64,000 bases of DNA from a phage: NCBI GenBank assembly GCA_011939005.1, contig GCA_011939005.1_4858.1; one strand, given 5' to 3'. The position numbers and the translations under genes are program-made. A model generated the notes under the pieces. It did not search any database. It was not told the origin of the DNA and was given only the letters and a program-made list of their open reading frames with translations. This document shows, piece after piece, positions 1 through 64,000 of the stretch (positions within the stretch are counted from its first letter, which is position 1; each line of letters begins with the position of its first letter).

Positions 1-88
1 TCCCGTTACTGGCTTTCTGTAACGCAGTAAAGGCACTGTCTGCATCATTACGCTCTAATGCACTTTTAATGGTTTGAAATAAAGACAT
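1..88 (-). CDS. partial CDS, N-terminal ~29 codons; gene continues beyond window start
   Basis: Minus-strand ATG at ~86-88 preceded by GAGGAG-like RBS; frame MSLFQTIKSALERNDADSAF... stays open to the window edge. Confidence 0.3.
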   Translation of the reverse strand, partial: MSLFQTIKSALERNDADSAFTALQKASNG

Positions 89-272
89 GGTACTGCACTC
101 CTCGTTAGGTTAAAAGTCAAGGTCAACTACAAAACAAAAGGATGTCGGTATCCTACGGATACCTCCGTTTATGTTCGCATCCAATACATAAACCCCCTTA
201 CCCCCGTACTCTCCTCGATTGTCAAACGATGAGATCGAAACGTAAAAAAGTGTAGTATGAGAGGAGGGTGGT

Positions 273-1205
273 ATGAACAAATCTAAGTCAGGGTTGCACA
301 TCTTCTCGATAGGTATCGTCGCGGAAGATAAACCTCGTGGTGCCACTCGAGTTAAAGTCATCCCTATCGAAGTTAACTTTATTAATCCAACAGCTGTCGA
401 TGCAACAGAGACGCCTGTAGAGAAGCAACACAACAGTTTAAGTGGTACTGACAACCTTACTGTAAAGCAAGGTAATGCCATCACTGCAAAATGGATGAAG
501 TCCAACAGCAACCGGGTTAACCCTCCGGATGTGAAAAAAGAAGACTACGTAAGAATCTGGCGTATCGGTGAAACCGATATGTACTTCTGGGAAGATTTAA
601 ACAACAGTAACGTTAAGCGACTGGAAGATGGGGTATACGCCTGGTCTGCTGACCCAGTAAACCAGATGGCCGATGACCTCTCTAACGCCTACGTACTGAA
701 TATCTCCCCGATGGATGGTCACGTTACTTTACGTACCAGTATGACTAACGGCGAGAAAAATGCGTATTTGCTCCAGCTGAATACCCGTGACGGGTTTTGC
801 CAGTTAGTGGATGACGAAGGGCGTAAGTTCTACCTCAACTCTCCAGAGGATGACTTAGGGTTTGAAAACGCCTGCCGGTCGAAGATTAATATCAATAAAG
901 AGGACGCTTTCATTTATGCTAAACGTTCTATTAATCTCGAGACAAAGACGATTAACGAGAAGTGCGAAACTCGCAACTCTACAGCGTCGAAAAACATGGC
1001 ATGGAAGACTGAAGACTGGAAGACCACATGCCCAACGAATCTATTTACCGGTAACCTGGAAGTAGGTAAAGATTTCCTCTATAACGGCAAAGGTGAAGGT
1101 AAGGGCACATTCACAGTTACCGAATCGGTTATCGGCGGCATCACCTTTACTCTTCACGTACATACTGGCCATGGTCCGGGCAACGACACCAGTACACCAC
1201 ACTAA
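273..1205 (+). CDS. hypothetical protein (310 aa), possibly structural
   Basis: Long ORF with strong RBS (GAGAGGAGGG) 5-8 nt upstream of ATG; no recognisable motif. Confidence 0.6.
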   Translation: MNKSKSGLHIFSIGIVAEDKPRGATRVKVIPIEVNFINPTAVDATETPVEKQHNSLSGTDNLTVKQGNAITAKWMKSNSNRVNPPDVKKEDYVRIWRIGETDMYFWEDLNNSNVKRLEDGVYAWSADPVNQMADDLSNAYVLNISPMDGHVTLRTSMTNGEKNAYLLQLNTRDGFCQLVDDEGRKFYLNSPEDDLGFENACRSKININKEDAFIYAKRSINLETKTINEKCETRNSTASKNMAWKTEDWKTTCPTNLFTGNLEVGKDFLYNGKGEGKGTFTVTESVIGGITFTLHVHTGHGPGNDTSTPH

Positions 1206-1412
1206 GTTATTTACGTGTGTGGGGTATAATGTGACAATAAACCCCTAACTGTAACGATAACCCGAATCGCTTGTGCACAGTTAGCCACTTTTTTCGCACA
1301 AAAGCCGGTTTATTGTCAACTAATTTACGAGTCGGGGCAGTTAATATGCCTTGAAGTACAAGTAGTTGAACATAGGGTTCTTCTGCTATCATTTGTTAAT
1401 GGAGATAAGTAA

Positions 1413-1622
1413 ATGAGCATTCGTGAAATCACCGCAGGCAGCGACGTTTCTGGTCTGGTAGAAGCAGGCACCGTTCAGGTTTCTGGACTGAGCACCGTTA
1501 CCGAAGTTACCGAAGCGCTGGCTAAGAAAGCCGAAGCTGAAGGCGGCGTAGCATTTAAAGTTACCGCTTGCGGCGGCAACAACAAAATGTTCGGCAACGC
1601 CATCTATTACGTAAACGCGTAA
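1413..1622 (+). CDS. small DUF1471 (YdgH/BhsA/McbA-like) domain protein, no signal peptide
   Basis: 69 aa; RBS GGAGA; C-terminal pattern VSG...ALAKKAEAEGG..FKVTA.GGNNKMFGNAIYY matches the DUF1471 consensus as I recall it. Confidence 0.45.
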   Translation: MSIREITAGSDVSGLVEAGTVQVSGLSTVTEVTEALAKKAEAEGGVAFKVTACGGNNKMFGNAIYYVNA

Positions 1623-1649
1623 TCGGCCTGCAGGCAAAAAAAGATATAG

Positions 1650-1695
1650 GTACCCTACTCCCGTTGGGAGTAGGGTTTACCTTTTATTTTTTTCG
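1650..1695. terminator. bidirectional rho-independent terminator
   Basis: Stem CCCTACTCCC / GGGAGTAGGG with 4-5 nt loop, flanked by A-run upstream and T-run downstream; lies between convergent genes. Confidence 0.7.
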
Positions 1696-2946
1696 TGCTT
1701 TGTAGCGATGCATTTCAACAAATGGCTTACCCCAAGCCCCGAAAGGCCCGACGATTGCCTGCGCGTCGTTTACCAAATTCTGGTTATACCAACGCGCGTT
1801 CCCCAACAAAAAGTTTTCCCGGTCGAAGAATGTGGTATTAAAGACCCACTCCCCTTCTTCCCAGGTCGGCCAGTACCCTACACATTTACCAATACGGTTA
1901 AAGATAGGACCTAGCGTCTTCTTCCCATCTGGGTCAGTCGGGTCTTTTAAATAGAACCGGCCCCAGATAGCGTTGTGGCTTATTCCGTGAATCTCTTTTT
2001 CGAGATACGGGTTGTCTATCGTAAAGATAAACGAGGATTCGTGCGTCAGCAACGCTTTTAACGTTTCTGAGTTACGAATACGTTGAACGGACGTAGGCGT
2101 ACTTAAATCACCTACACCGATGGCGTCCCAATCGTAATAGCGACGGGTTTCCAATACAATCTTCGCCACGCTAAGGTTTGGCAGACTCAGCATAATCGCA
2201 CGGTCGCTGAAATAGCCCTGCGGTGGCAACCAATGCAGAATACCCCCGATGACGAACCCAACGGTTTTCCCTGTAATGGAATCGGGTAAGGTCAACATTA
2301 ACGAAGAATAGTAATCTCGCGTAGTATCGAGTTTGTTCATCGTTAAACCGGATATGGGGTAAGTCTTCACTTTACCAATATTCGCCATCACTAGACAGCC
2401 GATGTCGGGTGTGTTGGCTCTCCGCACGATGTTACCAGCACCGGTTAAGCGAACGCCCACAGGGTCAGATTGGTGCGGTACCCACTGACCGTTGATGTTG
2501 TACAGTACCCCGGTACGGTATTTTTCTTTCCACTCATCGTCGCAGACTACAACAACGTCGTGCGCATCATCAGGGTTGAAGTCCTGAGTGTAATGGTACC
2601 CAGGAGGGCACAGGTGCGTTTCTACGGGCACATCTGCATTAATAGACTGGTAATGTGCCTCAGCGAATTCTAACTTCGGTAGGCCTTTCCCAAGCGTTGG
2701 AATTGCGATTCCTGACTTGGTGTTTAACCAATCTTGCAACGTGTCCGTACGGTTTTGTAAATCAGCCAGGTGATACTGGCTATAGAAGGTATATTCGGCA
2801 CCTAGTGCTTCTAGTCCTACTTCGAAAAAGTGGTAGTTAGCACAAAGGGTATTTAAGGGCTGCGTGACATCGATGGTTCCCCAAGTTCGGGTGTCTCGAG
2901 AGAAGCCAAAAGCGCTGTCGGCCCGCACTTGATAAGCAGTAGTCAC
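1684..2946 (-). CDS. hypothetical protein (420 aa), likely virion/baseplate-associated
   Basis: Long ORF; apparent GTG start with GAGGA RBS; divergent from the fiber operon. Confidence 0.55.
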   Translation of the reverse strand: MTTAYQVRADSAFGFSRDTRTWGTIDVTQPLNTLCANYHFFEVGLEALGAEYTFYSQYHLADLQNRTDTLQDWLNTKSGIAIPTLGKGLPKLEFAEAHYQSINADVPVETHLCPPGYHYTQDFNPDDAHDVVVVCDDEWKEKYRTGVLYNINGQWVPHQSDPVGVRLTGAGNIVRRANTPDIGCLVMANIGKVKTYPISGLTMNKLDTTRDYYSSLMLTLPDSITGKTVGFVIGGILHWLPPQGYFSDRAIMLSLPNLSVAKIVLETRRYYDWDAIGVGDLSTPTSVQRIRNSETLKALLTHESSFIFTIDNPYLEKEIHGISHNAIWGRFYLKDPTDPDGKKTLGPIFNRIGKCVGYWPTWEEGEWVFNTTFFDRENFLLGNARWYNQNLVNDAQAIVGPFGAWGKPFVEMHRYKARKK

Positions 2947-3013
2947 TGGCTGTTTCCTCTAAGGATTCGGGTCATAGTATGAACTCGACGCCCTCAGAGA
3001 AAAGGAGTGTAAA

Positions 3014-6000
3014 ATGGCTGTCGTCCCTGACCCGCACTATCAAGAACCGGGGAATATGCAGACCGGTGAAGCGGTAACGCCGATCGGTACTAAGTACCGG
3101 ATGCTGTTCCCCGCACACGCCCCCTTTTATACCACATCCCTGGTGGTCAAGAGTGGCGGCAAGAAATTAACATTAGGTGATGATTACGTCATCACCCATG
3201 CGTACGTTACGGGCATGGCACGCACTGGCCATGTTTGTCACGGCGGCGTGTGGATTACCAACCCGAAATATCAGAGTGGCTTTACACTCGATTACCACGC
3301 AATTGGCATCGGTGAAGCCACTGCAGAAATGATCGCCGCAGAACGAGAAGCGAATAAAGATCGCTATCCCGTGGACTGCCAATGGGATAACGTCATTGGG
3401 GATTTATATTTCCCACCGGTCGATATTAAGTTCGATTGGGAAAACTGGCGTGGCGAATCTGAGTTGATGGAAGCCATTGTTGCGGTTGGTGCTAAGCTCG
3501 GTGAAGCGATCAGTCGCGTTGACCCGATTGCTCGTAACACGTTAGACCTTCAATATCGCGCCGGCGTCACGCTTATCACGTCCGAGCAGTATGCGACGTA
3601 CGACGGTACTGGCGGCTACACGTATAACGCGTCACGTCGTCGTTATTCGTTATCTTACCAGAACACGACATTCGATGCGTATTCGTTAGCGGTAAAATAC
3701 CGTTTACCGAGCATTCCACCGGAAACAACGTTGAACCCAGGCGAGTTGATCGATTGGATGCTCTGTTACGCAAACGGTGGGACAAGTATCCTGCGTCTTC
3801 AGTTGAAGCAACGCGCGATTTATCTTACCTTAACGACAGCGATTGGTTCCGGTTCGTCCAATTACAGCTATACGTTGACGACTGGCCTGACTGATACCGA
3901 GTTGGCGGGTGAGGTTGAGTTTAGCGTGGTCAGACGCGAAGGTAACGGCGTTTACGACATCACCGTTAAAACAAGCAAGCAAACCGTTAACTACAGCTTT
4001 AACGTTGACAACCCACCGAGCGAATTTGCACCAGGGTATCAGAAAACTGATGTCGCAAAATGGTTGAAGTTTAAATCGGGCGTCAACCTAAACTGGTGGG
4101 CAGGTGAGAACGATTACGTCCAGATTCGTTCATTACCAGGCGCACCGGCACCTGACGTTAACAATGACGTGTACCAGCTGCTGGTAAAATATCACCAGAT
4201 TGTCGATAAACTGTACCGTGATGCACCGGCACACACACACGTGCCGCGCAAGGATAACCCGCATCGCGATTCGTGGGGCGCAATCCGTGCTTTGGAGAAT
4301 AACGGTATTGCTTCGGACGCGACACTGGTATACGGAAAAACGCAACCGCAGCTGACAGATTACGTTAACAATCTGTTGCCGAAACTGTCAACGCTGGCGA
4401 ATAAGCTTTTACGTTTACCGGCGGCTGCACAGTCTATCATCGGCACGTTCGGCATGAAGCCTGGCCTGACTTCAATAACGTCAGCAGTGGGTACCGATGA
4501 GTCTGAAGGCGTGGGTGCACAATTCACGGTTGACCCGAGGGTTATCCGTTTTATTGGCCGCGATTCGCAAACCGTTAACGCCGGGAACAATCCGATTACA
4601 TGGCAAGGTGGGGCTAACCAACTCATCCTTTATCCGGATTCCCGTGGATTGGAGTTCAACGGTAAGAAACTGTTGGACCCTACTACGGTCGGGCCGTACC
4701 TGCCGGGTAACGAATCAGGTGGTGATGGACTGTTTTACGGAACATCCACAGCTACTGTAACCATTAACGGTAACGGTATTCAGTCTGTTCCGTTCATTTG
4801 TACCTTTGTTCCACCGGAGTCCGATGACCTTGGCCTGATGGCTGTCCGTTTGTTGGCTACTGAATTCGGCGATCGTGAGGACTTGGCCGCAACGCCGGCA
4901 CTCATCAAGAAATTGGATCAGCAGTTTACGGGCAAGTTGGTTGCCGTTAAATCGTACATCAACGACATGCCACTGACGAGTTCTATTTACATCGATAAAA
5001 CTAACTTCGGCTTATCGAACGTACAGAACATCCCAGATGTACAATTGCCGATTTCCCCGCTCCAACAAGCTGAGCTGGACAAGTATGCAGTCGTCGGTCA
5101 CAAACACACTTCTGCCGCGTTCGGGATTAAGCGTGCAACAACGACGGAGTTCGGTTTAGTACAGTTCGGCACCGCGGTTGACGATGCCACTCTGGCATTA
5201 GACGGTGGTGAGGTCATCCGACAGGCGGACGCCATCACAGAGATAGAGAAGGTTGCGAAGACAGTCGACTCTGGTGCTTCAATCAACATTATTCGTTACG
5301 GTTTACCCGGCACGGATATCATTGAAAACGGCATCACTTACACCGACTGGATGGTTACTATTAAAGCGAACGATTATTTCGTTGGTCGCGAGTACAAAGT
5401 ACCTCTCTCCACATTTAACTTGGCGGAGCTATTCCCAGCGACGCACGAAGATGCTGAGTTTGGCGTGTATGTTGACGCGGCGGGCGATGACGGCAAGTAC
5501 ATTATCTACGAAAATCCAAACACGGCAGAAACTGAGACGATGACCAAAATAGGTTCCATCATCACCAGTGAAACCGGTGTGGTTTTTGTAGAAATCCGCA
5601 ACGTGACGCGTTTAGGTGAGTTCCGTGAATTAGGCGAGCATATCGAGGATGATAACGCCCATATTCGTCGGGGCATGACGCAAGCTGAATTCGGATTTAC
5701 TTACGGTACGGGCGGGCCTGTGTGGTCCACGGGCGCACCGGGTACAAAACGTATAGATGCTGATTGGCGTTACGCGCAGGCTAGCGGCTATACGCCTATG
5801 TTGAAAGCGGACTACGATCCGGCTGCTGATAAATGGACGTTTAAAACAACCAGTTTATCTGTAACCGATTATCGTTTTGTCCACAACACGTTCCCGATGT
5901 TCCAGAATAACGGCATTACCGCAACGTGGACACCTTTAACCGCAACAGCGGACAGTGTGCTAGAAACGGTAATTGGGTGTTGTCATCACTCGGCCACGTT

Positions 6001-6727
6001 CATGCACCGTATTTCTGTACTCGTCGCACGCACCGCAGGACGTATTACCACTCCAGGCGGTGTGAGCACGTATGCGGGAATCGCGGTTAACTACGGACGT
6101 GCTGCGCAGGTTGTTATTGGCTTGAACGGCGTTACTGGTTCCGGCCATGACTGGACGGCACTTAATCCATCGGTGCGTTTCAGCCACGCGCGAACAGCGG
6201 ACGGTATTTCGTTCGTGGGAACGATTAACATCGATTCCAAAACGATTAACTTTGAGCTGACGCTAACCGCGACAACAAAGACGCTGAAATACACCTTGCA
6301 GTCGACCGGCGAGTCGTGGACTGAGGATTTGTCTACCCGTCTCCGTCCTGACTATATCGACTTGACGAAACTGATTACCGATCCGAGTACGCCGATTTAT
6401 CACGGCGTGGGTGGTTTGTTTAGTTCCGACACAGAAGCGCGTTTGACCTACGCTAACCTGAACACGATGCCGACAAAGAATCGTTATTACGCCACGTTCC
6501 TTGACTATGCGATTAACTATTCCGGCTTAAACCGCGCAAGATTCTTTACTGGCGTGGTGGATGCAGGTTCAACGATTAATGAGATGAACAGCGCGATGAG
6601 CAACTATTCATACAGTTCGTTCCGACCAGTGGATACAGGTAAAATTCCACTGGTGGCACACCCATCCAAGATGATGACGTTCAATCCGAAAAACACGTCA
6701 GCTCGAACACTTATTATTCGTGATTAA
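3014..6727 (+). CDS. large tail fiber / fiber-associated structural protein (1237 aa)
   Basis: RBS AAGGAG; N-terminal module (FP..APFY..L.V) shared with the next three genes; size and composition typical of fibers. Confidence 0.6.
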   Translation: MAVVPDPHYQEPGNMQTGEAVTPIGTKYRMLFPAHAPFYTTSLVVKSGGKKLTLGDDYVITHAYVTGMARTGHVCHGGVWITNPKYQSGFTLDYHAIGIGEATAEMIAAEREANKDRYPVDCQWDNVIGDLYFPPVDIKFDWENWRGESELMEAIVAVGAKLGEAISRVDPIARNTLDLQYRAGVTLITSEQYATYDGTGGYTYNASRRRYSLSYQNTTFDAYSLAVKYRLPSIPPETTLNPGELIDWMLCYANGGTSILRLQLKQRAIYLTLTTAIGSGSSNYSYTLTTGLTDTELAGEVEFSVVRREGNGVYDITVKTSKQTVNYSFNVDNPPSEFAPGYQKTDVAKWLKFKSGVNLNWWAGENDYVQIRSLPGAPAPDVNNDVYQLLVKYHQIVDKLYRDAPAHTHVPRKDNPHRDSWGAIRALENNGIASDATLVYGKTQPQLTDYVNNLLPKLSTLANKLLRLPAAAQSIIGTFGMKPGLTSITSAVGTDESEGVGAQFTVDPRVIRFIGRDSQTVNAGNNPITWQGGANQLILYPDSRGLEFNGKKLLDPTTVGPYLPGNESGGDGLFYGTSTATVTINGNGIQSVPFICTFVPPESDDLGLMAVRLLATEFGDREDLAATPALIKKLDQQFTGKLVAVKSYINDMPLTSSIYIDKTNFGLSNVQNIPDVQLPISPLQQAELDKYAVVGHKHTSAAFGIKRATTTEFGLVQFGTAVDDATLALDGGEVIRQADAITEIEKVAKTVDSGASINIIRYGLPGTDIIENGITYTDWMVTIKANDYFVGREYKVPLSTFNLAELFPATHEDAEFGVYVDAAGDDGKYIIYENPNTAETETMTKIGSIITSETGVVFVEIRNVTRLGEFRELGEHIEDDNAHIRRGMTQAEFGFTYGTGGPVWSTGAPGTKRIDADWRYAQASGYTPMLKADYDPAADKWTFKTTSLSVTDYRFVHNTFPMFQNNGITATWTPLTATADSVLETVIGCCHHSATFMHRISVLVARTAGRITTPGGVSTYAGIAVNYGRAAQVVIGLNGVTGSGHDWTALNPSVRFSHARTADGISFVGTINIDSKTINFELTLTATTKTLKYTLQSTGESWTEDLSTRLRPDYIDLTKLITDPSTPIYHGVGGLFSSDTEARLTYANLNTMPTKNRYYATFLDYAINYSGLNRARFFTGVVDAGSTINEMNSAMSNYSYSSFRPVDTGKIPLVAHPSKMMTFNPKNTSARTLIIRD

Positions 6728-6739
6728 GGAGATTTTTGA

Positions 6740-9700
6740 ATGAAAACGTATCCTTACGATCCTCGGGGTGTAAATCCTGAGTGTCACTTCATCGAGGAAC
6801 GTATCATCGACTCCGACAATCCTAACGATCGGGTGGTGATGCTAGATCATCGCCCGTTTTTCGAAGGATTGGTGGTAAGGCTCGCCGGCTCGTCCATACC
6901 GCTTACCCGCGGGACGGACTATGAGCTGGAGTATGCTTTAACACCGTTGGACGACTCGGTGACGACCCCGGTGTTTTGCGGGGTGCATCTTATTAACCCT
7001 AAACTGCGTGGTGCGGTGGTCTTTGAAGGCCAGATGCTCGGGGGTACGTTTTACAGTGGTTTGATTGAGATGTTGGATGAGCTAGTTAAGGCACTCAACA
7101 ATCCAACGGCTGCAGATTGGCTGCTTTTAGGTAATCGACCTTCCCTGTACCCAGCCACCCCTGCAGCGGTGGCTTGGTCAGACATGCTGAATAAAAAGTA
7201 TGTTGCCTCTGCAGTGCATGATGTGGAGTTAGATGCCGGGGCGGCCAACGAGCAGATTCGTGAAAAGCTTACTGAGCTGAAAGATGCGGTTTTGGGCTTA
7301 GGAACTGAAATCGCCGCATTTAACTACCCCGGACACATTGCGTCGACTAACCCTCATGGGACTACCGCGGCGCAGGCCGGTGCGCATCCTGTCAACCTGA
7401 AAACGCCAGATACTTTCCTGGCGTATGGAAAGACGTTGCGTCAGTTAACCAGCGAGGTCCGTGCACTGGGTCTGCAACAATCGGATATCGACAAGTACAT
7501 TTCTAAATGGGTATCGAAAGAATCCAAAGGGGTGTTTAATGCGACGATATCCGGTACTCGTGCCCTGTTCCGTTCTCCTGCTGGTGAATCCGAAATTGTG
7601 TTCTCTGCTGAGGCATTCACTCTTAAATCTAATGGCTCTGTTGTGTTGGCGTGTGGGTATGCCGACACTACTGGAACCGTCCGGTTTATGGAGTGGAAAG
7701 CAGGCATCAATACATTACGTATTGAGTCGACTGGCAGTGCCTTGGGGATGGATAAGCTGACGCTTAATGGTACGACGTTACTGACCACAACTGCTCTCAT
7801 GGGCTATCAACAAGACCCTGGTACCGGCGGTGGTACCGTTGACCCGGATGACAACAAACTGTACATTAGCGGGGTGAACGGCATCACTTTCACGGGTAAA
7901 GGGTCAAAAGCCGATCCCGTCACCGGGAAGGTCACAGCCAAACCCGCGACGACCTCTGAACCAGGCGTTGTGACGCTGACTGATAAGCCGAGCGATGTAG
8001 TCAAAGGGCAAGCAGCCACCCCGTCGGCGCTTTTGCCGTATGAGGGCGACCTGTCTTCGTACGTCAGGAAGACAACGCTGCTGAATAACCAGCCGATGAA
8101 CACTGGTAGTCGAACGCTGACGAAAAAGGATTTAGGTTTAGACTTGGCTGATAACACAGCTGACGTCGATAAACCACTTTCTGATGCGTTGGCAGAAGCA
8201 GTTACCGGTCTTAGTGATAAAGGTCACCATCACAACTTCGCTGATTTACAGATTCCAACAGCCTCTCAAACTGTGCCAGGTATCGCACGATACTCTACCA
8301 ACTTAAACGGCTTGGCGGATAATCGCGGCGTTACCCCGAATGTTCTGAACGATCTGTCAAAACGTTTAGACGTAGTTGCAGCTGCGCTAGCAAACGCGAA
8401 AGAGGATTCCGTGACCGATTTTGCCGCTGTGCGTGGTAAGACTTGGACTGTGGGATCTACACGTACCACCCTCGCCGTAACGGATTTGAATTATTTCTAT
8501 CTGTTAAATGGTGCACGTAAAGAGGGGACGGTATCTGGTTCGATAGACCTGCAAACCACCCCGATGTTCCAGTGGTTCTCTCCAGATAACCGTATGGAAA
8601 GAACGTGGCAGAACGCGGTAATTAATATCGGTGACGGTATTGATTTTAGTGGGTTTGAGGTTGCCGTCCCGGAAACGAACTACGGTGCGCAGATTGGGTT
8701 AACGGCAACCGGCATGGGTGACTTATCGGTTGTTAACCTTTTAGCAAAAACGTGGGTTCGTTGCGATACAGGTAAACTACGTATTTGGGTTCGTGGCGGT
8801 GGTGCTGTTTCTGTTTATCTGGACGGTGTAATTATCGGTGCGGGTATTACAGAAGCGGGGTATCTGGAGGCGACTGTCAAAGAGGGGTGGAAGCAACATT
8901 GCCTGGCGTTTCGTGCGGAATGTAACAATAGCGCGAAAGCAGCTGCTATACGCTTCACCATTTACGATGGTGATTACCCGGTTGCGGTGTCGGACAAAAA
9001 CACCAAAGTTGCCCGCCTGCAGGAGTTTGTTAAGACCGCGAACGGTTTACGACATTATCTTTACGTGAACATGATAACCAACGCATTGTATTCACGTGCG
9101 GAACCCATTGTGGACACGGAAGGTATTAACCTGGAGCGTGGGTACATTGGTTACATTGATGTACCCGAGACGGGATTGGTTGCAGGTACGACTTACGAGT
9201 TTGAAACGACGTTTGATTTTGGCATGGCGTCCGAACTTAAACGGCACTTCGAAACACGTCTGGCGCACGGAGTGAGTAATGCCGACTGGTCGTTGACGGA
9301 TAACCCAAAAATGTTACCGCTAAACAAAGTCGATCCGTTGCCTAAACAGTGGCTTTATGCGTACCCTAATAGTCCAGTTTCTGGTAACCACTATATTCGA
9401 TTAGACCGAGGGTTATTCGATTATAAATTTGATAGTACCATTTCAAGCCTAGTGTTTGTTGGAGCGGTTGTCTCCACAGAAAGCGCATCACCGTACTGCT
9501 GGTTTACACCAAGCAACCCGAAAGAAAAAGGGATGGCGACGTTTGAAGGTTCTGTGGTGGTCGATGTTGATTTGTCGGAAGCACAAACAGTTCGCGTTCG
9601 CGATATCACATTAAACTTCATGGCCCCGTCTGCAGATGATAAAAGCAAGACCAGGGTACTGAGATGGAGTGGCAATCGTCCAGAATTGAATTGTGGCTTC

Positions 9701-10870
9701 ATCACGTCTCCTTATAACCAAGCAACTGGAGGCATCATCTCGACCACGCAGGGCAGTGTTACAAATAAGGTGCTTGAAAATCCGAGGGTAATTAAAAACC
9801 TGACGAGCCAATCTACCGAGTGTTTAGATTTTCTTTCGGTTCATACCGATAGTGAGCTTGCGCCGCTTGGAGATCGTTGGCTTGTACGTTATCGATACAT
9901 TGTTGATACGCAGGTACTGCGCATCTCAATGGTTTCTAAGTTGATAGCCAATCCGCTGGTGCAGGTTTACGAAATGGAATACGACATTCCGTTTGATGCG
10001 ATCGATTACTTTAAAGGTGGGGCGCTAGCCATCCACGTTTCCGGTATTGAAACTGGAGACAACGTGACTATTAACCACGGTTTGATGCAGCCGATCATCT
10101 CAGATGTGGATATAAATCGTTTCCATTATTTACGTTCACTGTTTGAGTCGTATATTGAAAGGACACCAGATAGACAGTCTTCCGGCCACGAGGAGATGAC
10201 AGTAACAACGGTACCTTTTGCGTCATTTGGAGATAACGTTGATCACCCGGTTACGGAATACATCACGATGTCTGCTGCAAGTGAGGGTTATCCGGAACTT
10301 GCACCGAACGGTAAACTCCCAGCGCCGTTTTATAAAGGGCTGCAGAAACGTGGTGCTCCGCTACTTGAGTCGGCTCCTGCCGACTATACGTCTAACGGTG
10401 GTGAATGGAAGTACGGCTTTATGCGGACTTATCGCCCGACTCAAACTGAGCGTTTTGTGTCGGTAAATGGGACAATGCTCTCTAACTACCCCGGATATAT
10501 CGTCGTGGGTAGTGAGAAAATTCCGGGTAATGTTATACCTTTCAGTGCGTCGACAACAGCTGTTCGGATATCCAGGACTCTTGCCCGCACGAAACCGATG
10601 CAGCCAATTCACATCGTGTTCGTGCCTCCGGAAGGTTCTGTGCCGCCGCTGCAAGCGAAGTTCACTATTAATGGTGTGGGTAGTAGTGGTAATCCGATGT
10701 TCGTGATTACTGAAACGACACCGGTGGAACTTCGCACGGGTGGCGAGACGATTCTCATTGAGAAGCGTAATCCATTCCACATCCCCACCAGGACATGGGA
10801 TTGGATTTTACAAACGTTGGATACTGAACGTAGAAACGAAGGCAACAACTCGGGTGAGTGGGCCTCTTAG
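6740..10870 (+). CDS. tail fiber protein (1376 aa) with phage-fibre repeats
   Basis: RBS AAGGAG; shared N-terminal module; repeats of type TSEPGVVTLTDKPSD...AATPSAL and HHHNFADL...GIARYSTN resemble the Phage_fiber_2 repeat. Confidence 0.65.
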   Translation: MKTYPYDPRGVNPECHFIEERIIDSDNPNDRVVMLDHRPFFEGLVVRLAGSSIPLTRGTDYELEYALTPLDDSVTTPVFCGVHLINPKLRGAVVFEGQMLGGTFYSGLIEMLDELVKALNNPTAADWLLLGNRPSLYPATPAAVAWSDMLNKKYVASAVHDVELDAGAANEQIREKLTELKDAVLGLGTEIAAFNYPGHIASTNPHGTTAAQAGAHPVNLKTPDTFLAYGKTLRQLTSEVRALGLQQSDIDKYISKWVSKESKGVFNATISGTRALFRSPAGESEIVFSAEAFTLKSNGSVVLACGYADTTGTVRFMEWKAGINTLRIESTGSALGMDKLTLNGTTLLTTTALMGYQQDPGTGGGTVDPDDNKLYISGVNGITFTGKGSKADPVTGKVTAKPATTSEPGVVTLTDKPSDVVKGQAATPSALLPYEGDLSSYVRKTTLLNNQPMNTGSRTLTKKDLGLDLADNTADVDKPLSDALAEAVTGLSDKGHHHNFADLQIPTASQTVPGIARYSTNLNGLADNRGVTPNVLNDLSKRLDVVAAALANAKEDSVTDFAAVRGKTWTVGSTRTTLAVTDLNYFYLLNGARKEGTVSGSIDLQTTPMFQWFSPDNRMERTWQNAVINIGDGIDFSGFEVAVPETNYGAQIGLTATGMGDLSVVNLLAKTWVRCDTGKLRIWVRGGGAVSVYLDGVIIGAGITEAGYLEATVKEGWKQHCLAFRAECNNSAKAAAIRFTIYDGDYPVAVSDKNTKVARLQEFVKTANGLRHYLYVNMITNALYSRAEPIVDTEGINLERGYIGYIDVPETGLVAGTTYEFETTFDFGMASELKRHFETRLAHGVSNADWSLTDNPKMLPLNKVDPLPKQWLYAYPNSPVSGNHYIRLDRGLFDYKFDSTISSLVFVGAVVSTESASPYCWFTPSNPKEKGMATFEGSVVVDVDLSEAQTVRVRDITLNFMAPSADDKSKTRVLRWSGNRPELNCGFITSPYNQATGGIISTTQGSVTNKVLENPRVIKNLTSQSTECLDFLSVHTDSELAPLGDRWLVRYRYIVDTQVLRISMVSKLIANPLVQVYEMEYDIPFDAIDYFKGGALAIHVSGIETGDNVTINHGLMQPIISDVDINRFHYLRSLFESYIERTPDRQSSGHEEMTVTTVPFASFGDNVDHPVTEYITMSAASEGYPELAPNGKLPAPFYKGLQKRGAPLLESAPADYTSNGGEWKYGFMRTYRPTQTERFVSVNGTMLSNYPGYIVVGSEKIPGNVIPFSASTTAVRISRTLARTKPMQPIHIVFVPPEGSVPPLQAKFTINGVGSSGNPMFVITETTPVELRTGGETILIEKRNPFHIPTRTWDWILQTLDTERRNEGNNSGEWAS

Positions 10871-10965
10871 GACGGACTGCCTACGGGCGGGTAGTCCGTA
10901 GGTAAACCGCCCTTCCGTTATTGGGAGGGCGGTCTCCGTTTTATTACAGATTAGGAGTGTTTGCA
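10871..10965 (+). other. structured intergenic region with nested hairpins between fiber genes
   Basis: Inverted repeats CCTACGG/CCGTAGG and CCGCCC(T)TCC/GGAGGGCGG followed by T-rich tract. Confidence 0.4.
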
Positions 10966-13900
10966 ATGCCGAGAGAAGATGCGGCGCAGTTTAACGGTAC
11001 CCTCAGTACCGCTACTTACCCGAACCGTTATTCGACGGTCATTCCCGTCGAAGCACCGTTCTATCGCATCGGGTTAACGTTAACCGTTACCGATAAAACA
11101 ACCGGAACCAAACGCAAGTTAATAGAAGGTCTTGATTATTTCTTAGGACATTACTTCCAGGAATTAGCCGAGGCTGAGAACGATGCAATATACGGCAGCA
11201 TAATGCTGCTGAACGCCACAGAGGTAGAATACGAGTTATTGTCGGTTGGTCGACAGTATCGCATCCCTGCTTCTGAAATCGGCAAGTATCTGGTTAAGAC
11301 GGATATGAAAGACCCGCGCAACTGCGATTGGTCTGAGCTGATGAAATATCCGCCGATTATCTCGCCAATCGACCCGCCAAAAGATCTCGAAGAAGCCATC
11401 CTTCGCGATGAAATCGTAAAGGCGTTGGAAGATATCCGTCTGGGTATTTTAGAACGTGCCCACGAACTGGATGAGGCTTTTGCGGAAGTTACTGATTTGA
11501 TTTATCAGAACGGTAAAAAGGTGTTTGATGACGAAATGTATCAACACCACCTGATTAAAAATGCACATGGTTACACCTGCGGTGACATTGGCGCTCTCCC
11601 GGTACTCGGCAAAGCCGTAGATGCGACTAAGGCATTCGGACGTACCCTGGCAGAGCTAGTGACGTTAATGTCTACCAGTGGCATCCAACAGAAACACGTT
11701 GACATGCTTCTGGATAATACCCTGGGTGATTTACTGGGCCGTATGCGTGTTCTGAATAACGACGCGATTACGTTCCAAACAACGTCTGGTCACGTTATCA
11801 GCATGAAGGGTGAGAAGTTCATCATCACCTCGACAAAACCGCTGGTATTAAAAGCTGACCAGGATAACAACGAACCGGGTATCGCTACGGAGTTCAGTGC
11901 TGGTCTGAACACGCTTTGGGTTCACTCGGGTAAAGCAGGTGACAAGTGGGGCGCTTATGATGCAGGTGTGCTTGCACCTGTGTATAACAGCGTGTATCTC
12001 GTTACGCCGGATATGGTTAAGATGTACTTGACCTCGGTGAAGATACTTCCAGCAAACGCCTACTTCAAGTCCAGCGACACGTTGAAGATTTACGGCTCTG
12101 GTAAAGAAACAAACAAACTTTACATGAATGCGGAGCTGCCTGCAGCAACCACAACTGTGCAGGGTTTGTTTGCGATTACTAACCTTTCGGCGTCCGCTGC
12201 AGCATCCACAGCGATTTCCCAAAAAGCTGTTACTGACTTGAAGAACAAACTCGACGGATATGTGGACGACACGTATACAGTCAACGGTAAAGGGTTTGTA
12301 TTAGATTCAAACGGGCAGATGCATCTGACCTTAACCGCGGCAGATTTCGGTATTGAGAAGATGAACAATACCGGGCCGCTGGAGAAACCGGTTACTAATG
12401 CGTTGCGCACCGTGCTATCTGGCAAAGCGCTTACAACGCACACCCACACCATTGCCGATCTCGATAACGTGCCGTACGCATCCACGTCTGTTACAGGTTT
12501 GGCTAAACTGTGGGATGCTATTGACACCACAACAGATAAGATGGTTACTTCGCGTCAAGGCTTCTTGCTTGAACAGAAGATTGACACGCTGAATGACAAG
12601 ATTGCTACGTTATTACCGGCGTGGACTGTCGGCGGATCATCGTACGGCAACAATAACTTCTTGCCTATACCTGTCCAGGGGAACTACGAAGGGTATACCA
12701 AAAACCAAACCTGGCAGAAAGGTTTGGCGCGTTACGAGTCTGGTAAGGTTTACTCGCTCCGTAACGGTTCTAACGGGAACCCACCAGGTGACTGGGCTAT
12801 CTATTACGCCTATGCTGATGTGTCGCCAAGCAATACGCTGGAAAATATGCAGCAGACGTCCGTACGCTATCGACCCGCTGGAATGTCGGCGTATCCTGGG
12901 GTGAATCTGGTTGCTATTGTGATTACCGGTACCGATGCAATGATCTGCTTAGGCAGTGACGGTGCGTACTACCTGGTCATCTTCGATGGGACGATTGACC
13001 ATGCAAAACATCATCGTGTTGTTAAAGTGGTGTTGGGTGATTACAAGAACGGTAATGGTGCGGGCACAGTAACGACAGCACCGTGGGCTCCAAACGCTTC
13101 TACAGACGATTTGATTGTTTGTAATGAACGTGTCTACCTGTTGCGTACGGTGCTTACCTCCGGTAACTATTTCGTGAGTATGCGTAGCATCGCACTCAAC
13201 GAACTTAATCTGGGTGGCAGCAACACGTTTGTGGCGGATGCGTTAACAGGCGGGATATTAACGTCGGGTGAAAACGTTTATCTGCGACAGGGACAGAAAC
13301 GTGCACCTTCCGATGCGCTCCCAGCACCAGTTACACAGATCTACGCAGACGCGTTAGCGAAGTGGAACAATGCAACCAACTTTGTACATGGTCCTGAGTG
13401 TAATCACGCGATTGGTGTTGATGGGCTGAGCTTTCGTGTTGGTTTAACTCCAACGGTTTGGTTTGCTTCTACTACAGGGCAAACTATTAACTTTAAACAA
13501 TGGGTGTCAAGCTTTGTTGTCGACTGTAGCGCATTAACGGTAACGCTGGAAGGGGCTGATCGATTCCCTATTGTGGCTGATCTTACCACGGTTCGTTATA
13601 ACGGTGGTACTGAGATTGGGATTCCAAGCCGGAAGTGGGGCGAAGGTCAAGCTAATAACCGAACCTTTGCAACATCGCAAGACAAGTATATCGTTTCGCA
13701 GGGACATGCAGGCGATCGCGACCTAATGCCAATTGTCACGATTACCACGTTAGACGACGGTGTGAGTTGGTACGAGTACCTGTCGTGCGACTACAACTTC
13801 ACTGCCAGAAGTTTTAGTGCGGTAATGTTAAACCAAGGTCGTGGTTCTATCTACGAGCTAGGTATGGCGTATCCACTGACTCTGGGAGCGAATTCCAGAC

Positions 13901-16149
13901 TTATCTGGTTGTCACAGCCACGTTCCCGTTTGGCAATTGAAGTTGAGTTTGATCCGAACACCACTTACTCAGGTAAGGTGGGGTATGGCCCAACTAACAA
14001 TCGTCGTGTAGTAGATTCTATCACGTATGAGAATCTGTCGCAGATGTGCCACATTGTTACACCGGCGTCGCCTGGTACAGAGTTAAACGGCTGGTATTGC
14101 ACAGGGCCAGAAACATTCCCTTACCACAACGTTTCTGGCACTTTCACGATTCATGCCGATCGGTTGACGCTGTCACAGGCCGAATGGGATAAGATGAAGC
14201 AGATGATCATCGACGGTGCACCGGCAGGCGCTGCGAATGGTTATGCTTCGGAATTTATCCTTGCCGCAAATAACGCAGGAAAGGCATTGTTCTCCGTTTG
14301 GTTCATCGGCATTGGTACGGCCACACCGCTCACGTTAGCACAAGTAGCATGTACGCGTACTGTGAACAACGTTAACGTGTTGGATATCTACTACTTTACA
14401 CTGAAACCAACAATCAGCAACGGGCAGGTAACATTCCCCGCAGCGATATTGGCTTTGTTTGACTTCTATAACAACCTCGACTATAGCTTGAACTATGCTA
14501 CGTTGGGTGAGATAACGGGAGGAAAAACACGCCGGCCGGGACAACCTACCTTGGTGTCAGTAGATGGTACTCAGTTCGGGTTGTATCTTCCACACACGTT
14601 AACCTTGCGCCAAATTGGCGACTTGGGTGCGCTTAACTACGCTGTTGGTCTTACGCTGTCTAATGGTACTTGGACGCGTTCTTCTGCTCCACACGGCGTT
14701 GGACGTATGGCACCGTCACACACTCCAGTCAGTCCAGCTTATCTGGCACATCGCGATCAAGTGATGTTACACAACTCATCTCTCGACTACGTCTATTGTG
14801 GTGGTATCGCAACGCCGTCGAGAGATTTTGTCGCGGCTCCTAATTTTAGTGGCCCGACTGAATCGGTTGTCATTGCTGGTGTGGAAACAGCTGAAGGTTG
14901 GCTGGTATATGTGACTGAGGAAGTTGACCTGCGTTTCGGCTCGAGCACTTATAAGCTGCCTACGTGGTATATTGACCTCAGCGCAGCATTTCCAACAAAC
15001 CATCAGAACCGGACATTCTACCTGCACGCCAAGGTAGAAAATGGTACACCGAAGTACGTAATGGACGTGGTTCAACATCCAGACACTGAAACGGAACTCT
15101 ACATCGGGTATGTTAAAACGGGCTCGTCGCGAGTCGTCGAGACTAACGTCGAACATGCTAAGCGATTGGGGGCGGTGAAACAACTGTTGGAACATGCGGC
15201 GGTTGAGAATAAGCATGATGTGGAGGTGGGAAGGGATGCGGCAACGGGCAGACTGGCACCATTGCGTAAAGAAGCGATGGGTCCTTTGTCTATCGATGCT
15301 ACGAAAGGCTATCTGGATAGTCAGTTGCTTTATACCGTATCTGACGCACAGCGTCGCGGTAAACCGATGGTCTCCAAACGTTTCGAAGGCTTGAAAACTT
15401 TGCCGGCGTTTACTCAGGCAAACAAGTCGGGGGCGTTTTGGAAACATCCTACAACAATTGCGACGGTAACGGCCGATGAGAACGGTGAAGCGGCATCGTT
15501 GGGAATGGAGTGGGTGGGTATCCCTACGCCTGCTTTCTCTCCGACCTCAGGAATGATGATAGTGGTGATACAAAGTAAATTCGTCGTCCCAGGTACACCG
15601 GGAGTAGAAACGACCTTTAATGTCAACATCGCCCCATGGGATACGGTAGATAGATTTTTCTACAACGTCGAGGCGGAAGGTAAGGATGTTAACATTGAAG
15701 AAAATCCAGAAGTGCTAATGCCGACACCACATACCGTGTATCACAAACAGCATTCTCTGCCCGCAGGCGTGCCATGTACGTTTACTTTCGCTGCTGTGTT
15801 GAGTTCCCCAGCGCTTGAGATGGCCAACCAGCATATTTGCTCTTGGCTTTTCACGGACGCGGGGGGACTACCAATCACCACCGATCTTTCGGATAGTAAG
15901 ATTCAAATCTTACCATTGGGGGGAGAGACCTACGGCACACCAGTTGTTTTGAACAGCCGTAGCTACACGTTTGTGGATGTGGCGGGTGCAATTCCGGTTG
16001 TTACCACGGGCGCTCAGGGTTTATTCCCACCACCGATCGTGGCGTGGGATGGCGATGATCTTACGTTAACGATTGCGCACGATTGGGTGAACGAGAGAGG
16101 ATGGCAACAGCCTGATATTATCCAGGTCAATCTTATGTTCCGTACCTAA
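10966..16149 (+). CDS. tail fiber protein (about 1727 aa from internal ATG)
   Basis: ORF track starts at an upstream non-ATG codon; ATG at 10966 has RBS TAGGAG; shared N-terminal module; fibre-repeat-like segments (HTHTIADLDNVPYASTSVTGLAKLWDA). Confidence 0.65.
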   Translation: MPREDAAQFNGTLSTATYPNRYSTVIPVEAPFYRIGLTLTVTDKTTGTKRKLIEGLDYFLGHYFQELAEAENDAIYGSIMLLNATEVEYELLSVGRQYRIPASEIGKYLVKTDMKDPRNCDWSELMKYPPIISPIDPPKDLEEAILRDEIVKALEDIRLGILERAHELDEAFAEVTDLIYQNGKKVFDDEMYQHHLIKNAHGYTCGDIGALPVLGKAVDATKAFGRTLAELVTLMSTSGIQQKHVDMLLDNTLGDLLGRMRVLNNDAITFQTTSGHVISMKGEKFIITSTKPLVLKADQDNNEPGIATEFSAGLNTLWVHSGKAGDKWGAYDAGVLAPVYNSVYLVTPDMVKMYLTSVKILPANAYFKSSDTLKIYGSGKETNKLYMNAELPAATTTVQGLFAITNLSASAAASTAISQKAVTDLKNKLDGYVDDTYTVNGKGFVLDSNGQMHLTLTAADFGIEKMNNTGPLEKPVTNALRTVLSGKALTTHTHTIADLDNVPYASTSVTGLAKLWDAIDTTTDKMVTSRQGFLLEQKIDTLNDKIATLLPAWTVGGSSYGNNNFLPIPVQGNYEGYTKNQTWQKGLARYESGKVYSLRNGSNGNPPGDWAIYYAYADVSPSNTLENMQQTSVRYRPAGMSAYPGVNLVAIVITGTDAMICLGSDGAYYLVIFDGTIDHAKHHRVVKVVLGDYKNGNGAGTVTTAPWAPNASTDDLIVCNERVYLLRTVLTSGNYFVSMRSIALNELNLGGSNTFVADALTGGILTSGENVYLRQGQKRAPSDALPAPVTQIYADALAKWNNATNFVHGPECNHAIGVDGLSFRVGLTPTVWFASTTGQTINFKQWVSSFVVDCSALTVTLEGADRFPIVADLTTVRYNGGTEIGIPSRKWGEGQANNRTFATSQDKYIVSQGHAGDRDLMPIVTITTLDDGVSWYEYLSCDYNFTARSFSAVMLNQGRGSIYELGMAYPLTLGANSRLIWLSQPRSRLAIEVEFDPNTTYSGKVGYGPTNNRRVVDSITYENLSQMCHIVTPASPGTELNGWYCTGPETFPYHNVSGTFTIHADRLTLSQAEWDKMKQMIIDGAPAGAANGYASEFILAANNAGKALFSVWFIGIGTATPLTLAQVACTRTVNNVNVLDIYYFTLKPTISNGQVTFPAAILALFDFYNNLDYSLNYATLGEITGGKTRRPGQPTLVSVDGTQFGLYLPHTLTLRQIGDLGALNYAVGLTLSNGTWTRSSAPHGVGRMAPSHTPVSPAYLAHRDQVMLHNSSLDYVYCGGIATPSRDFVAAPNFSGPTESVVIAGVETAEGWLVYVTEEVDLRFGSSTYKLPTWYIDLSAAFPTNHQNRTFYLHAKVENGTPKYVMDVVQHPDTETELYIGYVKTGSSRVVETNVEHAKRLGAVKQLLEHAAVENKHDVEVGRDAATGRLAPLRKEAMGPLSIDATKGYLDSQLLYTVSDAQRRGKPMVSKRFEGLKTLPAFTQANKSGAFWKHPTTIATVTADENGEAASLGMEWVGIPTPAFSPTSGMMIVVIQSKFVVPGTPGVETTFNVNIAPWDTVDRFFYNVEAEGKDVNIEENPEVLMPTPHTVYHKQHSLPAGVPCTFTFAAVLSSPALEMANQHICSWLFTDAGGLPITTDLSDSKIQILPLGGETYGTPVVLNSRSYTFVDVAGAIPVVTTGAQGLFPPPIVAWDGDDLTLTIAHDWVNERGWQQPDIIQVNLMFRT

Positions 16150-16196
16150 CAGATAGCGCTATGGGGCAAGGAAGCCCCAATCAAAGGAGTTTGGCA

Positions 16197-17399
16197 ATGG
16201 CCGAAATCATTTATCAGTACCCGCTCGACCTTACCGGGACATTAACGTCGAACGCCGTTACGCGGCGTATTACGTTAGGTTCTGGTAAAGTTAACCGGGC
16301 TTTTGCATTTCCTGACGGAGCTTTCTACGCGGATACCTTCCGCTTGGCGGCTGCGAATAAACCAGGTGTCTACCCGTACAAACGCGGCACAGACTACGAA
16401 CTGATTTTTGCACATACTGCATATCAGAAAATGACCAAGAACCGCGAAGTGGTCATGGGTGTGGTGGTAACTAACTCGGCCATTCCTACTGATATCGAAG
16501 TCTCTGCGCAAGTCGTTGGTGGTTTTCAGTCCGCGAACGTCGAAGGCATCCGACAAGCGATTGCGTCGTTGAAAATTGAAGACCGCGTGGTGGACTTCAA
16601 GGATCTTCGAAACGTACCCGATACGTTCCCGTCCGCACCGACGTATAAAGACCTTGGCGATATCTACGGTTTTGAGTATATCATTACCGTACTCGCGGGG
16701 ATTAAAGATGCGATTAACTCCGGCTCTGCAGTACAGCTGGAAGAAATTAAAGGTATTCTGGGTGGTCTGAAAAACGACTTCCTCGACGCCTTAAATGCCC
16801 ACATCAACGCCGAAGGTAACGTACACAATCTCGACATTCATCAGGTTAATGGCCTGACGGAGACGGAGATTCGTGCCCTGATTCAAAGTGTACAGACTGC
16901 CATTGACGCCACCATCAAAGATATCGGCGACTTAAGAGCAGCAGACACAGCGTTGGGGCAACGCATCGATGCAATTGTGGCTTCGTTAGCCGCGTGGAAC
17001 GACCAGCTTAACGTGGTTGCTCAAAATTACCAGAAAATGTCGTTAGCATTAGCTAACCTTAATTCTCTGGTGTTGCAATTACAGAAGATGGTTAACGATC
17101 TTCAGTCTGCACTGAATAAAACAAATCAGCGCGTCACGGATCTTGAGAATCAGGGCAAAGACTTCCAACAGCAAATTGATAACCTGCAAGGACAAATCAA
17201 CAGTCTTAAAACTCAGGTTGTAAATAACACCAACGCAATTTCGCAGGCAAACCAGAATCTGGCGAACCATGCGGCTGCGGATAACCCACACCCGAATTAC
17301 CTCCATAAACAGTATGGCGGTGTTGTGCAGGCTGCTGTTCACGTCAACAACAACCTCACCTCGCGCGACGATGTTCAAGCTGAAGCGGGTACTAAGTAA
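16197..17399 (+). CDS. fiber-associated coiled-coil protein (about 400 aa)
   Basis: Internal ATG with RBS AAAGGAG; shared N-terminal module (GTDYEL); long heptad-like Q/N/L-rich C-terminal region. Confidence 0.55.
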   Translation: MAEIIYQYPLDLTGTLTSNAVTRRITLGSGKVNRAFAFPDGAFYADTFRLAAANKPGVYPYKRGTDYELIFAHTAYQKMTKNREVVMGVVVTNSAIPTDIEVSAQVVGGFQSANVEGIRQAIASLKIEDRVVDFKDLRNVPDTFPSAPTYKDLGDIYGFEYIITVLAGIKDAINSGSAVQLEEIKGILGGLKNDFLDALNAHINAEGNVHNLDIHQVNGLTETEIRALIQSVQTAIDATIKDIGDLRAADTALGQRIDAIVASLAAWNDQLNVVAQNYQKMSLALANLNSLVLQLQKMVNDLQSALNKTNQRVTDLENQGKDFQQQIDNLQGQINSLKTQVVNNTNAISQANQNLANHAAADNPHPNYLHKQYGGVVQAAVHVNNNLTSRDDVQAEAGTK

Positions 17400-17410
17400 C
17401 TTGTTTACGA

Positions 17411-17450
17411 GCCGGACTATGTTTATGGACATAGTCCGCTCGTTCTACTT
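17411..17450 (+). terminator. hairpin, possible terminator/attenuator between fiber operon and Cys-peptide operon
   Basis: 9-bp stem CGGACTATG / CATAGTCCG, T-run a few nt downstream. Confidence 0.4.
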
Positions 17451-17464
17451 TTTAAGGAAGCGTA

Positions 17465-17857
17465 ATGGCGATATCTATTAAAGACGTCAGAAACCGCGTC
17501 CAGATAGTCGAAGCTAACATGGCGACAGGCCCCCGCGTCGACGCGCAAGTGGCCTCTAAAGCCCATAATGCGGCAGACCGATTTGGGGGTTGGACGAAAA
17601 CACAGCTAGATTGCGGAGGGACATGTTCTTGGACGTGCTCTAACGGTTGCTCGCATGGCTGTTCGAGCTGTTCAGGAAGCTGTTCTGCTTCTTGTATCGG
17701 TAGCTGTTCTTCGACGTGTGGCGGTAACTGTTCTGGTTGCTCTGGTTGTTCTGGTGGTTGCAGTAGTAGCTGTACCGGTAACTGCACAGGTGGTTGCGGT
17801 GGCTCTTGTTCTTCCAATTGTTCCGGAGCCTGCTCCGGTGGCTGTTCAGGTCGCTAA
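17465..17857 (+). CDS. Cys/Ser/Gly tetrad-repeat small protein A (130 aa); candidate RiPP precursor
   Basis: RBS AAGGAAG; N-terminal ~50 aa non-repetitive leader-like region, then about 21 Cys in C-x3 (sometimes C-x2) spacing built only from C/S/G/T/N/A. Confidence 0.6.
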   Translation: MAISIKDVRNRVQIVEANMATGPRVDAQVASKAHNAADRFGGWTKTQLDCGGTCSWTCSNGCSHGCSSCSGSCSASCIGSCSSTCGGNCSGCSGCSGGCSSSCTGNCTGGCGGSCSSNCSGACSGGCSGR

Positions 17858-17867
17858 GGGGGATTAA

Positions 17868-18272
17868 ATGGCAATTGGATTAAAAGAACTGAATAACCGA
17901 TTAAACACGATCGATGCAAACGCTCTAAAGAATACCACGAATGTGCAAAACTACATTCGCAATAAAGCTACGAATAACGCTGACTTGTTCGCAGGTCAAG
18001 GTCGTTCGCACTACGACTGTGGTGGTACGTGTTCTTTTAGCTGCTCAAGTTGCTCTGGCGGGTGTACTGGGTCTGCGACAGGTGGTTGTGGGTCGACTTG
18101 TTCGGCAAACTGTGTATCAGGCTGTAGCAGCAGCTGCACGGGCTGTAGCTCTTCGTGCTCTGGTGGTTGTAGCGGCACGTGCACAGGCAGCTGTTCTGGG
18201 GGTTGTGGTAAATCCTGCTCCGCAAACTGCTCAGGTGCGTGCTCTGGTGGTTGTTCAGGTCCTAACTCCTAA
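17868..18272 (+). CDS. Cys/Ser/Gly tetrad-repeat small protein B (134 aa); candidate RiPP precursor, paralog of A
   Basis: RBS AAGGGGGA; leader-like N-terminus similar to A (I.LK..RNRL), core starts DCGGTCS and ends CSANCSGACSGGCSG, nearly identical to A. Confidence 0.6.
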   Translation: MAIGLKELNNRLNTIDANALKNTTNVQNYIRNKATNNADLFAGQGRSHYDCGGTCSFSCSSCSGGCTGSATGGCGSTCSANCVSGCSSSCTGCSSSCSGGCSGTCTGSCSGGCGKSCSANCSGACSGGCSGPNS

Positions 18273-18287
18273 CTGACGGAGGCTTAT

Positions 18288-18494
18288 GTGATCAGTCTCA
18301 AGACTATTCGAAACCGTCTCGTTACGGCAGAAGGTTACATTACAACCGCACAGGCAAACAACTATATCGCTAACCAGGGCACCGTGTCGACCACAAATAA
18401 CCTGGCTGGCTTACCGCTTTCTCACTATAACTGTAATGGTGGGTGTAGCTGGTCCTGCAGCGGAAGCTGTAGCCGTGGAGCGGGGAATCGATAA
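18288..18494 (+). CDS. short paralog C (68 aa) with truncated Cys-repeat core
   Basis: Apparent GTG start with GGAGG RBS; leader-like region similar to A/B; core NCNGGCSWSCSGSCS. Confidence 0.45.
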   Translation: MISLKTIRNRLVTAEGYITTAQANNYIANQGTVSTTNNLAGLPLSHYNCNGGCSWSCSGSCSRGAGNR

Positions 18495-18516
18495 CAGAAA
18501 ACGTTCGGAGTATTAA

Positions 18517-19404
18517 ATGAAAAACGATTTGCATCTTGCGTATAAAACCACATTCAACCACCCGCTGCATCTATCTTCCCCAGATTCAGTGCGTGCACAT
18601 CTCGCTGACAAAGTCAGACTGATTGCACAGATTCCTGGTGAGTGGCCAAAGGTTCGTGGTCGCTTCTTGACCGACAAGAAGAACTACACCGTAGAAAATA
18701 CGTTTAAGATCCGTGATATGGTTGCAGAGGCCATCGTTATCTTTAACGGCGATGGTAACTCTCGCGGCGTGTTGGTTGACGGTAAGTATTTCTTCAGTGA
18801 AGGGATTCTGAACAACAGTGTCGATTTAGAACTGATGTTTACACCGTTTGACGAACTTGAAGCAAAACCGATGGCGCGCCGTTGGTGGAGTCCGGACTAT
18901 CTGGGCTCGTTCCCTTACTACTTTGTACTGGTACCTGCCGATACGGAAACGTATTTCGACACCGAACCATACATCGATATCGAGGGGTATAAAGAACTCG
19001 GCATCACCCGTTTAGCGGACATGATGGCGTATAGCTATAAGTTCGTGTGGGATAAAAAGCGTTCTGTCTGGTATGCGCTGACTGACGATTTTGAAATCAC
19101 CAAGCGTATTCGTAAGCCGTGGATGCAACACCTGGTTCAAACTCGATATGGGGATTACCCGGCGACAGAAGCGGATTTGAGTAAGCTGGTAAGTTTCCTC
19201 TTAACGAAGGTGGATTTAACGAAAGAAGAAGCAGAAGCTGTTTCTGAGATTCGTGGTCGTTCGGTAACGTTGGCCGATTTGAAACGTCTGAACGAAAGAC
19301 ACGCCGACCTGAACAAAATTTTAGCTGCCTATCACGACCCGATGTTACTGGTGCCTGGCGCTAACGTAGACGAAGATCCTTTATTCGCCATTGATTATAT
19401 TTAA
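18517..19404 (+). CDS. hypothetical protein (295 aa) in Cys-peptide/radical-SAM operon
   Basis: RBS GGAG; co-oriented and tightly spaced with neighbours; no motif recognised. Confidence 0.55.
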   Translation: MKNDLHLAYKTTFNHPLHLSSPDSVRAHLADKVRLIAQIPGEWPKVRGRFLTDKKNYTVENTFKIRDMVAEAIVIFNGDGNSRGVLVDGKYFFSEGILNNSVDLELMFTPFDELEAKPMARRWWSPDYLGSFPYYFVLVPADTETYFDTEPYIDIEGYKELGITRLADMMAYSYKFVWDKKRSVWYALTDDFEITKRIRKPWMQHLVQTRYGDYPATEADLSKLVSFLLTKVDLTKEEAEAVSEIRGRSVTLADLKRLNERHADLNKILAAYHDPMLLVPGANVDEDPLFAIDYI

Positions 19405-19426
19405 AAATATACTGGAGCAACCTGCA

Positions 19427-20341
19427 ATGACAGATCAAGTAGAATCCAGGATCTCGTCTGAACTGTACGACAAACCGTCAATTCTGTCGGTTGTCGCAAC
19501 TTCTAAGTGTAACTTAGACTGTAGCTTCTGTGGAGGGGCTTATTACATGGATAGAGAAGATACTTCTCGTGAGTTTCAACGTGAAGAGATTCTCTCGATT
19601 TTAGAGAAGAATCCGGATATCGGTGAGATTCATTGGACGGGCGGTGAGCCGCTGTTAGCGCAGCGCAAGATTGAAGACTTCGTGAACGAGTTGAAGGAGT
19701 CTCATCCGAACCTCCGTCATCACATGTACACCAACGGTTTAAAGATGCGTAAATCACATCTGCCGTTGCTGAAACAGTTCGACCTTATCTTTGTGTCCAT
19801 TGACGGCTACAAGAAGTCGGAACGTCCGTTTATGAACTTTGTAAACGGTGGTAATCACGAAGCGCTGGAAGTGCTGTACGAGCTGGACAACTATTACACC
19901 TGGGGTGTGATGACGCGTGACCAGTTAGGTGATAAACGCTGGTACGAAGATTTCATCGAGCTGCACCGAGCAATCTATCATTACCGTCCAGGTGGTATGT
20001 CGTTGCTGTTTGATGCGATGATGCCGAAACCGTTATCGCCAGACCACGTCATGAACTTCATGTACGGGTATTGGAAAATACTCGACAATATCGAACGCCT
20101 TAACATGCAGAACGATTCTGAATGTGGGCTTGCGATCAGTAAAATGTTCGATACCGAGTGCAACACGTGCAGTGAAGTGCTGTGGCTTAACGCCGACGGT
20201 ACGCAGGAGCAAATTCAGAACGCCCCAGAGATATTGGAAGTCGGCTGTAATCGCCTGGCGCGTTCTATCGGCGTTGATGCGTATAACTACATCAACCGTG
20301 TAATTTCTGCTAAGCGTAAACGGGCGGCGAACAATGAGTAA
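19427..20341 (+). CDS. radical SAM enzyme (about 304 aa)
   Basis: C-x3-C-x2-C (CNLDCSFC) about 28 aa from the internal ATG start (RBS GGAG); GGEPLL motif; extra C-terminal cysteines (CGLA...CNTC...C) suggest an auxiliary cluster. Confidence 0.75.
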   Translation: MTDQVESRISSELYDKPSILSVVATSKCNLDCSFCGGAYYMDREDTSREFQREEILSILEKNPDIGEIHWTGGEPLLAQRKIEDFVNELKESHPNLRHHMYTNGLKMRKSHLPLLKQFDLIFVSIDGYKKSERPFMNFVNGGNHEALEVLYELDNYYTWGVMTRDQLGDKRWYEDFIELHRAIYHYRPGGMSLLFDAMMPKPLSPDHVMNFMYGYWKILDNIERLNMQNDSECGLAISKMFDTECNTCSEVLWLNADGTQEQIQNAPEILEVGCNRLARSIGVDAYNYINRVISAKRKRAANNE

Positions 20342-21662
20342 TAGCGAACAGCAAATCCAGTACACACCACGCACGTATCAGGTTGTGACTAACCTGTCAT
20401 GTAACCTGGACTGCGAATACTGCTACGAGCGTAAATATCCACGCAATAACAAAGTAGCTGACGTGATTGATTTTATCCACGCTTGCTTCGAGCGCGATAA
20501 AGATATCCCGAACGTTGAAGTCATCATCGATATCATCGGTGGTGAGCCGTTCATGCAGCCTAAACTTCTTTTGGCGGCCTTTGAAACCGCAGAGAAGTTA
20601 TGCGCAGAACACAATCGCCCGTATATGTTCAGTATCTCCACGAACGGTACACTTCTGGACCGTCCGCTGAACAAAGAAATTATCGAGCGCTGGAAAGACA
20701 AACTGTCTATTGGGGTCTCCATCGATGGTTTACCTGAAGTCCATGACAAATATCGTATCTTTACCACGACGCGTGAAGGGTCGTACGAAGCTGCGGTACG
20801 TGGTTACAATTATCTGAAGAGTGTTGGCATCGCTGAACTGGGCGTAAAGGCGACGTTTACGATCGATACATTGCCGCACTATGCCGCCAGCATGAAATCG
20901 TTAATTGACATGTCCGGCGGTGGTACCATTTCTGGTAACGTAACGTACGAAGATATCCTACCGCGCCATATGGCGTTGGATATCGCGAACCAGATGATGG
21001 ACGTGATGGACTACTGGATTGAGAAGGGTCTGCACACCAACCCGCGTAACACGATTACACACATCATCCCGGATGGCCTGAACTTTATGGCAACTTGGGA
21101 CCCGGATTGGCGTGACAAACTCTTACATGACGACTCTGTTCGTCTCGACCCAGAACGCCTGAAACCGTACTGCGGTACGTTGACGCACATGACCTGTCTC
21201 GGCTTTGATCGCAAGATTTACGGTTGTAACCGTTTCATGTCCACGGTAACTTCCCGTTCTGCTGTAGCAGAACTGGTCGGTCGTGAGTTTGTGAGCCTGG
21301 ACGGTGGTAAGCTGTTAGAAGAGATTCAAACGCAGTACACCAACTACCCAGAAACCTGTTTAGGGTGTCCGATGAAACACAGTTGCGGTAGCTGCGCGGC
21401 AGCATCGTACGAAAACGGTGAAGGTACACTGGAAGACCGTAAAGCGTATCATGCCGAGCGTCGTCAGTGTGGTTGGACTACTGCGAAGCTGATGGCGGCA
21501 GAATATTGGTATCAGAAAACTGGTACGACCCGCGCATCAGATTTGCATGATAAATCCATGTGCTATTGTTCACGTTGTGTACGCCAACGTGCTGAAGCAG
21601 AAAAATTACAAAACGGAGCCCAGAATGAAGTCAATACTGATTCACAATTTTACGAAGCGTAA
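20334..21662 (+). CDS. radical SAM enzyme with SPASM-like C-terminal domain (442 aa)
   Basis: CNLDCEYC near N-terminus; C-terminal cysteine cluster C-x2-C-x5-C-x2-C plus upstream Cys; start ATG overlaps stop of the upstream radical-SAM gene (translational coupling). Confidence 0.8.
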   Translation: MSNSEQQIQYTPRTYQVVTNLSCNLDCEYCYERKYPRNNKVADVIDFIHACFERDKDIPNVEVIIDIIGGEPFMQPKLLLAAFETAEKLCAEHNRPYMFSISTNGTLLDRPLNKEIIERWKDKLSIGVSIDGLPEVHDKYRIFTTTREGSYEAAVRGYNYLKSVGIAELGVKATFTIDTLPHYAASMKSLIDMSGGGTISGNVTYEDILPRHMALDIANQMMDVMDYWIEKGLHTNPRNTITHIIPDGLNFMATWDPDWRDKLLHDDSVRLDPERLKPYCGTLTHMTCLGFDRKIYGCNRFMSTVTSRSAVAELVGREFVSLDGGKLLEEIQTQYTNYPETCLGCPMKHSCGSCAAASYENGEGTLEDRKAYHAERRQCGWTTAKLMAAEYWYQKTGTTRASDLHDKSMCYCSRCVRQRAEAEKLQNGAQNEVNTDSQFYEA

Positions 21663-22191
21663 ACTGCACTTGGTCGATCGCTTCCTGCGCAAAAGCAAGC
21701 TGTACAATGTGCACGCAATTGTGGCAGGGGAAGACTTCACTGATGAAATCCAAAGCCTGTTGATTAAATACGGGCTGAATGTGATGATCCCGGTCTACTG
21801 CGTTGAGAAAGGACACGAGTCTGTCGCAGAAATCGAAAAGCGCAATCCTGGCTTTGAGAAGCGATTGCTCGCATACCCACGCCACAAAATCGAACTGCTA
21901 CGTCATTCCATCGATGAAGCCAGTCCTGAAAGTTTAGTGGCTTTGGGCTTGTCTTTCCCGCGGATGCGTATTCGTAACTTACGCTCCAATAATCCGGTCG
22001 ACGCGTATTACACAGAGCGTCAAATCTTTGAAGAACATCTGCTCCCGCAGTTGGAAGAAGAAGAGCAACACAACATTTCGTTGTTGTGGGCCGGTAACCT
22101 CGATCAGGACTTCCAGATGCTGGACTTCGGTTTGTTGTTAGAACTTGGCCTGATTGAGGAGGACGAATGTCTGTTACTGACAAAAGCTTAA
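21625..22191 (+). CDS. hypothetical protein (about 188 aa)
   Basis: Internal ATG with RBS GGAG; overlaps end of upstream gene; same operon. Confidence 0.45.
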   Translation: MKSILIHNFTKRKLHLVDRFLRKSKLYNVHAIVAGEDFTDEIQSLLIKYGLNVMIPVYCVEKGHESVAEIEKRNPGFEKRLLAYPRHKIELLRHSIDEASPESLVALGLSFPRMRIRNLRSNNPVDAYYTERQIFEEHLLPQLEEEEQHNISLLWAGNLDQDFQMLDFGLLLELGLIEEDECLLLTKA

Positions 22192-22838
22192 CGAACGAAG
22201 AGATCCGCGCCCGTTATTTCCAGCGCAATTTGCCGATTGACCGACACGGCAACTTCATGGAACGTATCGGTGCAGAGGATCAAGGCCGTACAGGCTTTTG
22301 CGCTCTGCTCCATTATCATCTCATCGAAGGGATGTCTGATAAAGAAGCCCTGGCACGCATGAAGCTGTATGAGATGTCGGAGATTGAAGCTAACTTCACA
22401 TTGAAACGCACGAAAGAGTTTATTGCTAATGTGCTGGAGATTGACCTCGACGAAATTCGCGGGAATCTAAAATCTACCGCACGTTACATTTACGAAGACG
22501 TGCAGAAGATGCTGTTGGAACTCGACCACCGCTACGAAGATGAGCGCCATGGTTATATCGAGTTTGAAGGTAGTCACTTTCAAGCCGATGAATCGTCGCG
22601 TACCATCCTCGGTCAATACATTCAGGCAGATACCGCACCAGAATACTGGCTCGATACGCTGAATACTAAGCACAGTCCGTTTACAGTAGACCAATGTAAA
22701 GCGTTGTTGGGCGCTATTGTTGCACGCGACCAAGTGTTGCACTCAGCAATGGCAGATAACAAACGCCAAATCCGTGAGTTAGCTGAAAAGCGCGATTACA
22801 CTGGATTAAAAACATTGTCCGAGTCACTCGGCATGTAA
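22167..22838 (+). CDS. hypothetical protein (223 aa), last gene of operon
   Basis: RBS GAGGAGG; followed by strong terminator. Confidence 0.5.
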   Translation: MSVTDKSLTNEEIRARYFQRNLPIDRHGNFMERIGAEDQGRTGFCALLHYHLIEGMSDKEALARMKLYEMSEIEANFTLKRTKEFIANVLEIDLDEIRGNLKSTARYIYEDVQKMLLELDHRYEDERHGYIEFEGSHFQADESSRTILGQYIQADTAPEYWLDTLNTKHSPFTVDQCKALLGAIVARDQVLHSAMADNKRQIRELAEKRDYTGLKTLSESLGM

Positions 22839-22852
22839 GCAAAGAAAATAAA

Positions 22853-22895
22853 GGCCCTACCTCCCCGAAGGGAGGTAGGTACCTTTTATTTATTT
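22853..22895. terminator. bidirectional rho-independent terminator
   Basis: 10-bp stem CCTACCTCCC / GGGAGGTAGG with CGAA loop, T-rich on both sides. Confidence 0.7.
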
Positions 22896-22919
22896 CTTAG
22901 AAACTACTAAGTTGTTTTG

Positions 22920-23447
22920 TTAAACGAATCCGTCCAGTTCACCGTTGGTGGTACTCAGGTCAGTTTTAACGATTGGCTGCGTTACAGTATAAACTGCAAG
23001 GCTGGCAGGCTGGTATTTAATGTGGCCTTCTTTCACCTTAACAGTGATGATTTTCTCACCACTGTCGCCGTCCTCGCGTGTAATGGTGAGTTCAGACAAT
23101 GCAAACGCATCTTCCGTTTTACCGGCAGCAATTAGATCTGCGTTGACAAAAGCAAGCACTTCTTCATCGGTATCCCATTCTGCCTGGTCAGCGGTAACTG
23201 CTTTCGCACCGATGATGTTCAATGAATCGAGGCGGGTATAATGCAGCTCTTTCTCGCCAGTAAAGTTAGCGGATTCCGCGGTGGCAGTGATGGTGAGTTT
23301 GGAGTTGCGATGGTCTCCAGAATCTGCTGGTGAATAGTCAGCAACAGCGCCGAATGTAACGTCAGCAGAAGTTAACGGACTAGACAGTCCGCTGTTTGCA
23401 GCATTAAACAGCGCAACGAGTTGGTCTTTTGCAGAGATGACTGCCAT
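22920..23447 (-). CDS. fiber-like protein, short member of the N-domain paralog family, C-terminal NGELDGF motif
   Basis: Internal ATG with RBS AAGGAAA; N-terminus resembles the 36982-43059 array; ends TNGELDGFV. Confidence 0.5.
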   Translation of the reverse strand: MAVISAKDQLVALFNAANSGLSSPLTSADVTFGAVADYSPADSGDHRNSKLTITATAESANFTGEKELHYTRLDSLNIIGAKAVTADQAEWDTDEEVLAFVNADLIAAGKTEDAFALSELTITREDGDSGEKIITVKVKEGHIKYQPASLAVYTVTQPIVKTDLSTTNGELDGFV

Positions 23448-23571
23448 GGTTGTTTCCTTATAGTAGGTTTGTGGTGCATACCAAATCATTCTAAAAAATA
23501 CATAGTGGGGTTAATATGACAGTAAAGTTGGCTGTTAAACGAGAAAGTTTTTACCACTGAAAGGATACCTT

Positions 23572-24063
23572 ATGAAACGTCTATTTATCGTATTCGCGAT
23601 TATAAACCTGTTGGTCGGTTGTGTTCAGTCGCCAAACAACATCGGGCAATTTAGCGCCACGCCAGTAAAGAATCACGACTTGGTGATTTATACATGCACA
23701 GGAACGCAGGAGAAGTTTGTAGACTACCGTCCGGTTCTGGACAACCTACAAATGATGCCGCGGTCAGTAACAGTATTGGATGTGGGTGCAAGCTGGGTAG
23801 CAACGTGGGACGGTGGCAAACTTGAGTCACCGATGATGTTTAAAGATACAATTGGCAAAATCGACGGGAATGTTAACACCACCACAGGTGAGCGTTATTA
23901 CCGTATTAATAAAACCGTAAACGATAGCCCCACTTACTCTTTTTCGGATGTGAACCCGTATACCGGCGAAGGTAAAGGGATGACATTCTTTCGCTGCAGC
24001 AGCGGGTTTATCGGTGAAGTTCCTACCCCGATTACGATTGTTCCGTTAGAAGAAAATAAATAA
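23572..24063 (+). CDS. predicted lipoprotein (163 aa)
   Basis: N-terminal signal peptide with lipobox (LLVGC); followed by GNRA-loop terminator. Confidence 0.6.
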   Translation: MKRLFIVFAIINLLVGCVQSPNNIGQFSATPVKNHDLVIYTCTGTQEKFVDYRPVLDNLQMMPRSVTVLDVGASWVATWDGGKLESPMMFKDTIGKIDGNVNTTTGERYYRINKTVNDSPTYSFSDVNPYTGEGKGMTFFRCSSGFIGEVPTPITIVPLEENK

Positions 24064-24110
24064 TGCTTACCCACTCCCGTAAGGGGAGTGGGTAAGGGCT
24101 TTATTTACCC
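24064..24110 (+). terminator. rho-independent terminator
   Basis: Stem TTACCCACTCCC / GGGAGTGGGTAA with GTAA loop, then T-rich tract. Confidence 0.7.
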
Positions 24111-24188
24111 TCTAAAACGCTCTGTAACGCTCTCTAAGCGCATTAAACGTATCAAATGATAAATGATATTACTTTTGATTAAAGTGGC

Positions 24189-24704
24189 TTAGATTTTAAC
24201 TAGCTTGCTCCAATCGATGGGTTGTTGCTTAACCACTTTAACGGTACCACGTGTCGGTGACCAGAAGGTGATATCAGGCTGGTTGCGTACGTCAACATGC
24301 AGCCAGGTAATATCGCACTCGATAAAGTGAATAAATGGAAACTCGTCAGGGTTCGCGGCAATATAATCGTGCACTTTCTGCAACGGAGTATCAAGCATTG
24401 TTGCATCAAACGCATTACCGAATTTATGCATACTGCCTGATTCGGCGTACAGTTTGTTTGCACGAGTTTGCCAATCGCCACCCTTTGGTTTCTCTTGATT
24501 AATAAAGAACTGCAGGGTACGCAGACTACGCTGTTGCTGGGAACTGGTTAAAATCACCATCCGCCCAAAACGATTACGAATCTGTTGGAGCGAGATTAGC
24601 AGTAACGGATTAAGGAAACGAATAGCACCTTCACCGTATTTCGCGATGTACTCCTGCGGCATCAACTCTTTTAACGCGAAGTTGGCAGGATTCGGATGAA
24701 ACAT
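24189..24704 (-). CDS. peptidase M15-like zinc peptidoglycan peptidase (171 aa), putative
   Basis: Motifs S-M-H-K-F-G-N-A-F-D (S.H..G.A.D) and W-L-H-V-D consistent with the His/Asp/His zinc site of M15/VanY-type cell-wall peptidases. Confidence 0.45.
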   Translation of the reverse strand: MFHPNPANFALKELMPQEYIAKYGEGAIRFLNPLLLISLQQIRNRFGRMVILTSSQQQRSLRTLQFFINQEKPKGGDWQTRANKLYAESGSMHKFGNAFDATMLDTPLQKVHDYIAANPDEFPFIHFIECDITWLHVDVRNQPDITFWSPTRGTVKVVKQQPIDWSKLVKI

Positions 24705-24713
24705 TTTCTCTCC

Positions 24714-25355
24714 TTAAGGGGTAGTCAGGAACGCGCGTTTGATATTCAAATACTGCACGTTTACCGGTTGCCCATTAGTAATGTCAACACGTTCGTGTTC
24801 AGGAATCGCTAACGTACGCGATGTTCTAAAGAACAGGTAGTTGCGATTATAGGACAACGTCTTTTCTACCGGCCGGCTATAAACCACCTTAGAGTTATCG
24901 TCTACATAGGACGGCCAACCAAACTCGTGAACGGCATGGTAGAAGGACTTACGAATAAAGGTGTCAACGCCTAATGCCTCCATGATGCGTAAGAACATCA
25001 AGTCAGCGAACGTTTTGTCACATGCACGAGATAGATTACCTTCAACGGTGTCAGGGTAAAAGCCTACCGATGAACGTTTCTGGTAAAACAAATCATGCAC
25101 ACAAGCGGCAGCGGCCCAAGGCCCATCCGGATGCAGGATAGGACGTAACGTTTCTGGAATGCTTGCCAGGTCCGTCACAAATCCTCTCGGTACCGTTACC
25201 CATAACGGGGTATCCGGATGCACACCTGCTAATGCTACCATCGCATCCATTCCGGTCTGTTCACGATAGAGGCTGCGCAACGTAAACTCGAAATGGAAAT
25301 CATCCGTGAGGATAAACCACGGCTTCTCTAACAACTTATACTTAAGTGCTTCCAT
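24714..25355 (-). CDS. DUF1353 domain protein (213 aa)
   Basis: GFVTDLASIP....HPDGPW....HD..Y pattern typical of DUF1353. Confidence 0.45.
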   Translation of the reverse strand: MEALKYKLLEKPWFILTDDFHFEFTLRSLYREQTGMDAMVALAGVHPDTPLWVTVPRGFVTDLASIPETLRPILHPDGPWAAAACVHDLFYQKRSSVGFYPDTVEGNLSRACDKTFADLMFLRIMEALGVDTFIRKSFYHAVHEFGWPSYVDDNSKVVYSRPVEKTLSYNRNYLFFRTSRTLAIPEHERVDITNGQPVNVQYLNIKRAFLTTP

Positions 25356-25643
25356 ACTGACCTCATGTCATATAACGCACGAGCATCGTGAGGACCATTA
25401 ATCCCAGTAAAATGGGCATTAAGCCTTTCGGCCAGTCGTCGTTGTCGTATTGCATGGCTTTACCCTCTGACAGAAGATCGTGCGTAATAGTTTGAAGAAC
25501 CCAGAATCGTAATACGTTTCCGGAACAGTTTGTACTTCGGGGAACTTAGGCGGAGTTGGACGGTGGGTCATTACGTTTTCTCCTTGCAGCAAAAACAAGG
25601 GCGCGCCAGATAGCTTTCATTAAGGCAGCAAACCAATTCTGTT

Positions 25644-26297
25644 TCATTTACACATCCCCAACTTAGCCACGTAGTCTGGCATTTCCTGATAGACGCGGCC
25701 ATACCAGCCGTAAGTAAACTCTTCGTTATCCTCACGCCCTTCACTGATTTCCGTGTAGTACGCTACCTGATGACAGGTTAAAGCGAATATCAGTCGATTT
25801 AGGCCCTCTTCCCCACGAGCTTTGATAAAGCCTTCTAACGCTGTTAACGTACGTGGTCCAATACCACCGTCGGCATCGATATCGTCGTACAGTTTACCCT
25901 GACGGTTTAATACGTTCAGAATGCGCTGCAGGGACTTGATACAGTTGCCACGACCTGCGTTGATGCCGAAATCAAACATCCGGTCAGCTAGCAGGACATT
26001 CATTTTCATAATCTGGTCTAAGCGCATCCGCTGCCACCAGAGCTTGTTGTAAATGTCTAACGCGGTTTCTAGGCTCAGGTCACGCATATCCCCTTTATAG
26101 CCATATTCACGCGCCGTGAGTTCGGTGACACCACGGTTCGTTGCTTTACCCAAATCTTTCGGGTTATTAACGTAACCGGCTTCGATGTTTACTTTGGCAC
26201 GAATAATGCCCTCTTTACTCCAACGATCGACCACGATAACCTCCTGCGTTGATAGGGTCATAAAAAGAAAGCCTCTTCCCCGTGGGGAAGAGGGCAT
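25644..26297 (-). CDS. endolysin: GH108-type muramidase with C-terminal peptidoglycan-binding domain
   Basis: EAGYVNNPKD.G..T..GVT...YGY.GDM motif (GH108) and DADGGIGPRTLTAL (PG_binding_3-like). Start ambiguous: M1 at 26297 or M13 at 26261, which sits immediately after a hairpin. Confidence 0.8.
   Translation of the reverse strand: MPSSPRGRGFLFMTLSTQEVIVVDRWSKEGIIRAKVNIEAGYVNNPKDLGKATNRGVTELTAREYGYKGDMRDLSLETALDIYNKLWWQRMRLDQIMKMNVLLADRMFDFGINAGRGNCIKSLQRILNVLNRQGKLYDDIDADGGIGPRTLTALEGFIKARGEEGLNRLIFALTCHQVAYYTEISEGREDNEEFTYGWYGRVYQEMPDYVAKLGMCK
26268..26296 (-). terminator. hairpin terminator after the 722-aa gene, overlapping the possible 5' end of the endolysin gene
   Basis: Stem CCTCTTCCCC / GGGGAAGAGG, T-run on minus strand. 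Confidence 0.5.
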
Positions 26298-26348
26298 GGG
26301 TTATTCTCAGGCTTTAACCCCGTCAAGTTCCTCGTTAAATTATGATAA

Positions 26349-28517
26349 CTATTTCTTTGGCCGCACCCACGGTTTAGGGGCGGATTTGGTATACGGATTA
26401 CATTCCATCATCTTACCGAGGTAGGCATCGTAATACACGAAGCGATCGACATAGAACTTCTCCACCGGTGCACTACTGGTAGCCGATTTCACCCGGTTGC
26501 GTTCCACAGCGAGGCTAATCGCCCCGGTAGGTGCGGGTTTTAGCGTGAACATTACCGCGCGGTTGTAACGCCAAGTGTCGTGCACAATATCAAACTCCGA
26601 TACACAGTGTGCCATGATACCAAACAATGTGGTGGCTGGTAAGTTGGCTACAGCATCGCCGTATGGTGTTCCCACCAAACCGCCGGGTATGTTTTGCTTT
26701 TTGAACAGCGTACCTGAAATAATCGTACCTAAGAACTCCACAACTACAGGCTTGGTTGGGTCGGTGACTTTATCTATCCCATCCGCACTGGCCAATCGGT
26801 TGGCATCTAAATCTGCGAGGTAGTCGAGGAACTCTTGGTACTCGTCGGTAACATTCGGTTTCACCGTTCCGACGGATACCCAGTTGACGATACTTTTATT
26901 CCCACCGACAGCTTCGCCTGCCATCCCAGGGCGAGTCCATGACATCCCGTCTTCACGACCGTAGACATAGACTGGCGAGCCGGTAGCCGGGGTGTTCCAT
27001 TGCTCGAACGCTGTATATCGTCCCGGCTGGCCCCAATCCCCACCCGGACCGCCATAGTAGCGACTCTGGTAGCCGGTAAATTGCGCGACGACTAACTGGG
27101 TAGCACCGCCTTTGTCACGGGACCCAGCTAAGCCGTTACGGTTATTGGTGCCGCTGGGCACCGCCGCGCCTGGCCCGAGAGGCGCACCACCAGCTCCACC
27201 GATCTTGGTGGTGCTAAACGCATAGTAGTCGCCCCCACCCCCACCACCGGCGATGGTGCCGTAGTTTTCGATGGTGACTTTGCCACGGAAGGTATCGCTA
27301 ATGTGGATTGCGTCAGCTCCGTCCGCTGATGTGTTCGCAGGCATAGAGTAGACCACACCCGAACCACCACGACCAAGAATGGTTCCCCGGTTAACGAAGT
27401 TCCAAACCACCTCGCCAATTTGCGGCAATTCGTCGATAACGAACGTCGGTTTCAGGTTGCTGTCGCGATAAACGAAAGCCCCCGCATCTACGGTCACGTT
27501 AACAAACAAACGCCCGCACGCCGCATGGTTGGTCAACGTTGTGGCCCAGTAGCTGTCCGAAAGTTGCGACGTAGTTGTGTAGTTCAGGTTAAGGGTTTGC
27601 TCGTTATCTTGATAGCGTGCTACATTCAACGTGGCACTGCCCATGACTTTGTACGAACCCTCTACGGGTGCCAATTGCACTTGTCTCGGCCACTCGCCTG
27701 CCAGGTTCTCTACAGGAGCAATTTCGTTTACATCAAAAACACTCCGAATGCCGAGTGTCTCGATGGCCAGAGCATCGTGCAGGCTACCGGTGAAATCATC
27801 CGGGACGTATGTGGTTTTGCCTGCATATGTCTCGAGTTTGTTACGTGAGAAGAACACATACTTCGTTCCAAACATCCCGCTCCCCGGTCTAGCGGTCAAA
27901 GCTACGACGCTGTTATACGCAGAGGTTTGGCCTATATCCTCCGGGGACATCGGGGCGCTGACATCGACTTTATCAAGATCCACGATCCGTTTGGTTGCAT
28001 TAGAGTAGAAGTTAATCCACTGCTGCTTATTCGCAGCCTTTAGCGTGAAAATGATATTGGTAACAGTGTAGACAGTGTTGATATCCACGTCACCGTTTAT
28101 CACATCTAGCGTTTGGCTGCCGTACCAGATAAGACTTGTCTGTTTCGCCTGGAACGTGATGCGCGCAGCATTGTTTGTCCAAGTGATGGGCAGGTCTTCA
28201 AAGTCGTCGGTTAAAAAGGTAATCCCTAGTAGAGTGTCTAAATGCGGCAACAGTTCGTGGATGGACGCACAAGTGGGAATGGCATCCAACTTAACCTTGG
28301 CGAAATAATCAGCAATATTTTGCTTCGTGACTTGGGCCGTAATTTGACCGTAACTAGAATACCCCGGACCCCCTGTCAGTGTGACGTCTAGGGTTTTTTC
28401 GTCACGATGCGCCACGGACACCAGGCGTACGTTAGCGGGGTCTACTGCTTTGGCGACCGCGTTTTTACGGTTGAGCGACCGAATCACGGTCGCCACTAAA
28501 TCGGGAGTGTATGACAT
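26349..28517 (-). CDS. fiber-like protein (722 aa) with Gly-rich region; N-domain paralog family
   Basis: RBS AAGG; N-terminal module resembles the array genes; poly-Gly/GGxGG segment. Confidence 0.6.
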   Translation of the reverse strand: MSYTPDLVATVIRSLNRKNAVAKAVDPANVRLVSVAHRDEKTLDVTLTGGPGYSSYGQITAQVTKQNIADYFAKVKLDAIPTCASIHELLPHLDTLLGITFLTDDFEDLPITWTNNAARITFQAKQTSLIWYGSQTLDVINGDVDINTVYTVTNIIFTLKAANKQQWINFYSNATKRIVDLDKVDVSAPMSPEDIGQTSAYNSVVALTARPGSGMFGTKYVFFSRNKLETYAGKTTYVPDDFTGSLHDALAIETLGIRSVFDVNEIAPVENLAGEWPRQVQLAPVEGSYKVMGSATLNVARYQDNEQTLNLNYTTTSQLSDSYWATTLTNHAACGRLFVNVTVDAGAFVYRDSNLKPTFVIDELPQIGEVVWNFVNRGTILGRGGSGVVYSMPANTSADGADAIHISDTFRGKVTIENYGTIAGGGGGGDYYAFSTTKIGGAGGAPLGPGAAVPSGTNNRNGLAGSRDKGGATQLVVAQFTGYQSRYYGGPGGDWGQPGRYTAFEQWNTPATGSPVYVYGREDGMSWTRPGMAGEAVGGNKSIVNWVSVGTVKPNVTDEYQEFLDYLADLDANRLASADGIDKVTDPTKPVVVEFLGTIISGTLFKKQNIPGGLVGTPYGDAVANLPATTLFGIMAHCVSEFDIVHDTWRYNRAVMFTLKPAPTGAISLAVERNRVKSATSSAPVEKFYVDRFVYYDAYLGKMMECNPYTKSAPKPWVRPKK

Positions 28518-28531
28518 GGTGACACCTTAGT

Positions 28532-29851
28532 CTATAGCGCTGGATACCAAGGGACCGGGGCAGTTTTGCTATATGGACTGTAGACCATATAGCCGCCTTT
28601 GCTTGGGTCGTAATAGATGAAATAGTTACAGTAATTCGAGTAGAGGCTCGTCATTTGTTTGGATTGGTATCCGTTACGGTATAGTCCCTGGTAAGTAGTA
28701 GCTGATGTCGTGGTGGTGTAAGCAGTGTGGTACAGTACCCGACGTCGGTTAGCAATACTTTCTTGGAACATCTCTTCGGTCGGAAACGCGTGTTGCATCA
28801 GCCGTCGAATACTCCCGGTACAGTATCGAGTGCCATACGGGGAACCCGTTAAATCATCCGCAGTTTCAGGCGATTCTGCCCGAGTCAACACGTACTCGTT
28901 TTGATACAACGTGACGCTCATCGAATTTGGGCTGGTTTCCCGGAAACTCATGTAACGCGCATAACGTTCGACGTCCTCTTCCTGCGCCAAATAGGCCACG
29001 TTATTTTTCGGACCAAAGTGCAAGAAGAACGGACGGCGGAGATTACCCATATCCTCAGGTGGCGTCAACTTCACGCAGTAATTGTACTCCCCACGCATAT
29101 CAGGGTCTAAGCCTGGGTTGTTATTGCGTGTAGCGACATACCCATAGAGGTCATACGGGTTATCAGTAGCAGCATTACCGATAGTGAACGGGATGCCCGA
29201 CCATGCCGACAGCGCCGCGATGAACTGGGTCATGTACGAGTTACTGTTTAGTCGCAGCGGGGTACCCATCTGGATATTGATTATCTGTTGGGTGTACATG
29301 CTCCAGTCGAGTCGATAGACCGTGCTGTAAACATCCATGGGTTCCCAAGCTCCGGTTTCGGTGGTGTGGTACAAGTCGGCAAAGCTGGGCTCTTCACGAA
29401 TAAAGCTAATAGGAATGTGACCCGTGAATGCGGGGTTATCCGATTTAATCGCCACCGTCCGATCGCCCGTTGCCACAGTGATCATTGCAAACTGGCTGTC
29501 AGGATACGTTAAATCGTCAGCAGTAAGCACCAGCCCACAAGCTGCGGAAATCCGGTCGATGATGTCGCGGTAGACCGTCGCCCGATAAGGTACTTTAACC
29601 GGTACGCTGACGCCTTTAAAATACTGCGAAAGGTTTAAGCGGTCGTAGTAGATGTCCATCTTACCGCTGTAACCACCACCCTGTAATCCGTTTACCACGA
29701 TACGGCTGTTGCGACCATCGCGCAAGGCATTGGTTAAAGGACCTTGTAATAACGCCACGTTGGTTGCGTTGAGCGGTTTCTTGAGCTGCGGGTTATCACG
29801 ATTAATCTGATCCCAAACCAGTTGCATGACAGGTTTGTTATAGTTGATCAT
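28532..29851 (-). CDS. fiber-like protein (439 aa), N-domain paralog
   Basis: Starts MINYNKP..L..QINRDNP, VYYDRLNL motif shared by family. Confidence 0.6.
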   Translation of the reverse strand: MINYNKPVMQLVWDQINRDNPQLKKPLNATNVALLQGPLTNALRDGRNSRIVVNGLQGGGYSGKMDIYYDRLNLSQYFKGVSVPVKVPYRATVYRDIIDRISAACGLVLTADDLTYPDSQFAMITVATGDRTVAIKSDNPAFTGHIPISFIREEPSFADLYHTTETGAWEPMDVYSTVYRLDWSMYTQQIINIQMGTPLRLNSNSYMTQFIAALSAWSGIPFTIGNAATDNPYDLYGYVATRNNNPGLDPDMRGEYNYCVKLTPPEDMGNLRRPFFLHFGPKNNVAYLAQEEDVERYARYMSFRETSPNSMSVTLYQNEYVLTRAESPETADDLTGSPYGTRYCTGSIRRLMQHAFPTEEMFQESIANRRRVLYHTAYTTTTSATTYQGLYRNGYQSKQMTSLYSNYCNYFIYYDPSKGGYMVYSPYSKTAPVPWYPAL

Positions 29852-29861
29852 TGCAACGTCC

Positions 29862-29895
29862 TAAAAAAGAAAATAGGCCCCGAAGGGCCTATTTT
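29862..29895 (-). terminator. rho-independent terminator (UUCG-type loop)
   Basis: Stem AGGCCC / GGGCCT around a 4-nt loop, T-run on minus strand. Confidence 0.6.
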
Positions 29896-30086
29896 TAGCT
29901 GTTATGGTGAAGTACGCTATCCCTTTAACTCCAGCTGCTTCGACGTCAGTTTGGATAACCACGCGGCCGTACGCTTTATTAGCGAAATTGAATCAGCGCT
30001 GATTCGACCTGCGAGTTCAGGGTTATCCCTTACGACTTGTTGGCAGAGCAGTTCCAGTGCGCTATACAATCCCATGAAGTCTCCTG

Positions 30087-30986
30087 TTAAGGCAGAACGA
30101 GTTCAAGTACCGCGATAGAACGTATTGTATTGGTTTCGTATCTACCGTACGACGGCGACTCTGGGTAGGGTGGACGGTTGTACCACTGATTGTAAATGTC
30201 AGACATAGCCGCAAAGAATGCAGATTGTTGGGCAGTAGTCGAATCGATTGAACCGACCGGAAGGTCGTCAAAGCGCGGCAACTGCCCACTGTAGTTGTAC
30301 AGGCGCGCGAAAGTGTTAAACCACTCACCGTCGAGATACAACTCACTGTTACCGCTTCTAACGTTAGTCGTCCAGAATCTGTAGTCGAACAAATACGGCA
30401 AGCGCACCACGTATTCGTAACCGTTCTTCGCCACCGTGCGGCGTTGGTTACGTGCAGTGGCCCAGCTCGGTACAAATCCATTGCCATCCTGGCCGTACAT
30501 CAGCCCCTGGTTATAAATGAACTGCGGGCTAGCGTATATTATCGAGTTATCGGACATAAACAGAATACGGTTTTTGTAAATGAATTTATGCCAGGCACCA
30601 ACGGCGGAACTGAACATATTCACCACGAGGCTGTTCAGTTCCGCGTTAGTGAATAACTCTGCTGGCGTTACTGTTCCAAAGTATCCAGCGTGCCAGTCGC
30701 CGTATAACAGCTTCTGGGGGCCAGGCCCGGTGTCTAAAAAGAACCCTTGGGCGGTAGGGGTGTTGAAGACACGCTCACCGTCTTTAACCGCAGCTATCCA
30801 ATAACGGTAAGTGGTGTTGTTTTCCACAGCGTTGTCTTCGTACGATGTAGCGTCACCCGGAAGGGTTGCCAGAGGCGTTCCCGGTGCATTAACATCAATG
30901 GTGGCGTTGCCCGGCGTCTTGCGATAGATTTCAATGTTATCGAGCGCCTGTGGCTTCCGTTGTGCAAAGTTTAATGTAATAGGCAT
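30087..30986 (-). CDS. fiber-like protein (about 300 aa): FN3-like N-module plus GPGP module
   Basis: Internal ATG overlaps stop of upstream gene; TTYRYW..AVKDGER and DTGPGPQ motifs. Confidence 0.55.
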   Translation of the reverse strand: MPITLNFAQRKPQALDNIEIYRKTPGNATIDVNAPGTPLATLPGDATSYEDNAVENNTTYRYWIAAVKDGERVFNTPTAQGFFLDTGPGPQKLLYGDWHAGYFGTVTPAELFTNAELNSLVVNMFSSAVGAWHKFIYKNRILFMSDNSIIYASPQFIYNQGLMYGQDGNGFVPSWATARNQRRTVAKNGYEYVVRLPYLFDYRFWTTNVRSGNSELYLDGEWFNTFARLYNYSGQLPRFDDLPVGSIDSTTAQQSAFFAAMSDIYNQWYNRPPYPESPSYGRYETNTIRSIAVLELVLP

Positions 30987-30988
30987 GA

Positions 30989-31978
30989 TTAATCCTCGAT
31001 AAGCTCGATTACTGGAATCCAAATACCGCCCACGGTCGCACCAGGGACATGTTGTATACGCTGGAGGTTATCCACGGTATCAGTGGAATCCGTCGTCGCT
31101 GTTCCGCGCGTCAGCCCCAACTTACGGTCTGGGTCAAACTCCTGACAATGCACCCCACGGCCACTCACCACCGATCCATTTCCGAATATGCTGATGTTCG
31201 ACCGCGTTAACAGGGACATCACTTTTTTCTTTGCTGGGAACCAGGTACTTATCCCATAGATGAGTCGGTTGTATTCGCTATCGGCAGTATACGGTGACAC
31301 GTCATGGATTTTTCCGTCCCACTGTGCATCGAGCGCCATGACCGGACTTTCACTGTCGTGTGTTAAACCGCGCAGCAATCGCATCCGATAGCGGTCACCC
31401 AACCACGTAAACTCCCCAGACTGGTCAACGTCAGGTAAATCACCATGACCGCCTTCCGGACCAGGTCCCGCCACACCGTACAGCAAACCCGCGTTATAAA
31501 TCGCATCACGGCTATACAGCGTGTTGCCGTTCACACGAAGACCACTAAGCAGATACAGAATTTTACCGTCTAGCTGGAACTTAAACAAGTACAGCTTAAC
31601 AGTTGGGTCAATTCCAGAAAGGGCCACAAACCCTGGCGGATAATCACCCACGCTAGGCAATTCATCGTACGCCACATTCCCGTAATACGCAAAGCGGTCA
31701 TCACCGTACTGTGGAGTCACGATGCCGATACCGCGACGGTTCTGAATCAGAATTGATTTCTGCGGACTGAACAGTGTCCGGCTTCCCACTGTCACGGTGG
31801 TCATGTAGTAATACGTTGTCCCCAGTATCGCTGTTCGGTCAGTATACTCAGTTTCCCCGTTAGTGAACGTTGCCAGAGGTTCAGGTAATGCCGTACGCAC
31901 CAGAGGTTTGGTGTCGCGGTACAGCTTCACGGTCGAAGCCCCAGGGTTATTGTTCGTCCAACGAATTGTAAAAGCCAT
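30989..31978 (-). CDS. fiber-like protein (329 aa): FN3-like N-module plus GPGPEGGHG module
   Basis: Starts MAFTIRW; paralog of 34434-35432. Confidence 0.55.
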   Translation of the reverse strand: MAFTIRWTNNNPGASTVKLYRDTKPLVRTALPEPLATFTNGETEYTDRTAILGTTYYYMTTVTVGSRTLFSPQKSILIQNRRGIGIVTPQYGDDRFAYYGNVAYDELPSVGDYPPGFVALSGIDPTVKLYLFKFQLDGKILYLLSGLRVNGNTLYSRDAIYNAGLLYGVAGPGPEGGHGDLPDVDQSGEFTWLGDRYRMRLLRGLTHDSESPVMALDAQWDGKIHDVSPYTADSEYNRLIYGISTWFPAKKKVMSLLTRSNISIFGNGSVVSGRGVHCQEFDPDRKLGLTRGTATTDSTDTVDNLQRIQHVPGATVGGIWIPVIELIED

Positions 31979-31990
31979 TGTCGTTACCTC

Positions 31991-33487
31991 TTATTGGAAT
32001 CCATCCAACTCACCGTTAGTATCGCCCAGAGTAATTTTTGAAGGTTGGGCGATTTGGTCAGTCGTGAGAATAATCGGTCTAATCTTAACGCTAGCCATGC
32101 CTGTTACCGCGACGGAATATGCACGTTCATCATTGTCCGTCGTGGCAAGCAGAGGACGTGGTGAGTCTGATGACGCTTCCCGTACCCAGGCAGGGGTGGC
32201 AGTTTCGGTGTTGTCGGTGTTGAAAACTAACGGACGTGGATTCGCTGCAGCGGAGGTTTCCGTAATCGGCACCACACGAAGCGATTCATTTTGGTCGATG
32301 TCCGTCAGAGTAACCACGGACGGTGCCCATGTTAGTTCTGCACCTTCGTCAATCAACGGCACAGGTTCATTGGCAACATCAATCATCTCCAAGATTGGCC
32401 AAAAGCCAGAAGAGGTGTAGATGTAGGTGTATGAACGATAGCTCCCACTGATAGACTGGTAATACGCTTGGTCGGCACCGAACTGGTGTCGTAACCACAC
32501 GTAATCCAGGAAGTTAGCATCAGTCGTGCTAAGAGTTCCCCATTCCCCATATACGTTCACCGACCCCAATTTGCTGGTCAGTGACAGGATAGAGGTGATT
32601 GACGGCGGTTTACTCCAATCAGGCGCGGCGGCGTTCTCGGTGTAATACGGGATAGACATTCTGAAATAATGCGTTCCTTCATCATCCCGTTTTACCATGT
32701 ATTTCAACTGTTCAACATCGACAGGTGTGTAAGTCGACTTCGGGCGAGGTCCTGCGTCTCCGGAATCAAATATTGCACCCTTGTTGTACAGGTCTGCCCA
32801 GGTAACGTTGCAAATCGCACGGGTCGGAACAAACACTACCGCCCCATTCAGAAAGAATTTGAGCCACTTGATAGCGTAGCGGTTAGGCCAGTTGGTGCCG
32901 TTATAGAGGGCATACACCATTTCATCAGATGTGAATAACTCTTCCGCGCTTACCAGCCCAAAAAATCCGTATAACTCATTACCGGCCATTAATCCTTTTG
33001 GCCCAGGGCCCGACTTCGGATACATCGCAATCGGTTCGTAAACATAGGTCATCTTGCATGACCCGGTATAGCACAAGGAGTTAGCGTGCGCCGTCAGAGT
33101 TACAGTTTCTGGCGTAGCGTATTTCATTAATGCAACGTTTGGACTGGTGATGTCACTCGCGGTTAAGTTCAACCCGTTCAATTCATTGAACGCCGGTAAC
33201 GCTTCCGCATGGGTTTGTGCGCTACGTGGAATACTCACCATCTTCGGGCCAGACTTGAACAGACTGGCCAGATTCAACCGGTCGTAATAGACCGTTATTT
33301 CCCCAGCAAATCCTTTACCGGGTTTACCTACCAACGTAATCTGTGTGTTTCGTCCGTTAACGTTTTTCGCAACAGGAACACCCCTGACCCCAATGGAGTC
33401 AGCGGTGATTTTTCCTGCTAAACCGGGATTGTCACGCACAATTTGTTGGCAGAGCAGTTCCATTGAAGGTTCTGTATACAACCCCAT
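31991..33487 (-). CDS. fiber-like protein (498 aa): N-domain, GPGP module, C-terminal NGELDGF
   Basis: RBS GGAG; VYYDRLNL, SGPGPKGL, ends TNGELDGFQ. Confidence 0.6.
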   Translation of the reverse strand: MGLYTEPSMELLCQQIVRDNPGLAGKITADSIGVRGVPVAKNVNGRNTQITLVGKPGKGFAGEITVYYDRLNLASLFKSGPKMVSIPRSAQTHAEALPAFNELNGLNLTASDITSPNVALMKYATPETVTLTAHANSLCYTGSCKMTYVYEPIAMYPKSGPGPKGLMAGNELYGFFGLVSAEELFTSDEMVYALYNGTNWPNRYAIKWLKFFLNGAVVFVPTRAICNVTWADLYNKGAIFDSGDAGPRPKSTYTPVDVEQLKYMVKRDDEGTHYFRMSIPYYTENAAAPDWSKPPSITSILSLTSKLGSVNVYGEWGTLSTTDANFLDYVWLRHQFGADQAYYQSISGSYRSYTYIYTSSGFWPILEMIDVANEPVPLIDEGAELTWAPSVVTLTDIDQNESLRVVPITETSAAANPRPLVFNTDNTETATPAWVREASSDSPRPLLATTDNDERAYSVAVTGMASVKIRPIILTTDQIAQPSKITLGDTNGELDGFQ

Positions 33488-33500
33488 GGCTTTTACTCCG

Positions 33501-34424
33501 TTACGGTAAGACTAATTCAAAAGCAAAGAATATCGTGGCCGAGTTCCCGACACCTGCGGTGTTACTAATCACCATAGGCACGGTGCCATACGCATAAGCG
33601 AATATGTTGTTGCTCCACAAAGGAGCTAATACAGCGGCACCTGACTCATTCGGCTGCACAGTCGCGCCTTGTCTTGCAAGTGAGTCAATCGCACCAAGAC
33701 CGAGGGCTGCGAACTGTGCACCGACAGGATACAAACGGCCCATTGTGTTTCGCCATTCACCGTTGTTGTAATCCTGTCCTGAGAGAACAGCGTCGTACGG
33801 GACTGCGTAAGGTAATCGGATACGGTACGTACGACCATCCTTCGTGACCTTACAATCTTGTTTAGTCGCCGTGGCTCCCTGCGGAACAATACTTCCGACA
33901 TCATCGGTCCCGTACATCATACCGTACTGATACGCCATTTGTACCGAGTTGGTTTTCGAATGCATCGTCGCTGGGAAGAAGACAATTCTCCCACGGAAAA
34001 TAAACTTGTGCCATTCCTGAGGGTCGTAGACAAACATGTTTCCCTGCTGTGCAGTCAACATAAGCTTCAGCTCGGCGGTATTAAAGAACTCGGTATTCGG
34101 TACTGTACCGAAATAACCTGAAGCCCAGTCACCACGCAAAATAGTTTGCGGACCCGGCCCGGTGTCCGGATAGAATCCTTGCGTAATCGGATTGCCGATA
34201 AGTCGTTCACTGTCCTTCACAGCAGCTACCCAATAACGATAGGTTGTATTCTTCGTCAGAGTATCGATATTATCTACGAACTCTACCGCGTTGCCCGATA
34301 AAGTTGCGTGGGGTGTGCCTGGATTGTAAACGTCGATTGTTGCGTTCCAACCTTCCTTGCGGTAGATTTCAATCGCGGTAAGACCTTTGCTGGCTTGGGA
34401 CGGCCAGCTTAACCGTATAGTCAT
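33501..34424 (-). CDS. fiber-like protein (307 aa): FN3-like N-module plus GPGP module
   Basis: Starts MTIRLSW; TTYRYWVAAVKDSER; DTGPGPQ. Confidence 0.55.
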   Translation of the reverse strand: MTIRLSWPSQASKGLTAIEIYRKEGWNATIDVYNPGTPHATLSGNAVEFVDNIDTLTKNTTYRYWVAAVKDSERLIGNPITQGFYPDTGPGPQTILRGDWASGYFGTVPNTEFFNTAELKLMLTAQQGNMFVYDPQEWHKFIFRGRIVFFPATMHSKTNSVQMAYQYGMMYGTDDVGSIVPQGATATKQDCKVTKDGRTYRIRLPYAVPYDAVLSGQDYNNGEWRNTMGRLYPVGAQFAALGLGAIDSLARQGATVQPNESGAAVLAPLWSNNIFAYAYGTVPMVISNTAGVGNSATIFFAFELVLP

Positions 34425-34433
34425 GACTGCCCC

Positions 34434-35432
34434 TTACTCGACCAGTTCAAAGATAGGGTAGTAACGCCCTTTCGTGGTGGGTGATAAATAGTTTATACGC
34501 TGAATCGTGGATACGGGTGTTCCACCGGCATTGTTAAAAATGCCACGATGGACCACACGGTCTTCCGCGGTGTCGTGTTCCATACAGAGAACTCCGGCAC
34601 CGAAATACGTTGCCGAGGTTCCCAAATTAGCCTGCCCCAGATAAGTATAACTGTTCGCTGCCCAGTTAGCCCAACGCTGTTTCCTCGGCACCTCGTTAAC
34701 CATCGTGTAAAGTAAATCGTTATACTCACACGGGTTGGTTAGAGAAGCGATTTCATCGTGGGTTTTCCCATTGTAGTCAGCTACGAAAGGATACGCAGGA
34801 GACTCGCTAGACGTCGTCAGGCCGCGAGGAAGACGCATAATGTACGTATCCCCTTTGTGGACTATCTTAGCGTCTTGTGGAGTGGCCGGTAGCGTTCCAT
34901 GGCCGTTCTCTGGGCCAGCATCGCCCGTACCATAGACTAAACCAGCTTGATAGAGGGAAGCCCAGTCCACAGGCGTATTCGGGAACTGCGACGTGTTAGA
35001 TAGCATGTAATAGATCTTCCCGTTTCGGGTAAATTTATACAACGCCACACGATCGGTTAACAGGTTAGGGAACATCGCCAAAAATGCAGGTGGCATTTGC
35101 GACGGAAGCCACTGTTCGTCGTAAGGAACCTCACCCATAAACCCTAAACGGTCGTTGCCGTTTAGAATAGTCATTGGGCCTATCCCGCGTTTTACCTCAA
35201 TGGTATATTTCTGGCTAGACGACGCTACTGTTTTACCGTTGGCGGTTACCGTCAGAAGGTAATAATAGGTTGCGCCTGGTGTGGCGGTGGTATCACGCCA
35301 TTCTGTCTCGCCGTTTGAGAGCGTTGCAATCGGTTCAGGCAAAGCGCTTGGTGTGATATCTTTAACATCACGGTAGATTTTTACTACCGTAGAGATTACG
35401 TTTGGATTTTTCCAACGCAAAGTAAAAGACAT
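34434..35432 (-). CDS. fiber-like protein (332 aa): FN3-like N-module plus GPENGHG module
   Basis: Starts MSFTLRW; paralog of 30989-31978. Confidence 0.55.
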   Translation of the reverse strand: MSFTLRWKNPNVISTVVKIYRDVKDITPSALPEPIATLSNGETEWRDTTATPGATYYYLLTVTANGKTVASSSQKYTIEVKRGIGPMTILNGNDRLGFMGEVPYDEQWLPSQMPPAFLAMFPNLLTDRVALYKFTRNGKIYYMLSNTSQFPNTPVDWASLYQAGLVYGTGDAGPENGHGTLPATPQDAKIVHKGDTYIMRLPRGLTTSSESPAYPFVADYNGKTHDEIASLTNPCEYNDLLYTMVNEVPRKQRWANWAANSYTYLGQANLGTSATYFGAGVLCMEHDTAEDRVVHRGIFNNAGGTPVSTIQRINYLSPTTKGRYYPIFELVE

Positions 35433-35443
35433 AGATGATACCT

Positions 35444-36934
35444 CTACTTAAAGCCGTCCAGTTCACCGTTAAGAGACGTTAACGTTGTCTTGTCAGGGGG
35501 CGTATACATTTCAGCGGTAGCCGCAATAGGTTGAAAATCGACAGTCTTCGGCAGCATTAATGCAGGCGGATGCAGTGCGAAACTGTTTTCTGAAGTAACG
35601 GCCACAGGTTGAAAATCGACAGTCTTCGGCAGCATTAATGCAGGCGGATGCAGTGCGAAACTGTTTTCTGAAGTAACAACTACCGGTTCGAAATCGGTAG
35701 TATCTGGATTACCGAGCACCAACGGCTTGAGACTAAACGTGTTTTCTGCGGACACGCTGCACGGTTGGAGGCTGTAATCTACCGCGCCGTGGATATCTTC
35801 TAAGCCCAAGGTAACCGTGGACTTATCCACCAACTCCAGCACCGGGAACCAGTAGTAGTTGCCCGCACTCGATGATTTTTCTAAGTTTGTCCAACTTGCT
35901 CCAGACAACGTCGCCATGCGATGATTGGCGACGTTGGTGTTCAGTGTATCTTTCAATAAACAGAACAGCGTCCAGTAACTGTTAATCGGTTTGTCCCACG
36001 TTCCATTATACAGAAAGTTGAACATCTCAAACTCACTACCTGCTAACTCAGCGGCAGTTGGGGTGCCGCTGACGTATGGGTCTTTCCCGGCACTAGGTAG
36101 ACGAACGCGGAAGTAAAACCTTTTGTTGTCTGCGCCTGTAAAGCTAATGATGCGTCCCTGGTTAACGGGCGTCGCCGCAGGGTATTTACCATTATCATCT
36201 GTTCCGTAAACGAGTCCGTTTGTATATAACGTATTCCAGGAGATGGAGCTAGCGACAGGACTGATCGGAAGGTAAATAACCCTACCCTGGTAAAAGAACT
36301 TGTACCAACCTTCGGCACCAGAATGTACCGGTGGTAACGCACCGGCCGATATAGTGGCATTAAGAAGTTGAGAGTGTGTAAACAACTCTGCAATTGTGGT
36401 TGTTCCGAAATAACCCGCGATAGTGTTACCTTGCAGCAACGTTTTAGGGCCAGGTCCAGAATCGGGGTAAATTGCACCGCTCGGGACGGTATAACGTATC
36501 GTTAAGCTGCCTATAAACGCAGGGCAATTACCTGAGATATTTAATTTCAACGTCTGCGGCGAAGCGCTCGGTTTAGGTAAACTTGCGTCAGGTGACTGCA
36601 AATCAGAAGCAACTAATGTAAGCCCCAATGCGTCGTTTATTGCAGGTAGCGCGTCTCGTACCGTTAAGACTGTATCTTTGATAGCCACAGTCGGCACAAA
36701 ATTAAATAAAGTGGCCAGGTTAATCCGGTCGTAGTACACGGTAACATTACCTTGTACACCTGTCCCTGGATACCCGGTGAAAACAGCTTTGGTGTTACGT
36801 TGGTTTAACGTAACTGAAGTTGGGCCGCTGGTTAAAGCAGCGATAGCCGGTGTCAGCTTAACAACTAAATCAGGGTTATCCCGATTGACTTGGTCGTATA
36901 CAAGCAGTGCCGACTCCTTCGAGTAAAATAGCAT
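35444..36934 (-). CDS. fiber-like protein (496 aa): N-domain, GPGP module, internal 26-aa tandem repeats, C-terminal NGELDGF
   Basis: VYYDRINL; DSGPGPK; repeated KTVDFQPVAVTSENSFALHPPALMLP; ends NGELDGFK. Confidence 0.6.
   Translation of the reverse strand: MLFYSKESALLVYDQVNRDNPDLVVKLTPAIAALTSGPTSVTLNQRNTKAVFTGYPGTGVQGNVTVYYDRINLATLFNFVPTVAIKDTVLTVRDALPAINDALGLTLVASDLQSPDASLPKPSASPQTLKLNISGNCPAFIGSLTIRYTVPSGAIYPDSGPGPKTLLQGNTIAGYFGTTTIAELFTHSQLLNATISAGALPPVHSGAEGWYKFFYQGRVIYLPISPVASSISWNTLYTNGLVYGTDDNGKYPAATPVNQGRIISFTGADNKRFYFRVRLPSAGKDPYVSGTPTAAELAGSEFEMFNFLYNGTWDKPINSYWTLFCLLKDTLNTNVANHRMATLSGASWTNLEKSSSAGNYYWFPVLELVDKSTVTLGLEDIHGAVDYSLQPCSVSAENTFSLKPLVLGNPDTTDFEPVVVTSENSFALHPPALMLPKTVDFQPVAVTSENSFALHPPALMLPKTVDFQPIAATAEMYTPPDKTTLTSLNGELDGFK
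35524..35684 (-). repeat. 78-bp period tandem direct repeat inside the 496-aa gene
   Basis: Two copies identical over 71 nt (GGTTGAAAATCGACAGTCTTCGGCAGCATTAATGCAGGCGGATGCAGTGCGAAACTGTTTTCTGAAGTAAC), flanked by degenerate copies. Confidence 0.85.
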
Positions 36935-36942
36935 AGGGACTC

Positions 36943-36978
36943 CGCATCGCCAAAAGAGGGGGCTCCGAAGAGCCCCTA
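36943..36978 (-). terminator. rho-independent terminator (UUCG loop)
   Basis: Stem GGGGCTC / GAGCCCC around TTCG, T-run on minus strand. Confidence 0.6.
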
Positions 36979-36981
36979 CAC

Positions 36982-37809
36982 TTAGCTGTTATAGTGGTAG
37001 TACGCCACGCCTTTCACGCCTTCCTCATCGATGCCCGTTTGGACAACCACGCGGTCGTACGATTTGTTAGCGAACTGAGCGGTGGATGTCGGCACATCCT
37101 GAACGGTGTTGCTGTTCAGTGGCCCCGCGTAGTTCGGAATACCCAGGTCATCCAACACCTTACGCAATCCAGCCCACTGCGGTAGGCCAGAAGCATCTAC
37201 TGTCAGTAGGTTTTTATACGCGGTAAAGTCAATACCATACGTCAACAAATCAATACACTTCTTACCGAGAGACGGTGAAATAGGCTCTTGAATCGCATTC
37301 AAGACATCCGATTTCACCGAAGTGTCTAGTACCGGTAAACCACGGTTATAACGCAACGTCGCAGAACCGATATAAGCCGGAGATGTCGATAGCGCTACGA
37401 TGTTCTGTGTATTGGTGTAATTTGGGGTATTGGGACCCGCCAGTGGGAGGTTATAGATATCGATTGCAGAGAAGTTTACTCCGTAAGTATCCAAGAGCAC
37501 CGAAAAGGCTGAATGGAGGTTGGGCGCGTCAAACGTGACGAACTGCGCCTGGACAGAAGGACCCCACGGCAATAACCGCGCTAAGTTCACACGGTCGTAG
37601 TAAACGGTGATTGCGTCTCGAAATCCGGAACCCTGAATACCGCGCAAGCGTGCCGACGTATTGCGGTTGTTGGAAGCTGCATTAACGGGAACCTGTGTCA
37701 CTTTCTCCACGTAGCAGTTTGCCGGCGACGCTTTAATAGGTAGGTTTGGGTTATCCCGGTTAATGAGGTCAAAGACCAACTCGTTTGACGGCTTAGCATA
37801 GTTGATCAT
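36982..37809 (-). CDS. fiber-like protein (about 275 aa), N-domain paralog
   Basis: ATG at second codon of tracked ORF with GAGG RBS; starts MINYAKPSNELVFDLINRDNP. Confidence 0.55.
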   Translation of the reverse strand: MINYAKPSNELVFDLINRDNPNLPIKASPANCYVEKVTQVPVNAASNNRNTSARLRGIQGSGFRDAITVYYDRVNLARLLPWGPSVQAQFVTFDAPNLHSAFSVLLDTYGVNFSAIDIYNLPLAGPNTPNYTNTQNIVALSTSPAYIGSATLRYNRGLPVLDTSVKSDVLNAIQEPISPSLGKKCIDLLTYGIDFTAYKNLLTVDASGLPQWAGLRKVLDDLGIPNYAGPLNSNTVQDVPTSTAQFANKSYDRVVVQTGIDEEGVKGVAYYHYNS

Positions 37810-37812
37810 CAA

Positions 37813-38700
37813 TTATACCTCGCTTGGATCGTCCAGATCGTTGAACTGGAGATACAACGTTCCGACGATGGTGGTACAGGTAACAGGCAGTTTCAACGCC
37901 AGCACATACTTGTACTTCGCGTTTGTCGGCATTGCAACAGGGTCATTCAGACCAACACTGATAACCTCCGCGCCCGCCAAACCGTAGGAAGCGGAAGTGG
38001 TCGCTACCCATGCAGTACCCGTGATATCTTTCAGCAGGTTAACCATATCCGTTAACGGCTGTCCGGACAGAATACCCGGCTTGTATGCCAGCAGAGCATC
38101 TCGGTACTTAGTGAAGTTGTACGGGTAGGAATAAACCTCTGCAATGACCGCAGTAACATTTTCGGAACCCATCTGACCGTTCGGGTATTTCAGACCGGTC
38201 AGGACGTTAGTGGTGACTGCAGAGACTAACGACTCATCACCTTTCACGACTTTAAATGTCGCCTGTCCAACCCAACCGATAGACTCTGGATGTGCAACAA
38301 CACGCACAGTACCTTCGGTCTTATCACCGTTCCATTCGATATCTGCGTCCTGCAGGTCAGCTTCTTCCAGAACAAAACCGTAACGTTGGTTCAGTCCAGG
38401 AATGGCCGCATACAAGGTTTCGTTGGATGGGCCGATCGCCAACGTGTCACCGATCAGCACTAACAAGTCTTCGACTTTCATGCGGTTGTAGAAGACATTT
38501 TTCTTACCCGACCAGGTAGAGCCCGTTACCCCATCTGCCGTAATTTTAATTTGCGTGTTACGGTTAGTCAGCGTTTCCTTCTCCGTACCACGGATGTCCT
38601 TTGGCGAGGACCAGATGATGTCAGTCATCTTAACAGCAAGCGAGTTCTGTGCGTTCACTGCTGCCAACAGGACGTCTTTAGAAGGTTGATAAATAGCCAT
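37813..38700 (-). CDS. fiber-like protein (295 aa), N-domain paralog
   Basis: Contiguous with neighbours, no intergenic gap; family N-terminus. Confidence 0.55.
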   Translation of the reverse strand: MAIYQPSKDVLLAAVNAQNSLAVKMTDIIWSSPKDIRGTEKETLTNRNTQIKITADGVTGSTWSGKKNVFYNRMKVEDLLVLIGDTLAIGPSNETLYAAIPGLNQRYGFVLEEADLQDADIEWNGDKTEGTVRVVAHPESIGWVGQATFKVVKGDESLVSAVTTNVLTGLKYPNGQMGSENVTAVIAEVYSYPYNFTKYRDALLAYKPGILSGQPLTDMVNLLKDITGTAWVATTSASYGLAGAEVISVGLNDPVAMPTNAKYKYVLALKLPVTCTTIVGTLYLQFNDLDDPSEV

Positions 38701-38710
38701 TCGCTAATTC

Positions 38711-39550
38711 CTAGTTGTTGTAGTGCAACATACACTCGCCGATTACTTTCGGGTCGTTCTGAATGCCGGTAATCAGCAATACGTTATCGTACGCTTTATT
38801 GGCGGTCGCCAACTCACTCGTTTTGTAGCGGGTAATTGTGCAGTTCGTCGGATCAAACGACGGTACCCCACGTGCGACCAATGTGGCCATCAGATTGGAC
38901 GTGTAACCCAAATCAAAGTTACTTCCTACATCCATTCGCCCGTTCTTAAACGAGGCCATAACCTGCACTTCATCGGTAAAGTCTTCCCCGTACGTCAAGA
39001 AGCCCATGTATTTCTTACCAGTGCTTGCTGCTGCAGGGTGGTTCAAAGCCAACAAGATGTCGTTTACCACGAGGTCTTCGAGGCTATTCTTACCCCGGAT
39101 AGACATAAAGGTGATGCTGCCAGTGTATTGGATACAGCTAGCGTTAATACGCATCGTGTTGTTTACGTTCAGATAAACGTATTGTTCTGGGATATCATCT
39201 GCAACCAGGTTTAATCCATAACGACCGTTCAGGTTCTGCGCAAACGCAGTACGTTTCGACTCCACGTTCAACCAACCGTAGGCATTCGGTGCAGTTACCT
39301 GAGGTGTCATGTTCTTAAATAAGTCGTTCAGCGACAAGCGCTTATAACGGAACGTCTGGGGACCGATATAGCCACGACCTTGACGACCACGAATGATAAT
39401 CTCAGTATTGGCACCGCTTGCTGTCGGTGTGATTGCTTTCGGCGTACCGATGATAGCATTGTCTAAACCCATCGGTAGCACAGCATCCGGGTTTTCGGCA
39501 TTAATCGCATCGTACAGATATTGTCGCTGAGACAGACTATATAAAGCCAT
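38711..39550 (-). CDS. fiber-like protein (about 279 aa), N-domain paralog
   Basis: Internal ATG with RBS GAGGAGG; ends LHYNN. Confidence 0.55.
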   Translation of the reverse strand: MALYSLSQRQYLYDAINAENPDAVLPMGLDNAIIGTPKAITPTASGANTEIIIRGRQGRGYIGPQTFRYKRLSLNDLFKNMTPQVTAPNAYGWLNVESKRTAFAQNLNGRYGLNLVADDIPEQYVYLNVNNTMRINASCIQYTGSITFMSIRGKNSLEDLVVNDILLALNHPAAASTGKKYMGFLTYGEDFTDEVQVMASFKNGRMDVGSNFDLGYTSNLMATLVARGVPSFDPTNCTITRYKTSELATANKAYDNVLLITGIQNDPKVIGECMLHYNN

Positions 39551-39569
39551 AATAGCCTCCTCGGCCAAA

Positions 39570-39612
39570 AAAGAAAGGAGTAGCCGGGAGGAGGATTTCC
39601 TCCTCCCAGCGA
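39570..39612 (-). terminator. hairpin, possible intra-operon terminator/attenuator
   Basis: Stem GGGAGGAGG / CCTCCTCCC with AAAT loop; T-run follows after a short spacer on minus strand. Confidence 0.45.
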
Positions 39613-39619
39613 GGCCTAA

Positions 39620-40531
39620 TTAGGCATTAAAGTGCAGGTACATGATGCCCTGGAAGTTGGTGCACAGAGTGTCATCCAGCTGCAGCAGCAGAACCTGGTT
39701 GTAAGCAGTGTTTGCACCTTCAACCGGTTTCTTAGGTTCGTCGCCTGAAGCAGTGCCATCGTCAGTAGTAGAACCAACGTACAACACGTTAGCACCTTTC
39801 AGGTTATAATCCGCAGGCTCATCAGATGCAACCCACAGTTCCGGCACAACTTTATTCAGCTCAACCGGGAATGCAGAGTCGCCAGCGATAACACCTTTCG
39901 CCTGTACTTTCAGGAATGGTGCGATTGCTGTGCAGTCTACACCGTAAGAGTAGATGTAACCCTGACCCTTCGCTTCGCTTGGACCATCTGGGTAAACCAG
40001 GCCGTCGAGCTTGGTTTGTGTTACCACCAGACTCAGACGTTCACCAACCTGAGGCTTAGCACCGATTTTAACCGGGATGCTGCCCAGATAAGCGTAGCAG
40101 TCTTCTTTGAAGGTAATGACGTGGTCAACCGGTGCTGGGTCCGGATCGTTCGGGTTAGTCAGCGGCGGGTTGGTATTTTCCGGAATAGCCGCCGGAACAA
40201 TATCATCTTCGGTCAGTTTCAGACCGTATTGGGTGTTCAGGGTCGTCAGCAGGTCGGTGGTGGTTTTCGGCAATTTAACGTCGAGGTATGCCGTTACATT
40301 ACGGAACAGCGCACCGCCTTCCAGGCGATTATAAGTCACGTCCTGAGTACCGATGTACCCGGAGTTCTTTTTCGCAGTCAGGGTCATGCTGGTATTGCGA
40401 TCAGCACCTTCATCGCTAATAGGGGTCGGTGTGCCGAGCGTTATTTTAGAAAGTTCCAGTTCTGCGTCTGGGTTTTTCTCATTAATAAAATCCAGAACCA
40501 GCTTATCTGACGTTTTGTTTAAAGGTTTCAT
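39620..40531 (-). CDS. fiber-like protein (303 aa), N-domain paralog
   Basis: RBS AAGGAAG; ends LHFNA. Confidence 0.55.
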   Translation of the reverse strand: MKPLNKTSDKLVLDFINEKNPDAELELSKITLGTPTPISDEGADRNTSMTLTAKKNSGYIGTQDVTYNRLEGGALFRNVTAYLDVKLPKTTTDLLTTLNTQYGLKLTEDDIVPAAIPENTNPPLTNPNDPDPAPVDHVITFKEDCYAYLGSIPVKIGAKPQVGERLSLVVTQTKLDGLVYPDGPSEAKGQGYIYSYGVDCTAIAPFLKVQAKGVIAGDSAFPVELNKVVPELWVASDEPADYNLKGANVLYVGSTTDDGTASGDEPKKPVEGANTAYNQVLLLQLDDTLCTNFQGIMYLHFNA

Positions 40532-40552
40532 TCTTACTTCCTTTACTCAGGA

Positions 40553-41398
40553 TTAATCAGGGTCGTTGTAATGCAAATACAAACGCCCGCCAAAATTCAG
40601 ACAGTACAACGACAGCTCCACAATCAGCACGTTGTCGACTGCTGGGTTGGTTGGTAATTCCGCTTTGTTACGCCCGTTATAGACGACGACGGCTTCACGA
40701 AGGTTAAAGTCGATTGGGTTACGGTACGTTGTCCAGTTATCACCGGTGACCGTTTTGAGAATCTGCGCCAGACGTTCTGCGGTTATCGCAGCACCTAGTC
40801 GTTGAAATTCCTCCGCGAAATTATCAAAGCGCCAGGGATACGAATAAACTGCACCTTGACCGACCTTGATGTTAAAATACGGATACTCGTAAGGCATCAC
40901 TGTTAACGGTTCGAAGTTTGCAGGAAGCAACGCATCGCCTGGTAACAGCTGTACCTGTTGTTGCCCTATCCAACCTAAAGAAGAGGGCGTGGCAATCAGA
41001 TCCACACGCCATGTCTTCCTGTCGATTTCGGTATTCACCACATCTGCAGGTTTAAGGCTGAGACCGTAATACTGGTTAATTAACCCGACCACGTCATGCA
41101 TCTGGTAAACAGCATCGAGACGTGCAGGAACACGTAAAGGTTGAATCCCGTCTGGGTCGGTAAACATGTCTGCGAAGTCAACACGATCGTAATAGACGGT
41201 AGTGGCACCGATAGCATTAGCCGTGGCCAATGCCTGAATGCGCACCATCGCGTTGTGACCGTTAGCTTTTGCCAAGTCTTCGTCAGACGTTGGAATCGCA
41301 GGGACACCAAAAACAACATCCTCGACTTTTAAATCGAGATTGTTTTCGACGTTAACTTCCGCGATAATAATCTTTTCAGCTGTGGCTAAAAGTGGCAT
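40553..41398 (-). CDS. fiber-like protein (281 aa), N-domain paralog
   Basis: RBS AAGGA; ends LHYNDPD. Confidence 0.55.
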   Translation of the reverse strand: MPLLATAEKIIIAEVNVENNLDLKVEDVVFGVPAIPTSDEDLAKANGHNAMVRIQALATANAIGATTVYYDRVDFADMFTDPDGIQPLRVPARLDAVYQMHDVVGLINQYYGLSLKPADVVNTEIDRKTWRVDLIATPSSLGWIGQQQVQLLPGDALLPANFEPLTVMPYEYPYFNIKVGQGAVYSYPWRFDNFAEEFQRLGAAITAERLAQILKTVTGDNWTTYRNPIDFNLREAVVVYNGRNKAELPTNPAVDNVLIVELSLYCLNFGGRLYLHYNDPD

Positions 41399-41408
41399 GT
41401 CAAAATCC

Positions 41409-42251
41409 TTATATCGGGAGATAATGAAGGATGAGATTACCGGCGTAGTTGCTGTCCGCAGCTAGCTTGATAATCGCCACACGCTGATAATCGGGGTTGT
41501 AACTATCGTTCGGTGTGACTGAAGTTATCCCCATAAATCGTGCACCTTGGAGTGCAATTTGTTCAGGTTGCGCATTCGCCCCCGTCACATATGCAAACTT
41601 TAATGGCACCACTTCATTCAACAACTCAACATCCGCTGCAGTGATTGCACGGTTGTAAACCCAATCGGTGGTGAACTGTTTTTGCAGTTCAGTCCAATCG
41701 TAACCATACGCCACATACTCGGCCTGTGGTTTACTAGCAACCACGAACGGTGCGATTATTGCGCTGAGGTCAACATCCGTCACCACATCCGCCAAGTTCG
41801 GGAAGAACTTCGCAAAGCGTAAACGGAAACCACCTTGCCAGGCCAAGCAACCGGGCTTAATAGTCACATCGATTAACCAGCTTTCTCCCAAATCTTTTAC
41901 TGACTGGTCAACGATATCGTCGGCAACTAAAGACAAGCCGTATTTCGCATTCAGAAACGGCAACAACTCAGAGAGTTTATTTACCGGGTCGGCAACGACT
42001 ACCGGTATTACGTTCCTGAACAGAATTTCCATTTCGATACGGTCGTATTCGAGCGTAACGTTGCCTTTGTAGCCCTTGCCGTTCAACCCGTATAAGAGCA
42101 CACGTGTATTCCGGTCAGCGCCAGGCGTTTGGACAGACTCAGGGAAGCCAGTTGCAACCTGCTCCCATGTGAGTGGATTGGCCGTTAATCCGTTCTGTCG
42201 GTTAATAGCATCTAACAACATCTCTTTCGAGGGCTTATCGTAAATAGACAC
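41409..42251 (-). CDS. fiber-like protein (280 aa), N-domain paralog
   Basis: Apparent GTG start with AGGAGG RBS overlapping upstream stop. Confidence 0.55.
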   Translation of the reverse strand: MSIYDKPSKEMLLDAINRQNGLTANPLTWEQVATGFPESVQTPGADRNTRVLLYGLNGKGYKGNVTLEYDRIEMEILFRNVIPVVVADPVNKLSELLPFLNAKYGLSLVADDIVDQSVKDLGESWLIDVTIKPGCLAWQGGFRLRFAKFFPNLADVVTDVDLSAIIAPFVVASKPQAEYVAYGYDWTELQKQFTTDWVYNRAITAADVELLNEVVPLKFAYVTGANAQPEQIALQGARFMGITSVTPNDSYNPDYQRVAIIKLAADSNYAGNLILHYLPI

Positions 42252-42261
42252 CTATACCCTC

Positions 42262-43059
42262 CTAGTTGTTAAAGTGTAAGTTGAGGCTGCCCTGGAAGTT
42301 CGTACATTTATCGGTCAGTTGCACTGACACGACTTTCGCGAACGCCGTATTTGCTCCCGGTAAGTCTGCAGGTACGCCGTCGAATACGACAGTAGCACCA
42401 CGCAAGTTATACGGGGATGGGGTATCTTCAGCCACCCAAATCTCAGGAACACATTTGTTGAGTTCGATTGCTAACGCCGTGTCATCTACTTCGATACCGA
42501 CCGCTAAGAGGCTCAGGAAACGAGAGATGTGGCTACAATCGATGTCGCGCGAATAGATATACGCCTGACCCAACTGGATGTCCTGGTGATCCGGGTACAG
42601 AAGACCGCTCAACTCTGTATTGGTTATTACTTCTGCCAGAGGTGTAGCAGGTTTCAGCTCGATGACCGCTTGACTTCGCCACTCGTGGGAAGTTTCAACA
42701 GCAACGACTGTGTGAGTCTGTCCATCAATGGGGTTATCTTCGATATCCTCAGGTAAGATAGACAGATTAAAACGCTCGTTAATCGCCGCGAGTAAGTCGT
42801 GCGTGGTATGCACATCTTCATCGCCAAAGGCAACATCGCCTGTAAGGTAGTCCTCTAATGGACGACGATGATAGTCCACAATCACTTGCGTACCTTCATC
42901 ACCGCGCATTTTCGAGGTTAGTACCACCTCCGAATCACGACCGTCTACTGACACAACCTCCGGCAGTCCGATATCAACATCGTCAAAGGTAAGCGGTGGG
43001 CTTATCTTATTCTCTTCGTTGATGAGTTTTAGCAGATTCTGTTTTGAAGTAAAAGACAT
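42262..43059 (-). CDS. fiber-like protein (265 aa), first gene of the paralog array
   Basis: Starts MSFTSKQNLLKLINEEN; ends LHFNN. Confidence 0.55.
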   Translation of the reverse strand: MSFTSKQNLLKLINEENKISPPLTFDDVDIGLPEVVSVDGRDSEVVLTSKMRGDEGTQVIVDYHRRPLEDYLTGDVAFGDEDVHTTHDLLAAINERFNLSILPEDIEDNPIDGQTHTVVAVETSHEWRSQAVIELKPATPLAEVITNTELSGLLYPDHQDIQLGQAYIYSRDIDCSHISRFLSLLAVGIEVDDTALAIELNKCVPEIWVAEDTPSPYNLRGATVVFDGVPADLPGANTAFAKVVSVQLTDKCTNFQGSLNLHFNN

Positions 43060-43184
43060 CGCGTTAACTCGAGTTAAGGGATTATTGAGGTCGTAAGATT
43101 TTTAGACCTCCTGCCAGCATATTAAAAGCGTAGAGCGTACCAGAATCCGAACAAGAGCAAACAAAAAGAAAAGGAAACAAAAAA

Positions 43185-43215
43185 AGAAGGGGAGCCGAAG
43201 CTCCCTTTTCTTCAC
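43185..43215 (-). terminator. rho-independent terminator
   Basis: Stem GGGAGC / GCTCCC around a 4-nt loop with flanking T/A runs. Confidence 0.55.
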
Positions 43216-43236
43216 GACTATATCCTCAATCGTCGA

Positions 43237-43455
43237 TTAACAGACCCACACAAGGCCGTTATTCTTTGGGCGGTCTTTAACACCATAGGTTACTTCAACA
43301 TTGTCAATCGTTTTCTCGTCGTCTTTCATTGTATTCATGAAAGCTTTGGCTTCTGCTGCAGACATTTTCAGCAGCAGGTCAATCATGTCGGGCTTACGTT
43401 TGGCTGCGGTTTCAACAACAGGTTTGATTTCAGATTTGGAGAACAGGTTGCGCAT
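43237..43455 (-). CDS. small hypothetical protein (72 aa)
   Basis: ORF with downstream terminator; no motif. Confidence 0.4.
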   Translation of the reverse strand: MRNLFSKSEIKPVVETAAKRKPDMIDLLLKMSAAEAKAFMNTMKDDEKTIDNVEVTYGVKDRPKNNGLVWVC

Positions 43456-43516
43456 GGGATATTCCTTTTTTGTAGATTGCGGGTGAATTGGCGGGACTTT
43501 GCCCGCCGGGTTATTA

Positions 43517-43963
43517 TTAGTGTACTTCTTTTTCTAAACGCAGGCGATGTGTTGCTAAGGCAACCGCGCGGTTTTCGAATTCAAGACTGAATGGGCTGAT
43601 TTGTGCCATGTATTTCTTTACGACATCGTCAGAGACAACTTGACGACGATAATCACGAATCATTTCAGCAAAGCTGCTAGTAGGAAGTTCGTCGTATTCG
43701 ATTTCCATACCACGTCTATTGATGTAGTACGAAGCAATCATGTCGTTAAACATTACATCGCCGGCTTCACCTAGAGGGAACTCGTCACGTGTGGGTTCCG
43801 TAGTCTGGAACGTGGCTTCTTTGGCGTTGGCGATAATCTCTTCGAAGTCCTCAGTAGTGAATTCGCTAGGGTCTTGTTTGTTGGCCGCCATCACGATTAG
43901 GAAAGAAATCATAATCGGGTTTTTGCTAGCGTATTTAGTAAGTTCGTTATTCAGAATGTACAT
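43517..43963 (-). CDS. hypothetical protein (148 aa)
   Basis: RBS TAAGGAG; promoter-like motif about 70 nt upstream. Confidence 0.5.
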   Translation of the reverse strand: MYILNNELTKYASKNPIMISFLIVMAANKQDPSEFTTEDFEEIIANAKEATFQTTEPTRDEFPLGEAGDVMFNDMIASYYINRRGMEIEYDELPTSSFAEMIRDYRRQVVSDDVVKKYMAQISPFSLEFENRAVALATHRLRLEKEVH

Positions 43964-44023
43964 GTTAAAACTCCTTAAGATAATGGTCGATTAGATAAGA
44001 GTTAATTGTTAACTCTCACCTAA

Positions 44024-44047
44024 GTAATATATATCTGAAAATAATTG
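44024..44047 (-). promoter_or_regulatory. promoter-like motif, copy 1 (minus-strand reading TTTTCAGATATATATTACTT)
   Basis: Shares TTTCAGATA.AT.TTA core with two other intergenic sites; contains -10-like TATATT; lies between a terminator and an RBS/ATG. Confidence 0.4.
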
Positions 44048-44059
44048 TAATCGGACTAG

Positions 44060-44105
44060 GCAAAAAAAAGAAGAAACCCTACTCCCGAAGGAGTAGGGTA
44101 CTGCT
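44060..44105 (-). terminator. rho-independent terminator
   Basis: Stem CCCTACTCC / GGAGTAGGG around CGAA, T-run on minus strand. Confidence 0.65.
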
Positions 44106-44135
44106 TTATTCGCTACCCTTGGGATAAGCGTCATC

Positions 44136-44564
44136 CTAGTTGATGTGGAGTAGAGTGTCCTTCAACGCCTTCTGCTTTTCGTACGACTGACGACACAAGG
44201 AAGTCAGCGTCGAATACGCCGTGCCGGTACGCACCGGTAATTCGCCACCCGCTTCGGTGGGTTCTGTACGAACAAAAGACCCTTCTTCAAACGGCGGCGC
44301 TGCGTGTGGGAAGTTCTTTTTCATGTATCGCTTATACCAGCCGGCCACAACACGGATAACTTTTGGCATCTGAGATCGTCGGTCACGTACTTTCTTCCCG
44401 TGCATCTGATTCATCTCGGAAGACATGCATAGCGAGGTGTACTGACTGAATCCGTCACTGACCCACTTACCGTCCTGGACCAGTAATTTCTTACCAACTG
44501 CTACAGCGATTCTCGGAGAGAAAATGACCGCACCATCTTTACGTTTCTTAGGCTTAAGCATCAT
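44136..44564 (-). CDS. hypothetical protein (142 aa)
   Basis: ORF in minus-strand operon. Confidence 0.45.
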   Translation of the reverse strand: MMLKPKKRKDGAVIFSPRIAVAVGKKLLVQDGKWVSDGFSQYTSLCMSSEMNQMHGKKVRDRRSQMPKVIRVVAGWYKRYMKKNFPHAAPPFEEGSFVRTEPTEAGGELPVRTGTAYSTLTSLCRQSYEKQKALKDTLLHIN

Positions 44565-45357
44565 TATCGTCCTTGTATAGGGAGTCGTAAGGGCTGTTAG
44601 TGTTCATGTTAAATTCTTGTTCTACTTCAGGATGTTGTGAAAGGGAATCCAGAAAGATCGGTTGATATCCACCCTCTGTACGTTTCTTTATCATTTCAAG
44701 GAACGACTTTCCATCAGGAACATCAGGTGTTGATACTAACACCGTGTCAGAGACTGTCGGTAAACGCGCGCAGCCTTCAGTGTTCAGCTGTAGTACCGCG
44801 TCTGGTGCGATGTGTCTGATGTTAGGAAACTTCAACGCGATCTCTTCCATCTTCGCTTTCAATGCATCACCGTTTAGCAGCGGTACAGTCGGCGTCATAT
44901 AAGCGAACTCAACATCTCGATCGGCCACATAATCGCGTAAGTGTTTTCGGGCTGCTACTGTAGCAGAAACTTGCTCTTTATTAGCGTTTATGCCGATGTC
45001 ATTAAAGCGTTTTAGTTTGTCTAAGAAAACGCTAATGTTTTCCTTCGGCATAGGGCGTGGGAACTTACGCAGAAAATAAAGTTGTTCGCGGCCAGGCACC
45101 CAGCTGAGTACCCAGCACGCTTTTAGTGTACGGAAGATATCACGATAGGGTTTCTTCTCTTGAAAGAAATCCCCTTTTAACTGGCAACGGTCTTCAACCA
45201 TTGCCTGGAGTTGGGTGGCTACGTTGGCCATTGCCGACCAGGTGATAAGACGACTACGGTGTTTACCCACGTAGAGACGTCCACCTGTAACACGATGGGA
45301 CTGTGGATGTACTATTTTGACAAACTGTAATCTTTTCTGTTTGCGTGGCTTTAACAT
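44554..45357 (-). CDS. hypothetical protein (about 267 aa)
   Basis: Internal ATG (MLKPRKQ) with GGAG RBS. Confidence 0.5.
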   Translation of the reverse strand: MLKPRKQKRLQFVKIVHPQSHRVTGGRLYVGKHRSRLITWSAMANVATQLQAMVEDRCQLKGDFFQEKKPYRDIFRTLKACWVLSWVPGREQLYFLRKFPRPMPKENISVFLDKLKRFNDIGINANKEQVSATVAARKHLRDYVADRDVEFAYMTPTVPLLNGDALKAKMEEIALKFPNIRHIAPDAVLQLNTEGCARLPTVSDTVLVSTPDVPDGKSFLEMIKKRTEGGYQPIFLDSLSQHPEVEQEFNMNTNSPYDSLYKDDNDA

Positions 45358-45434
45358 TTTAATACTCCTTATGGTCGTAACTAATTTGAAACTGTTGCTT
45401 TTAAGGATTAACGAACAGCCTGCCAACCTCTAAT

Positions 45435-45851
45435 TTACTCATCTTTTACCTCGAAACCGTGACTACGGAAATACTCGATGGCCGCAGAACGTTTACCTAC
45501 ACAGGAGAGTTTTTCATAGAGCAACTCAAGGAGTGTTTTTGGTTCCCAACGTTGCTCTATGAAATAGATTAGGGCACCCAGGTTCCGTCCTAACATCTTG
45601 TCACGCAGATCCGCATCTCGTCGGGCATCTCGTAGTTCGTCTTCGAGTTTTCGGTTCTTAGACTGTTCCTCAGAAAGTAATCGGGTAAGTTTGCGTTGTT
45701 CTTCGAATGCTGCTAACAGGTTCCGTTCCCAAACTTCTTTGGACGCTTTCAACTCAATTTTTGCGATGTCGAGTTCCATTTCCAGCAACTCTACTTGCTG
45801 CCGCAATTGTCTCCTCTCCCGGAACACTCCGAACATGTTTTCTCCTTGCAA
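45435..45851 (-). CDS. hypothetical coiled-coil protein (138 aa)
   Basis: Charged heptad-like region (ELLEMELDIAKIELKASKE...). Confidence 0.45.
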   Translation of the reverse strand: MQGENMFGVFRERRQLRQQVELLEMELDIAKIELKASKEVWERNLLAAFEEQRKLTRLLSEEQSKNRKLEDELRDARRDADLRDKMLGRNLGALIYFIEQRWEPKTLLELLYEKLSCVGKRSAAIEYFRSHGFEVKDE

Positions 45852-45901
45852 TAGCCCTGTCGATTCTGTTACGAATTTCTGCTAACGTTAACGGTTCCCA
45901 C

Positions 45902-46222
45902 TTAAAATCCATTGCGACCTCCTTGTGCGATGTATAACGCACATTTCGCATTGAGTGCTTCGATATTAGCGATAAGTATCATCACCCCGCCGAGTGTTCG
46001 TGGTACGCGAACTGCTTCGTACTCGCGACTTTGTGTACGGACACAATACTCATCGCCCAGAAACGCGATTTCGTAATACTCAGCGCGTAGCGGCACAAAT
46101 GACTGCAGCAACATATCTGCGGTTTGATAGTCGTCAGTCAGTTTCCCGCCCTCGAGTAAATATTTCTGAATCTCGTGAATGGTCAATCCCTGTAATGAAA
46201 TAGACACCGGCTTCTCCTTCAT
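45902..46222 (-). CDS. hypothetical protein (106 aa)
   Basis: ORF; overlaps the 3' end of 46134-46565, so start/extent uncertain. Confidence 0.35.
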   Translation of the reverse strand: MKEKPVSISLQGLTIHEIQKYLLEGGKLTDDYQTADMLLQSFVPLRAEYYEIAFLGDEYCVRTQSREYEAVRVPRTLGGVMILIANIEALNAKCALYIAQGGRNGF

Positions 46223-46565
46223 GGTCGATTAATAACAGTTCAGGTGGCACGTCATAGTCGATGGGTGCGGACTCCTCCATCACGCTATACAATCGCTGAT
46301 AGAACCCTCTGGAGGTTTCCAGGTGCCCTCTTGACACGTGTCTGACATGCGGTGTATTAGGATGATAAAACTCGCCGTAGGTTATCGCTAACTCGACAAA
46401 CCATAGACATAGTTCTCTTGGCCCGTATCGGTTATAAAACTTTATCACCCCAACATCAAACATCTTGTTGTAATGCGGTAAATCGCGATAACGAAGTTTT
46501 AGTGTACCTACACCGATGCGTTGAAGCTCGATAGAGATAGCTACGTCTATGGTTAACATTATCAA
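46134..46565 (-). CDS. hypothetical protein (143 aa)
   Basis: ORF in operon. Confidence 0.45.
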   Translation of the reverse strand: MIMLTIDVAISIELQRIGVGTLKLRYRDLPHYNKMFDVGVIKFYNRYGPRELCLWFVELAITYGEFYHPNTPHVRHVSRGHLETSRGFYQRLYSVMEESAPIDYDVPPELLLIDHEGEAGVYFITGIDHSRDSEIFTRGRETD

Positions 46566-46582
46566 TTACCCTTATCTACCGA

Positions 46583-46966
46583 TCAGTTAAATCCGGTATA
46601 TTCGTTGATGCTACCGTCCTTGATATACACGCCTGGCGTCAGTGCAACTTTACGTGGATCGTTATCAGCACGCTCGCCGTTACACTGAACGTTCCACTCG
46701 TTGACTAAGCGCTCCATTTCGCGCGATGCATATAGGCGCACGTCTGTAACCAGCTCGCTGGCCTCACCCAGATGCGTTGCGTGAAGCACGCTGTTCTCCA
46801 GGCTGTAGAGTTTAGCGAGCAGGATTTTGTTAAGTTCTAACGCTGCTTTTGCAACGAGTGCATACCCTTGACGTTGTCCGTCTGTGCTTGCATTCAGTAA
46901 CGTCAGCTGATGGTTTTTCATGTGTTCGATTGCCAGTGCTAAGTCGGTGTTCATTGGCATTTCCAT
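46583..46966 (-). CDS. hypothetical protein (127 aa)
   Basis: ORF in operon. Confidence 0.45.
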   Translation of the reverse strand: MEMPMNTDLALAIEHMKNHQLTLLNASTDGQRQGYALVAKAALELNKILLAKLYSLENSVLHATHLGEASELVTDVRLYASREMERLVNEWNVQCNGERADNDPRKVALTPGVYIKDGSINEYTGFN

Positions 46967-47286
46967 TAGTATTTATCCTCACGTTTGCTAAACTCTTCTA
47001 ACATCTCGTCGTACACATTCCTGGTATCTTTCAATCCCTGGACGGCCGCGTCATAGACGCGACGCGCAGGAGACGTAAGATGGTAGTGTCCAATACGTTC
47101 GATGATATCGTGGCACCGGCTAATGTGCGTGCAAAGCCTACTCGCGTTAACACCCAGTTTCGCGAGGTCGTGTCTTAACTGCAAGTTATCGGCCTGTACA
47201 CGACGGTTAGCGGCAGCCAATTCTCGGTTTTCTTCGTACAGTTGTTTTTGTCGCTTGTTAATCAGCGCAAGTAACCAGTTCAACAT
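46966..47286 (-). CDS. hypothetical protein (106 aa)
   Basis: ORF; stop/start overlap with neighbour. Confidence 0.45.
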   Translation of the reverse strand: MLNWLLALINKRQKQLYEENRELAAANRRVQADNLQLRHDLAKLGVNASRLCTHISRCHDIIERIGHYHLTSPARRVYDAAVQGLKDTRNVYDEMLEEFSKREDKY

Positions 47287-47296
47287 CCTGTCCCCC

Positions 47297-47815
47297 TTAA
47301 CGCTTCAGATAGATAACGTTATGGTTTTCGTATTTCGCATCTACCCAGGAAAATTCCCAGTAGTGGCGAGGCCGATCAGCAATTTTCATGTCCAGTTCCA
47401 GGATACCATCTAAAGGTACCTGTCTGAGCACCTCTACGATGCTCTGTAGCTCGTTACGAGGCCGGTCGTGGATTAGCTCCAGATAACGCTCCAAACGCGC
47501 AGGCGTCGCTACAGTGCGAATATGGGTACGTTTATCGTCATCGTGTAAGTAGAGGAAGTTTGGTGTGCGTGGAACGTACCAGTGCCAGGTACCGATATAC
47601 GGACCAGGCTGATAATCAGACAGTTGTTTGATTGCATTTAATACCGACGAACAACGGAAATACCAGATGTCCCATTCATCACGAGGGAACAGTTCCGCGA
47701 CTTTCACTTTCAATGGGTCGATACTAATATCCCCCGCAGCCAATACTTCCGGGGCAACGCCCGATTCTAAAACGTTACGTTCCCGTTTGGTATACAGGTT
47801 CATGATAATATTCAC
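47297..47815 (-). CDS. hypothetical protein (172 aa)
   Basis: ORF in operon. Confidence 0.45.
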   Translation of the reverse strand: MNIIMNLYTKRERNVLESGVAPEVLAAGDISIDPLKVKVAELFPRDEWDIWYFRCSSVLNAIKQLSDYQPGPYIGTWHWYVPRTPNFLYLHDDDKRTHIRTVATPARLERYLELIHDRPRNELQSIVEVLRQVPLDGILELDMKIADRPRHYWEFSWVDAKYENHNVIYLKR

Positions 47816-47842
47816 TTAATGCTCCTTAGGATTTAAAATAGC

Positions 47843-48502
47843 TTATTGTTTAGCCCAGTATTCGGCTAACGTTTGGTCGCCTTTACCGATGCGAGCATGA
47901 ATGCCCATTTTACGCAGCCGGCACAGCTCAAGGGACATAGTGTTTAGTTTGATAAGATTTACGTCCGTTGGGCTCTTAAGGCAATCGTCTAATACATTAA
48001 CGAATTTATCCAGCGCCTCTTGCGGAACTTTGCCTTCTGGGTAGTCGTACAGTGTTATCACTTTAAAGGTGTAACCGTCGATATTCGACAACTGTTTTAC
48101 AGCTTCACTGATATCACGATTTATCATCGGCGTCCTATTGAGACGCATTGGTCTGGCAACACGGATTACTCTACCCATTAACCACCCCAAACCACTTACA
48201 GTGGATGCTGCGGGGACATCCAGGTTATTCATCCATAACGACAGTTTGTTCATCTTCGCCGCGGTTTCAGGACTAGGGTTATTGCGCAAGTCACTTAAAG
48301 CCATCGCATACTGGGTTGCCAGTATTTGACTGCCGTAGAAAGCACTGCGGCTTACTGGTAACGCTTCGAAGCGTGCATCGAAATTGTTTGCTTGGTTAAG
48401 TTCTTTAACAGTGCTCAGAATGGCTTCTTGCATTCGAAGTTCACCGTCGCCTTCAAGGTCAGTTGCCTGACGCAATACCGCAATGTGATAGACTTTAGAC
48501 AT
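47843..48502 (-). CDS. hypothetical protein (219 aa)
   Basis: RBS AAGGAG; promoter-like motif about 75 nt upstream. Confidence 0.5.
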   Translation of the reverse strand: MSKVYHIAVLRQATDLEGDGELRMQEAILSTVKELNQANNFDARFEALPVSRSAFYGSQILATQYAMALSDLRNNPSPETAAKMNKLSLWMNNLDVPAASTVSGLGWLMGRVIRVARPMRLNRTPMINRDISEAVKQLSNIDGYTFKVITLYDYPEGKVPQEALDKFVNVLDDCLKSPTDVNLIKLNTMSLELCRLRKMGIHARIGKGDQTLAEYWAKQ

Positions 48503-48568
48503 TTTAAGTGCTCCTTAATACATGACATAAGCTCTGATTGAAACGTAAATTTCAGAGGTTCACTGAGA

Positions 48569-48590
48569 TAACATCTATCTGAAATAAAAT
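48569..48590 (-). promoter_or_regulatory. promoter-like motif, copy 2 (minus-strand TTTCAGATAGATGTTATCTCAGTGAACCT)
   Basis: Near-identical to copy 3 over about 25 nt; TG.TAT extended -10-like element. Confidence 0.45.
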
Positions 48591-48591
48591 A

Positions 48592-48630
48592 AAGGTTAGG
48601 TGGTACCTCTACGAGGTACCACCTAGACAC
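48592..48630 (-). terminator. rho-independent terminator
   Basis: Stem GGTGGTACCTC / GAGGTACCACC with short loop. Confidence 0.6.
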
Positions 48631-50790
48631 TTACTGATATATTTTGATTTGTGGGTAACTATAGCGATAGCTATCGCTATCAACATCCTGACCGACAAAC
48701 AAAATGCCTGTGTTAGAAAACGCCGCGCTGCAATACAATGTTAGCCCGGCGGGGTTAGAAATCGTATTACCGTAGTAGGCGCTGTAGCGCATGTACTTAC
48801 CATCATTCTTCACAAACAGGCTGCCTAACGATCCAACCATTCCGAAGATCAAACAAGCACCATCGGGAGAAACACAGACATTGCCGTTCGGATATCGAGT
48901 GGATGTTACACTATAATCAATTTCCGTGTAATCCAACTCACGTGTCGCCACCCAACCATCGGCGCGTTTTTCGAAGATGTAGTATTTGTGGGTTTCAAGG
49001 ACGGATACCAGTATGACTGAAAAGTTCGAAGATGCTGCCACCTTCAACGTCGAGGCTTCTGCTAACCCTGGGATGTCTAGCTTAGCGGTTTCAACATAGA
49101 GTCCTTCTGAACCTTTAGTTACGATATGGACAGATTTTCCATTGTGCTCTGAAAAAGCAACGCTGGTGCCATCGGCGGTCATCGCGATACTGTCGTACGA
49201 ACCACACAGAGCACCAGAATCGTCGAAGTCAAACGTGAGCGTTTCGTAATTTGAAAACCCATCACTTTTTTGGTAAACAGCTATTTCGCGCGTACCATTC
49301 CCAACGAACAGTGTCTCTCCGTCCGGGGTGAGTTTGACCAACTTACCGTTTACACCGGCGGCCGGGAGATTGGTAATTGCCGTTGGCGTCACTTTGCCCC
49401 ACGCCATGTCGGCACCGTTGTCGTAAACCAGCACTGCGCCCTTCGTTGTTTCTCCAGTTATCGCGGAAGGAATCCCGACGACGAACAAATCGCCTGACTT
49501 GTTTATCGATACCGGACAACGCCCGTCGGTTTCCGCATTTTCACCAGTATCAAAAGTTAGATCCATCAGAATGCTGGCATCGTGTCTATAGCCTGGGAAA
49601 TCTTTTCTATATATAGAAATTGTAGTTGAACGCTTTGCAAGCGGAGTGGTAATCAGAACATTTGCATCGCTACTACAATCCAATTCTGCACCCAACGAAT
49701 AATTATTTTCCGAAGACACGTTCAACGACTGGAATTCATTCGATGGGTATACGTTTCGGCTTATCTTTATCCGATAAGGATCGGACCACTGTCCGACGGT
49801 GTCCTCACCACGATATCTGACGCGTAGCCAATAACTACTACCGTATTGAAGCACGTTATCCGGCAGAGTTATCGTTGTAAGGTTTCGCATATCGAACAAT
49901 GAAGAGAATGGTAGGTTGCTACTAGGACTAAAATCTAACGTATCGCCATAGTTATAATAGAGTTTCCAGTCTGTAGCAATATGCGTTTCCGTGCCTGAAG
50001 TTTCAAACGTCGATGTTTCTATCGTTAAACCTGACGGTCCGTTCACATCGGTTGGGGTTGGCGACACTATCGTCGGTTTTTGGATTGTGGTCTCTATTAC
50101 CGAAAACATGGTTACTGACCAGTCACTATTAACCGTATCTGAGTGAAATTTAGCACGGGCGTAATACGTCTTGTTTCCTACCAGTGTGCCGGGTGGTAAA
50201 GTTAGAAATTTTTTAGCATCCTGAGATTCGAGCAATTGGTAAACCGTAGTGGAAAAATCTTCATTTTCAGACACTTCCCAACTCGTCGCTCTATGAGGTG
50301 TTGTTTGAAACGGCCTTGCAGTGAAGCCATTGAGGATAAAATCCAGATCACTAGCTGAACTAGAACCGTAGTACGGGGAAATCCATGTAGGCGCGTCCAC
50401 TACATTAGAGACCACCTCAATTTCATAGGTTTTGGTGATGCCGTTAGCAGAAACGGTCAGCGTAATAATTTGTCCTAACTGCCGAGGATCTTCGATAAAC
50501 AACGTATAGTTTAAACCTCCATAATGCCTGATTGTTGCTTCAGGGCACGTTACCTGATAAACCGACGGTTCTTCATTACCGGCAATGTAAAAAAGCGTTT
50601 CACTGCCTAGAATGCATTTTTTTTCATTTCCGTCGGAAAAGATTACAGTGAATGATGACTCTGCAGAAGCATCTGACAACGGTATCTTGTATTCGATTCC
50701 ATCCTTACTAAATAAAACAACCCCACCCGTTTTATCCCCAGTAAATTCAGGCAGTTCGTGTAAACGTTTCTTTTTGACTACAGTTGCCAT
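48631..50790 (-). CDS. large structural protein (719 aa) with tandem FN3/Ig-like domains
   Basis: Two FN3-like segments (W.V...E.F...Y...YYARAKF; W.L.Y..G....YWLRVRYRG); Thr/Ser-rich beta-type composition. Confidence 0.55.
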   Translation of the reverse strand: MATVVKKKRLHELPEFTGDKTGGVVLFSKDGIEYKIPLSDASAESSFTVIFSDGNEKKCILGSETLFYIAGNEEPSVYQVTCPEATIRHYGGLNYTLFIEDPRQLGQIITLTVSANGITKTYEIEVVSNVVDAPTWISPYYGSSSASDLDFILNGFTARPFQTTPHRATSWEVSENEDFSTTVYQLLESQDAKKFLTLPPGTLVGNKTYYARAKFHSDTVNSDWSVTMFSVIETTIQKPTIVSPTPTDVNGPSGLTIETSTFETSGTETHIATDWKLYYNYGDTLDFSPSSNLPFSSLFDMRNLTTITLPDNVLQYGSSYWLRVRYRGEDTVGQWSDPYRIKISRNVYPSNEFQSLNVSSENNYSLGAELDCSSDANVLITTPLAKRSTTISIYRKDFPGYRHDASILMDLTFDTGENAETDGRCPVSINKSGDLFVVGIPSAITGETTKGAVLVYDNGADMAWGKVTPTAITNLPAAGVNGKLVKLTPDGETLFVGNGTREIAVYQKSDGFSNYETLTFDFDDSGALCGSYDSIAMTADGTSVAFSEHNGKSVHIVTKGSEGLYVETAKLDIPGLAEASTLKVAASSNFSVILVSVLETHKYYIFEKRADGWVATRELDYTEIDYSVTSTRYPNGNVCVSPDGACLIFGMVGSLGSLFVKNDGKYMRYSAYYGNTISNPAGLTLYCSAAFSNTGILFVGQDVDSDSYRYSYPQIKIYQ

Positions 50791-51323
50791 TATACATCGT
50801 CTCCGTAGGTTAACACTGCATCATCACCGATGCATAAAACAGTTTCTTCATCCAGACTTGCCACAGCTTCTTTTTCATTAAACGCCGTGAATGTAAAGGT
50901 AGCCGTCCAAGCCGGTGAATCGTCACTCATCGCTGCAATCAATGGCTCGTTTGTTGGTGTAATAACCCCTGTCGAGATGTCTTCACGTGACAAGTTTAAA
51001 CCGCATAACTGGTTTACAACTGTCGCTAAATCAGCATAGGTGTCGCCGGGAGCTACAGTAACCAGTATCGGTCCTTGCGGGTCGATAATATTATTAGCGA
51101 CTAGACGGTCGTAATAGACGGTAACCTTCTTGCCGTTAGGTTTACGTGCTTTCGCAATGTACGCTTGCGAGGTACGGGCACTTTCAACACCTAAGTCGAT
51201 TGGCCCTACTCCGCTTATCACAATCTCGTCAGGCGATAATGACAAGCCGTTATCGTGATTAATCAACGCCACGACAAGCGCTTTCGACGAGATTGTTAGG
51301 TCGGGCTGATAGCGGTCTGCCAT
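50790..51323 (-). CDS. short N-domain family protein (about 177 aa), possible adaptor
   Basis: Internal ATG with GGAGG RBS; LINHDN...VTVYYDRL motif of the fiber N-domain family; stop overlaps start of the 719-aa gene. Confidence 0.5.
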   Translation of the reverse strand: MADRYQPDLTISSKALVVALINHDNGLSLSPDEIVISGVGPIDLGVESARTSQAYIAKARKPNGKKVTVYYDRLVANNIIDPQGPILVTVAPGDTYADLATVVNQLCGLNLSREDISTGVITPTNEPLIAAMSDDSPAWTATFTFTAFNEKEAVASLDEETVLCIGDDAVLTYGDDV

Positions 51324-51334
51324 TAACGCCTCCA

Positions 51335-51388
51335 GAAACAAAAAAAATAAGCTACCACACATATGATCGTGTGGTAGCCTACTCGTAC
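51335..51388 (-). terminator. rho-independent terminator
   Basis: Stem GCTACCACAC / GTGTGGTAGC followed by T-run on minus strand. Confidence 0.6.
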
Positions 51389-51392
51389 GCTG

Positions 51393-51788
51393 TTAGTGCA
51401 GTGTAGCACTGTGCACAACAGTTAACCCGCGACGTTTGATCTCATCCGCGATGGATTGCAACAGCTTATCGTAACCCACCTTTACAAATTCAGGTAAGCC
51501 ACGGTCAACCATCTCCATCTCGGTGATTTCTTCACGGAAAACTTGACAACAGCCTTCTAAATAACGTTTAGCTTCTGTCACGTCATCGACATACCGCGCA
51601 TAACTCAGGGCGATCGCGTAACCTTCTGCAATAAACGCATACTTCATGAAGATTTCTGGGTCGAGTTCTTCAACTGCTACGTCTAGACGTGAAGCGGTCT
51701 GACGTACAGAGTTACGTAATGATTCAGAAAACAGTGTAGTCGTAACCATATCCTGATTAGGAACGGTTTTAGGCATAATCAATTTCAC
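51393..51788 (-). CDS. hypothetical protein (131 aa)
   Basis: ORF in operon. Confidence 0.45.
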   Translation of the reverse strand: MKLIMPKTVPNQDMVTTTLFSESLRNSVRQTASRLDVAVEELDPEIFMKYAFIAEGYAIALSYARYVDDVTEAKRYLEGCCQVFREEITEMEMVDRGLPEFVKVGYDKLLQSIADEIKRRGLTVVHSATLH

Positions 51789-51799
51789 GAGGACTCTCC

Positions 51800-52183
51800 T
51801 TACGATAACTCGCCCATGTAAATTACTTCATAACCGAACCACTCACCGATTTCAATAAGGTAAGAAACTAGCAAGTGGCGATGACAGAATTTCCCCGGTG
51901 GGCAATAGCACATTAGTACGACCTCGCCCTGGCGGAGAATCTCTATCAACTTATCAGTGTCTTCATCAAACAACCGACTAAGTTTCTGCAGGTAGCGTTT
52001 GGTATACGCAGCTTCTGCGTCGGGGCCTTTATCAGACTTCTTGTAGTCCATCAGAAAGTCCCAGTCGGGTGCCAAATATTTCAACCCCGACTTAACTGTT
52101 ATATCCAGCTTTGGCAAATTCCGTTTTTCAGCTATCCGCCACTTCGCCAGTTGGAGCGTCCACAGCTTTACTTGCTTTGGCAT
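51800..52183 (-). CDS. DUF488 (YeaO-like) domain protein
   Basis: C-terminal LMCYCPPGKFCHRHLL matches the DUF488 signature. Confidence 0.5.
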   Translation of the reverse strand: MPKQVKLWTLQLAKWRIAEKRNLPKLDITVKSGLKYLAPDWDFLMDYKKSDKGPDAEAAYTKRYLQKLSRLFDEDTDKLIEILRQGEVVLMCYCPPGKFCHRHLLVSYLIEIGEWFGYEVIYMGELS

Positions 52184-53135
52184 TTTTCGCTATCTCTTTT
52201 TCTTTCTCCTGAAGCGCTTTAAAATGTGGCGCATACGCGCACCACTCTTCCGCGGTAAACGATGTGATACATAACCGGTTAGTATCTTCACTTACCGTAA
52301 AGGTCGTGTGGTTTCTTTCCGGGTCCTTAAAGTTAGCAAAAGCCGGTACGCCCAAACCCATAGCAGAAATAGCACTACCGAGAGCAGAACACCATACCCG
52401 TCTGTAAGCATCGTTGATTTTAATCTCCCATCCCACTGACGGTGTAATACCAAGACTACGATAATTCTGCGACTTTGCCGACGGATGGGCATAAACGATG
52501 AGCACGTTATTCTCACGGTCTATCGCGAATTCGTAGTTGTTGTTGTTACTGACCTGTACCAACCTACGAATATCTTCCGGCAACTCCTGCCACATTTCCA
52601 GTTTCTCTTTATCCCACGCAGGTGTTAGAAGCGGTGGAACGCGACCGGCATGATCTTGGAAATACATCAATTCGCTATAGAGGTTCTTTAAGCGAGCGTA
52701 CTCGTCTAATGTCCAATCTCCCAGCTCTAGACTATTCTCCAACGCATCTAGCTTATTCCAACCAACAACTGCATAGGCGTGGTGCTGTTTGCGCGTAATA
52801 CCACACATCAGTTTAGCGAGACCGTTAACAACATTGCCCTGCTGAACCAGAGGCGACCAGCCGTTAGCATATCCAGCGCTAACGACAGGCTGGAAGTTCT
52901 CTTCCCCGAGCACCGCCCATGTAACATGTTCGGTTTGTGCATGGTGTCTATCCATCAACCGTTCAACAATGGCCACGCTACAAAGAATTTCCATGAAGTT
53001 CGCGTTACCTCCATTCCACATGGAGAAATACGCAGGACGGACATGTCGTGCTTCATTGGCCGGTGCTTTGCATAGCAGCTGATACATTATCCAGGTGGAA
53101 TCCAACCCTGCTGAAAACGAAACGAGCTTCGCCAT
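52128..53135 (-). CDS. putative PP-loop (adenine nucleotide alpha-hydrolase) superfamily protein (335 aa)
   Basis: N-terminal SFSAGLDST resembles the SGGxDS PP-loop; assignment tentative. Confidence 0.3.
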   Translation of the reverse strand: MAKLVSFSAGLDSTWIMYQLLCKAPANEARHVRPAYFSMWNGGNANFMEILCSVAIVERLMDRHHAQTEHVTWAVLGEENFQPVVSAGYANGWSPLVQQGNVVNGLAKLMCGITRKQHHAYAVVGWNKLDALENSLELGDWTLDEYARLKNLYSELMYFQDHAGRVPPLLTPAWDKEKLEMWQELPEDIRRLVQVSNNNNYEFAIDRENNVLIVYAHPSAKSQNYRSLGITPSVGWEIKINDAYRRVWCSALGSAISAMGLGVPAFANFKDPERNHTTFTVSEDTNRLCITSFTAEEWCAYAPHFKALQEKEKEIAKNAKASKAVDAPTGEVADS

Positions 53136-53143
53136 CCTTTACC

Positions 53144-53476
53144 TCACTTTTGTTTCTGTTTTTCTTCACGCATCAACTTAGCGTTCAGGTCGACCATGTA
53201 ACCCGGTTTTTCCATCACCTGCACTTCTTCCCAATTGCTCCCCACTGCCATTTTGAGGGTTCCTTGACGTACCGCGATTTCTTTTGCAGTGTCACGGCAG
53301 ACCTCTAACGCTTCGTCCAAATCGTTAAAGGTTGTCTTCTGTGGTCCGTTAAAGGTTTTAGCGCATTCCAGGAATACACGTTCGTAAACATCCTGGTCGA
53401 GTAAGAGTGGTTTGTCCGCAGCGTGGACAACCATAGGCGCAACGAGTGCGCCTAACAGAACTAAAACTTTCTTCAT
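53144..53476 (-). CDS. secreted/periplasmic small protein (110 aa)
   Basis: Classic Sec signal peptide MKKVLVLLGALVAPMVVHA with A-x-A cleavage site. Confidence 0.55.
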   Translation of the reverse strand: MKKVLVLLGALVAPMVVHAADKPLLLDQDVYERVFLECAKTFNGPQKTTFNDLDEALEVCRDTAKEIAVRQGTLKMAVGSNWEEVQVMEKPGYMVDLNAKLMREEKQKQK

Positions 53477-53605
53477 TGTTTCACCGTGTGTATAAGTTGA
53501 TAACGTGGGGTTTCTTCTACCACAACATCAAAGGATGGAATACATGGGGTTAAAATCAAATCCATGTAACCTAGGGTCAATAGCGCACTTGCGGCGCTAT
53601 TAGCA

Positions 53606-55366
53606 TTACGCGTTCTCTGTCCAAGCACGCCCACGCAGCGTTTCACCGCGTATGTCATATTGCTTATATTTCGAAGAGTCGTAAGACGCAGGTAGGAAGA
53701 TCTGATGAACAATATCCGCCAGTCGACGAGCACCAAGGTTCTCTACAGCATTGGCTTCCATTGTTTTCTCAGCGATGAACGTATAGGTGTCCATGTCGTA
53801 CTGCGTTTCCACCCCTTCGGTTTTCAACAACTTAATCATGCCGTGGAACTCACTGTTATCCAACTTACAGATAGCAATCAGTGCCTCGGTATCCAGCGAA
53901 GACATTTTCGCTCTTAACGGAAAACGTCCCTGGAGTTCTGCCATGAGTTTAGAAACAGGCGCTTGAGCAAACGACCCAGCAGCGACAAAAAGCACATTGG
54001 TTGTGTCAACGCCATGATAAATACCCCCTTCAACCATTTTCAACAAGCTACGCTGCACACCACTACGGGATACACGTGCGGTGTGTTGCGTGTCAGTCTC
54101 GATAAGTTTGTCAAACTCATCCAAGAACACCACCGCAAAGTTCTCAACGAAATCATGCCCATTACAGTTGGGTAGTTTCTTGAGGTCTTTGCGGCTGACT
54201 GTTTCTTTTTCTGGTGCAACTGTTTCAGGTATCTCGTAATGCCAGAGCCGTTCATCGGCGTATTTGGTAAATTCTGGAGAACCTTCGAACACGTCATCCC
54301 ACCAACGACACCACTTCTCAGGATCTTCCAAACGAGACAACAAGCGAATAGTAAACGCTGTAGCGTTGATCGGGAGCCAATTAATGCCCACCGGCTCGAC
54401 GTCCTCGTCGTCGCCGTTAAACGTGTCGAACAAATCGTAGAAATCTGAGCCATCGGCACACGAGAGTGGCAGGTTATTTGACATCAGCGCTTGACCGGCA
54501 TCAACGTATAAGTCAATCTGTTCGCCTAAAGCCATCAGCGACATAAACTCACCCATATACCCAATCGCGCCCGGTATATCACCATCCATTAACTTATCGA
54601 CTTGACTTTCAAGTTCTACACTATTCAACAGTTCAGAAATTGACGAGACACCGAGCAGACTCCTTGCGATTTCCGACATCTTATCTATCCATTCCTGCAC
54701 AGTACGGCCACCGAGCGTAACAGAATAGATATCGAAGTCTTCGTAGGTTAAATTGTGTTGACGGCAATAGCCAACCATAAACGCGCGAAGACAATAGATG
54801 TCTTGGTATTCTTCGTACAACTCCTTCGGATCGAGTATACCCTGACGCCGTAATAGTTCGGTGTGGTCACGTTTAGCTTGATACCGCAGCTGGCGCTCAG
54901 CTGCGCGCTCGTCTAGTTCGCGCTCAACTTCCTTACGGGATTCACGCTCCCACTCTTCACGAGTAAGACGATTACCGTCTACTTCCGTCTCGACACGTCG
55001 TTTGGTACGCAGCTCGATATACCAGTCGGGCAATTCGACAGAACGCGCTAAGTCGGCTAAGTCCTTGCCGATTGATGTAACTTCCCGGCCTACGTAGCCT
55101 GATTCTGTAAACGCGGTCATGTCGAGTTCCAGCACAGGTAAACCGAATTTAGTTTTCAGTACCCGCATCAACGCTGTTTTACCCGTGCCTGTTGGACCTT
55201 CTATTAAAAGGTTCTGTTTGTGGACCGACATACGGTCCACTACGTTGAGTTTGTTGGCACGATATCGATTACGTAGCGCAATCGCCAGCATTTTCTTTGC
55301 CTGCGTTTGTCCGTATACGTAACGGTCGAATAGCGCCACTATCTCAACCGGCGTGAGGTTTTCCAT
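53606..55366 (-). CDS. hslU: HslU-like AAA+ ATPase/unfoldase (586 aa)
   Basis: N-terminus GQ..AK..LAIALRNRYR....nLLieGPTGTGKT (Walker A) then TESGYVG; C-terminus FLDEFDK...GVQRSLLK.VEG...AAGSF...LQGRFP...GARRL, colinear with HslU including an inserted domain; RBS AGAGGA. Confidence 0.8.
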   Translation of the reverse strand: MENLTPVEIVALFDRYVYGQTQAKKMLAIALRNRYRANKLNVVDRMSVHKQNLLIEGPTGTGKTALMRVLKTKFGLPVLELDMTAFTESGYVGREVTSIGKDLADLARSVELPDWYIELRTKRRVETEVDGNRLTREEWERESRKEVERELDERAAERQLRYQAKRDHTELLRRQGILDPKELYEEYQDIYCLRAFMVGYCRQHNLTYEDFDIYSVTLGGRTVQEWIDKMSEIARSLLGVSSISELLNSVELESQVDKLMDGDIPGAIGYMGEFMSLMALGEQIDLYVDAGQALMSNNLPLSCADGSDFYDLFDTFNGDDEDVEPVGINWLPINATAFTIRLLSRLEDPEKWCRWWDDVFEGSPEFTKYADERLWHYEIPETVAPEKETVSRKDLKKLPNCNGHDFVENFAVVFLDEFDKLIETDTQHTARVSRSGVQRSLLKMVEGGIYHGVDTTNVLFVAAGSFAQAPVSKLMAELQGRFPLRAKMSSLDTEALIAICKLDNSEFHGMIKLLKTEGVETQYDMDTYTFIAEKTMEANAVENLGARRLADIVHQIFLPASYDSSKYKQYDIRGETLRGRAWTENA

Positions 55367-55575
55367 TAATTTTCCTCTTTCAATATCTCAGCAACTGCTT
55401 TACGGCACGCATTCACCGCGTCAGGATAAGTGGTACTGTTCGGGTCTACGCGGTCAATGCACATTCTGAACGTACTGGTTGCGGTCTCGCGACGTTCTGC
55501 AGTGCGGGTACTGGTGCTGATGGCGATATAAATACAAAACAACACAGCAGCCACGATCGGCCAACGTAGATTCAT
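55366..55575 (-). CDS. small membrane protein (69 aa)
   Basis: Single hydrophobic helix (IVAAVLFCIYIAI); stop overlaps hslU-like start. Confidence 0.45.
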   Translation of the reverse strand: MNLRWPIVAAVLFCIYIAISTSTRTAERRETATSTFRMCIDRVDPNSTTYPDAVNACRKAVAEILKEEN

Positions 55576-56273
55576 CAGTAATCCCCCGTTGCCCCTATCG
55601 CAGTCGCTACTTTACTGACAACCTCGTCAACCGGAAGCACCACCTCGTCTTTCTTGCTCACAATCTCTGGTACTTCTTTGACATGTTCAACGGTCACGTC
55701 AAACTTCCGAGTATAACCAACGAGCAGGTTGGCCATTTCTGCACGACTAACGAACTGTTGTTCTTCCGACAGATGTAACGACGTATCAAGAAGTCCAGAA
55801 TGCATGAAGTTTTCAATGAGTTGGTCTTCTTCCGCTTTGAAGTCGTACCGCTCGTTCGGGGCGGCCACAAACGCATAACCGAAATATTTCCCTTCTTCCT
55901 GTTCAGGACGTAGCGATTTAACTAACTCCTCAGCGTGTTCACAGAAGTCCGCCAAAGTATAATCGTCGAGTGTGGCAACTGCGGTTTCTGTTACAATTTC
56001 ACCGGTGTCGAGTTCAGTGAGGTGCATCACCCAAAGATGCCATGGTCGCGGTTGGTCGAACAGCCCACCGACTAACATATCTGTGGCGATAGCACGAATA
56101 CGAGGACTTGCCGTAAAGTGAAAACCACGGCCCGCGTACGGCCCGAGGCGACGAATCGAACTGCCTATAAACGTGATACGATTCAGAGCGTTTTCAGCGA
56201 CGGTGTGTGCCGTACGTTCTGTGGCAACTTTCGGGTTATACTTTTTGTTACGGGGTTTCTTTTGCTTAGCCAT
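55575..56273 (-). CDS. hypothetical protein (232 aa)
   Basis: ORF with start/stop overlaps to both neighbours (coupled). Confidence 0.5.
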   Translation of the reverse strand: MAKQKKPRNKKYNPKVATERTAHTVAENALNRITFIGSSIRRLGPYAGRGFHFTASPRIRAIATDMLVGGLFDQPRPWHLWVMHLTELDTGEIVTETAVATLDDYTLADFCEHAEELVKSLRPEQEEGKYFGYAFVAAPNERYDFKAEEDQLIENFMHSGLLDTSLHLSEEQQFVSRAEMANLLVGYTRKFDVTVEHVKEVPEIVSKKDEVVLPVDEVVSKVATAIGATGDY

Positions 56274-56743
56274 TAGTTAAAAACCTTTTTGCAAACTGTG
56301 TGGAATACTTTACGAATTTCACGAAGGGATTGTTCGGTGTGCAGATAACGATACGTTATCTTCCACGCGTTATACGTGTTTTTCAGGGTGATTTCGCTGA
56401 GGTCATAAACGAAATCATCATCAGGGTACATGAGTCTCGCCATGGATAAATCCCACAATGGTGGAATATCCGCTTTCATTAACTCAGCAACTAGCTCATG
56501 CGCTTTGTGCTCAAAGCCAACACCAAGAACAAACACTACATGGAACTCCCCTGGCGAGTTCTTTTTAGAATATGGTCCGTGTCCATGACATGACCACATT
56601 GTCGTCGCGCCGGGGTAACGGCAAATAACTTCACACGCATCCCGTACCCCACGCTCGACCCAACCGTTTACGAGCGCTTCGGATGCCCGTAGTTTAAACC
56701 GATCCAAAACTTTCAGATCCACGCCGCCGTATAAAACTGGCAT
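56273..56743 (-). CDS. hypothetical protein (156 aa)
   Basis: ORF in coupled operon. Confidence 0.5.
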   Translation of the reverse strand: MPVLYGGVDLKVLDRFKLRASEALVNGWVERGVRDACEVICRYPGATTMWSCHGHGPYSKKNSPGEFHVVFVLGVGFEHKAHELVAELMKADIPPLWDLSMARLMYPDDDFVYDLSEITLKNTYNAWKITYRYLHTEQSLREIRKVFHTVCKKVFN

Positions 56744-56771
56744 CTTTAATTCTCCTTAAGGGTGTCTTCAT

Positions 56772-57224
56772 TTAATGGTTGTGTTCTGTAAAAATTGCGA
56801 GTGCGAGCCAGTGCTCCATCACTCTTTCCATCACATCTGGGTCAGGTCGATAGATGAGTCTAAACGTCCAGCTTGGATAACAGAGATTCGCATTGCCTTC
56901 TTGACGCAGCCAAGTAAAGTTTAACTGAAAACGTTTCCCGTATTCGTGCGGCTGCCATCCTTCTAATAAATGATTAATGTCTTTAAGACCAGCCTCGGTT
57001 GCCACAAATGTTAAGCTGTGGTGTCTACGTGTACGAAGCTTGTCTCCGTCTTTGCGAACTTCTCCCGTGAATGCCCAAACGGTTGCGATATTCGGCCATT
57101 CGCTAAATGCCCTAATGATTGCACGCGTTTTAACATCGACTGGTTTTTCAGCATCCAGCGCCCGGATTGTGCGCTGCTTGTACACGGCCAATTCCGCATC
57201 ATTGACGACTGAACATTGAAACAC
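56772..57224 (-). CDS. hypothetical protein (150 aa)
   Basis: ORF in operon. Confidence 0.45.
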   Translation of the reverse strand: MFQCSVVNDAELAVYKQRTIRALDAEKPVDVKTRAIIRAFSEWPNIATVWAFTGEVRKDGDKLRTRRHHSLTFVATEAGLKDINHLLEGWQPHEYGKRFQLNFTWLRQEGNANLCYPSWTFRLIYRPDPDVMERVMEHWLALAIFTEHNH

Positions 57225-57249
57225 GGTATATCCCTCAGAGGGTTAAAAA

Positions 57250-57292
57250 TAAAAAGAGCCCTACCTAACCGAAGTTAGGTAGGGGACTACTT
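57250..57292 (-). terminator. rho-independent terminator
   Basis: Stem CCCTACCTAAC / GTTAGGTAGGG around CGAA, T-run on minus strand. Confidence 0.65.
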
Positions 57293-57596
57293 AAGCGACA
57301 GCGCGTTTGCGTTTATCGACGACTTTCTTGGTTGCTTTCGCTGCCTTCTTACTGGCAGGGATAGTATCAACCGGGGTGTCGGCTACCAAGGCACGCTCTA
57401 CACCGTCTGCACGTACGACGCGCAGATTCTTCGCCTGTGGTAAGCCTTTGAAAGTGATGGTCAAACCCGCGCGGAGACCTTGATACAGAAACCCTTGCAG
57501 GTTCAGTTTCTTGGCGGTTGCAGTGTTCTCACAACCTTTCTCCACGTACAGCAGAGTCATACCTGCACGTTTAACAATTGTGTATTGTTTAGCCAT
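57291..57596 (-). CDS. small basic protein (101 aa), possibly nucleic-acid binding
   Basis: Lys-rich C-terminal tail (KKAAKATKKVVDKRKRAVA); promoter-like motif about 45 nt upstream. Confidence 0.45.
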   Translation of the reverse strand: MAKQYTIVKRAGMTLLYVEKGCENTATAKKLNLQGFLYQGLRAGLTITFKGLPQAKNLRVVRADGVERALVADTPVDTIPASKKAAKATKKVVDKRKRAVA

Positions 57597-57633
57597 CTAC
57601 TTTTTTCCTTTCTTTACAGTTAGGTTCAGTAAA

Positions 57634-57653
57634 ATAACATCTATCTGAAAAGT
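57634..57653 (-). promoter_or_regulatory. promoter-like motif, copy 3 (minus-strand TTTTCAGATAGATGTTATTTTACTGAACCT)
   Basis: Conserved with copy 2; TG.TATTTT extended -10-like element. Confidence 0.45.
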
Positions 57654-57659
57654 CGTGCG

Positions 57660-57992
57660 TTAGACCATCATCTCTAAGCGCACATACTCTTTACGGCTAG
57701 GATGTACCTGCGCCATAATCCGATGATGCACACGGTCGATGAGCAGCGTTTCGTTTACGCGCGGAATAAACCGAAATACGTTTAACGGTAACGTGAACTC
57801 AACACCCGTCACAATATTAGACAGTGTCATTAGTTCTTCGCCGATACCTTTAACTTCTGCAACCACGGAACGATCGTGTACCTCACCACCTAACGGGGGT
57901 GTGAACGCCCGAATAAAACGGACGTGCAGTTCCTGGTGCGTCAGCGTGGGCTCAATGGGGTTTAGGTTCGACATGAAGCTGTCCTGGGGCAT
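57660..57992 (-). CDS. hypothetical protein (about 105-110 aa; start uncertain)
   Basis: Tracked ORF extends to 58211, but RBS-supported ATGs are near 57974 or 57992. Confidence 0.35.
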   Translation of the reverse strand: MPQDSFMSNLNPIEPTLTHQELHVRFIRAFTPPLGGEVHDRSVVAEVKGIGEELMTLSNIVTGVEFTLPLNVFRFIPRVNETLLIDRVHHRIMAQVHPSRKEYVRLEMMV

Positions 57993-58269
57993 ACGCGGTA
58001 CCTTTTTCATTGGTTGTGTTAGCAACGCACCACATCCACTGTTTAGTTTCTTTGTCTTGCCAAGAAAACAAGATAGAACCCTCGCGGATTTCAGACGCAT
58101 CAACTTCGGGATGGAATAACATGAATTCGTTTTCATCGTTGTCCACCACGACATACTGCCCTTCCTCCATACGGTCGAAGTTAGCGACACCAACGGTAAT
58201 CGGTTCCGCATCGACAGAAAGGGTCACTTCACGTTTTGGCAGGTCACGATGAATAGCACTTAACCACAT
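57952..58269 (-). CDS. hypothetical acidic protein (105 aa)
   Basis: ORF; overlaps downstream gene start region. Confidence 0.4.
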   Translation of the reverse strand: MWLSAIHRDLPKREVTLSVDAEPITVGVANFDRMEEGQYVVVDNDENEFMLFHPEVDASEIREGSILFSWQDKETKQWMWCVANTTNEKGTAYAPGQLHVEPKPH

Positions 58270-58330
58270 TCTCTTAATTCCTCTTTACGTGGGTTGTTTC
58301 ACATAAGTTAGTGGACTGATGTAAATAAAA

Positions 58331-58362
58331 GGGACCTCCTTACCCGTGGGCAAGGAGGTAGA
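58331..58362 (-). terminator. rho-independent terminator
   Basis: Stem CCTCCTT / AAGGAGG with about 10-nt loop, T-run on minus strand. Confidence 0.5.
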
Positions 58363-58364
58363 CC

Positions 58365-58859
58365 TTACAGTTGGTTTTCTTCGCGGTCGTCTGTCAGTAC
58401 GGCTGCGCAGATAAAGCGTGCGAGTTTCAATTTCGCAGCAGCCGTCTGTTCTGCAGATGGGTTTGGGTCAACCGGTGCAGCCAAATCGACATCTGCCAGC
58501 TCTTCCGCGTATTTCTCAGCAGCTTCATCGAAGCCTGCACGGATACCTGCCAGAAGGTCTTGTACCTCATCGCTTGGCACAGGACCATCGATAAGAATCT
58601 TCTGAGCGTCAGACGGTTCCACATCAGCAAAGTTCATTTCGTTTAACATGCCAATGCGTTCTGCGTTAGAGGTGATGAGTTGTGCCAACAGTTTTTCAAA
58701 ACGGTTGATATACTCATCGTCCAACGGTTGACCGGTCAGTAGCTCGTAGTAGCGGGCCATAAGTGTGTTCGCGTCGGCCCCTTCCTCATGACGCACGCCT
58801 AAATCAAAATCGTGCTGAGGGAGCTGACCTAATTCGATCATATCCATAGTTAACCTCAA
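58365..58859 (-). CDS. hypothetical acidic protein (164 aa)
   Basis: ORF in operon. Confidence 0.45.
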   Translation of the reverse strand: MRLTMDMIELGQLPQHDFDLGVRHEEGADANTLMARYYELLTGQPLDDEYINRFEKLLAQLITSNAERIGMLNEMNFADVEPSDAQKILIDGPVPSDEVQDLLAGIRAGFDEAAEKYAEELADVDLAAPVDPNPSAEQTAAAKLKLARFICAAVLTDDREENQL

Positions 58860-58887
58860 CGGTATTTAAGGGTCATACAATGGCGAA

Positions 58888-59178
58888 TTACGCCGTTACC
58901 GGAACAGGGGTGATTAACAGCTCCCCTTCCACCTCACGTAACTGATAACCGTACATAACGTTGTAGGATTTAATGCCGTCGCGTTGTTTGGCTTTCGCGA
59001 CGAGTTTTTCCAACACGCGACTATGTGCACGAGTCATCTCCTCTTTCGGATAAACAACTTGGAGCACGTGCTGTTCGTCAATAACGGCACGGAACTGCAT
59101 TACATCACCGTCTTCAACGTTGTAAACGACTTCTTTAGACTTCGACACTGTACGATTAATTTGCATTATTTTCTCCAT
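58888..59178 (-). CDS. hypothetical protein (96 aa)
   Basis: ORF in operon. Confidence 0.4.
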   Translation of the reverse strand: MEKIMQINRTVSKSKEVVYNVEDGDVMQFRAVIDEQHVLQVVYPKEEMTRAHSRVLEKLVAKAKQRDGIKSYNVMYGYQLREVEGELLITPVPVTA

Positions 59179-59968
59179 TAGTAGTTTTCAGGGCACGTCC
59201 GTAGATATAACTTTCAGGTAGCCAACCGTTTTCTAATAACCACATTGCGGCAGGCCCCCCAGTATATTGGTGATAAGTGTAAATCAGTTCATCCCCCACC
59301 GGTAATTCAGACTGGATACAGTGCATCAACAGCCCGAACTCCTCCCGAGTTAGAGTAACCACCCCTTCTGCGGTAAACCACCCACCAATAACCCAGCGTT
59401 GTCCACGATGTGTGAGCACTGTCAGTTTGTAACTATCGCTGTTCCGCCACGACATCATCCTCCCGCCCGTAACGAGCGTTGAGTAGATAGAGCTTGTACC
59501 GTAAAGCATCCTAACCCAATCCAAGAACGCTTTCTTACTATCGAACAACGAACTGACATCCCCACAGAAATCCTCATCGTGGCTAGGCACCGATGAATTA
59601 ATTTTGCGATAGTTTATCGTTTCGCAACAAAAGCCCATGCGTGCATATTCGTCCCCTTCAGAACGAGTAAAATGCATCGCGTAGTTACGCCCAGCTGCAC
59701 GAAGTAAGGAATCCGCAAGCGAGGTTAACTGGGCGTCTAAAGCACGAACCATATTGATAACTTCTAACATGTATCCGTGGTCCAGACAGAGCACGATCGC
59801 ATCAGGCGCAACCGTGTCCCGACTGAATACTTCAAAGATTCGGTAGTAAAGACGACGTTCATCTTGTAACGTGGAAGGATCGATATCATTTAACAACGAT
59901 AACGCTTTACGGTCTTCCAACCACGTTCGGTCCAGAATCCTCTCCGTGCGTTCGATAACTCTCAGCAT
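59156..59968 (-). CDS. hypothetical protein (270 aa)
   Basis: ORF in operon. Confidence 0.45.
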   Translation of the reverse strand: MLRVIERTERILDRTWLEDRKALSLLNDIDPSTLQDERRLYYRIFEVFSRDTVAPDAIVLCLDHGYMLEVINMVRALDAQLTSLADSLLRAAGRNYAMHFTRSEGDEYARMGFCCETINYRKINSSVPSHDEDFCGDVSSLFDSKKAFLDWVRMLYGTSSIYSTLVTGGRMMSWRNSDSYKLTVLTHRGQRWVIGGWFTAEGVVTLTREEFGLLMHCIQSELPVGDELIYTYHQYTGGPAAMWLLENGWLPESYIYGRALKTTNGENNAN

Positions 59969-59977
59969 ATTCTCTCC

Positions 59978-60781
59978 TTACGCAAGGGTGTAATGATGCG
60001 TGATTACACGATACTCTAACCCTTCGATAGAAGGAAACTCGTGCTCTATCGCAACACCCATGTTGACCTTCTTACCTTTCTGTCCCGCCAAATGCAAAAT
60101 GGCGTGGTAGTGTTTTAGAAACTCTACCGAGTAGGCAATCGGGTCAAAACTTTGGCAGCAGAATTGCTCAGTAATGATGCTCTTCGGGAACTCCTTATAG
60201 AGCATTAATGAAAACGGTTTCTGGCCGTGTAACCCTACAAACGCGGAAACAAAACCATTTGCTAACTCGCCCAACATCTCTCGCGTTCCTGCGTCTTTTA
60301 GCGTAGGTCGCATCAGATAGCAAACATCTTGGGTTTGTTCTAATGACAATGTCTCCAACGGGACAACCGATGGGTCTGACGTAAAACCGTATTTCGGACT
60401 GACAGTAATCTCCACACGTTTCGTTACAGCTTCGAACCCCAGACGCTGGTATAATGCTGCGTGTTCGGTGTCGTGCGGGAAACAGGTAATATCAAGCATC
60501 TGCACTTCCAGGAGTCGCGTTAAACGCTTCCACTCGTGGAACAGGGGCTCGGAAAGCACGTGCAACTCGTAGATGTAGTAAACAATACCTGAACGACATC
60601 CACGAAAATACATTTGCGCACGACCGCTATTGCTCAACACTAACCAATGATCGTCTTCTTGGTCTGCGACGGGTCGCAAATCTTGAATCCGTTCGCGGAG
60701 TTGCCCCAAGGTGGTCAATCGACCACTAAACTCTACGGTCAGGTCGTTTTTGTCCATACCGTATAGATTAAATAGTTGCAT
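59978..60781 (-). CDS. hypothetical protein (267 aa), possible acetyltransferase-like fold
   Basis: Segment HAALYQRLGFEAV resembles GNAT motif B; weak. Confidence 0.4.
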   Translation of the reverse strand: MQLFNLYGMDKNDLTVEFSGRLTTLGQLRERIQDLRPVADQEDDHWLVLSNSGRAQMYFRGCRSGIVYYIYELHVLSEPLFHEWKRLTRLLEVQMLDITCFPHDTEHAALYQRLGFEAVTKRVEITVSPKYGFTSDPSVVPLETLSLEQTQDVCYLMRPTLKDAGTREMLGELANGFVSAFVGLHGQKPFSLMLYKEFPKSIITEQFCCQSFDPIAYSVEFLKHYHAILHLAGQKGKKVNMGVAIEHEFPSIEGLEYRVITHHYTLA

Positions 60782-60790
60782 GTTGGTACC

Positions 60791-61609
60791 TTATAGGGTG
60801 CCGATTAGCTCTGTCACCGCTTTACGCTTATTCGCATCCGCAGACATATATCGACCTACCTGAACTTCGCGCCAAGTAAAGCCGTAGTAGATGTCACGTG
60901 TGAGTAACGTATCTGCGTTTGACAGAACGACCTTATTGCCATCGGCAGCTTGTTGTTTTAAAAGTTTCGCTAACTCGCGGTGGTCAGCTTGTGAAAATTC
61001 TTTGCTGTGATACTGCGCGTGTTTAGCCGTATCCGAAAGTGGGATGTAAGGCGGGTCAGCGTATATCACAGCGTTAGATGGGCATTTATTTAGGATATCG
61101 CGGAAGTCCGCGCAGAGCAGCTCGACGTTGGTTTCCGAACAACGTTTTGCCCACGCCAGAATTTCCTCTTCAGGGAAATAGACACCGTTCGGGTGTTGAC
61201 CATAAGGCACGTTAAACCCACCCGACTGATTGTATCTGCACAAACCATTGTAACCATGACGTGTAAGATACAGGAACATCGCGGCGCGCTGGAGATTAGG
61301 TTTCCCCGTGGTTGCTTCGCTGTTAAATTCCTCGCGTCGTTTCATGTACAGACCGCGGTCCGTCCCATTTGCAAAGAGTGCCTTTGCTTCCAGAATCAGC
61401 GCTTCCGGACGATCGCGCGCCATGGTCAGTAACTCGATTAAGTCTGGGTTCGTGTCGCCGAGAATATAGTTCGGGTATTTAGTGTTTAAAAACACTGACC
61501 CTGCACCCACAAACGGTTCAACGAAATACTCAGCATCTGGAAGCACCTGTAGCAGCTCGGGAAGTACGCGACTCTTACCACCCATCCATTTTAAAATTGG
61601 TCTTATCAC
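60791..61609 (-). CDS. dam: DNA adenine methyltransferase (Dam-like, N6-adenine, D12 class)
   Basis: N-terminus LKWMGGK...VEPFVGAGSVFLNT and catalytic DPPY (IYADPPYIPLS), colinear with E. coli Dam. Confidence 0.85.
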   Translation of the reverse strand: MIRPILKWMGGKSRVLPELLQVLPDAEYFVEPFVGAGSVFLNTKYPNYILGDTNPDLIELLTMARDRPEALILEAKALFANGTDRGLYMKRREEFNSEATTGKPNLQRAAMFLYLTRHGYNGLCRYNQSGGFNVPYGQHPNGVYFPEEEILAWAKRCSETNVELLCADFRDILNKCPSNAVIYADPPYIPLSDTAKHAQYHSKEFSQADHRELAKLLKQQAADGNKVVLSNADTLLTRDIYYGFTWREVQVGRYMSADANKRKAVTELIGTL

Positions 61610-61615
61610 CCGTTA

Positions 61616-62614
61616 TCATCCTCTCATGCCAGATTGAAACATATCACTAATAGTCAGCCTGGTTGTAGTCTCCACCGGAAAGCTAGGTTCTTCATTCAGC
61701 ACTCGATCGGCGCGGTTTCCATTCACCCGTTTCCAGCTAATAAGTTCAGGATCGCGTTTCAACGTTAGTGTACGCAGTACCTGCTTGCAACGTAAGATGT
61801 TGCCATACAGGTGATTTGCTGGATTATTATCAGCAGCTGTTTCAATATAGACTTGGTCGGAATGACGTTGTGCGAAATCGAATAGCGCGCCCATTAGCCG
61901 GCGGCCAATGCCACGTTTACGGTGCGTGGGTGCAACGGTTAAACCAGAAAGTTCAACGACGCCTGGTGTAACCAAGCGCATCTGGGCAATACCGACGATA
62001 TCATGACCGTCTCGCCAAATTGCAGTCTCCACATTAGCGTGCTGAATTCTTGCTATTACTGTTTCTGCTAACGGACCAATGTGCGTATAATAGCCACGCA
62101 CATCGTATTCTAGCTCTTCGCAAATTGCACCGCTAATCAAATTCAGGATAACGTCTTTATCTTCCTTGGTAAGTTCTGCGTATGCATCACCAGAAATAAT
62201 CTTGATTTCCGATGCGGTGATTACTTTGTCAAACAGTTTAGAATGACATGCCCAAACGATATCTGAAAGAACAAACCCTTTTTCGACCAGTTTTTGTTCA
62301 ACATCGTCAGTAGGTGCTGGGCACGACATATATTCGAATCCTGTGTGGTCGAGCACAAGGGCCAAACCAACTTTATCGAACGCCCCAGGTACAAACTCCT
62401 CAAAATAGTGACAGGTTAGTGTAGGGTCACCGTGTCGATAGGTGGCCACTAAATAACCCTCCCAGGTTTCTTTATTCTTCACCACGTAAACAGAATAAGT
62501 CTCGTCCTTTAGAAACTCTTTTAGGCGGCGTGCTCGTACAGTATCGGTACCGACGTTATTTCGGAACTCGGCAGTGCGGATGCTGGTGCGAAACAATTTA
62601 GCCACAGTTTTCAT
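61616..62614 (-). CDS. GNAT-family N-acetyltransferase domain protein (about 332 aa)
   Basis: Internal ATG with GAGGG RBS; C-terminal acetyl-CoA binding motif R-K-R-G-I-G-R-R-L (R..G.G/A). Confidence 0.6.
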   Translation of the reverse strand: MKTVAKLFRTSIRTAEFRNNVGTDTVRARRLKEFLKDETYSVYVVKNKETWEGYLVATYRHGDPTLTCHYFEEFVPGAFDKVGLALVLDHTGFEYMSCPAPTDDVEQKLVEKGFVLSDIVWACHSKLFDKVITASEIKIISGDAYAELTKEDKDVILNLISGAICEELEYDVRGYYTHIGPLAETVIARIQHANVETAIWRDGHDIVGIAQMRLVTPGVVELSGLTVAPTHRKRGIGRRLMGALFDFAQRHSDQVYIETAADNNPANHLYGNILRCKQVLRTLTLKRDPELISWKRVNGNRADRVLNEEPSFPVETTTRLTISDMFQSGMRG

Positions 62615-62667
62615 TGTAATGCCCTCAAAAGGTATTGCTGTCACAACATGAGGATAATGCGTAAAAA

Positions 62668-62702
62668 GACAAAAAATTAAGGGGTCCGAAGACCCCTTAA
62701 TG
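62668..62702 (-). terminator. rho-independent terminator (UUCG loop)
   Basis: Stem AAGGGGTC / GACCCCTT around TTCG followed by T-run on minus strand. Confidence 0.65.
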
Positions 62703-62703
62703 A

Positions 62704-63360
62704 TCACAGTTCAGGTTTGGAGACAAGCGCCGTCCAAGTTTCAGAATGTTTGACACTGACGTGCGCCAAGCGATTCACCATGAACGCAAATTTGTCCATA
62801 TGCTTCTGCACTTCGTTATCAGTCAGATTGCCAGCGATAACTTTACCGTCTTTGGTCAGCACGATATAGCCGTGGTTGTTGTCTACCGTAGTGAACGCCA
62901 CATCAATCGTAACCGGGTAAAGTTTCACCAGCGTCGGCAGAATGTGGCCAACACGATCGGCCATACCCGCAAGCTGGCCACAAAGGTCGGCTTTATCCTG
63001 CATGAACAAACGCAACATCGCTACTGCAAACACCGGATAGATGTTTTCGATTTGCGTGTCGTAACGAGACAGACCGATAACTTCATCACCGCGGGTTAGC
63101 ACCATGTTGTTCAGATGCGCGCCTTTATAGATGGTAAAGCGTACGTCGCTACCAAGGTTAACCGCAACGATTTCCTGACCAAGGTCAATCGGATATTCGC
63201 GCTCGATGTGAATTGTTTTCAGACGTTCACTGATTGGTACAATTACATCCGGTTTAGGAATGGTAGGTGAGCGTGGAGATTCGGTAGTACGCGTTTTTGT
63301 GGATTTAACCGCGCTGCTTGCCATTGAATCTTTTGCTACAGTTTTAGGGGCCTTCGCCAT
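62704..63360 (-). CDS. hypothetical protein (218 aa)
   Basis: ORF with terminator downstream. Confidence 0.5.
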   Translation of the reverse strand: MAKAPKTVAKDSMASSAVKSTKTRTTESPRSPTIPKPDVIVPISERLKTIHIEREYPIDLGQEIVAVNLGSDVRFTIYKGAHLNNMVLTRGDEVIGLSRYDTQIENIYPVFAVAMLRLFMQDKADLCGQLAGMADRVGHILPTLVKLYPVTIDVAFTTVDNNHGYIVLTKDGKVIAGNLTDNEVQKHMDKFAFMVNRLAHVSVKHSETWTALVSKPEL

Positions 63361-63386
63361 GGTATACTCCTTAAGGTTTACACTAG

Positions 63387-63773
63387 TTAATCCCAGAAAG
63401 CTGCTTCTGGAAAGTCGTGTTCAAATGCCCGACGGTCATTCTCTACACGGTTTAAATGTGTCGGTAAAGACACGCAGTTATTACAGATACAAAGTTCTTT
63501 ATCCCCTTGACTGGGGTCAAAGTCGTACCATTTCCACTCAACGGTATCCCGTTTCGGGAAGGTACCTTTGCAGTCGTCGCAGACCACTTCTTCAGCTGCA
63601 ATTTCAGCCTGCAGCTTTTCCCAGCAGTTCTCGCACATGTAATACGTTTCGCGGCCCCATGGGTCGCACTCTGCCGTATAACGTGGAGCTATAGAGCCCA
63701 CTTTAAGATGTTTACATCGATCATCCTCTTCCGTCATTACACGACGGGTGATACCATTTACAAACCAATTCAT
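63387..63773 (-). CDS. Cys-rich zinc-finger-like protein (128 aa)
   Basis: Multiple C-x2-C pairs (CENC, CDDC, CNNC) spaced as in zinc ribbon/treble-clef folds. Confidence 0.45.
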   Translation of the reverse strand: MNWFVNGITRRVMTEEDDRCKHLKVGSIAPRYTAECDPWGRETYYMCENCWEKLQAEIAAEEVVCDDCKGTFPKRDTVEWKWYDFDPSQGDKELCICNNCVSLPTHLNRVENDRRAFEHDFPEAAFWD

Positions 63774-63784
63774 ACGTTTGCTCC

Positions 63785-63979
63785 CTACATCACTGCAGAA
63801 GGTTTACGTGCCATGACTTTAAGTCCCGTATCTCGTACCCGGATAGGACAGTTATTCATGTAGTCGATGCAGGATTCAATTTTGAAGCTATGGCGGCATT
63901 TGCCGTTGATGGAACGGTAAACGATTTCGTAATTCAGGCGCAGTGTATCAGCAACCCGCATCAATGTTTCGATAGTCAC
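63785..63979 (-). CDS. small hypothetical protein (64 aa)
   Basis: ORF; upstream region extends toward window end. Confidence 0.35.
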   Translation of the reverse strand: MTIETLMRVADTLRLNYEIVYRSINGKCRHSFKIESCIDYMNNCPIRVRDTGLKVMARKPSAVM

Positions 63980-64000
63980 GGCCTTCTCACGTTCATTTTT

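What the first reader, a model, noticed from the sequence alone, without database searches (positions are those of the whole stretch)
44024..57653. Recurrent promoter-like motif TTTCAGATA(G/T)AT(G/A)TTA upstream of minus-strand genes
Three intergenic sites (about 44024-44047, 48569-48590, 57634-57653) share this core, followed by an extended -10-like TG.TAT element, each 45-75 nt upstream of an RBS/ATG. Two sit immediately downstream of a terminator hairpin. This suggests a phage-specific promoter class defining early or middle transcription units.
Basis: seen in the sequence. Interest (0 to 1): 0.5.

Follow-up and report, generated by a model that had tools for sequence, protein, structure and literature searches.

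The report
Jumbo-phage early (virion RNA polymerase) promoters
The three repeated sequences are real and are best read as early promoters used by the RNA polymerase that SPN3US/phiKZ-type giant phages carry in their virions, a promoter class already described for related phages, so the finding is correct but ordinary.

Summary
Three minus-strand intergenic sites (44015-44040, 48559-48584, 57625-57650) share TTTCAGATA(G/T)AT(A/G)TTA(C/T)-N6-GA. The window is an SPN3US-like (Seoulvirus, phiKZ-related) jumbo phage. A weight matrix built from 20 SPN3US sites lying outside the window-equivalent region finds exactly these three sites in the window (43, 32 and 28 bits; best score in 100 simulated windows 17.9). 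SPN3US has 23 strong sites. All face the same way as the downstream gene, and 21 are fully intergenic in a genome that is 94% coding (P about 2e-23). The core and a G six bases downstream persist in orthologous spacers of phages from two genera whose flanks have diverged. The motif is nearly identical to published predicted early promoters of phages N1M2 and OBP. It has the same layout as the mapped early promoters of phiKZ, 201phi2-1 and AR9: an AT-rich core, six bases, then a G start. Best reading: early promoters for the injected virion RNA polymerase, each starting a terminator-bounded unit of small genes of unknown function. No start sites have been mapped. Novelty and interest are low.

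The parts
44015..44040 (-). Promoter site 1, positions about -23 to +3: TTTCAGATATATATTAC-TTAGGT-G(+1, 44017)AG
   Evidence: matrix score 43.0 bits; conserved with its terminator and leader in SPN3US, Asesino and pEa_SNUABM_29
48559..48584 (-). Promoter site 2: TTTCAGATAGATGTTAT-CTCAGT-G(+1, 48561)AA
   Evidence: 31.6 bits; orthologues in pEa_SNUABM_29 and STsAS keep AGATAGATtTTATCTacGTGAA
57625..57650 (-). Promoter site 3: TTTCAGATAGATGTTAT-TTTACT-G(+1, 57627)AA
   Evidence: 27.7 bits; the 18-nt core is identical in STsAS, pEa_SNUABM_29 and Asesino although the flanks differ
48597..48625 (-). Terminator-like hairpin (13 bp stem, T-rich tail) that ends the upstream tail-protein gene, immediately 5' of site 2
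   Evidence: relatives have a different hairpin sequence at the same place
44076..44099 (-). Terminator-like hairpin (10 bp, TTCG loop, T run). It ends the unit started at site 2 and lies 5' of site 1
   Evidence: conserved in SPN3US, Asesino and pEa_SNUABM_29
57259..57284 (-). Terminator-like hairpin (11 bp) just after the 101-aa ORF 57291-57596. It closes a predicted single-gene unit started at site 3
43190..43205 (-). Terminator-like hairpin (6 bp, 5 G-C pairs, T run) after ORFs 43517-43963 and 43237-43455. It closes the unit started at site 1, ahead of the virion-protein paralogue array
44136..48502 (-). Genes of predicted unit 2: nine small ORFs (106-290 aa). None has a Pfam family, and the PHROG hits are all 'unknown function'
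43997..44017 (-). Predicted 5'-terminal RNA hairpin of the site 1 transcript (GAGAGTTAA-CAA-TTAACTCTT) that starts at the predicted +1
   Evidence: the stem is kept with a different sequence in Asesino and pEa_SNUABM_29
43981..43992 (-). Leader box AATCGACCATTA just upstream of the Shine-Dalgarno sequence of ORF 43517-43963. It belongs to the site 1 leader, not to the promoter

Best explanation
The three sites are early promoters of an SPN3US-like (phiKZ-related, nucleus-forming) jumbo phage. They are recognised by the phage's own multisubunit virion RNA polymerase, which is injected with the DNA, and not by the host sigma-70 enzyme. The recognised element runs from about -23 to +3: TTTC at -23 to -20, AGATA(G/T)AT at -19 to -12, a variable base at -11, TTA(T/C) at -10 to -7, six loosely constrained bases, then G at +1 followed by A. 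Predicted starts are G44017, G48561 and G57627 on the minus strand, which gives 5' leaders of 54, 59 and 31 nt. Each promoter opens a short unit of small non-virion genes of unknown function that ends at a hairpin terminator: 57627 to 57259 (1 gene), 48561 to 44076 (9 ORFs) and 44017 to 43190 (2 ORFs). Shown here: the sequence recurrence, its orientation and intergenic bias, its evolutionary conservation, and its identity with the published consensus. Inferred by analogy: which polymerase is used, the early timing, and the exact start nucleotide.
For: The window is 94-96% identical to SPN3US-group jumbo phages. SPN3US carries seven annotated split RNAP beta-type genes, and its virion RNAP is documented. 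In SPN3US the motif occurs at 23 strong sites, all on the strand of the downstream gene. Of these, 21 are fully intergenic although only 6.4% of the genome is intergenic (P = 1.6e-23), and predicted leaders are 26-261 nt (median about 53 nt). One site lies 26 nt before an RNAP beta gene pair. The independent matrix finds exactly the three window sites. An unbiased 8-mer count of upstream regions ranks the motif first after the ribosome-binding site and terminator words. Footprints: the site 3 core is identical in STsAS, pEa_SNUABM_29 and Asesino, the G at N6+1 is kept while the N6 bases and flanks differ, and sites 1 and 2 behave likewise. Published consensus sequences: N1M2 TTTCARRYAKATATTATYWAAGTGWA, OBP TTTYARRYAKATATTATYWWADTG, 201phi2-1 TATATTACDWHDGTG and phiKZ TATATTAC. 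AR9 early promoters are AAATATATATTAT-(6N)-G(+1), and the phiKZ and phiR1-37 starts lie 6 nt after the element. The phiKZ early motif also has a T-rich part upstream of -19. The same motif recurs, strand-consistent within each contig, in many 205-267 kb viral contigs. Eleven of 23 SPN3US sites have an RNA hairpin beginning at the predicted +1 to +3, against 2.7 +/- 1.6 at random positions. All downstream genes are small and of unknown function, as reported for early genes of 201phi2-1.
Against: There are no transcript 5' ends, timing data or polymerase-dependence data for this phage or for SPN3US in anything I could read. The OBP and N1M2 consensus sequences are themselves bioinformatic predictions. 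The window contains no RNAP gene, so the polymerase argument rests on near-identical relatives. Sites 2 and 3 carry G at -11 where most sites have A, and AR9 vRNAP is reported to be intolerant of some single substitutions, so they could be weak or used at a different time. Site 3 is missing from phiEaH2. In 201phi2-1 not every gene with the expected timing had the expected promoter class.
Confidence: 0.85

Rival explanations
1. The sites are middle-class or dual-use promoters read by the non-virion phage RNA polymerase, or by both phage polymerases, rather than purely early vRNAP promoters. Sites 2 and 3, with the -11 G variant, are the likeliest candidates.
For: Timing is not measured. Sites 2 and 3 differ from the majority at -11, and the G is kept at site 3 across two genera. 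phiKZ gene 054 has both an early and a middle promoter. In 201phi2-1 the assignment of genes to classes was not clean.
Against: phiKZ middle promoters show only a weak AT-rich or TACT motif near -22 to -24, late ones show only TATG at the start, and neither class can be predicted bioinformatically. This motif carries about 33 bits and matches the early consensus position by position. The -11 base is G in SPN3US-type phages and T in STsAS and pEa_SNUABM_29 at orthologous site 2, so it looks tolerant rather than class-defining.
Confidence: 0.07
2. The sites are host sigma-70 promoters. The TATTAT or TGTTAT at -12 to -7 would act as a -10 hexamer, so early genes would be read by host RNA polymerase.
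Against: The sigma-70 scan calls none of the three sites on the minus strand, and sigma-70-like sites are not enriched in the region (18 found against 23.5 expected). No -35 hexamer is present. The essential -11 A is G in sites 2 and 3 and T in orthologues. Conservation spans 26 nt, far beyond a -10 hexamer. The same motif is used by phages of Pseudomonas, Klebsiella, Erwinia and Salmonella. Related phages develop in the presence of rifampicin.
Confidence: 0.03
3. The motif is the operator of a dimeric DNA-binding regulator, or another non-promoter DNA or RNA signal such as a processing site. The cue is its partial dyad symmetry, AGATA-N5-TATCT.
For: The core is quasi-palindromic, and reverse-strand mirror hits appear at many sites. 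SPN3US encodes an HTH protein next to one site.
Against: Site 1 and its five paralogues (AGATATATATTAC) lack the dyad, yet they are the best conserved. The motif is strongly asymmetric, with an upstream TTTC and A-rich tract and a downstream N6-GAG, and it always faces the gene. Its position 26-135 nt before starts, directly after terminators, and the hairpins beginning at the predicted +1 all fit initiation rather than binding alone.
Confidence: 0.03
4. The sites are non-functional repeats, that is, intergenic cassettes copied by recombination or a chance recurrence.
For: Site 1 belongs to a roughly 110-nt cassette (terminator, motif and leader) present in 4-6 copies per genome.
Against: Sites 2 and 3 share only the motif with the other sites. 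The motif is kept where flanks have diverged beyond alignment (Asesino). Chance is excluded by the simulations and by the intergenic and orientation statistics.
Confidence: 0.02

Closest known systems
Predicted early promoters of Pseudomonas phage OBP and Klebsiella phage N1M2 (consensus TTTCARRYAKATATTATYWAAGTGWA; PMC7058600, Table 2)
   Same: The match is almost base for base across TTTCA-G-A-T-A-K-AT-TTAT-Y-W-AGTG-A. The count per genome is similar (31 in N1M2, 23 in SPN3US). In both, sites lie before operons of unknown-function genes and before an RNAP beta gene.
   Different: Window sites 2 and 3 have G at the position that is A in that consensus. Window site 1 has TTAC, as in phiKZ and 201phi2-1, rather than TTAT. 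Those promoters are also only predicted, not mapped.
Experimentally mapped early (vRNAP) promoters of phiKZ and 201phi2-1 (TATATTAC core, T-rich part upstream of -19, start 6 nt after the core)
   Same: Site 1 contains TATATTAC exactly. All three sites have a G six bases after the core and TTT at about -21 to -23. They sit in intergenic regions before small early-type genes.
   Different: The AGATA(G/T)AT part upstream of the core is specific to the OBP/N1M2/SPN3US branch. No start-site data exist for the SPN3US group.
Bacillus phage AR9 early promoters, AAATATATATTAT-(6N)-G(+1)
   Same: They share the ATATATTAT core, the six-base spacer and the G start. Use by vRNAP without new protein synthesis was shown for AR9.
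   Different: AR9 has uracil DNA, forms no nucleus and is only distantly related. Its upstream half is A/T only, without the TTTCAG part.
Bacterial sigma-70 -10 element and extended -10 promoters
   Same: Both have an AT-rich hexamer resembling TATAAT at about -12 to -7, which suggests a similar melting region.
   Different: There is no -35 element, no conserved TG at -15/-14, and the -11 A is not required. Specificity is much longer and stricter, and no sigma homologue is known for vRNAP.
Phage N4 virion RNA polymerase promoters (DNA hairpins)
   Same: Both are used by an injected virion polymerase for early genes.
   Different: The N4 enzyme is single-subunit and needs a short hairpin with a 3-nt loop. 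Here the dyad is partial and is absent from site 1.

Membership tests
phiKZ-type jumbo-phage early (vRNAP) promoters | Highly conserved AT-rich core of about 10 nt (TATATTAC or ATATTAT) centred near -10 | tested here: met
   Site 1 has TATATTAC. Sites 2 and 3 have GATGTTAT, one substitution. Published consensus sequences are, and the review description is.
phiKZ-type jumbo-phage early (vRNAP) promoters | Conserved start nucleotide (G) 6 nt downstream of the core | tested here: met
   At the sequence level, G is present 6 nt after TTAY in all three sites, in 22 of the 23 SPN3US sites plus the weak 24th, and in all orthologues although the six spacer bases vary. Whether transcription actually starts there was not testable.
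phiKZ-type jumbo-phage early (vRNAP) promoters | T-rich or TTTCA element around -20 and an A-rich tract further upstream | tested here: met
   TTTC lies at -23 to -20 in all three sites. The matrix consensus is TcnAAaaaaTttcAGATA.... Compare phiKZ and OBP/N1M2. The A-rich tract is weak in the three window sites.
phiKZ-type jumbo-phage early (vRNAP) promoters | Some 20-40 copies per genome, intergenic, co-oriented with downstream operons of mostly non-virion genes of unknown function | tested here: met
   SPN3US has 23 sites, 21 intergenic, all co-oriented. Window downstream ORFs have no Pfam hits and only unknown-function PHROGs. SPN3US orthologues are annotated as hypothetical, not virion, proteins.
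phiKZ-type jumbo-phage early (vRNAP) promoters | The genome encodes a virion-packaged multisubunit RNA polymerase | tested here: met
   This was met in the near-identical relative SPN3US: seven split RNAP beta-type CDSs, and vRNAP subunits in the virion according to the literature. No RNAP gene lies inside the window itself.
phiKZ-type jumbo-phage early (vRNAP) promoters | Transcripts appear immediately after infection, independent of phage protein synthesis and of host RNAP | not testable with these tools
   This needs infected-cell RNA with and without chloramphenicol and rifampicin. No such data for the SPN3US group were found.
Bacterial sigma-70 promoters (including the extended -10 type) | A -35 and a -10 hexamer with a 16-18 nt spacer, or TGn immediately upstream of a good -10 with A at -11 | tested here: not met
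   The scan calls no minus-strand site at the three positions. The -11 base is G in sites 2 and 3 and T in orthologues. The TG is not conserved and not at -15/-14.
phiKZ middle or late (nvRNAP) promoters | Only a weak AT-rich or TACT signal near -22 to -24 (middle), or only TATG at the start (late); no long conserved element | tested here: not met
   The motif is a 26-nt element of about 33 bits, and the start context is GTGA or CTGA, not TATG.
N4-type vRNAP hairpin promoters | A short perfect inverted repeat forming a 5-7 bp hairpin with a 3-nt loop at the promoter | tested here: not met
   Only a partial dyad, AGATA-N5-TATCT, is present in sites 2 and 3, and none is present in site 1.

The most novel reading that the evidence does not exclude
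Beyond being ordinary early promoters, the sites may be one half of a two-layer early-expression signal. About half of the SPN3US sites, and window site 1, encode a transcript that begins with a hairpin exactly at +1. That transcript also carries a conserved AATCGACYATTA box just before the ribosome-binding site. These could form an early-mRNA-specific leader that controls stability, export from the early infection vesicle, or translation. The A/G/T variation at -11 (G in window sites 2 and 3, kept across genera at site 3) could set promoter strength or timing subclasses for the virion polymerase.
Probability: 0.15. Interest if true: 0.5.

Novelty: already known. Interest (0 to 1): 0.2.

Why it matters
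The practical value is annotation. The motif marks where the injected virion polymerase most likely starts, so it splits this part of the genome into three early units (12 small genes of unknown function). These genes are candidates for host-takeover or anti-defence functions in a phage group used as a genetic model and for biocontrol. It also gives a compact, portable element (about 26 nt) for reporter or engineering work in SPN3US-type phages. It adds no new kind of regulation. The literature already states that all phiKZ-related phages have such AT-rich early promoters, and an almost identical consensus is published for OBP and N1M2. I could not read the primary paper (Lavysh et al. 2016) that reportedly shows the motif for each phage. 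If SPN3US was not covered there, the correct label would be 'new member of a known kind'.

Tried and rejected
1. The shuffle statistic for the 16-mer with 3 mismatches and for looser patterns does not separate signal from chance. I replaced it with an independently trained weight matrix.

2. My first iterative matrix became contaminated by reverse-strand mirror hits, because the core is quasi-palindromic. I rebuilt it from plus-strand sites only.

3. Ceyssens 2014 and Lavysh 2016 could not be opened by DOI or PMC id, so the phiKZ logo and any SPN3US logo were not seen directly. The consensus strings come from PMC7058600, PMC5312081 and reviews.

4. A full-text search for the motif strings themselves returned only unrelated primer sequences.

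5. Searches for SPN3US transcription or time-course data found no start-site or timing data.

6. A Pfam scan of ten downstream ORFs found nothing, and PHROGs gave only unknown-function families.

7. I considered and rejected four alternatives: sigma-70 promoters, an N4-like hairpin promoter, a regulator operator, and a passive repeat. Reasons are given under the rival explanations.

8. One tblastn call failed on a frame error and was repeated.

Full report
**Observation.** Reading the minus strand at the three places shows the following.
- Site 1: TTTTCAGATATATATTACTTAGGTGAGAG
- Site 2: ATTTCAGATAGATGTTATCTCAGTGAACC
- Site 3: TTTTCAGATAGATGTTATTTTACTGAACC

Sites 2 and 1 follow strong terminator-like hairpins at 48625-48597 and 44099-44076. 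The 16-mer ends 62, 67 and 39 nt before the ATGs at 43963, 48502 and 57596. The 'TG.TAT' element is simply the TGTTAT inside the motif of sites 2 and 3, and site 1 lacks it.

**What the window is.** The 43-49 kb stretch is 94-96% identical to Escherichia phage EC001, Salmonella phage SPN3US and about 50 relatives of roughly 240 kb. These belong to genus Seoulvirus, a phiKZ-related group. The window's minus strand corresponds to the SPN3US plus strand, at roughly SPN3US 95-159 kb. I fetched the whole SPN3US genome with its annotation. It carries seven split RNA-polymerase beta-type genes. The literature documents a virion-packaged multisubunit polymerase for SPN3US and all phiKZ relatives.

**Genome-wide behaviour.** In SPN3US a relaxed search finds a clear family of 23 strong sites plus one weak one. 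All lie on the plus strand and face the next gene. Twenty-one are wholly intergenic although only 6.4% of the genome is intergenic (binomial P = 1.6e-23). Predicted leaders are 26-261 nt (median about 53 nt). One site lies 26 nt before an RNAP beta gene pair. An unbiased count of 8-mers in the 100 nt upstream of all genes ranks words of this motif first after ribosome-binding-site and terminator words.

**Independent test on the window.** I built a 42-column matrix (about 33 bits) from the 20 SPN3US sites that lie outside the window-equivalent region. It scores the three window sites 43.0, 31.6 and 27.7 bits, and the next best hit scores 11.1. One hundred simulated windows gave a maximum of 6.6 +/- 3.1, with a highest value of 17.9. 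The window therefore holds exactly three sites.

**Evolutionary footprints.**
- Upstream of the orthologue of ORF 57291-57596, the 18-nt core TTTCAGATAGATGTTATT is identical in STsAS (78% identity overall), in pEa_SNUABM_29 (70%) and in the Erskinevirus Asesino, whose flanks no longer align.
- In those same orthologues the six following bases differ, but the G after them is kept. phiEaH2 lacks the site.
- Site 1 is part of a conserved cassette of terminator, motif and leader that is present in Asesino and pEa_SNUABM_29 and repeated 4-6 times per genome.
- A scan of IMG/VR finds the motif many times in numerous 205-267 kb contigs, always on one strand within a contig. Of the 80 listed stretches, 52 come from contigs of at least 184 kb.

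**Comparison with what is known.** A paper on Klebsiella phage N1M2 tabulates predicted early promoters (PMC7058600):
- N1M2: TBYAWWWWWTTTCARRYAKATATTATYWAAGTGWA
- OBP: BSHAWWWWWTTTYARRYAKATATTATYWWADTG
- 201phi2-1: ...TTTRARR_BTATATTACDWHDGTG
- phiKZ: TATATTAC

The window motif is the same element. Experimentally mapped AR9 early promoters are AAATATATATTAT-(6N)-G(+1), and the phiKZ and phiR1-37 starts also lie 6 nt after the element. AR9 early transcripts do not need new protein synthesis (PMC5312081). dRNA-seq of phiKZ describes a '-10-like' box plus a T-rich part upstream of -19. The 201phi2-1 early promoters mirror phiKZ and precede hypothetical genes. Reviews state that such a motif can be found bioinformatically in every RNAP-encoding jumbo phage and that it proved to be the early promoter wherever tested. 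Early transcription is carried out by injected vRNAP inside the early infection vesicle and is rifampicin-insensitive.

**Anatomy and proposed mechanism.** Numbering from the conserved G as +1:
- TTTC at -23 to -20
- AGATA(G/T)AT at -19 to -12
- a variable base at -11
- TTA(T/C) at -10 to -7
- six weakly constrained bases
- G(+1) followed by A

Predicted starts are 44017, 48561 and 57627, which gives leaders of 54, 59 and 31 nt. Terminator-like hairpins bound three units:
- 57627 to 57259, with one 101-aa ORF
- 48561 to 44076, with nine ORFs
- 44017 to 43190, with two ORFs, after which the array of virion-protein paralogues begins

None of the ten ORFs tested has a Pfam family, and PHROG hits are all of unknown function. 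This is typical of jumbo-phage early genes. Recurrence, bias, conservation and consensus identity are shown here. The polymerase, the timing and the exact start nucleotide are inferred by analogy. One piece of indirect support for the start position: 11 of 23 SPN3US sites, and window site 1, encode an RNA hairpin that begins at +1 to +3 with differing stem sequences, against 2.7 +/- 1.6 at random positions.

**Rivals.**
- Host sigma-70 promoter: unlikely. There is no -35 element, the scan does not call the sites, the key -11 A is G or T in conserved sites, and specificity spans 26 nt across phages of four host genera.
- Middle or late class: does not fit the weak or minimal motifs described for those classes. 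Dual or delayed use of the -11 G variants cannot be excluded.
- Regulator operator: suggested by the partial dyad AGATA-N5-TATCT. However, the dyad is absent from site 1, and the motif is asymmetric and always faces the gene.
- Passive repeat or chance: excluded by the footprints and the statistics.

**Novelty and limits.** The class is established and an almost identical consensus is in print, so I rate this as already known. The caveat is that I could not open the primary paper said to show the motif for each phage, and I found no published site list for SPN3US-type phages. No transcript data exist for this group in what I could search, so the promoter function remains a strong inference. 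Interest is low for the promoter itself. The leader features and the -11 variation are the only parts that might repay further study.

Noticed in passing
window 48631-50790 (-), junction at about 48594: The 719-aa ORF sits where SPN3US has its 1005-aa 'tail protein'. It has no Pfam family. Against 50,697 phage records it matches only at residues 1-39, to the Asesino tail fibre. DNA homology to all relatives resumes at 48594, between this gene's terminator and promoter site 2. This looks like a swapped receptor-binding module whose recombination junction sits at the terminator/promoter boundary.
   Followed up: partly
window 43981-43992 (-); SPN3US 4477, 56335, 57146, 65455, 94280, 114030, 167592, 223318, 224197: A second conserved intergenic element, AATCGACYATTA, lies 3-5 nt before the Shine-Dalgarno AAGGAG. 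It is found in leaders of site-1-type promoters and also at three places without the promoter motif. Its function is unknown; it could be a translation or mRNA-level signal.
   Followed up: partly
window 43997-44017 (-); SPN3US sites 4427, 56294, 65413, 92540, 94239, 113986, 161919, 165687, 191602, 223277: Predicted transcripts with long leaders begin with a hairpin starting at +1 to +3. Stem sequences differ between sites and between orthologues. The count is 11 of 23 sites against 2.7 +/- 1.6 at random positions. These may be 5'-end stabilising structures.
   Followed up: partly
SPN3US 7390/7408, 15614/15632, 191602/191620 (loci L002, L004): The promoter core is quasi-palindromic (AGATA-N5-TATCT). 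At three divergent intergenic regions the reverse-strand mirror of the motif is followed, 27-118 nt later, by a minus-strand gene of unknown function. Bidirectional use of one element is possible.
   Followed up: no
window 47843-48502 (-): The 219-aa ORF joins two PHROG families (17751 at residues 1-108 and 33168 at residues 119-219). These are two separate genes in SPN3US (109971-110303 and 110326-110631). This is either a gene fusion or loss of a stop codon in this phage.
   Followed up: no
window 43059-43237 (-), against SPN3US 114807-115238: SPN3US has a third gene (143 aa) after the two genes of unit 1. The window appears to lack it and goes from ORF 43237-43455 through a terminator (43205-43190) straight to the first virion-protein paralogue at 43059.
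   Followed up: no
window 30000-43059 (-): A long array of similar-sized ORFs (265-332 aa and about 496 aa) corresponds to the SPN3US run of paralogous 'virion structural proteins' directly downstream of unit 1.
   Followed up: no
window 50790-51362 (-): The 190-aa ORF just upstream of the novel tail gene carries DUF7941 (E = 3.6e-17). A 17-bp-stem terminator-like hairpin at 51384-51345 overlaps its start.
   Followed up: no

Follow-up and report, generated by a model that had tools for sequence, protein, structure and literature searches.

Which function is encoded by a pair of tightly linked genes that lies apart from the large DUF7941 array of a giant phage, and how could their products, a protein of 177 amino acids and one of 719, act together? 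The pair is located in a 64,000-nucleotide stretch of DNA (contig GCA_011939005.1_4858.1; the window in the following) that belongs to the genome of a Seoulvirus, i.e. an SPN3US-like chimallivirus. SPN3US-like phages, whose host-range determinants are poorly known, are candidates for the biocontrol of Salmonella. Based on our findings we suggest, with a probability of roughly 0.6, that the two genes constitute a host-recognition cassette made up of a docking adaptor and an exchangeable host-recognition fibre.

The features of the locus are compiled in Table 1. The stop codon of the small gene (TAA, 50790..50792) and the start codon of the 719-aa gene (ATG, 50788..50790) have one base in common, in agreement with the translational coupling proposed in a sequence-only reading of this DNA; the 719-aa gene also has its own SD sequence (GGAGA, 9 nt upstream of its ATG). 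For the small gene the ATG at 51323 is the most likely start, with GGAGG located 7 nt upstream and an equally long orthologue in SPN3US, whereas the mechanical ORF call begins at 51362 and would yield 190 aa. The pair is bracketed by terminator-like hairpins, the upstream one delimiting the unit of two genes on its 5' side and the downstream one beginning 6 nt past the stop codon of the 719-aa gene, within the swapped segment described below. The nearest DUF7941 paralogue is ~5.5 kb away, i.e. the pair indeed lies outside the main array, and a Pfam search of the flanking window genes gave no families.

Table 1. Coordinates of the features of the two-gene locus and of the three very large ORFs in the window.
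Feature	Position	Strand	Basis
Small gene, 177 aa	50790..51323	-	ORF and sequence read
719-aa gene, putative exchangeable fibre/receptor-binding protein	48631..50790	-	ORF
TAATG stop/start overlap of both genes	50788..50792	-	sequence read
Terminator-like hairpin immediately 5' of the small gene; 17-bp stem, then a T-run	51345..51384	-	pattern scan and sequence read
Terminator-like hairpin, 13-bp stem, 7 GC pairs	48597..48625	-	pattern scan
N-terminal anchor motif, codons 1-45 (MATVVKKKRLHEL…GD…VLFSKD..EYK)	50656..50790	-	gp123 identity, motif HMM, pLDDT
Ig-like beta-sandwich domain, codons 46-128	50407..50655	-	AF2 secondary structure, per-domain identity
Two FN3-like repeats, codons 129-346 (129-232, 233-346)	49753..50406	-	HMMER, internal repeat, beta-sandwich models
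Seven-bladed beta-propeller, codons 347-719	48634..49752	-	AF2 model, Foldseek, HMMER links
Swapped segment without nucleotide homology to SPN3US or phage 1252	48595..50752	.	local blastn, megablast
Three very large ORFs, 1237, 1376 and 1742 aa	3014..16149		ORF sizes

The small protein is the orthologue of SPN3US gp122 (SPN3US_0122; 98% identity) and a member of the DUF7941 family. It matches positions 4-162 of the 276 positions of the Pfam profile (PF25613; E 2.8e-17, 63.5 bits, gathering cutoff 27) as well as phrog_2935, annotated as 'virion structural protein' (3e-43). The full DUF7941 architecture, i.e. N-domain, disordered linker and C-terminal globular domain, is not present; instead, the protein consists of the DUF7941 N-terminal domain and a short C-terminal tail (…CIGDDAVLTYGDDV), in which ~20 residues align with the start of the linker and the stub 'LTYG(D/I)D' matches the paralogues. 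Eleven further ORFs of the window, located from 26349 to 43059, match DUF7941, seven of them over the full length and four with the N-module only. In phmmer searches the small protein is linked to 4 of these 11 paralogues (E 2.6e-9 to 2e-5) and, judged by sequence, the kinship of the N-modules is far beyond chance. The AF2 model of the small protein (pLDDT 74.5) exhibits the fold of the DUF7941 N-domain as in phiKZ gp127: a fold search of the PDB gave 9xqd_0, the NTD of phiKZ gp127, as sole significant match (E 4e-6, TM (TMt) 0.64, 153 columns). Searching the PDB sequences with the small protein alone returned nothing significant; a profile of the window's DUF7941 paralogues found phiKZ gp127 in 9xqd at 2.6e-21. 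Thus, the earlier statement that the small protein shares its N-terminal module with the 'fiber paralogs' is right with regard to the module, but the label 'fiber' is contested, as the literature is divided between head and baseplate.

On the basis of Pfam and fold, the same N-terminal globular domain is found in Goslar gp22 and gp23, phiKZ gp126 and gp127, and SPN3US family B and, as in other chimalliviruses with DUF7941 proteins, the small protein is encoded alongside a large DUF7941 array. Unlike full DUF7941 proteins it has no C-terminal domain and little of the linker. According to the 2026 Goslar preprint, Goslar gp23 is also devoid of a C-domain; the small protein is shorter still. The preprint predicts that DUF7941 proteins oligomerise head-to-tail, with the linker docking on the next N-domain, and reports that Goslar gp22 forms filaments, also on its own, and that some family members bear carbohydrate-binding or hydrolase domains (10.64898/2026.04.21.720040).

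The 719-aa protein had been described as an FN3/Ig-like repeat protein, a description that covers only one half of it. Structure prediction yields one Ig-like domain and two FN3-like repeats, but the ~370 C-terminal residues, i.e. half of the protein, are modelled as seven-bladed beta-propeller, and Pfam gives no fn3 match for the 719-aa protein (Ig_Rha78A_N reaches only 12.1 bits, cutoff 27.4). The N-terminal anchor is disordered in the monomer model (residues 1-45, pLDDT <50) and is 65% identical to residues 1-40 of SPN3US gp123. The following Ig-like domain is the least conserved part, having 18% identity to its homologues. Residues 130-340 are homologous (phmmer E down to 1.5e-68) to proteins with repeats that Pfam labels Ig_Rha78A_N, fn3, PhoD_N and Pur_ac_phosph_N, with Ig_Rha78A_N (PF25788) being detected in those proteins at 1e-94; moreover, the two FN3-like copies resemble each other (z = 5.5 vs shuffles) and are all-beta in the model. 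The propeller model comprises seven four-stranded blades over residues 352-718 with velcro closure, its pLDDT being 82-93 over most of residues 370-620, where two blocks of ten residues reach only 61 and 69, and Foldseek aligns it with seven-bladed WD40 proteins at TMt 0.67-0.77. HMMER links to two proteins with 5-6 FG-GAP_2 repeats (P0089 and P0145) suggest a distant relation to FG-GAP_2 repeat proteins, which is transitive via these two. In the Pfam search of the 719-aa protein FG-GAP was not matched and propeller hints stayed below threshold (Beta-prop_EML_2, 13.8 bits; DUF1513). Seventeen stretches of P0094, a bacterial cadherin/Big_9 protein of repetitive sequence, match residues 18-56 and were discarded as compositional artefact.

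The 719-aa protein forms one 99%-identical cluster of 74 sequences from Salmonella and E. coli assemblies, and a word-indexed search of 5.8 billion proteins recovered this cluster only. The only full-length relatives, a family of 709-710 aa with 39% identity encoded on ~226-kb metagenomic phage contigs, were found by an exhaustive HMMER search. A 259-aa protein (P0016) that might have represented a separate architecture has almost the sequence of residues 1-259 of the 709-aa family and was taken as a truncated copy. Beyond residue ~40 the 719-aa protein has no homologue among the 50,697 phage records of the searched collection; PHROGs holds no family for it, PDB sequence searches with the protein alone and with an 18-sequence profile gave nothing significant, complete E. 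coli genomes contain no match, and an exact-sequence contig look-up returned no record. Hence this variant is missing from all phage records of the collection, although dozens of assemblies of Salmonella and E. coli isolates contain it.

In SPN3US the same genomic slot is occupied by gp122-gp123-gp124 (SPN3US_0122 to 0124), the two tail-associated genes gp123 and gp124 are present in the slot in all sequenced relatives, and an SPN3US-type locus can also be found in Erwinia phage Asesino (gp139-141). SPN3US gp122 and gp123 exhibit the stop/start overlap and the downstream ~40-aa N-terminal motif seen in the window. However, SPN3US has a 156-aa anchor protein, gp123, and a separate 1005-aa 'tail-associated' protein, gp124, whereas the window encodes a single 719-aa protein, which matches gp123 over the first ~40 residues and has no similarity to gp123 or gp124 beyond residue 40; Pfam gives no families for either SPN3US protein. 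The flanks of the swapped segment (46086-48594 and 50753-53000) are 95-97% identical, and its SPN3US counterpart comprises 3.5 kb, i.e. the rest of gp123 and gp124. Homology to SPN3US resumes at 50753, which corresponds to codon 13, placing one swap junction inside the anchor-coding region. On the evidence of these alignments, the 719-aa gene is a cassette swap for gp123 and gp124 that keeps only the N-terminal anchor. The GC content of the segment (0.453 vs 0.464-0.466 in the flanks) is not distinctive, and a foreign origin was not deduced from composition. We found three variants of the locus, a hot spot at which modules are exchanged. In tailed phages, the modular exchange of tail fibres and receptor-binding proteins likewise combines a conserved N-terminus with an unrelated C-terminal part and a junction inside the anchor-coding region, and the mosaic locus with its conserved attachment-type N-terminus and exchangeable distal part bears this hallmark of tail fibres. 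In contrast to that exchange, the partner gene here encodes a chimallivirus-specific DUF7941 domain protein, and the cargo, consisting of an Ig-like domain, two FN3-like domains and the propeller, has no obvious trimerisation elements.

The arrangement is not confined to the window. Using a motif HMM of the anchor, we detected the motif at the starts of diverse cargo proteins next to short DUF7941 genes, and at all related loci that were fetched with downstream sequence, except one (L016), a short DUF7941 gene is followed by an anchor-motif gene. The two genes overlap by up to 32 nt or lie up to 207 nt apart: they overlap in SPN3US, Asesino and L009, are separated by 2-3 nt in L008, L013 and the second pair of L003, by 133 nt in the first pair of L003 and by ~207 nt in L012. 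The products of the anchor genes have lengths of 153-161, 206, 709/719 or 1435-1541 aa; Pfam gives no families for the small anchor proteins of other loci, and in relatives, proteins that bear the tail-fibre domains Gp34_trimer and Peptidase_S74 start with this anchor, too. The small protein is paired with a separately encoded cargo instead of carrying one as a fusion, and the consulted passages of the Goslar preprint make no mention of such a pairing of short DUF7941 and anchor genes (10.64898/2026.04.21.720040). In the six frames of the window the anchor HMM found a single copy of the motif; neither the linkers of the DUF7941 proteins nor the three very large ORFs showed similarity to it. 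Therefore, a derivation of the anchor from a DUF7941 linker, diverged but still recognisable in sequence, was abandoned as an explanation.

[quoted passage not shown] Its C-terminal stub may tie it into the DUF7941/peripheral-baseplate network, and its globular domain would receive the downstream gene product by its conserved, intrinsically disordered N-terminus of ~40 residues. The 719-aa chain would be the cargo, in which the anchor peptide is followed by the Ig-like domain, the two FN3-like domains as spacers and, at the distal end, the propeller, which may bind, or possibly modify, a structure on the host surface. The present cargo would have entered via recombination with a junction in the anchor-coding region, thereby displacing gp123 and gp124, and this swap most likely provides the phage with a different host-binding fibre. 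The physical contact between adaptor and anchor, the location in the virion and the role of the propeller in receptor binding are what we infer from the combined features, and the disorder of the anchor in the monomer model together with the confidently folded propeller argues for such a cassette. The earlier suggestion of an adaptor plus a decoration or fibre protein is thus strengthened by the stand-alone N-module, the tight coupling, the pairing with varied cargo and the slot-mates gp123 and gp124, which are virion proteins outside the set assigned to the head, but is weakened in its adaptor part, as gp122 is barely seen in virions.

This last point would be explained if the 719-aa fibre docked alone, its anchor binding to a conserved site of the baseplate, and the small protein were a non-structural assembly factor or an ordinary member of the DUF7941 filaments that is encoded next door. 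In the virion proteomes of SPN3US gp123 and gp124 are present and gp122 is essentially absent, being undetected in wild-type virions and represented by 3 peptides in one mutant preparation only (PMC5694885). The presence of the small protein in the particle is thus uncertain, and SPN3US gp122 may be of very low copy number or not structural at all. Self-docking would also fit L003, where three anchor-bearing genes face two short DUF7941 genes and a 273-aa anchor gene has no short gene of its own, and L016, where the short gene was kept after loss of the cargo. Nevertheless, we regard self-docking as unlikely. As a rule, the genes of fibre chaperones lie downstream of the fibre gene, which speaks against an assembly factor, and in L003 that position is held by a DUF4376 gene. 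Moreover, the small protein is folded like phiKZ gp127, which has been modelled in a baseplate, and the adjacency of short DUF7941 gene and anchor gene is kept although the short proteins of the paired loci are only 27-49% identical to the one of the window and the cargoes are unrelated.

Whether the DUF7941 proteins reside at the baseplate at all is a matter of debate. If they were located on or in the capsid, the 719-aa protein might be a head fibre of the Hoc type; it would then help the phage to adhere loosely to surfaces and would not bind a receptor at the baseplate. Ig-like and FN3-like domains are indeed typical of capsid decoration proteins. The DUF7941 paralogues of SPN3US (family B) were assigned to the head as they are present in tailless particles, and gp155, which combines DUF7941 with a Gp38-like domain, was also detected there and labelled 'Head' (PMC5694885), findings that argue against a baseplate location. 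In contrast, phiKZ gp127 is located in the outer peripheral baseplate, its placement being a docked AlphaFold model in a ~4.4 Å map (PMC13250141), and both this study and the Goslar preprint assign DUF7941 proteins, in the form of filaments, to the peripheral baseplate (10.64898/2026.04.21.720040; PMC13250141). Furthermore, head preparations could contain co-purified free DUF7941 filaments: the preprint states that the Goslar preparations captured other large assemblies too and that gp22 by itself assembles into filaments (10.64898/2026.04.21.720040). As the slot-mates gp123, which bears the anchor, and gp124 do not belong to the head-labelled set of SPN3US, we consider a head decoration improbable. 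Even less probable is a function outside the virion, e.g. an intracellular or released beta-propeller enzyme that acts on polymers of the host envelope during infection or lysis. Beta-propellers are often enzymes, as noted for phiKZ gp131 (PMC13250141), and the 719-aa protein matches no PHROG family, but its N-terminal anchor is shared with the virion protein gp123 and heads tail-fibre proteins in relatives, and its gene lies in a neighbourhood of structural genes.

The host-recognition cassette may exemplify a wider principle. More tentatively, and with the odds somewhat against it, short DUF7941 proteins composed of the N-domain only might generally be dedicated sockets by which host-recognition proteins from separate genes are plugged into the DUF7941 filament/peripheral-baseplate network, the plug being a universal ~40-residue N-terminal peptide, and the 719-aa protein might represent a previously unrecognised class of receptor-binding proteins of Salmonella and E. 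coli Seoulviruses. Such a non-covalent plug-and-socket system would explain the exchange of receptor-binding modules in jumbo phages and the physical connection of fibres, depolymerases and DUF7941 filaments. The pairing of short DUF7941 proteins with anchor partners thus offers a testable proposal for linking the abundant DUF7941 proteins of nucleus-forming jumbo phages to host recognition, and it bears on the head-versus-baseplate question for the family. Should this proposal be confirmed, host range could be engineered in these phages by way of the anchor peptide.

A distal propeller on a baseplate-attached fibre has a precedent in phiKZ, whose fibres end in the seven-bladed propeller of gp131, and the conserved N-terminal attachment segment of gp131 is likewise common to proteins with different C-termini (PMC13250141). 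The 719-aa protein has no sequence similarity to phiKZ gp131, the counterpart of SPN3US family C (gp168-170), and a different N-terminal attachment module, i.e. the resemblance is one of fold class and position only. As the three very large ORFs of the window agree in size with gp170, gp169 and gp168, for which 135, 149 and 188 kDa have been reported, these ORFs are, by size alone, probably the family C proteins of this phage.

The 177-aa and 719-aa proteins are encoded by neighboring genes, and the stop codon of the small gene overlaps the start codon of the large one, as the sequence-only reading had claimed, by exactly one shared base (TAATG). For the small gene ATG 51323 is the best start, as GGAGG lies 7 nt upstream and the resulting length equals that of the SPN3US orthologue; the mechanical ORF call from 51362 (190 aa) would begin within a hairpin. 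Given the one-base overlap, a GGAGA 9 nt upstream of the ATG of the 719-aa gene, and two bracketing hairpins, strong pattern matches that constitute putative terminators, the pair looks like a discrete bicistronic unit.

Features of the window and predicted domains of the 719-aa protein
Feature	Coordinates	Strand	Basis
719-aa gene	48631..50790	minus	ORF call
Small gene, 177 aa	50790..51323 (start ATG 51323)	minus	best reading of upstream ORF
TAATG, small-gene TAA and large-gene ATG	50788..50792	minus	
Terminator-like hairpin, 17-bp stem and T-run	51384..51345	minus	pattern match
Terminator-like hairpin, 13-bp stem	48625..48597	minus	pattern match
Segment unique versus SPN3US	48595-50752		nucleotide homology
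Seven full-length DUF7941 paralogues, 265-303 aa	36982..43059		
DUF7941 N-module fused to other C-terminal region, with Gp38 adhesin-like domain	26349..28517	minus	
DUF7941 N-module fused to other C-terminal region	28532..29851		
DUF7941 N-module fused to other C-terminal region	31991..33487		
DUF7941 N-module fused to other C-terminal region	35444..36934		
Endolysin-like protein, 217 aa	25644..26297	minus	
ORF, 219 aa	47843..48502	minus	
AAA+ protein, 586 aa	53606..55366	minus	
Disordered, pLDDT < 50	residues 1-45		AF2 model
Eight-stranded sandwich (Ig-like)	residues 46-128		AF2 model
Two beta-sandwich (FN3-like) domains	residues 129-232, 233-346		AF2 model
Seven four-stranded blades, ring closed	residues 347-719		AF2 model

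By megablast the window falls in the genus Seoulvirus (SPN3US-like jumbo phages infecting E. coli and Salmonella), ~80-88% of positions 40000-64000 aligning to Salmonella phages 1252, SPLA3, SPN3US and others at 95.5-97.2% identity. In SPN3US and every other related isolate examined the slot holds gp122 (177 aa), gp123 (156 aa), the start of which overlaps gp122, and gp124 (1005 aa), annotated as 'tail-associated protein'. Residues 1-40 of the 719-aa protein align with gp123 at 65% identity and are invariant over the first 13; past residue 40 neither gp123 nor gp124 has a match to it. Nucleotide homology to SPN3US covers 46086-48594 and 50753-53000, and these limits place one junction of the cassette swap in codon 13 of this N-terminal anchor and the other just beyond the downstream hairpin. 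Searched by tblastn in a set of 50,697 phage records, the 719-aa protein was matched over its first 39 residues only, in Erwinia phage Asesino. One Seoulvirus-like contig (L020) has the same arrangement as the window, and two others (L018, L019) encode a 649-aa protein with ~470 extra N-terminal residues before the gp122 module and with the 156- and 1005-aa genes downstream, i.e. the N-terminus of the putative adaptor tolerates large fused cargo. In this protein (WP_194151140.1; L018 6001..7950, L019 4633..6582) the extension has no Pfam match and looks, judged by eye, alpha-helical and glycoside-hydrolase-like.

Assemblies of E. coli and Salmonella isolates include ~240-kb contigs that carry exact copies of both proteins. 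Near-identical copies lie on 237-243-kb contigs of many such assemblies, among the Salmonella ones Enteritidis, Virchow, Saintpaul, Newport and others; thus, these are complete genomes of a lytic-type jumbo phage co-sequenced with the isolates, via a carrier state or contamination. No copy of the two proteins was found in complete E. coli genomes.

The 719-aa protein gives sub-threshold hints in Pfam and no family match in PHROGs, and a word-indexed search returned its own cluster only (74 sequences, 99% identical). An exhaustive HMMER search yielded 357 proteins with one full-length family (P0002, 39% identity); most other matches cover residues ~130-340, regions that Pfam labels Ig_Rha78A_N (up to 1e-94), fn3, PhoD_N or Pur_ac_phosph_N in the homologues, and a few extend into the C-terminal half. 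Two proteins aligning further C-terminally (P0089, P0145) contain 5-6 FG-GAP_2 repeats (Pfam). The AF2 model, based on 18 full-length homologues (pLDDT 73, pTM 0.55), predicts a propeller with blades of pLDDT up to 93, preceded by two FN3-like domains similar to each other (z = 5.5). The model's best PDB matches in Foldseek are receptors that combine FN3 domains with a propeller (ROS1, Sevenless) and WD40 proteins with seven blades (TMt 0.67-0.77), the viral matches being generic FG-GAP or propeller proteins. The earlier description as an FN3-repeat protein thus fits ~30% of the chain, whereas half of it is propeller.

The small protein matches Pfam DUF7941 (PF25613; E 2.8e-17, profile positions 4-162 of 276) and PHROG 2935 'virion structural protein' (3e-43), and is 98% identical to SPN3US gp122. 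DUF7941 is present in 11 other ORFs of the window, four of which are direct phmmer matches of the small protein. In the alignment it consists of the N-domain and a short terminal tail, 'AVLTYGDDV', which aligns with the 'LTYG(I/E)DF' stretch just after the N-domain of the full-length paralogues. A profile of the window paralogues matched one PDB chain (9xqd_0, PHIKZ127; E 2.6e-21), which is also the sole significant fold match (E 4e-6, TMt 0.64) of the small protein as modelled by AF2 (pLDDT 74.5). Together, these matches bear out the claim that it carries the N-terminal module of the paralogues.

The location of this family is contested, as three sources disagree on head versus baseplate. Ali et al. 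2017 (PMC5694885) defined it as SPN3US 'paralogue family B' with 20 members and assigned it to the head because members are seen in tailless particles; gp122, a suspected member, was not detected in wild-type virions and appears in Supplementary Table 3 with 3 peptides, from the 47(am1) preparation only. In the phiKZ structural atlas (PMC13250141), an AlphaFold model of gp127 is docked at ~4.4 Å into the outer peripheral baseplate, in its star-lobe. The Goslar 2026 preprint (10.64898/2026.04.21.720040) describes DUF7941 proteins as N-domain, disordered linker and C-domain, some with carbohydrate-binding, hydrolase or LRR C-termini, predicts that the linker docks head-to-tail onto the next N-domain, reports filaments of purified gp22 and puts forward a 'fibre cloud' anchored at the baseplate. 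The name 'fiber paralogs' for the array is therefore defensible from the phiKZ baseplate and the Goslar filaments, but disputed by the SPN3US head assignment. The 722-aa protein of the array (26349..28517) joins the N-module to a domain resembling the Gp38 tail-fibre adhesin (Pfam GP38, 7e-18) and, by position and size, looks like the orthologue of gp155 (725 aa), which carries the label 'Head' in the SPN3US proteome; the conflict becomes more acute when a presumed head protein has an adhesin domain. The endolysin-like protein (Glyco_hydro_108 and PG_binding_3) directly adjoins this array.

The pairing recurs in related phage contigs. Homologues of 709 aa are found on ~226-kb metagenomic contigs syntenic with Seoulviruses. 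On one of these (L003) 3 nt separate the end of a 170-aa DUF7941 gene from the 709-aa gene, which is followed by a DUF4376 gene, and further upstream lies a 187-aa DUF7941 gene, after which a 1435-aa protein containing Gp34_trimer and Peptidase_S74 domains is encoded; the 709-aa, the 1435-aa and a 273-aa protein all open with the anchor motif, (M)A..(V/I)KK.R(L/I)H(E/D)L…G(D)…(V)L(F/L)SKD.K(E/D)YK. Scanning 17 loci with an HMM of this motif revealed a short DUF7941 gene followed by an anchor-bearing gene (32-nt overlap to 207-nt gap) at every locus with downstream sequence except L016, with cargo lengths of 153-161, 206, 709/719 and 1435-1541 aa. At L016 the short gene is present (6998..7510) and the 709-aa and DUF4376 genes are lost, and at L012 the short gene and a 1480-aa fibre gene flank a 33-codon anchor-gene remnant (7521..7622); both loci look as if cassettes had been turned over repeatedly. 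Among the phage records of the collection only Seoulvirus and Erskinevirus have the motif, one copy each, and it occurs once in the window. In the ~226-kb phages DUF4376 proteins (184-186 aa) come after the 709-aa gene and the long-fibre cassette (L003 10140..10700 and 6831..7385). The window has no DUF4376 gene after the 719-aa gene, a hairpin lying directly 3' of the stop; we speculate that these proteins might act in fibre assembly, such factors being absent from the Seoulvirus cassette.

Fibre mosaicism with a constant N-terminal anchor and a variable C-terminal part is a classic theme. Based on our findings we propose, with a probability of roughly 0.6 for the model as a whole, that the small protein serves as socket for the anchor peptide by which an exchangeable protein for host recognition is held, a protein whose Ig/FN3 domains would form a stalk and whose propeller would be the distal binding (or enzymatic) head. 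The socket reading builds on the tightly coupled genes, whose adjacency is conserved, on the conserved but disordered peptide, and on the propensity of DUF7941 N-domains, predicted in the preprint, to accept an extended peptide from a neighbor. As gp123 and gp124 are detected in wild-type and mutant SPN3US virions and neither is labelled head, the slot is linked indirectly to the virion and tail. In phiKZ, gp131 carries a propeller at the fibre tip (PMC13250141) and would be a functional analogue, although PDB searches with single sequence and profile reveal no sequence relationship. Against the model weigh the near-absence of gp122 from virion proteomes and the head assignment of family B. 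The 719-aa protein is quite probably a host-recognition protein of the virion that was gained through cassette exchange, whereas the chances that it docks directly on the small protein are about even. The small gene as gp122 orthologue and the DUF7941 family are already known; new are the Ig/FN3/propeller cargo in a Seoulvirus, the mapped cassette swap and the pairing rule, which is not mentioned in the passages of the Goslar preprint that were consulted.

A second variable slot lies a few kb from the pair, where the window, phage 1252 and L020 carry the AAA+ gene (AAA_2; hslU in the annotation of phage MET_P1_082_240) and SPN3US has small ORFs and a 161-aa gene annotated as a paralogue of the 'head maturation protease'. 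In place of the 219-aa ORF, SPN3US and L020 each have two separate genes, of 110 and 101 aa in the former and 110 and 94 aa in the latter; as nucleotide homology is continuous across the region, the intervening stop appears to have been lost in the window, or else this is a sequencing difference.

Follow-up and report, generated by a model that had tools for sequence, protein, structure and literature searches.

At positions 51800-53135 of the window, as we call the whole 64,000-nucleotide stretch of phage DNA analyzed here, a gene for a DUF488 protein overlaps a gene for a 335-aa protein with an SGGxDS-like N-terminus. A sequence-only reading had taken the 335-aa product for a possible PP-loop enzyme and the 2 genes for a pair that may serve a deazaguanine-type modification of DNA or tRNA. 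The locus thus raises the question of whether the 335-aa protein is a PP-loop enzyme, which chemistry it would perform, and whether the DUF488 protein is its partner. The window belongs to a Seoulvirus, an SPN3US-like jumbo phage of Salmonella/E. coli, and its region 51300-53600 is 96-99.6% identical to the known isolates SPN3US, SPLA3, the SPFM phages, and vB_EcoM_EC001.

The genes of the locus follow each other on the minus strand, beginning with a 586-aa ORF (53606-55366) that encodes an HslU/ClpX-like AAA+ ATPase upstream of the PP-loop gene, followed by a 110-aa ORF (53144-53476), the 335-aa PP-loop gene (52128-53135, ATG start), the 127-aa DUF488-N3a gene (51800-52183, ATG start), and a 131-aa ORF (51393-51788, phrog_17719). 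The last of these, which is kept in the closest relatives only, has a GTG start with a GGAGAG Shine-Dalgarno sequence 5 nt ahead of it, and the unit is closed after it by a terminator-like hairpin on the same strand (51345-51384), consisting of a 17-bp stem and a T-run. The SPN3US homologue of the PP-loop gene is ACQ60_gp147 ("hypothetical protein"), which, going by locus-tag order, would be the original gp119, and the homologues of the DUF488-N3a gene are SPN3US ACQ60_gp146 ("DUF488 family protein") and phiKZ gp151. Both ORFs lie where the sequence-only reading had placed them, and they overlap by 56 nt (52128-52183, minus strand) in different frames. Because the DUF488 gene starts before the PP-loop gene has ended, the 2 genes are co-transcribed in one operon in this lineage, and their translation is probably coupled.

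The motif at the N-terminus of the 335-aa protein, S8-A-G-L-D-S13 (53097-53114, minus strand), represents the SxGxDS form of the pyrophosphate-binding PP-loop, aligned to the SGGxDS of TilS, QueC, and Cap9, and in the structure model it is predicted to lie between a strand (residues 2-6) and a helix (residues 11-22). Among the window's 109 ORF segments of 100 aa or more, SxGxDS occurs a single time; by chance, ~0.42 occurrences would be expected anywhere in these segments, and ~2e-4 in the N-terminal 20 residues of any one protein. Residues G10, L11, D12, S13, T14, and W15 were invariant across 12 homologues, down to 33% identity, and most of 46 wider relatives carried the canonical FSGGLDST. 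Judged by this low chance expectation, the invariant GLDSTW, and the canonical form in most relatives, SAGLDS is a real and conserved motif and no chance match. Its second position is Ala in the window protein and Gly in the canonical form, which counts against an active PP-loop; the motif of Cap9 is likewise given as SxGxDS (10.1101/2025.04.06.647259).

Taken alone, the 335-aa protein had no significant match in Pfam, NCBIfam, or PADLOC, and in PHROGs it matched only phrog_8825 ("unknown function"), so that its homology was detectable only via a family profile and a structure model. An exhaustive profile search, covering 1.84 billion representative proteins, identified 48 relatives (48 clusters). 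Among the 46 aligned relatives, 15 matched Pfam QueC weakly (best E 2.4e-6), and 10 gave weak matches to ATP_bind_3, a PP-loop family. The 46-sequence profile, searched against the PDB, matched Cap9 (E 3.5e-5), QueC (0.002 and 0.007), and TilS (0.003), along with nitrile synthetase, LarE, and argininosuccinate synthetase. Alignment of the family to E. coli QueC with hhalign covered family residues 1-184 and QueC residues 1-171 at a probability of 92.6% (E 4.6e-7); the motif numbering of the QueC sequence used matches the published one (PMC13082051). The structure model has the Rossmann-like alpha/beta fold of solved PP-loop enzymes, and a Foldseek search of the PDB with this model returned PP-loop enzymes at all of ranks 1-33. 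Cap9 was the single best match by structure and by sequence, with a small margin over QueC and ThiI. By 4 independent lines, the 335-aa protein is a genuine member of the PP-loop ATP pyrophosphatase superfamily, and the earlier suggestion of a possible PP-loop enzyme is thereby borne out, with the qualification that PP-loop family HMMs for QueC and ATP_bind_3 match its relatives and give no match to the window protein alone.

The mean column identity of the 46-sequence alignment was only 18%, and even so G10, S13, Q98, G125, P172, K178, and K221 were invariant, and E49, W126, D130, W174, and G229 were conserved in at least 90% of the sequences. The invariant P172 and K178 and the nearly invariant W174 belong to a second PP-loop-family motif, T171-P-A-W-D-K-E-K178-L-E-M-W182 (52590-52625, minus strand), the equivalent of QueC TPLMWIDKAETW. 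The fixation of catalytic-type positions despite such low overall identity argues for a working active site in this family. Residues ~1-195 form the QueC/Cap9-like core, and residues ~196-335 form a family-specific C-terminal domain of ~140 residues, with beta-hairpins and a long helix, that carries the invariant K221 and the highly conserved G229. Profile search of this domain against the PDB gave no credible match, and the lack of a recognizable relative makes any inference about the substrate weak. The family is acidic (median pI 5.8), has no RNA-binding module, and has no conserved Cys, with no column of the 46-sequence alignment exceeding 24% Cys.

The 127-aa product of the second gene scored above the Pfam gathering thresholds for both DUF488-N3a (PF22751; 46.1 bits, curated cut-off 27, E 7.3e-12) and DUF488 (PF04343; 28.3 bits, curated cut-off 22.2, E 2.9e-6), in agreement with the initial DUF488 call, and it also matched DUF4326 weakly in the Pfam scan. 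Across 19 homologues, S32, A38, P39, W41, Y60, C92, Y93, C94, F99, C100, H101, R102, G124, and E125 were invariant. The predicted active-site loop C92-Y-C-P-P-G-K-F-C-H-R102 (51878-51910, minus strand), between a strand (87-92) and a helix (101-115), bears the Cys...Cys-His-Arg motif of the "active" DUF488 subclade, with C92, C94, C100, H101, and R102 among the invariant residues. Burroughs & Aravind reportedly placed DUF488 in the rhodanese-phosphatase superfamily in 2023. The invariant residues fit such a placement of DUF488 and DUF4326, and DUF4326 is a member of this superfamily (PMC9503650). The closest known proteins are DUF488 of the E. coli YeaO type, DUF4326, and the RapZ C-terminal domain; compared with these, the window protein is a single domain and belongs to a phage-specific subclade, the phiKZ gp151 family. 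All 33 of 33 close relatives were likewise single-domain, with no fusion to a PP-loop domain. No tested activity for members of DUF488 or DUF488-N3a was found in the literature covered, which did not extend to the clade-defining paper.

DUF488-N3a is widespread in phiKZ-like phages, with 290 matching phage records. In phiKZ-type phages and 201phi2-1, its gene lies just downstream of that for the UvsX-like, nucleus-localized recombinase gp152/Nlp1, and in 201phi2-1 a single ORF, gp236, stands between the recombinase gene and the DUF488-N3a gene. We considered gp236 (293 aa, just upstream of DUF488) as a hidden PP-loop homologue and rejected it, as the family HMM did not detect it even with filters off. 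No PP-loop gene was present within 6 kb of the DUF488 loci of phiKZ-type phages and 201phi2-1.

Every long contig carrying a member of the PP-loop family looks like a jumbo phage, and among the members with names are gp200 of phage EL, gp102 of Klebsiella phage Miami ("rossmann fold-containing protein"), and proteins of many Erwinia phages. No cellular relative was identified in 185,579 species genomes, a weak negative because the scan used a single peptide pattern. Locus searches, run with sub-alignments of the 46-sequence set, found DUF488 within 10 kb in 8 of 27 PP-loop loci, all 8 in the subfamily that contains the SPN3US-like and Erwinia phages together with the Wellington/Kwan-type phages and 2 metagenomic loci (L005 and L003). 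In SPN3US-like and Erwinia phages, the PP-loop and DUF488-N3a genes either share 44-56 nt or are separated by 55 nt (in the Erwinia phages, gene coordinates give overlaps of 44-53 nt), and ~2.5 kb separates them in the Wellington/Kwan-type phages. Even in relatives of only 24-34% identity the genes have stayed close, with DUF488-N3a adjacent in L005, although its PP-loop protein is 24% identical to that of the window, and 2.8 kb away from the PP-loop gene in L003.

DUF488-N3a adjacency is confined to this one subfamily. None of the 19 PP-loop loci in 2 other subfamilies had DUF488 nearby, and only 9 of 80 DUF488-N3a loci had a PP-loop gene within 10 kb. Phage EL has a PP-loop gene, and no DUF488-N3a gene was found in the 98.6% of its genome that was scanned. 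Outside the subfamily, the 2 genes lie 60-117 kb apart in PA1C, HPP-Temi, and UViG_3300013104; the PP-loop-side match covers residues 5-73 only in PA1C and HPP-Temi and may represent a different QueC-like gene. Since adjacency is restricted to one subfamily, and EL and the phiKZ-type/201phi2-1 loci have only one of the genes, PP-loop and DUF488-N3a proteins do not form an obligatory two-component system, and the link in this lineage could be mere inherited synteny. The idea of a pair thus holds as a real operon in this lineage and fails as a conserved two-gene system.

Other neighbors differ between branches of the family. In 13 of 14 EL-like loci, the gene directly downstream of the PP-loop gene is one for a thymidylate kinase, and in several lineages of the SPN3US/Erwinia branch the HslU-like AAA+ ATPase gene and a ~160-aa Peptidase_S80-like gene travel with the pair. 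The label "head maturation protease" found beside the locus in relatives belongs to this separate ~160-aa Peptidase_S80-like gene, which is deleted in the window. The HslU-like gene is absent from the PP-loop locus of SPN3US.

Several alternative readings of the 335-aa protein were weighed against this evidence. As a phage QueC, it would produce preQ0 or ADG, to be built into phage DNA or tRNA. QueC and Cap9 are indeed the nearest solved relatives, a third or so of the family matches Pfam QueC weakly as given above (15 of 46), and 1 metagenomic and 2 phage homologues are annotated as QueC or "queuosine biosynthesis." Enterobacteria synthesize queuosine, and the host is a possible source of 7-carboxy-7-deazaguanine, which it could supply to such an enzyme. 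Canonical QueC is defined by SGGxDS, a C(x)8CxxCxxC zinc site, YxQxHxxE, VPxRN, and YPDC (PMC13082051), and the phage family departs from this signature. Of these features, the PP-loop, E49 (the Glu corresponding to QueC E42), and V..N (V97, N101) alone are retained. In the hhalign alignment, other residues stand in place of QueC Y35, Q37, H39, and R99 (the VPxRN Arg) and of YPDC. The zinc motif is absent as well, with no conserved Cys column and with the alignment ending at QueC residue 171, ahead of the motif at 186-204, and the zinc ribbon of QueC is replaced by the ~140-aa C-terminal domain. The window protein was accordingly rejected as QueC sensu stricto. Of the pathway partners, QueD, FolE, and TGT/DpdA are not annotated anywhere in the complete 240-kb SPN3US genome, by record annotation. 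The only radical-SAM genes, 2 genes at 19391-21662 of the window, were tried as QueE and rejected, as they reached 40 bits with a cut-off of 260 and resemble peptide maturases of the SPASM/HxsB/HxsC type. PADLOC models for Cap9/QatC gave no match either. Because the QueC-defining motifs are missing and the pathway partners unannotated, the deazaguanine-type DNA or tRNA modification pathway proposed from the sequence is not supported, and we regard a phage QueC as very doubtful.

Cap9-type or QatC-type conjugation would have the protein join a small carboxylate to an amine group on a protein, or counteract the QueC-family immunity of the host, and it might act with the neighboring HslU-like unfoldase and S80-like peptidase. 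The rank of Cap9 as best match by structure and sequence, the acidity of the family, and the co-occurrence of the HslU-like and, in relatives, Peptidase_S80-like genes in several lineages all speak for this reading, as does the recent demonstration that QueC-family enzymes modify protein N-termini (10.1101/2025.04.06.647259; PMC13279940). However, Cap9 leads QueC and ThiI by a small margin only, Cap9 carries a zinc site (10.1101/2025.04.06.647259) for which the phage family has no conserved Cys, and no PADLOC model of Cap9 or QatC is matched. The SPN3US locus lacks the HslU-like gene and the window lacks the S80-like gene, and no candidate target protein was identified. Cap9 (type IV CBASS) and QatC are also found in defense islands, whereas the PP-loop family is encoded in a phage operon and has no deazaguanine pathway partners. 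On balance, this reading seems improbable. The same can be said of a thiolation pair, in which the PP-loop protein would adenylate a nucleobase carbonyl (compare ThiI, MnmA, and YcfA) and DUF488-N3a, through its 3 invariant Cys, would deliver sulfur in trans as a persulfide or from a bound cluster, like the rhodanese domain of ThiI. ThiI, TtuA, NcsA, MnmA, and YcfA rely on a catalytic Cys or an Fe-S Cys triad and can carry THUMP or other RNA-binding domains, whereas the phage protein has neither, and its partner, a member of the DUF488 clade, is no canonical rhodanese. Having no conserved Cys, the family lacks the zinc site of Cap9, the Fe-S triad that marks TtuA, NcsA, and LarE, and the Cys on which ThiI and MnmA depend for catalysis, and the protein does not qualify as a PP-loop sulfurtransferase of the ThiI, MnmA, TtuA, NcsA, or LarE kind. 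Likeness to TilS, NadE, and the ATP-PPase domain of GMP synthetase is confined to the common core, with none of their substrate-binding domains or motifs detected in the phage protein. Finally, the protein could be a degenerate, non-catalytic PP-loop fold that serves a structural or regulatory function or senses nucleotides, in the manner of USP-like domains. Against it, the PP-loop, the P..W...K motif, and the Glu corresponding to QueC E42 vary little or not at all in 46 very divergent sequences, a pattern that suggests selection on an active site, and matches to catalytic PP-loop enzymes are ~2 times as strong as those to USPs; we consider such a role highly unlikely.

We conclude that the 335-aa protein is probably an active, divergent, zinc-less QueC/Cap9-like PP-loop adenylating ligase or amidotransferase with a novel C-terminal domain, representing a jumbo-phage family. 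The analysis shows the fold, motifs, homology, operon structure, and phyletic distribution, and from these features we infer its catalytic activity, type of chemistry, substrate class, and any cooperation with the DUF488 protein. All characterized PP-loop enzymes known to us attach AMP to an oxygen of the substrate, with release of PPi, and a nucleophile then displaces the AMP. By analogy with these enzymes, the 335-aa protein would bind ATP on the S8-x-G-x-D-S13 loop and adenylate its substrate on a carbonyl or carboxylate oxygen, with release of PPi. The nucleophile that then displaces AMP would most likely be ammonia or an amine, because the family has no conserved Cys, zinc site, or Fe-S site. 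The product would be an amide or amidine, and the enzyme would therefore be an "N-type" ligase or amidotransferase like QueC, Cap9, TilS, NadE, and GuaA, and not a self-contained sulfurtransferase. The C-terminal domain, with K221 and G229, probably recognizes the substrate in place of the QueC zinc ribbon. A small nucleotide-like or nucleobase-like molecule, or a protein, is mildly favored as the substrate over direct binding of tRNA or DNA, because of the acidic pI, the lack of an RNA-binding module, and the thymidylate-kinase neighbor in the EL-like subfamily, although pI and gene neighborhood are soft evidence of substrate. DUF488-N3a, as a Cys-His-Arg enzyme of the rhodanese-phosphatase type, would be expected to have a phosphate or sugar-phosphate group as its target. 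Co-transcription and overlap of the 2 genes, together with this expected activity, suggest that both proteins may act on the same or a related nucleotide-like metabolite; alternatively, DUF488-N3a may donate sulfur.

For most genes of nucleus-forming jumbo phages, no function has been assigned. New here is a zinc-less QueC-like PP-loop variant, so far seen in jumbo phages alone, whose C-terminal domain is also new. Its recognition assigns the "hypothetical" phrog_8825 family (ACQ60_gp147, EL gp200, and Miami gp102 among its members) to an enzyme superfamily with predictable chemistry and corrects the occasional QueC labels that the family bears in databases. This gain in annotation is solid. 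It is conceivable, if unlikely, that this offshoot of QueC/Cap9 performs a reaction as yet undescribed in phages. It could join a nucleobase-like carboxylate to a protein or metabolite, which could serve counter-defense against the QueC-family immune systems of the host (type IV CBASS, QatABCD), for example, by consuming or diverting 7-carboxy-7-deazaguanine; otherwise, together with the Cys-rich DUF488-N3a, it may thiolate or aminate a nucleotide used inside the phage nucleus. Either option, if true, would establish a novel enzyme activity in nucleus-forming phages, and a novel modification of nucleotides or proteins might come with it. Since QueC-family enzymes have been found to perform protein deazaguanylation in bacterial immunity, this phage-only zinc-less relative is worth probing, as new chemistry on nucleotides or proteins, or a counter-defense, might reasonably be sought in it.

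The minus-strand unit holding the PP-loop and DUF488 genes ends in a very strong intrinsic-terminator-like hairpin (51345-51384, (-)), which has a 17-bp stem plus a T-run. This hairpin overlaps the region around the start codon of the gene that comes next, which encodes a DUF7941 virion protein (50790-51362). On the other side of the PP-loop gene lies a 110-aa ORF (phrog_10627; 53144-53476, (-)), whose N-terminus, MKKVLVLLGALVAPMVVHAADKP, looks like a cleavable signal peptide, and its product is probably a small, exported protein. This putative exported protein is encoded mid-operon among cytoplasmic enzymes.

Further upstream, we identified a 586-aa HslU/ClpX-like AAA+ ATPase (53606-55366, (-)), which matched the NCBIfam hslU model at 209 bits, under the cut-off, and in which a long insert separates the AAA and AAA_2 halves. 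The ATPase shares 40-50% identity with the products of genes that neighbor the PP-loop/DUF488 pair in Erwinia phages, in the metagenomic locus L003, and in locus L119; SPN3US does not have the ATPase gene at this locus. Between the 110-aa gene and its upstream neighbor, SPN3US, SPLA3, and Erwinia phages have a Peptidase_S80-like gene of ~160 aa, labeled "head maturation protease", with the Erwinia-type copy matching the Pfam family at E 4e-8. This gene appears to have been deleted from the window, because only S80-like remnants of 22-32 aa are left within an 87-aa TTG ORF at 53473-53736 (-) (compare 8174-8659 in locus L001 and 5358-5840 in locus L002). The S80-like peptidase and the HslU-like ATPase might formerly have constituted an ATP-dependent protease pair.

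The last ~15 residues of the 335-aa PP-loop protein (AS...D...GEVA.S) are kept between Salmonella and Erwinia phages, and in Salmonella phages, this conserved C-terminal tail is the stretch overlapping the DUF488 start (52128-52183). The conservation may reflect a dual-coding constraint or a functional tail, for example, an interaction or import signal. The LR5359xx phage records (SPFM5-12, 14, and 20) aligned to 51300-53600 only in 32-35 short pieces at ~98% identity, and the PP-loop and DUF488 proteins derived from them are shredded (P0006-P0011, P0075-P0084); these look like indel-rich assemblies, not true gene decay.

Two radical-SAM genes on the plus strand were considered as QueE candidates, and this identity was rejected, as they resemble HxsC-type and SPASM peptide maturases. 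The product of the first (19391-20341, (+)) has weak likeness to HxsC, viperin, and MoaA, and that of the second (20334-21662, (+)) matched the SPASM maturases CXXX-repeat, PapB, and HxsB at ≤126 bits. The 2 genes overlap, and a phage seldom carries such genes.

In the EL-like subfamily, the branch of the PP-loop family containing phage EL gp200, a true S80 prohead protease is encoded ~4 kb upstream of the PP-loop gene. Of the 14 EL-like loci from metagenomes (L006, L097-L109), 13 have a thymidylate-kinase-like gene directly after the PP-loop gene, as does phage EL (L120; 209396-211166), and this adjacency hints at a role for the EL-like PP-loop gene in nucleotide metabolism.

Follow-up and report, generated by a model that had tools for sequence, protein, structure and literature searches.

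A tail-less HslU-family AAA+ ATPase with a family-specific helical insert in a Seoulvirus jumbo phage

The window analysed here, that is, the whole 64-kb stretch of DNA under study, comes from an SPN3US-like jumbo phage of the genus Seoulvirus, whose host is Salmonella. Positions 53606..55366 hold, on the minus strand, an uninterrupted ORF with an ATG start, the gene of a 586-aa HslU-like AAA+ ATPase belonging to PHROG 4339; the analysis confirmed that this ORF is real and that it encodes an HslU-family AAA+ ATPase. From its sequence features we suggest, at just short of an even chance, that the protein is a specialised unfoldase which stands alone: a functional accessory derivative of HslU that would be independent of a peptidase and would not use host HslV.

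The HslU-like gene and its AAA+ motor

The best match of the 586-aa protein in the structure database was HslU (PDB 1g4a_E, E = 9e-49), and its top family model was NCBIfam TIGR00390 (hslU), with a score of 208.9 bits that does not reach the equivalog cutoff of 362.45 bits. ClpX came second, with models at 119–130 bits and matches of E ~1e-25 to 1e-37 which are confined to the N-terminal AAA+ half; it differs from the phage protein, which resembles HslU both in where its insert lies and in its C-terminal half, and the zinc-binding domain zf-C4_ClpX gave no match among the Pfam results. The match to PHROG 4339 is full-length (3.2e-149; residues 1–578 on profile positions 2–527 of 552). The AF2 model of the protein has a pLDDT of 88 and its top fold matches are to HslU/ClpY. 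The earlier note on this DNA, which was made from the sequence alone, had described an HslU-like AAA+ unfoldase colinear with the bacterial protein. This description holds: HslU is the best match, the two proteins are colinear, and Walker A and an inserted domain are present. A closer relationship to another AAA+ family would have spoken against it, and HslU proved well ahead, with ClpX clearly second, in sequence and profile matches alike.

Colinearity with HslU is split in two. The N-terminal half of the large AAA+ subdomain (aa 1–109; 55040..55366, minus strand) aligns to HslU 1–109, and the C-terminal AAA+ part (aa 402–586; 53606..54163, minus strand) aligns to HslU 242–414, residues 402–568 being those that correspond; in between, at the position of the I-domain, lies an insert of ~290 aa. 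In an alignment of 56 sequences, invariant elements comprise Walker A (G57PTGTGKT64), the aromatic-hydrophobic pore-1 loop (G90YVG93), residues D416E417 of Walker B (DEFDK, 416–420), the Arg finger R481 within ELQGRFPLR (477–485) and sensor-2 (G545ARRL549), while sensor-1 is also located in the C-terminal AAA+ part. The "C-terminal GARRL region" to which the earlier note had drawn attention is thus present, but it is sensor-2, lying ~40 residues before the end, and not a docking element. Hexamer formation and ATPase activity are predicted from these motifs only. When compared to the MET_P1 ortholog, dN/dS is 0.13 for the whole gene, 0.07–0.09 for the AAA+ halves and 0.17 for the insert; the gene is under purifying selection where present.

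The insert (aa 110–401; 54164..55039, minus strand) is an all-alpha, family-specific domain which starts with a conserved LPDWY motif and occupies the same position as the I-domain of HslU (~110–241). Structure prediction yielded a confident helical model, for which no fold relatives were found, and a search in 1.84e9 proteins returned no sequence relatives outside the phage family; no homology of the insert to the HslU I-domain was found. The insert is diverging faster than the motor (dN vs Huxley of 0.69, compared to 0.24–0.25 for the AAA+ halves) and differs between genera. In HslU, it is the I-domain, placed above the pore, that selects substrates.

Compared to HslU (ClpY; E. coli 1g4a/5ji3, H. 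influenzae 1g3i), the phage protein has the same AAA+ architecture, its large subdomain being split by an insert at the same position, and shares Walker A/B, sensor-1, sensor-2 GARRL, the Arg finger and the GYVG pore-1 loop. It differs in that its insert is an unrelated helical domain of twice the I-domain length, in having lost 4 aa from the length of the hairpin that follows VEG, and in being phage-encoded and accessory, without the ...DLSRFIL tail and without an adjacent hslV. Its closest counterparts are the PHROG 4339 proteins of other jumbo phages, including RAY gp116, Huxley gp130, Wellington gp148, Phobos gp130 and the SPAsTU protein; RAY gp116 and Phobos gp130 fall in PHROG 4339 with values of 1.9e-180 and 1e-178, respectively. 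All of them resemble the protein under study in that their motor derives from HslU and is without the tail, in that their insert is enlarged, and in being encoded by accessory genes of chimallin-type jumbo phages, which build a compartment resembling a nucleus; SPN3US itself encodes chimallin (PMC9365700). RAY gp116 differs in its insert, in a GYYG pore loop and in a long insertion after Walker B, its identity in the AAA+ halves being 31–34%, whereas the Phobos-type proteins have 400-aa inserts and different tails. Among the relatives compared, experimental data exist for RAY gp116 only: the protein of this Erwinia phage localises to the phage nucleus (PMC10299810).

The C-terminal tail and the HslV-type peptidases

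The C-terminal tail of HslU has been reported to dock into and to activate HslV (PMC6429459, PMC4106860; Seong et al., 2002). This tail (…(E/D)DL(S/A)R(F/Y)IL; …DLSRFIL in HslU) is missing from the 586-aa protein, the C-terminus of which is a short helix that is not conserved within the phage family. The pattern x[FY][IV]L was found at the C-terminus of 0 of the 31 phage-type proteins vs all 87 bacterial matches. The earlier note had considered that the phage unfoldase could hijack host HslV, and had pointed to the docking residues as a check. Since the docking tail is absent, such hijacking is unlikely.

The earlier note had also called the unfoldase an orphan, as no HslV-like peptidase was visible. 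Within the window this is correct: a profile of bacterial HslV, one of the phage HslV-like proteins and the ClpP sequence of E. coli were run against every ORF of 40 aa or longer in the six reading frames, and neither HslV nor ClpP homologs were found. The ClpP sequence likewise matched none of the ORFs of MET_P1 and RAY. The label applies to the window only, because an HslV-family peptidase of 163 aa is encoded in every sequenced relative; in the closest ones (SPLA3, 1252 and MET_P1_082_240) its gene is present as a sole copy at ~100 kb from the unfoldase gene. The window covers 64 kb of its genome, and we infer from the relatives that the distal peptidase gene is probably present there as well.

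The peptidase, WNT47814 in SPLA3 and WFG41727 in MET_P1, is 97–100% identical across all ~30 Seoulvirus records. It matches PHROG 1040 ("peptidase HslV family") at 2.9e-38, the profile of its family matches solved HslV structures (PDB) at 3e-13, and hhalign of the family against bacterial HslV gave a probability of 98.3%. Invariant residues of the phage family are M1-T2-T3, D14, K30 and G122-S-G124, so that the equivalents of Thr1, Asp17 and Lys33 and the GSG of an HslV-type Ntn Thr peptidase are kept. Its apical region is ~30 residues shorter than that of HslV, and the position of HslV Lys28, taken to be a ligand of the carboxylate of the HslU tail in H. influenzae HslUV structures, is Asn or variable in the phage family. 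As a member of PHROG 1040, the 163-aa protein likely belongs to the "PPH" family, an assignment based on size, phage distribution and similarity to HslV rather than on the sequences of the PPH authors; PPH is a compact (~140–165 aa) HslV-like Thr peptidase of Caudovirales, for which no unfoldase partner was reported in 2021 (PMC8665760).

The bacterial HslV profile, built from sequences at least 86% identical plus Gram-positive HslV copies from contaminant records, gave the true phage homolog only 9.5 bits (E = 0.14); Phobos gp123, which is annotated as "peptidase HslV family", ranked the same phage ORF top. A tblastn search with Salmonella HslV against 50,697 phage records (E ≤ 10) returned bacterial-contaminant contigs only, a result which, taken alone, would misleadingly point to phages having no HslV.

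In Machinavirus and Derbicusvirus, a second HslV-like paralog lies 1.8–2.6 kb upstream of the unfoldase gene, on the same strand. Neither the window nor any part of the MET_P1 genome contains this linked paralog, which is of the gp125/gp123 type. Seoulvirus, Machinavirus, Derbicusvirus and Agricanvirus, the four lineages with an unfoldase that were examined, each have an HslV-fold gene. PHROG-1040 peptidases occur in ~490 phage records and a PHROG-4339-type HslU-like gene in only ~45; the HslU-like search matched 137 records, the remainder being mostly bacterial-contaminant contigs or N-terminal-only, ClpX-like matches.

Gene neighbourhood and gene loss

Upstream of the unfoldase gene, three genes encoding 156, 232 and 69 aa (ORF coordinates 55366..56743, minus strand) match PHROGs 7413, 6965 and 28359; no Pfam domains were found in their products. 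Stop/start overlaps of 1 nt at 56273, 55575 and 55366 link these three genes in a row with the HslU-like gene, and the four probably form a translationally coupled operon. Scans for sigma-70 promoters and terminators gave no enrichment over shuffles. Directly 3′ of the stop codon there is a perfect 8-bp hairpin, AATAGCGC-N7-GCGCTATT (53579..53601, minus strand). Further downstream, at 53473..53546 (minus strand), lies a remnant comprising the last ~23 codons of a Peptidase_S80-like gene (161 aa, PHROG 7478), of which ~430 nt are deleted in the window (blastn gap, L001 9823 to 10252). The C-terminus of the remnant ORF, "...CIPSFDVVVEETPRYQLIHTVKQ", matches the SPN3US gp149/MET_P1 protein, and the intact 161-aa gene is kept in MET_P1, SPLA3 and SPN3US.

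Several Seoulvirus genomes, SPN3US, SEGD1 and EC001 among them, lack the unfoldase gene, which was removed by two independent microhomology deletions. In SPN3US and SEGD1 the loss involves an imperfect ~12-nt repeat, the upstream copy of which contains GCGCTATT in codons 11–13 (55329..55336, minus strand); the 3′ arm of the hairpin is one copy of this repeat. In EC001, JN03, SPLA1a and Lh1B, codons 69–586 were lost across a 9-bp direct repeat, GTTGATGCG, the upstream copy of which lies at codons ~66–68 (55164..55172, minus strand) and the downstream copy within a 110-aa gene (53169..53177, minus strand). In the genomes that underwent these deletions the peptidase is still 97–100% identical. 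As SPN3US itself is without the gene, the unfoldase is not required for lytic growth in the laboratory; from these genome comparisons, the gene is judged to be accessory and dispensable.

Possible function of the unfoldase

Since the motor motifs and the aromatic pore loop are kept, gripping of polypeptides and their ATP-driven unfolding and translocation are to be expected from what appears to be a complete AAA+ motor of the hexamer type. The ~290-aa helical domain that stands in place of the I-domain would choose specific phage or host proteins. With the HslV-docking tail lost, the protein would act without a peptidase and not via host HslV, and the phage HslV-type peptidase would in turn act independently of the unfoldase. 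ClpX, which acts without its peptidase in MuA remodelling, provides a precedent for this within the same clade of unfoldases. Among the options offered in the earlier note, remodelling of host or phage proteins is the best reading. By analogy with RAY gp116 the unfoldase may act inside the phage nucleus; this is a weaker inference, as RAY gp116 is a distant homolog, only 31–34% identical in the AAA+ halves and with a different insert, so that its localisation may not transfer. Dispensability and purifying selection together fit a conditionally useful accessory function, either host- or stress-specific.

Three other explanations appear very improbable. Recruitment of host HslV by an orphan unfoldase, as read in the earlier note, could draw on the presence of HslV in Salmonella and on the ~40% identity between the AAA+ body and host (Salmonella) HslU in the conserved halves, but we give it hardly any credit, given the complete absence of the tail and the lack of conservation of the C-terminus; moreover, should the protein share the nuclear location of RAY gp116, host HslV would presumably be kept out of that compartment. 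Partnership with the small Peptidase_S80-like proteins (PHROG 7478, SPN3US gp149 type) was suggested by their location: an S80-like gene directly follows the unfoldase gene in MET_P1, in SPLA3 and, as two copies, in pEa_SNUABM_29; Huxley has one at two genes downstream, and Wellington one at four genes upstream. Nevertheless, this candidate partner was dropped, because presence and absence are reciprocal: in the window the unfoldase is kept and the S80-like gene deleted, and in SPN3US the S80-like gene is kept and the unfoldase deleted. In addition, RAY and Phobos have no S80-like neighbour, and the putative S80-like proteins measure ~150 aa vs 229 positions in the S80 profile. Just as improbable is a decaying relic without present function: the gene is clearly dispensable and has been lost repeatedly within Seoulvirus, but its dN/dS value of 0.13, the integrity of every catalytic motif and the existence of full-length orthologs in several genera, at 42–73% identity, all speak against decay.

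A virus-encoded HslUV-like protease deserves more weight, albeit we regard it as doubtful. It would consist of an HslU-like hexamer feeding the phage HslV/PPH Thr peptidase through an interface independent of the tail, with the two genes unlinked in Seoulvirus. In its favour are the HslV-fold gene in each of the four unfoldase-bearing lineages examined, the same-strand linkage at ~2 kb conserved in Machinavirus and Derbicusvirus, and the retention of Thr1, Asp17, Lys33 and GSG in the peptidase family; the loss of canonical docking elements in both partners is compatible with a new, co-evolved interface, and a shared origin from a bacterial hslVU operon would be the parsimonious history. However, co-occurrence in these lineages is phylogenetically non-independent, and no PPH gene was found at the Wellington genome start, unlike in other Erwinia jumbo phages. 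The Seoulvirus peptidase is of the generic PPH type, which is mostly found in phages without an HslU-like gene, and it remained unchanged where the unfoldase was deleted twice independently. Seoulvirus has no linked HslV paralog, and no conserved docking motif is present at the C-terminus of the unfoldase. A broader version of this idea, that chimallin-type jumbo phages may have their own ATP-dependent, proteasome-like protease, made of the tail-less unfoldase and a PPH/HslV-type peptidase joined by a new interface inside the phage nucleus, seems to us unlikelier still. If true, it would be the first virus-encoded unfoldase–peptidase machine and would provide the first unfoldase partner of the PPH family, the Seoulvirus copy being one unlinked and dispensable version of it. 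The co-occurrence and the conserved ~2-kb linkage in two genera make a concrete, testable candidate for a viral unfoldase–peptidase pair.

Returning to the stand-alone unfoldase that we tentatively favour, HslU is the textbook example of an unfoldase that depends on its partner. With a motor under selection, a lost tail and a swapped recognition domain, the phage protein would therefore be a natural test of the HslU motor without HslV. Natural, isogenic-like genomes with the gene (SPLA3, 1252, MET_P1) and without it (SPN3US, EC001) make phenotype tests straightforward, and the protein could reveal protein remodelling or quality control in the phage nucleus.

The HslU-like gene and its departures from HslU

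The window derives from an SPN3US-like jumbo phage of Salmonella (~240 kb, genus Seoulvirus). As the earlier note had claimed, an HslU-type AAA+ ATPase of 586 aa is encoded exactly at nucleotides 53606–55366 (minus strand, ATG start), an assignment borne out by structure, NCBIfam and fold matches. The ten best matches among solved structures were all HslU (1g4a_E, E = 9e-49), with ClpX next at ~1e-25. TIGR00390 (hslU) was the best NCBIfam model, its score of 208.9 bits not reaching the equivalog cutoff of 362 bits, and Pfam returned generic AAA/AAA_2 domains only. Walker A (G57PTGTGKT64), pore-1 loop (G90YVG93), Walker B (D416E417), arginine finger (R481) and sensor-2 (G545ARRL549) are invariant in a 56-sequence alignment, and the AlphaFold model obtained from it (pLDDT 88) has HslU/ClpY as best fold matches.

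The alignment with HslU is split into two blocks (aa 1–109 with HslU 1–109, aa 402–568 with HslU 242–414); therefore, ~290 residues occupy the site of the ~130-residue I-domain of HslU. This insert is a new domain. Modeled alone it is all-helical (pLDDT 80, pTM 0.70), its sole match in a viral structure library was another family member, and its profile, searched against 1.84 billion proteins, retrieved 2 cluster representatives only, both in the family. As judged from dN against the Erwinia phage Huxley (0.69 for the insert, 0.24–0.25 for the AAA+ halves), it is evolving faster than the motor. HslU is described as binding and activating HslV through its C-terminal tail (PMC6429459, PMC4106860), Seong et al. 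(2002) being cited for this role. We checked these residues: the ending x[FY][IV]L (mostly …DLSRYIL) occurs in 87 of 87 bacterial-type matches, whereas it is found in none of 31 phage-type proteins and is lacking in the window protein. The phage-type proteins end, variably, 8–14 residues past a conserved (Y/F)D(I/L)xG.

The gene is 98.4% identical in Salmonella phage SPLA3, 97% in phage 1252 and 95% in MET_P1_082_240 (MET_P1), where it is already annotated hslU. Full-length orthologs (42–73% identity) are present in SPAsTU and in the Erwinia jumbo phages Huxley, Machina, ChrisDB, Caitlin, Kwan, Wellington and pEa_SNUABM_x, and remoter versions with other inserts in Phobos, Derbicus, CR5 and RAY/Ea35-70; all belong to PHROG 4339, of unknown function. 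In pSal-SNUABM-04 (MT710307.1) an HslU-like protein encoded at 106144–107871 was deposited as 'putative DnaA protein'. The corresponding paper reports HslV genes as ORF 1 and ORF 116 and HslU as absent (PMC7823757); contrary to this, the HslU-like gene lies ~2.4 kb downstream of ORF 116.

HslV-type peptidases: absent from the window, present in related phages

No six-frame ORF of the window matched bacterial HslV, phage HslV-like or ClpP queries (positive control, 330 bits). Thus, the absence of an HslV-like peptidase noted earlier holds for the window, but the term 'orphan' fails at genome scale. When the complete MET_P1 genome was searched, a 163-aa ORF at 185101–185592 was ranked first, with sub-threshold scores, by two independent queries, the bacterial HslV profile and Phobos gp123 (RefSeq label 'peptidase HslV family'). 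This ORF matches PHROG 1040, 'peptidase HslV family' (2.9e-38), and starts with MTTIAFDGKVLAADGQ…, compared with MTTIVSV…VIAGDGQ in HslV. Thr, Asp14, Lys30 and G-S-G are invariant in a 51-sequence alignment of its family, the profile of which matches solved HslV structures (1m4y, 3e-13; 5ji3, 8e-11) as well as proteasome β5, and aligns with bacterial HslV over its full length (hhalign, 98.3% probability). The gene is 97–100% identical in all Seoulvirus records, including SPLA3, 1252 and MET_P1; in SPLA3 it is annotated as such, ~103 kb from the unfoldase gene. As the source genome is seen only to 64 kb, we infer its presence there from these relatives. The peptidase is probably the phage proteasome homolog (PPH) described by Fuchs et al. 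(2021), who report no unfoldase as its partner (PMC8665760).

Three divergent HslV-fold subfamilies, represented by Huxley gp125, Phobos gp123 and RAY gp56, occur in jumbo phages with an HslU-like gene. Bacterial contigs with host hslVU operons are also filed as 'phage' (OR847286, OR844988, OR846616, MT835528, AGRM01000004; records L003 and L009–L012). They comprise Salmonella WGS contigs and UNVERIFIED 'phages' of Listeria, Staphylococcus and Enterococcus, and make HslU and HslV look commoner in phages than they are.

Gene loss and neighboring genes

The HslU-like locus is a hot-spot for deletions. EC001, JN03, SPLA1a and Lh1B have lost codons 69–586 and the downstream genes between two GTTGATGCG copies (window 55164–55172 and 53169–53177), which left an in-frame 75-aa stub, '…GKTALMR|EEKQKQK*'. 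A separate deletion, shared by SPN3US, the SPFM phages and SEGD1, fused codon ~13 to a 3'-UTR hairpin via a ~12-nt imperfect repeat. This perfect 8-bp hairpin, AATAGCGC-N7-GCGCTATT (53579–53601), lies directly past the stop codon and lacks a T-run; its 3' arm recurs inside the 5' end of the gene (55329–55336), and this repeat mediated the deletion. With two different deletions, the gene was lost at least twice, and SPN3US grows in its absence. Where kept, it is under purifying selection, as dN/dS against MET_P1 indicates (0.13 whole gene, 0.17 insert).

The HslU-like gene begins within the stop codon of the 69-aa gene that precedes it, with a 1-nt overlap, and the identical overlap occurs twice more further upstream, which suggests a coupled operon of domain-less genes ending with the HslU-like gene. 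The 156-aa member (56273–56743) of two tandem minus-strand paralogs (the other, 150 aa, 56772–57224; both PHROG 7413, without Pfam domain) is probably translationally coupled to this operon. The 69-aa protein (55366–55575, minus; N-terminal transmembrane helix, PHROG 28359) and a 110-aa protein (53144–53476, minus; Sec-type signal peptide …VVHA|AD, PHROG 10627), both of unknown function, flank the HslU-like gene, share the C-terminal motif A(L/V)xxCRxxAxEI and may be paralogs. A ~150-aa Peptidase_S80-like family (PHROG 7478 'head maturation protease'; Pfam Peptidase_S80 ≤33.6 bits) adjoins the HslU-like gene in several genera. MET_P1, SPLA3 and SPN3US (gp149) retain the complete 161-aa gene; in the window ~430 nt are deleted and its last ~23 codons remain (53473–53546, minus).

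Elsewhere in the window, a DUF488-N3a gene (51800–52183, minus; 46 bits) overlaps by 56 nt at its start the end of a 335-aa PHROG 8825 gene (52128–53135). Two overlapping radical-SAM genes lie on the plus strand (19391–20341, 20334–21662; Pfam Radical_SAM 1e-15 and 1e-14, Fer4_12). Long paralogous arrays (~28500–43100, minus) comprise repeating sets of ~440–500-aa, ~330-aa and ~310-aa ORFs, then seven ORFs of ~265–300 aa; some are annotated as glycosyl hydrolases in MET_P1, the arrays of which are ~5.5 kb longer. Close relatives thus differ in copy number.

Possible roles of the unfoldase

The main rival to the reading that we prefer is a phage protease in which the unfoldase docks PPH non-canonically, which we consider possible but rather doubtful. 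In favor of such a pairing, an HslV-fold gene is present in all four unfoldase-bearing lineages examined: PHROG 1040 in Seoulvirus; a PHROG 1040 copy plus the paralog Huxley gp125 (PHROG 23394; L014, 1037–1564) in Machinavirus; Phobos gp123 (L017, 1146–1649) in Derbicusvirus; and RAY gp56 (PHROG 11389; L020, 61–609) in Agricanvirus. The last has an atypical N-terminus (MPYGGVMSLLIY…); lacking the MTT start, it might rely on Ser, require processing or have no activity. Machinavirus and Derbicusvirus each have one copy on the strand of the unfoldase gene and 1.8–2.6 kb upstream of it (~2 kb for Huxley gp125 and Phobos gp123). Against a pairing in this phage, the only copy in Seoulvirus is the distal generic one, without a linked paralog, and it has stayed unchanged where the unfoldase was lost. 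PHROG-1040 peptidases occur in ~490 phage records, against ~45 with a PHROG-4339-type HslU-like gene (137 records matched, those beyond the ~45 being mostly bacterial-contaminant contigs or N-terminal-only ClpX-like matches). At Lys28, which we take to be the HslV residue receiving the HslU carboxylate, the phage peptidases have Asn or a variable residue, and their apical region is ~30 residues shorter.

Hijacking of host HslV, one of the possibilities raised in the earlier note, is very improbable, the HslV-binding tail being missing in 31/31 phage-type proteins. Equally hard to sustain is a partnership with the S80-like proteins: their recurrence beside the HslU-like gene would favor it, but the window keeps the unfoldase and an S80-like remnant while SPN3US shows the reverse, which argues against obligate partnership. 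The repeated losses and the dispensability of the gene would fit a dead relic; given the low dN/dS, we regard this too as most unlikely.

The family is already known, being annotated in GenBank and with one member localized, while loss of the tail, an insert peculiar to the family, recurrent deletion and the association with PPH appear undescribed in the literature searched. The localized member is RAY gp116, an accessory protein of the 'HslUV protease family', which Prichard et al. (2023) found in the phage nucleus, co-localizing there with the phage DNA (PMC10299810). It belongs to PHROG 4339, as does the window protein, but the two are only 31–34% identical in the AAA+ halves and differ in their inserts. 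SPN3US encodes a chimallin homolog (PMC9365700), which makes, by analogy, a nuclear location plausible for the window protein. Taken together, our best reading, held tentatively, is that of a functional accessory, tail-less HslU derivative working as a stand-alone unfoldase or remodeller, the targets of which would be chosen by the family-specific helical domain and which may act in the phage nucleus.
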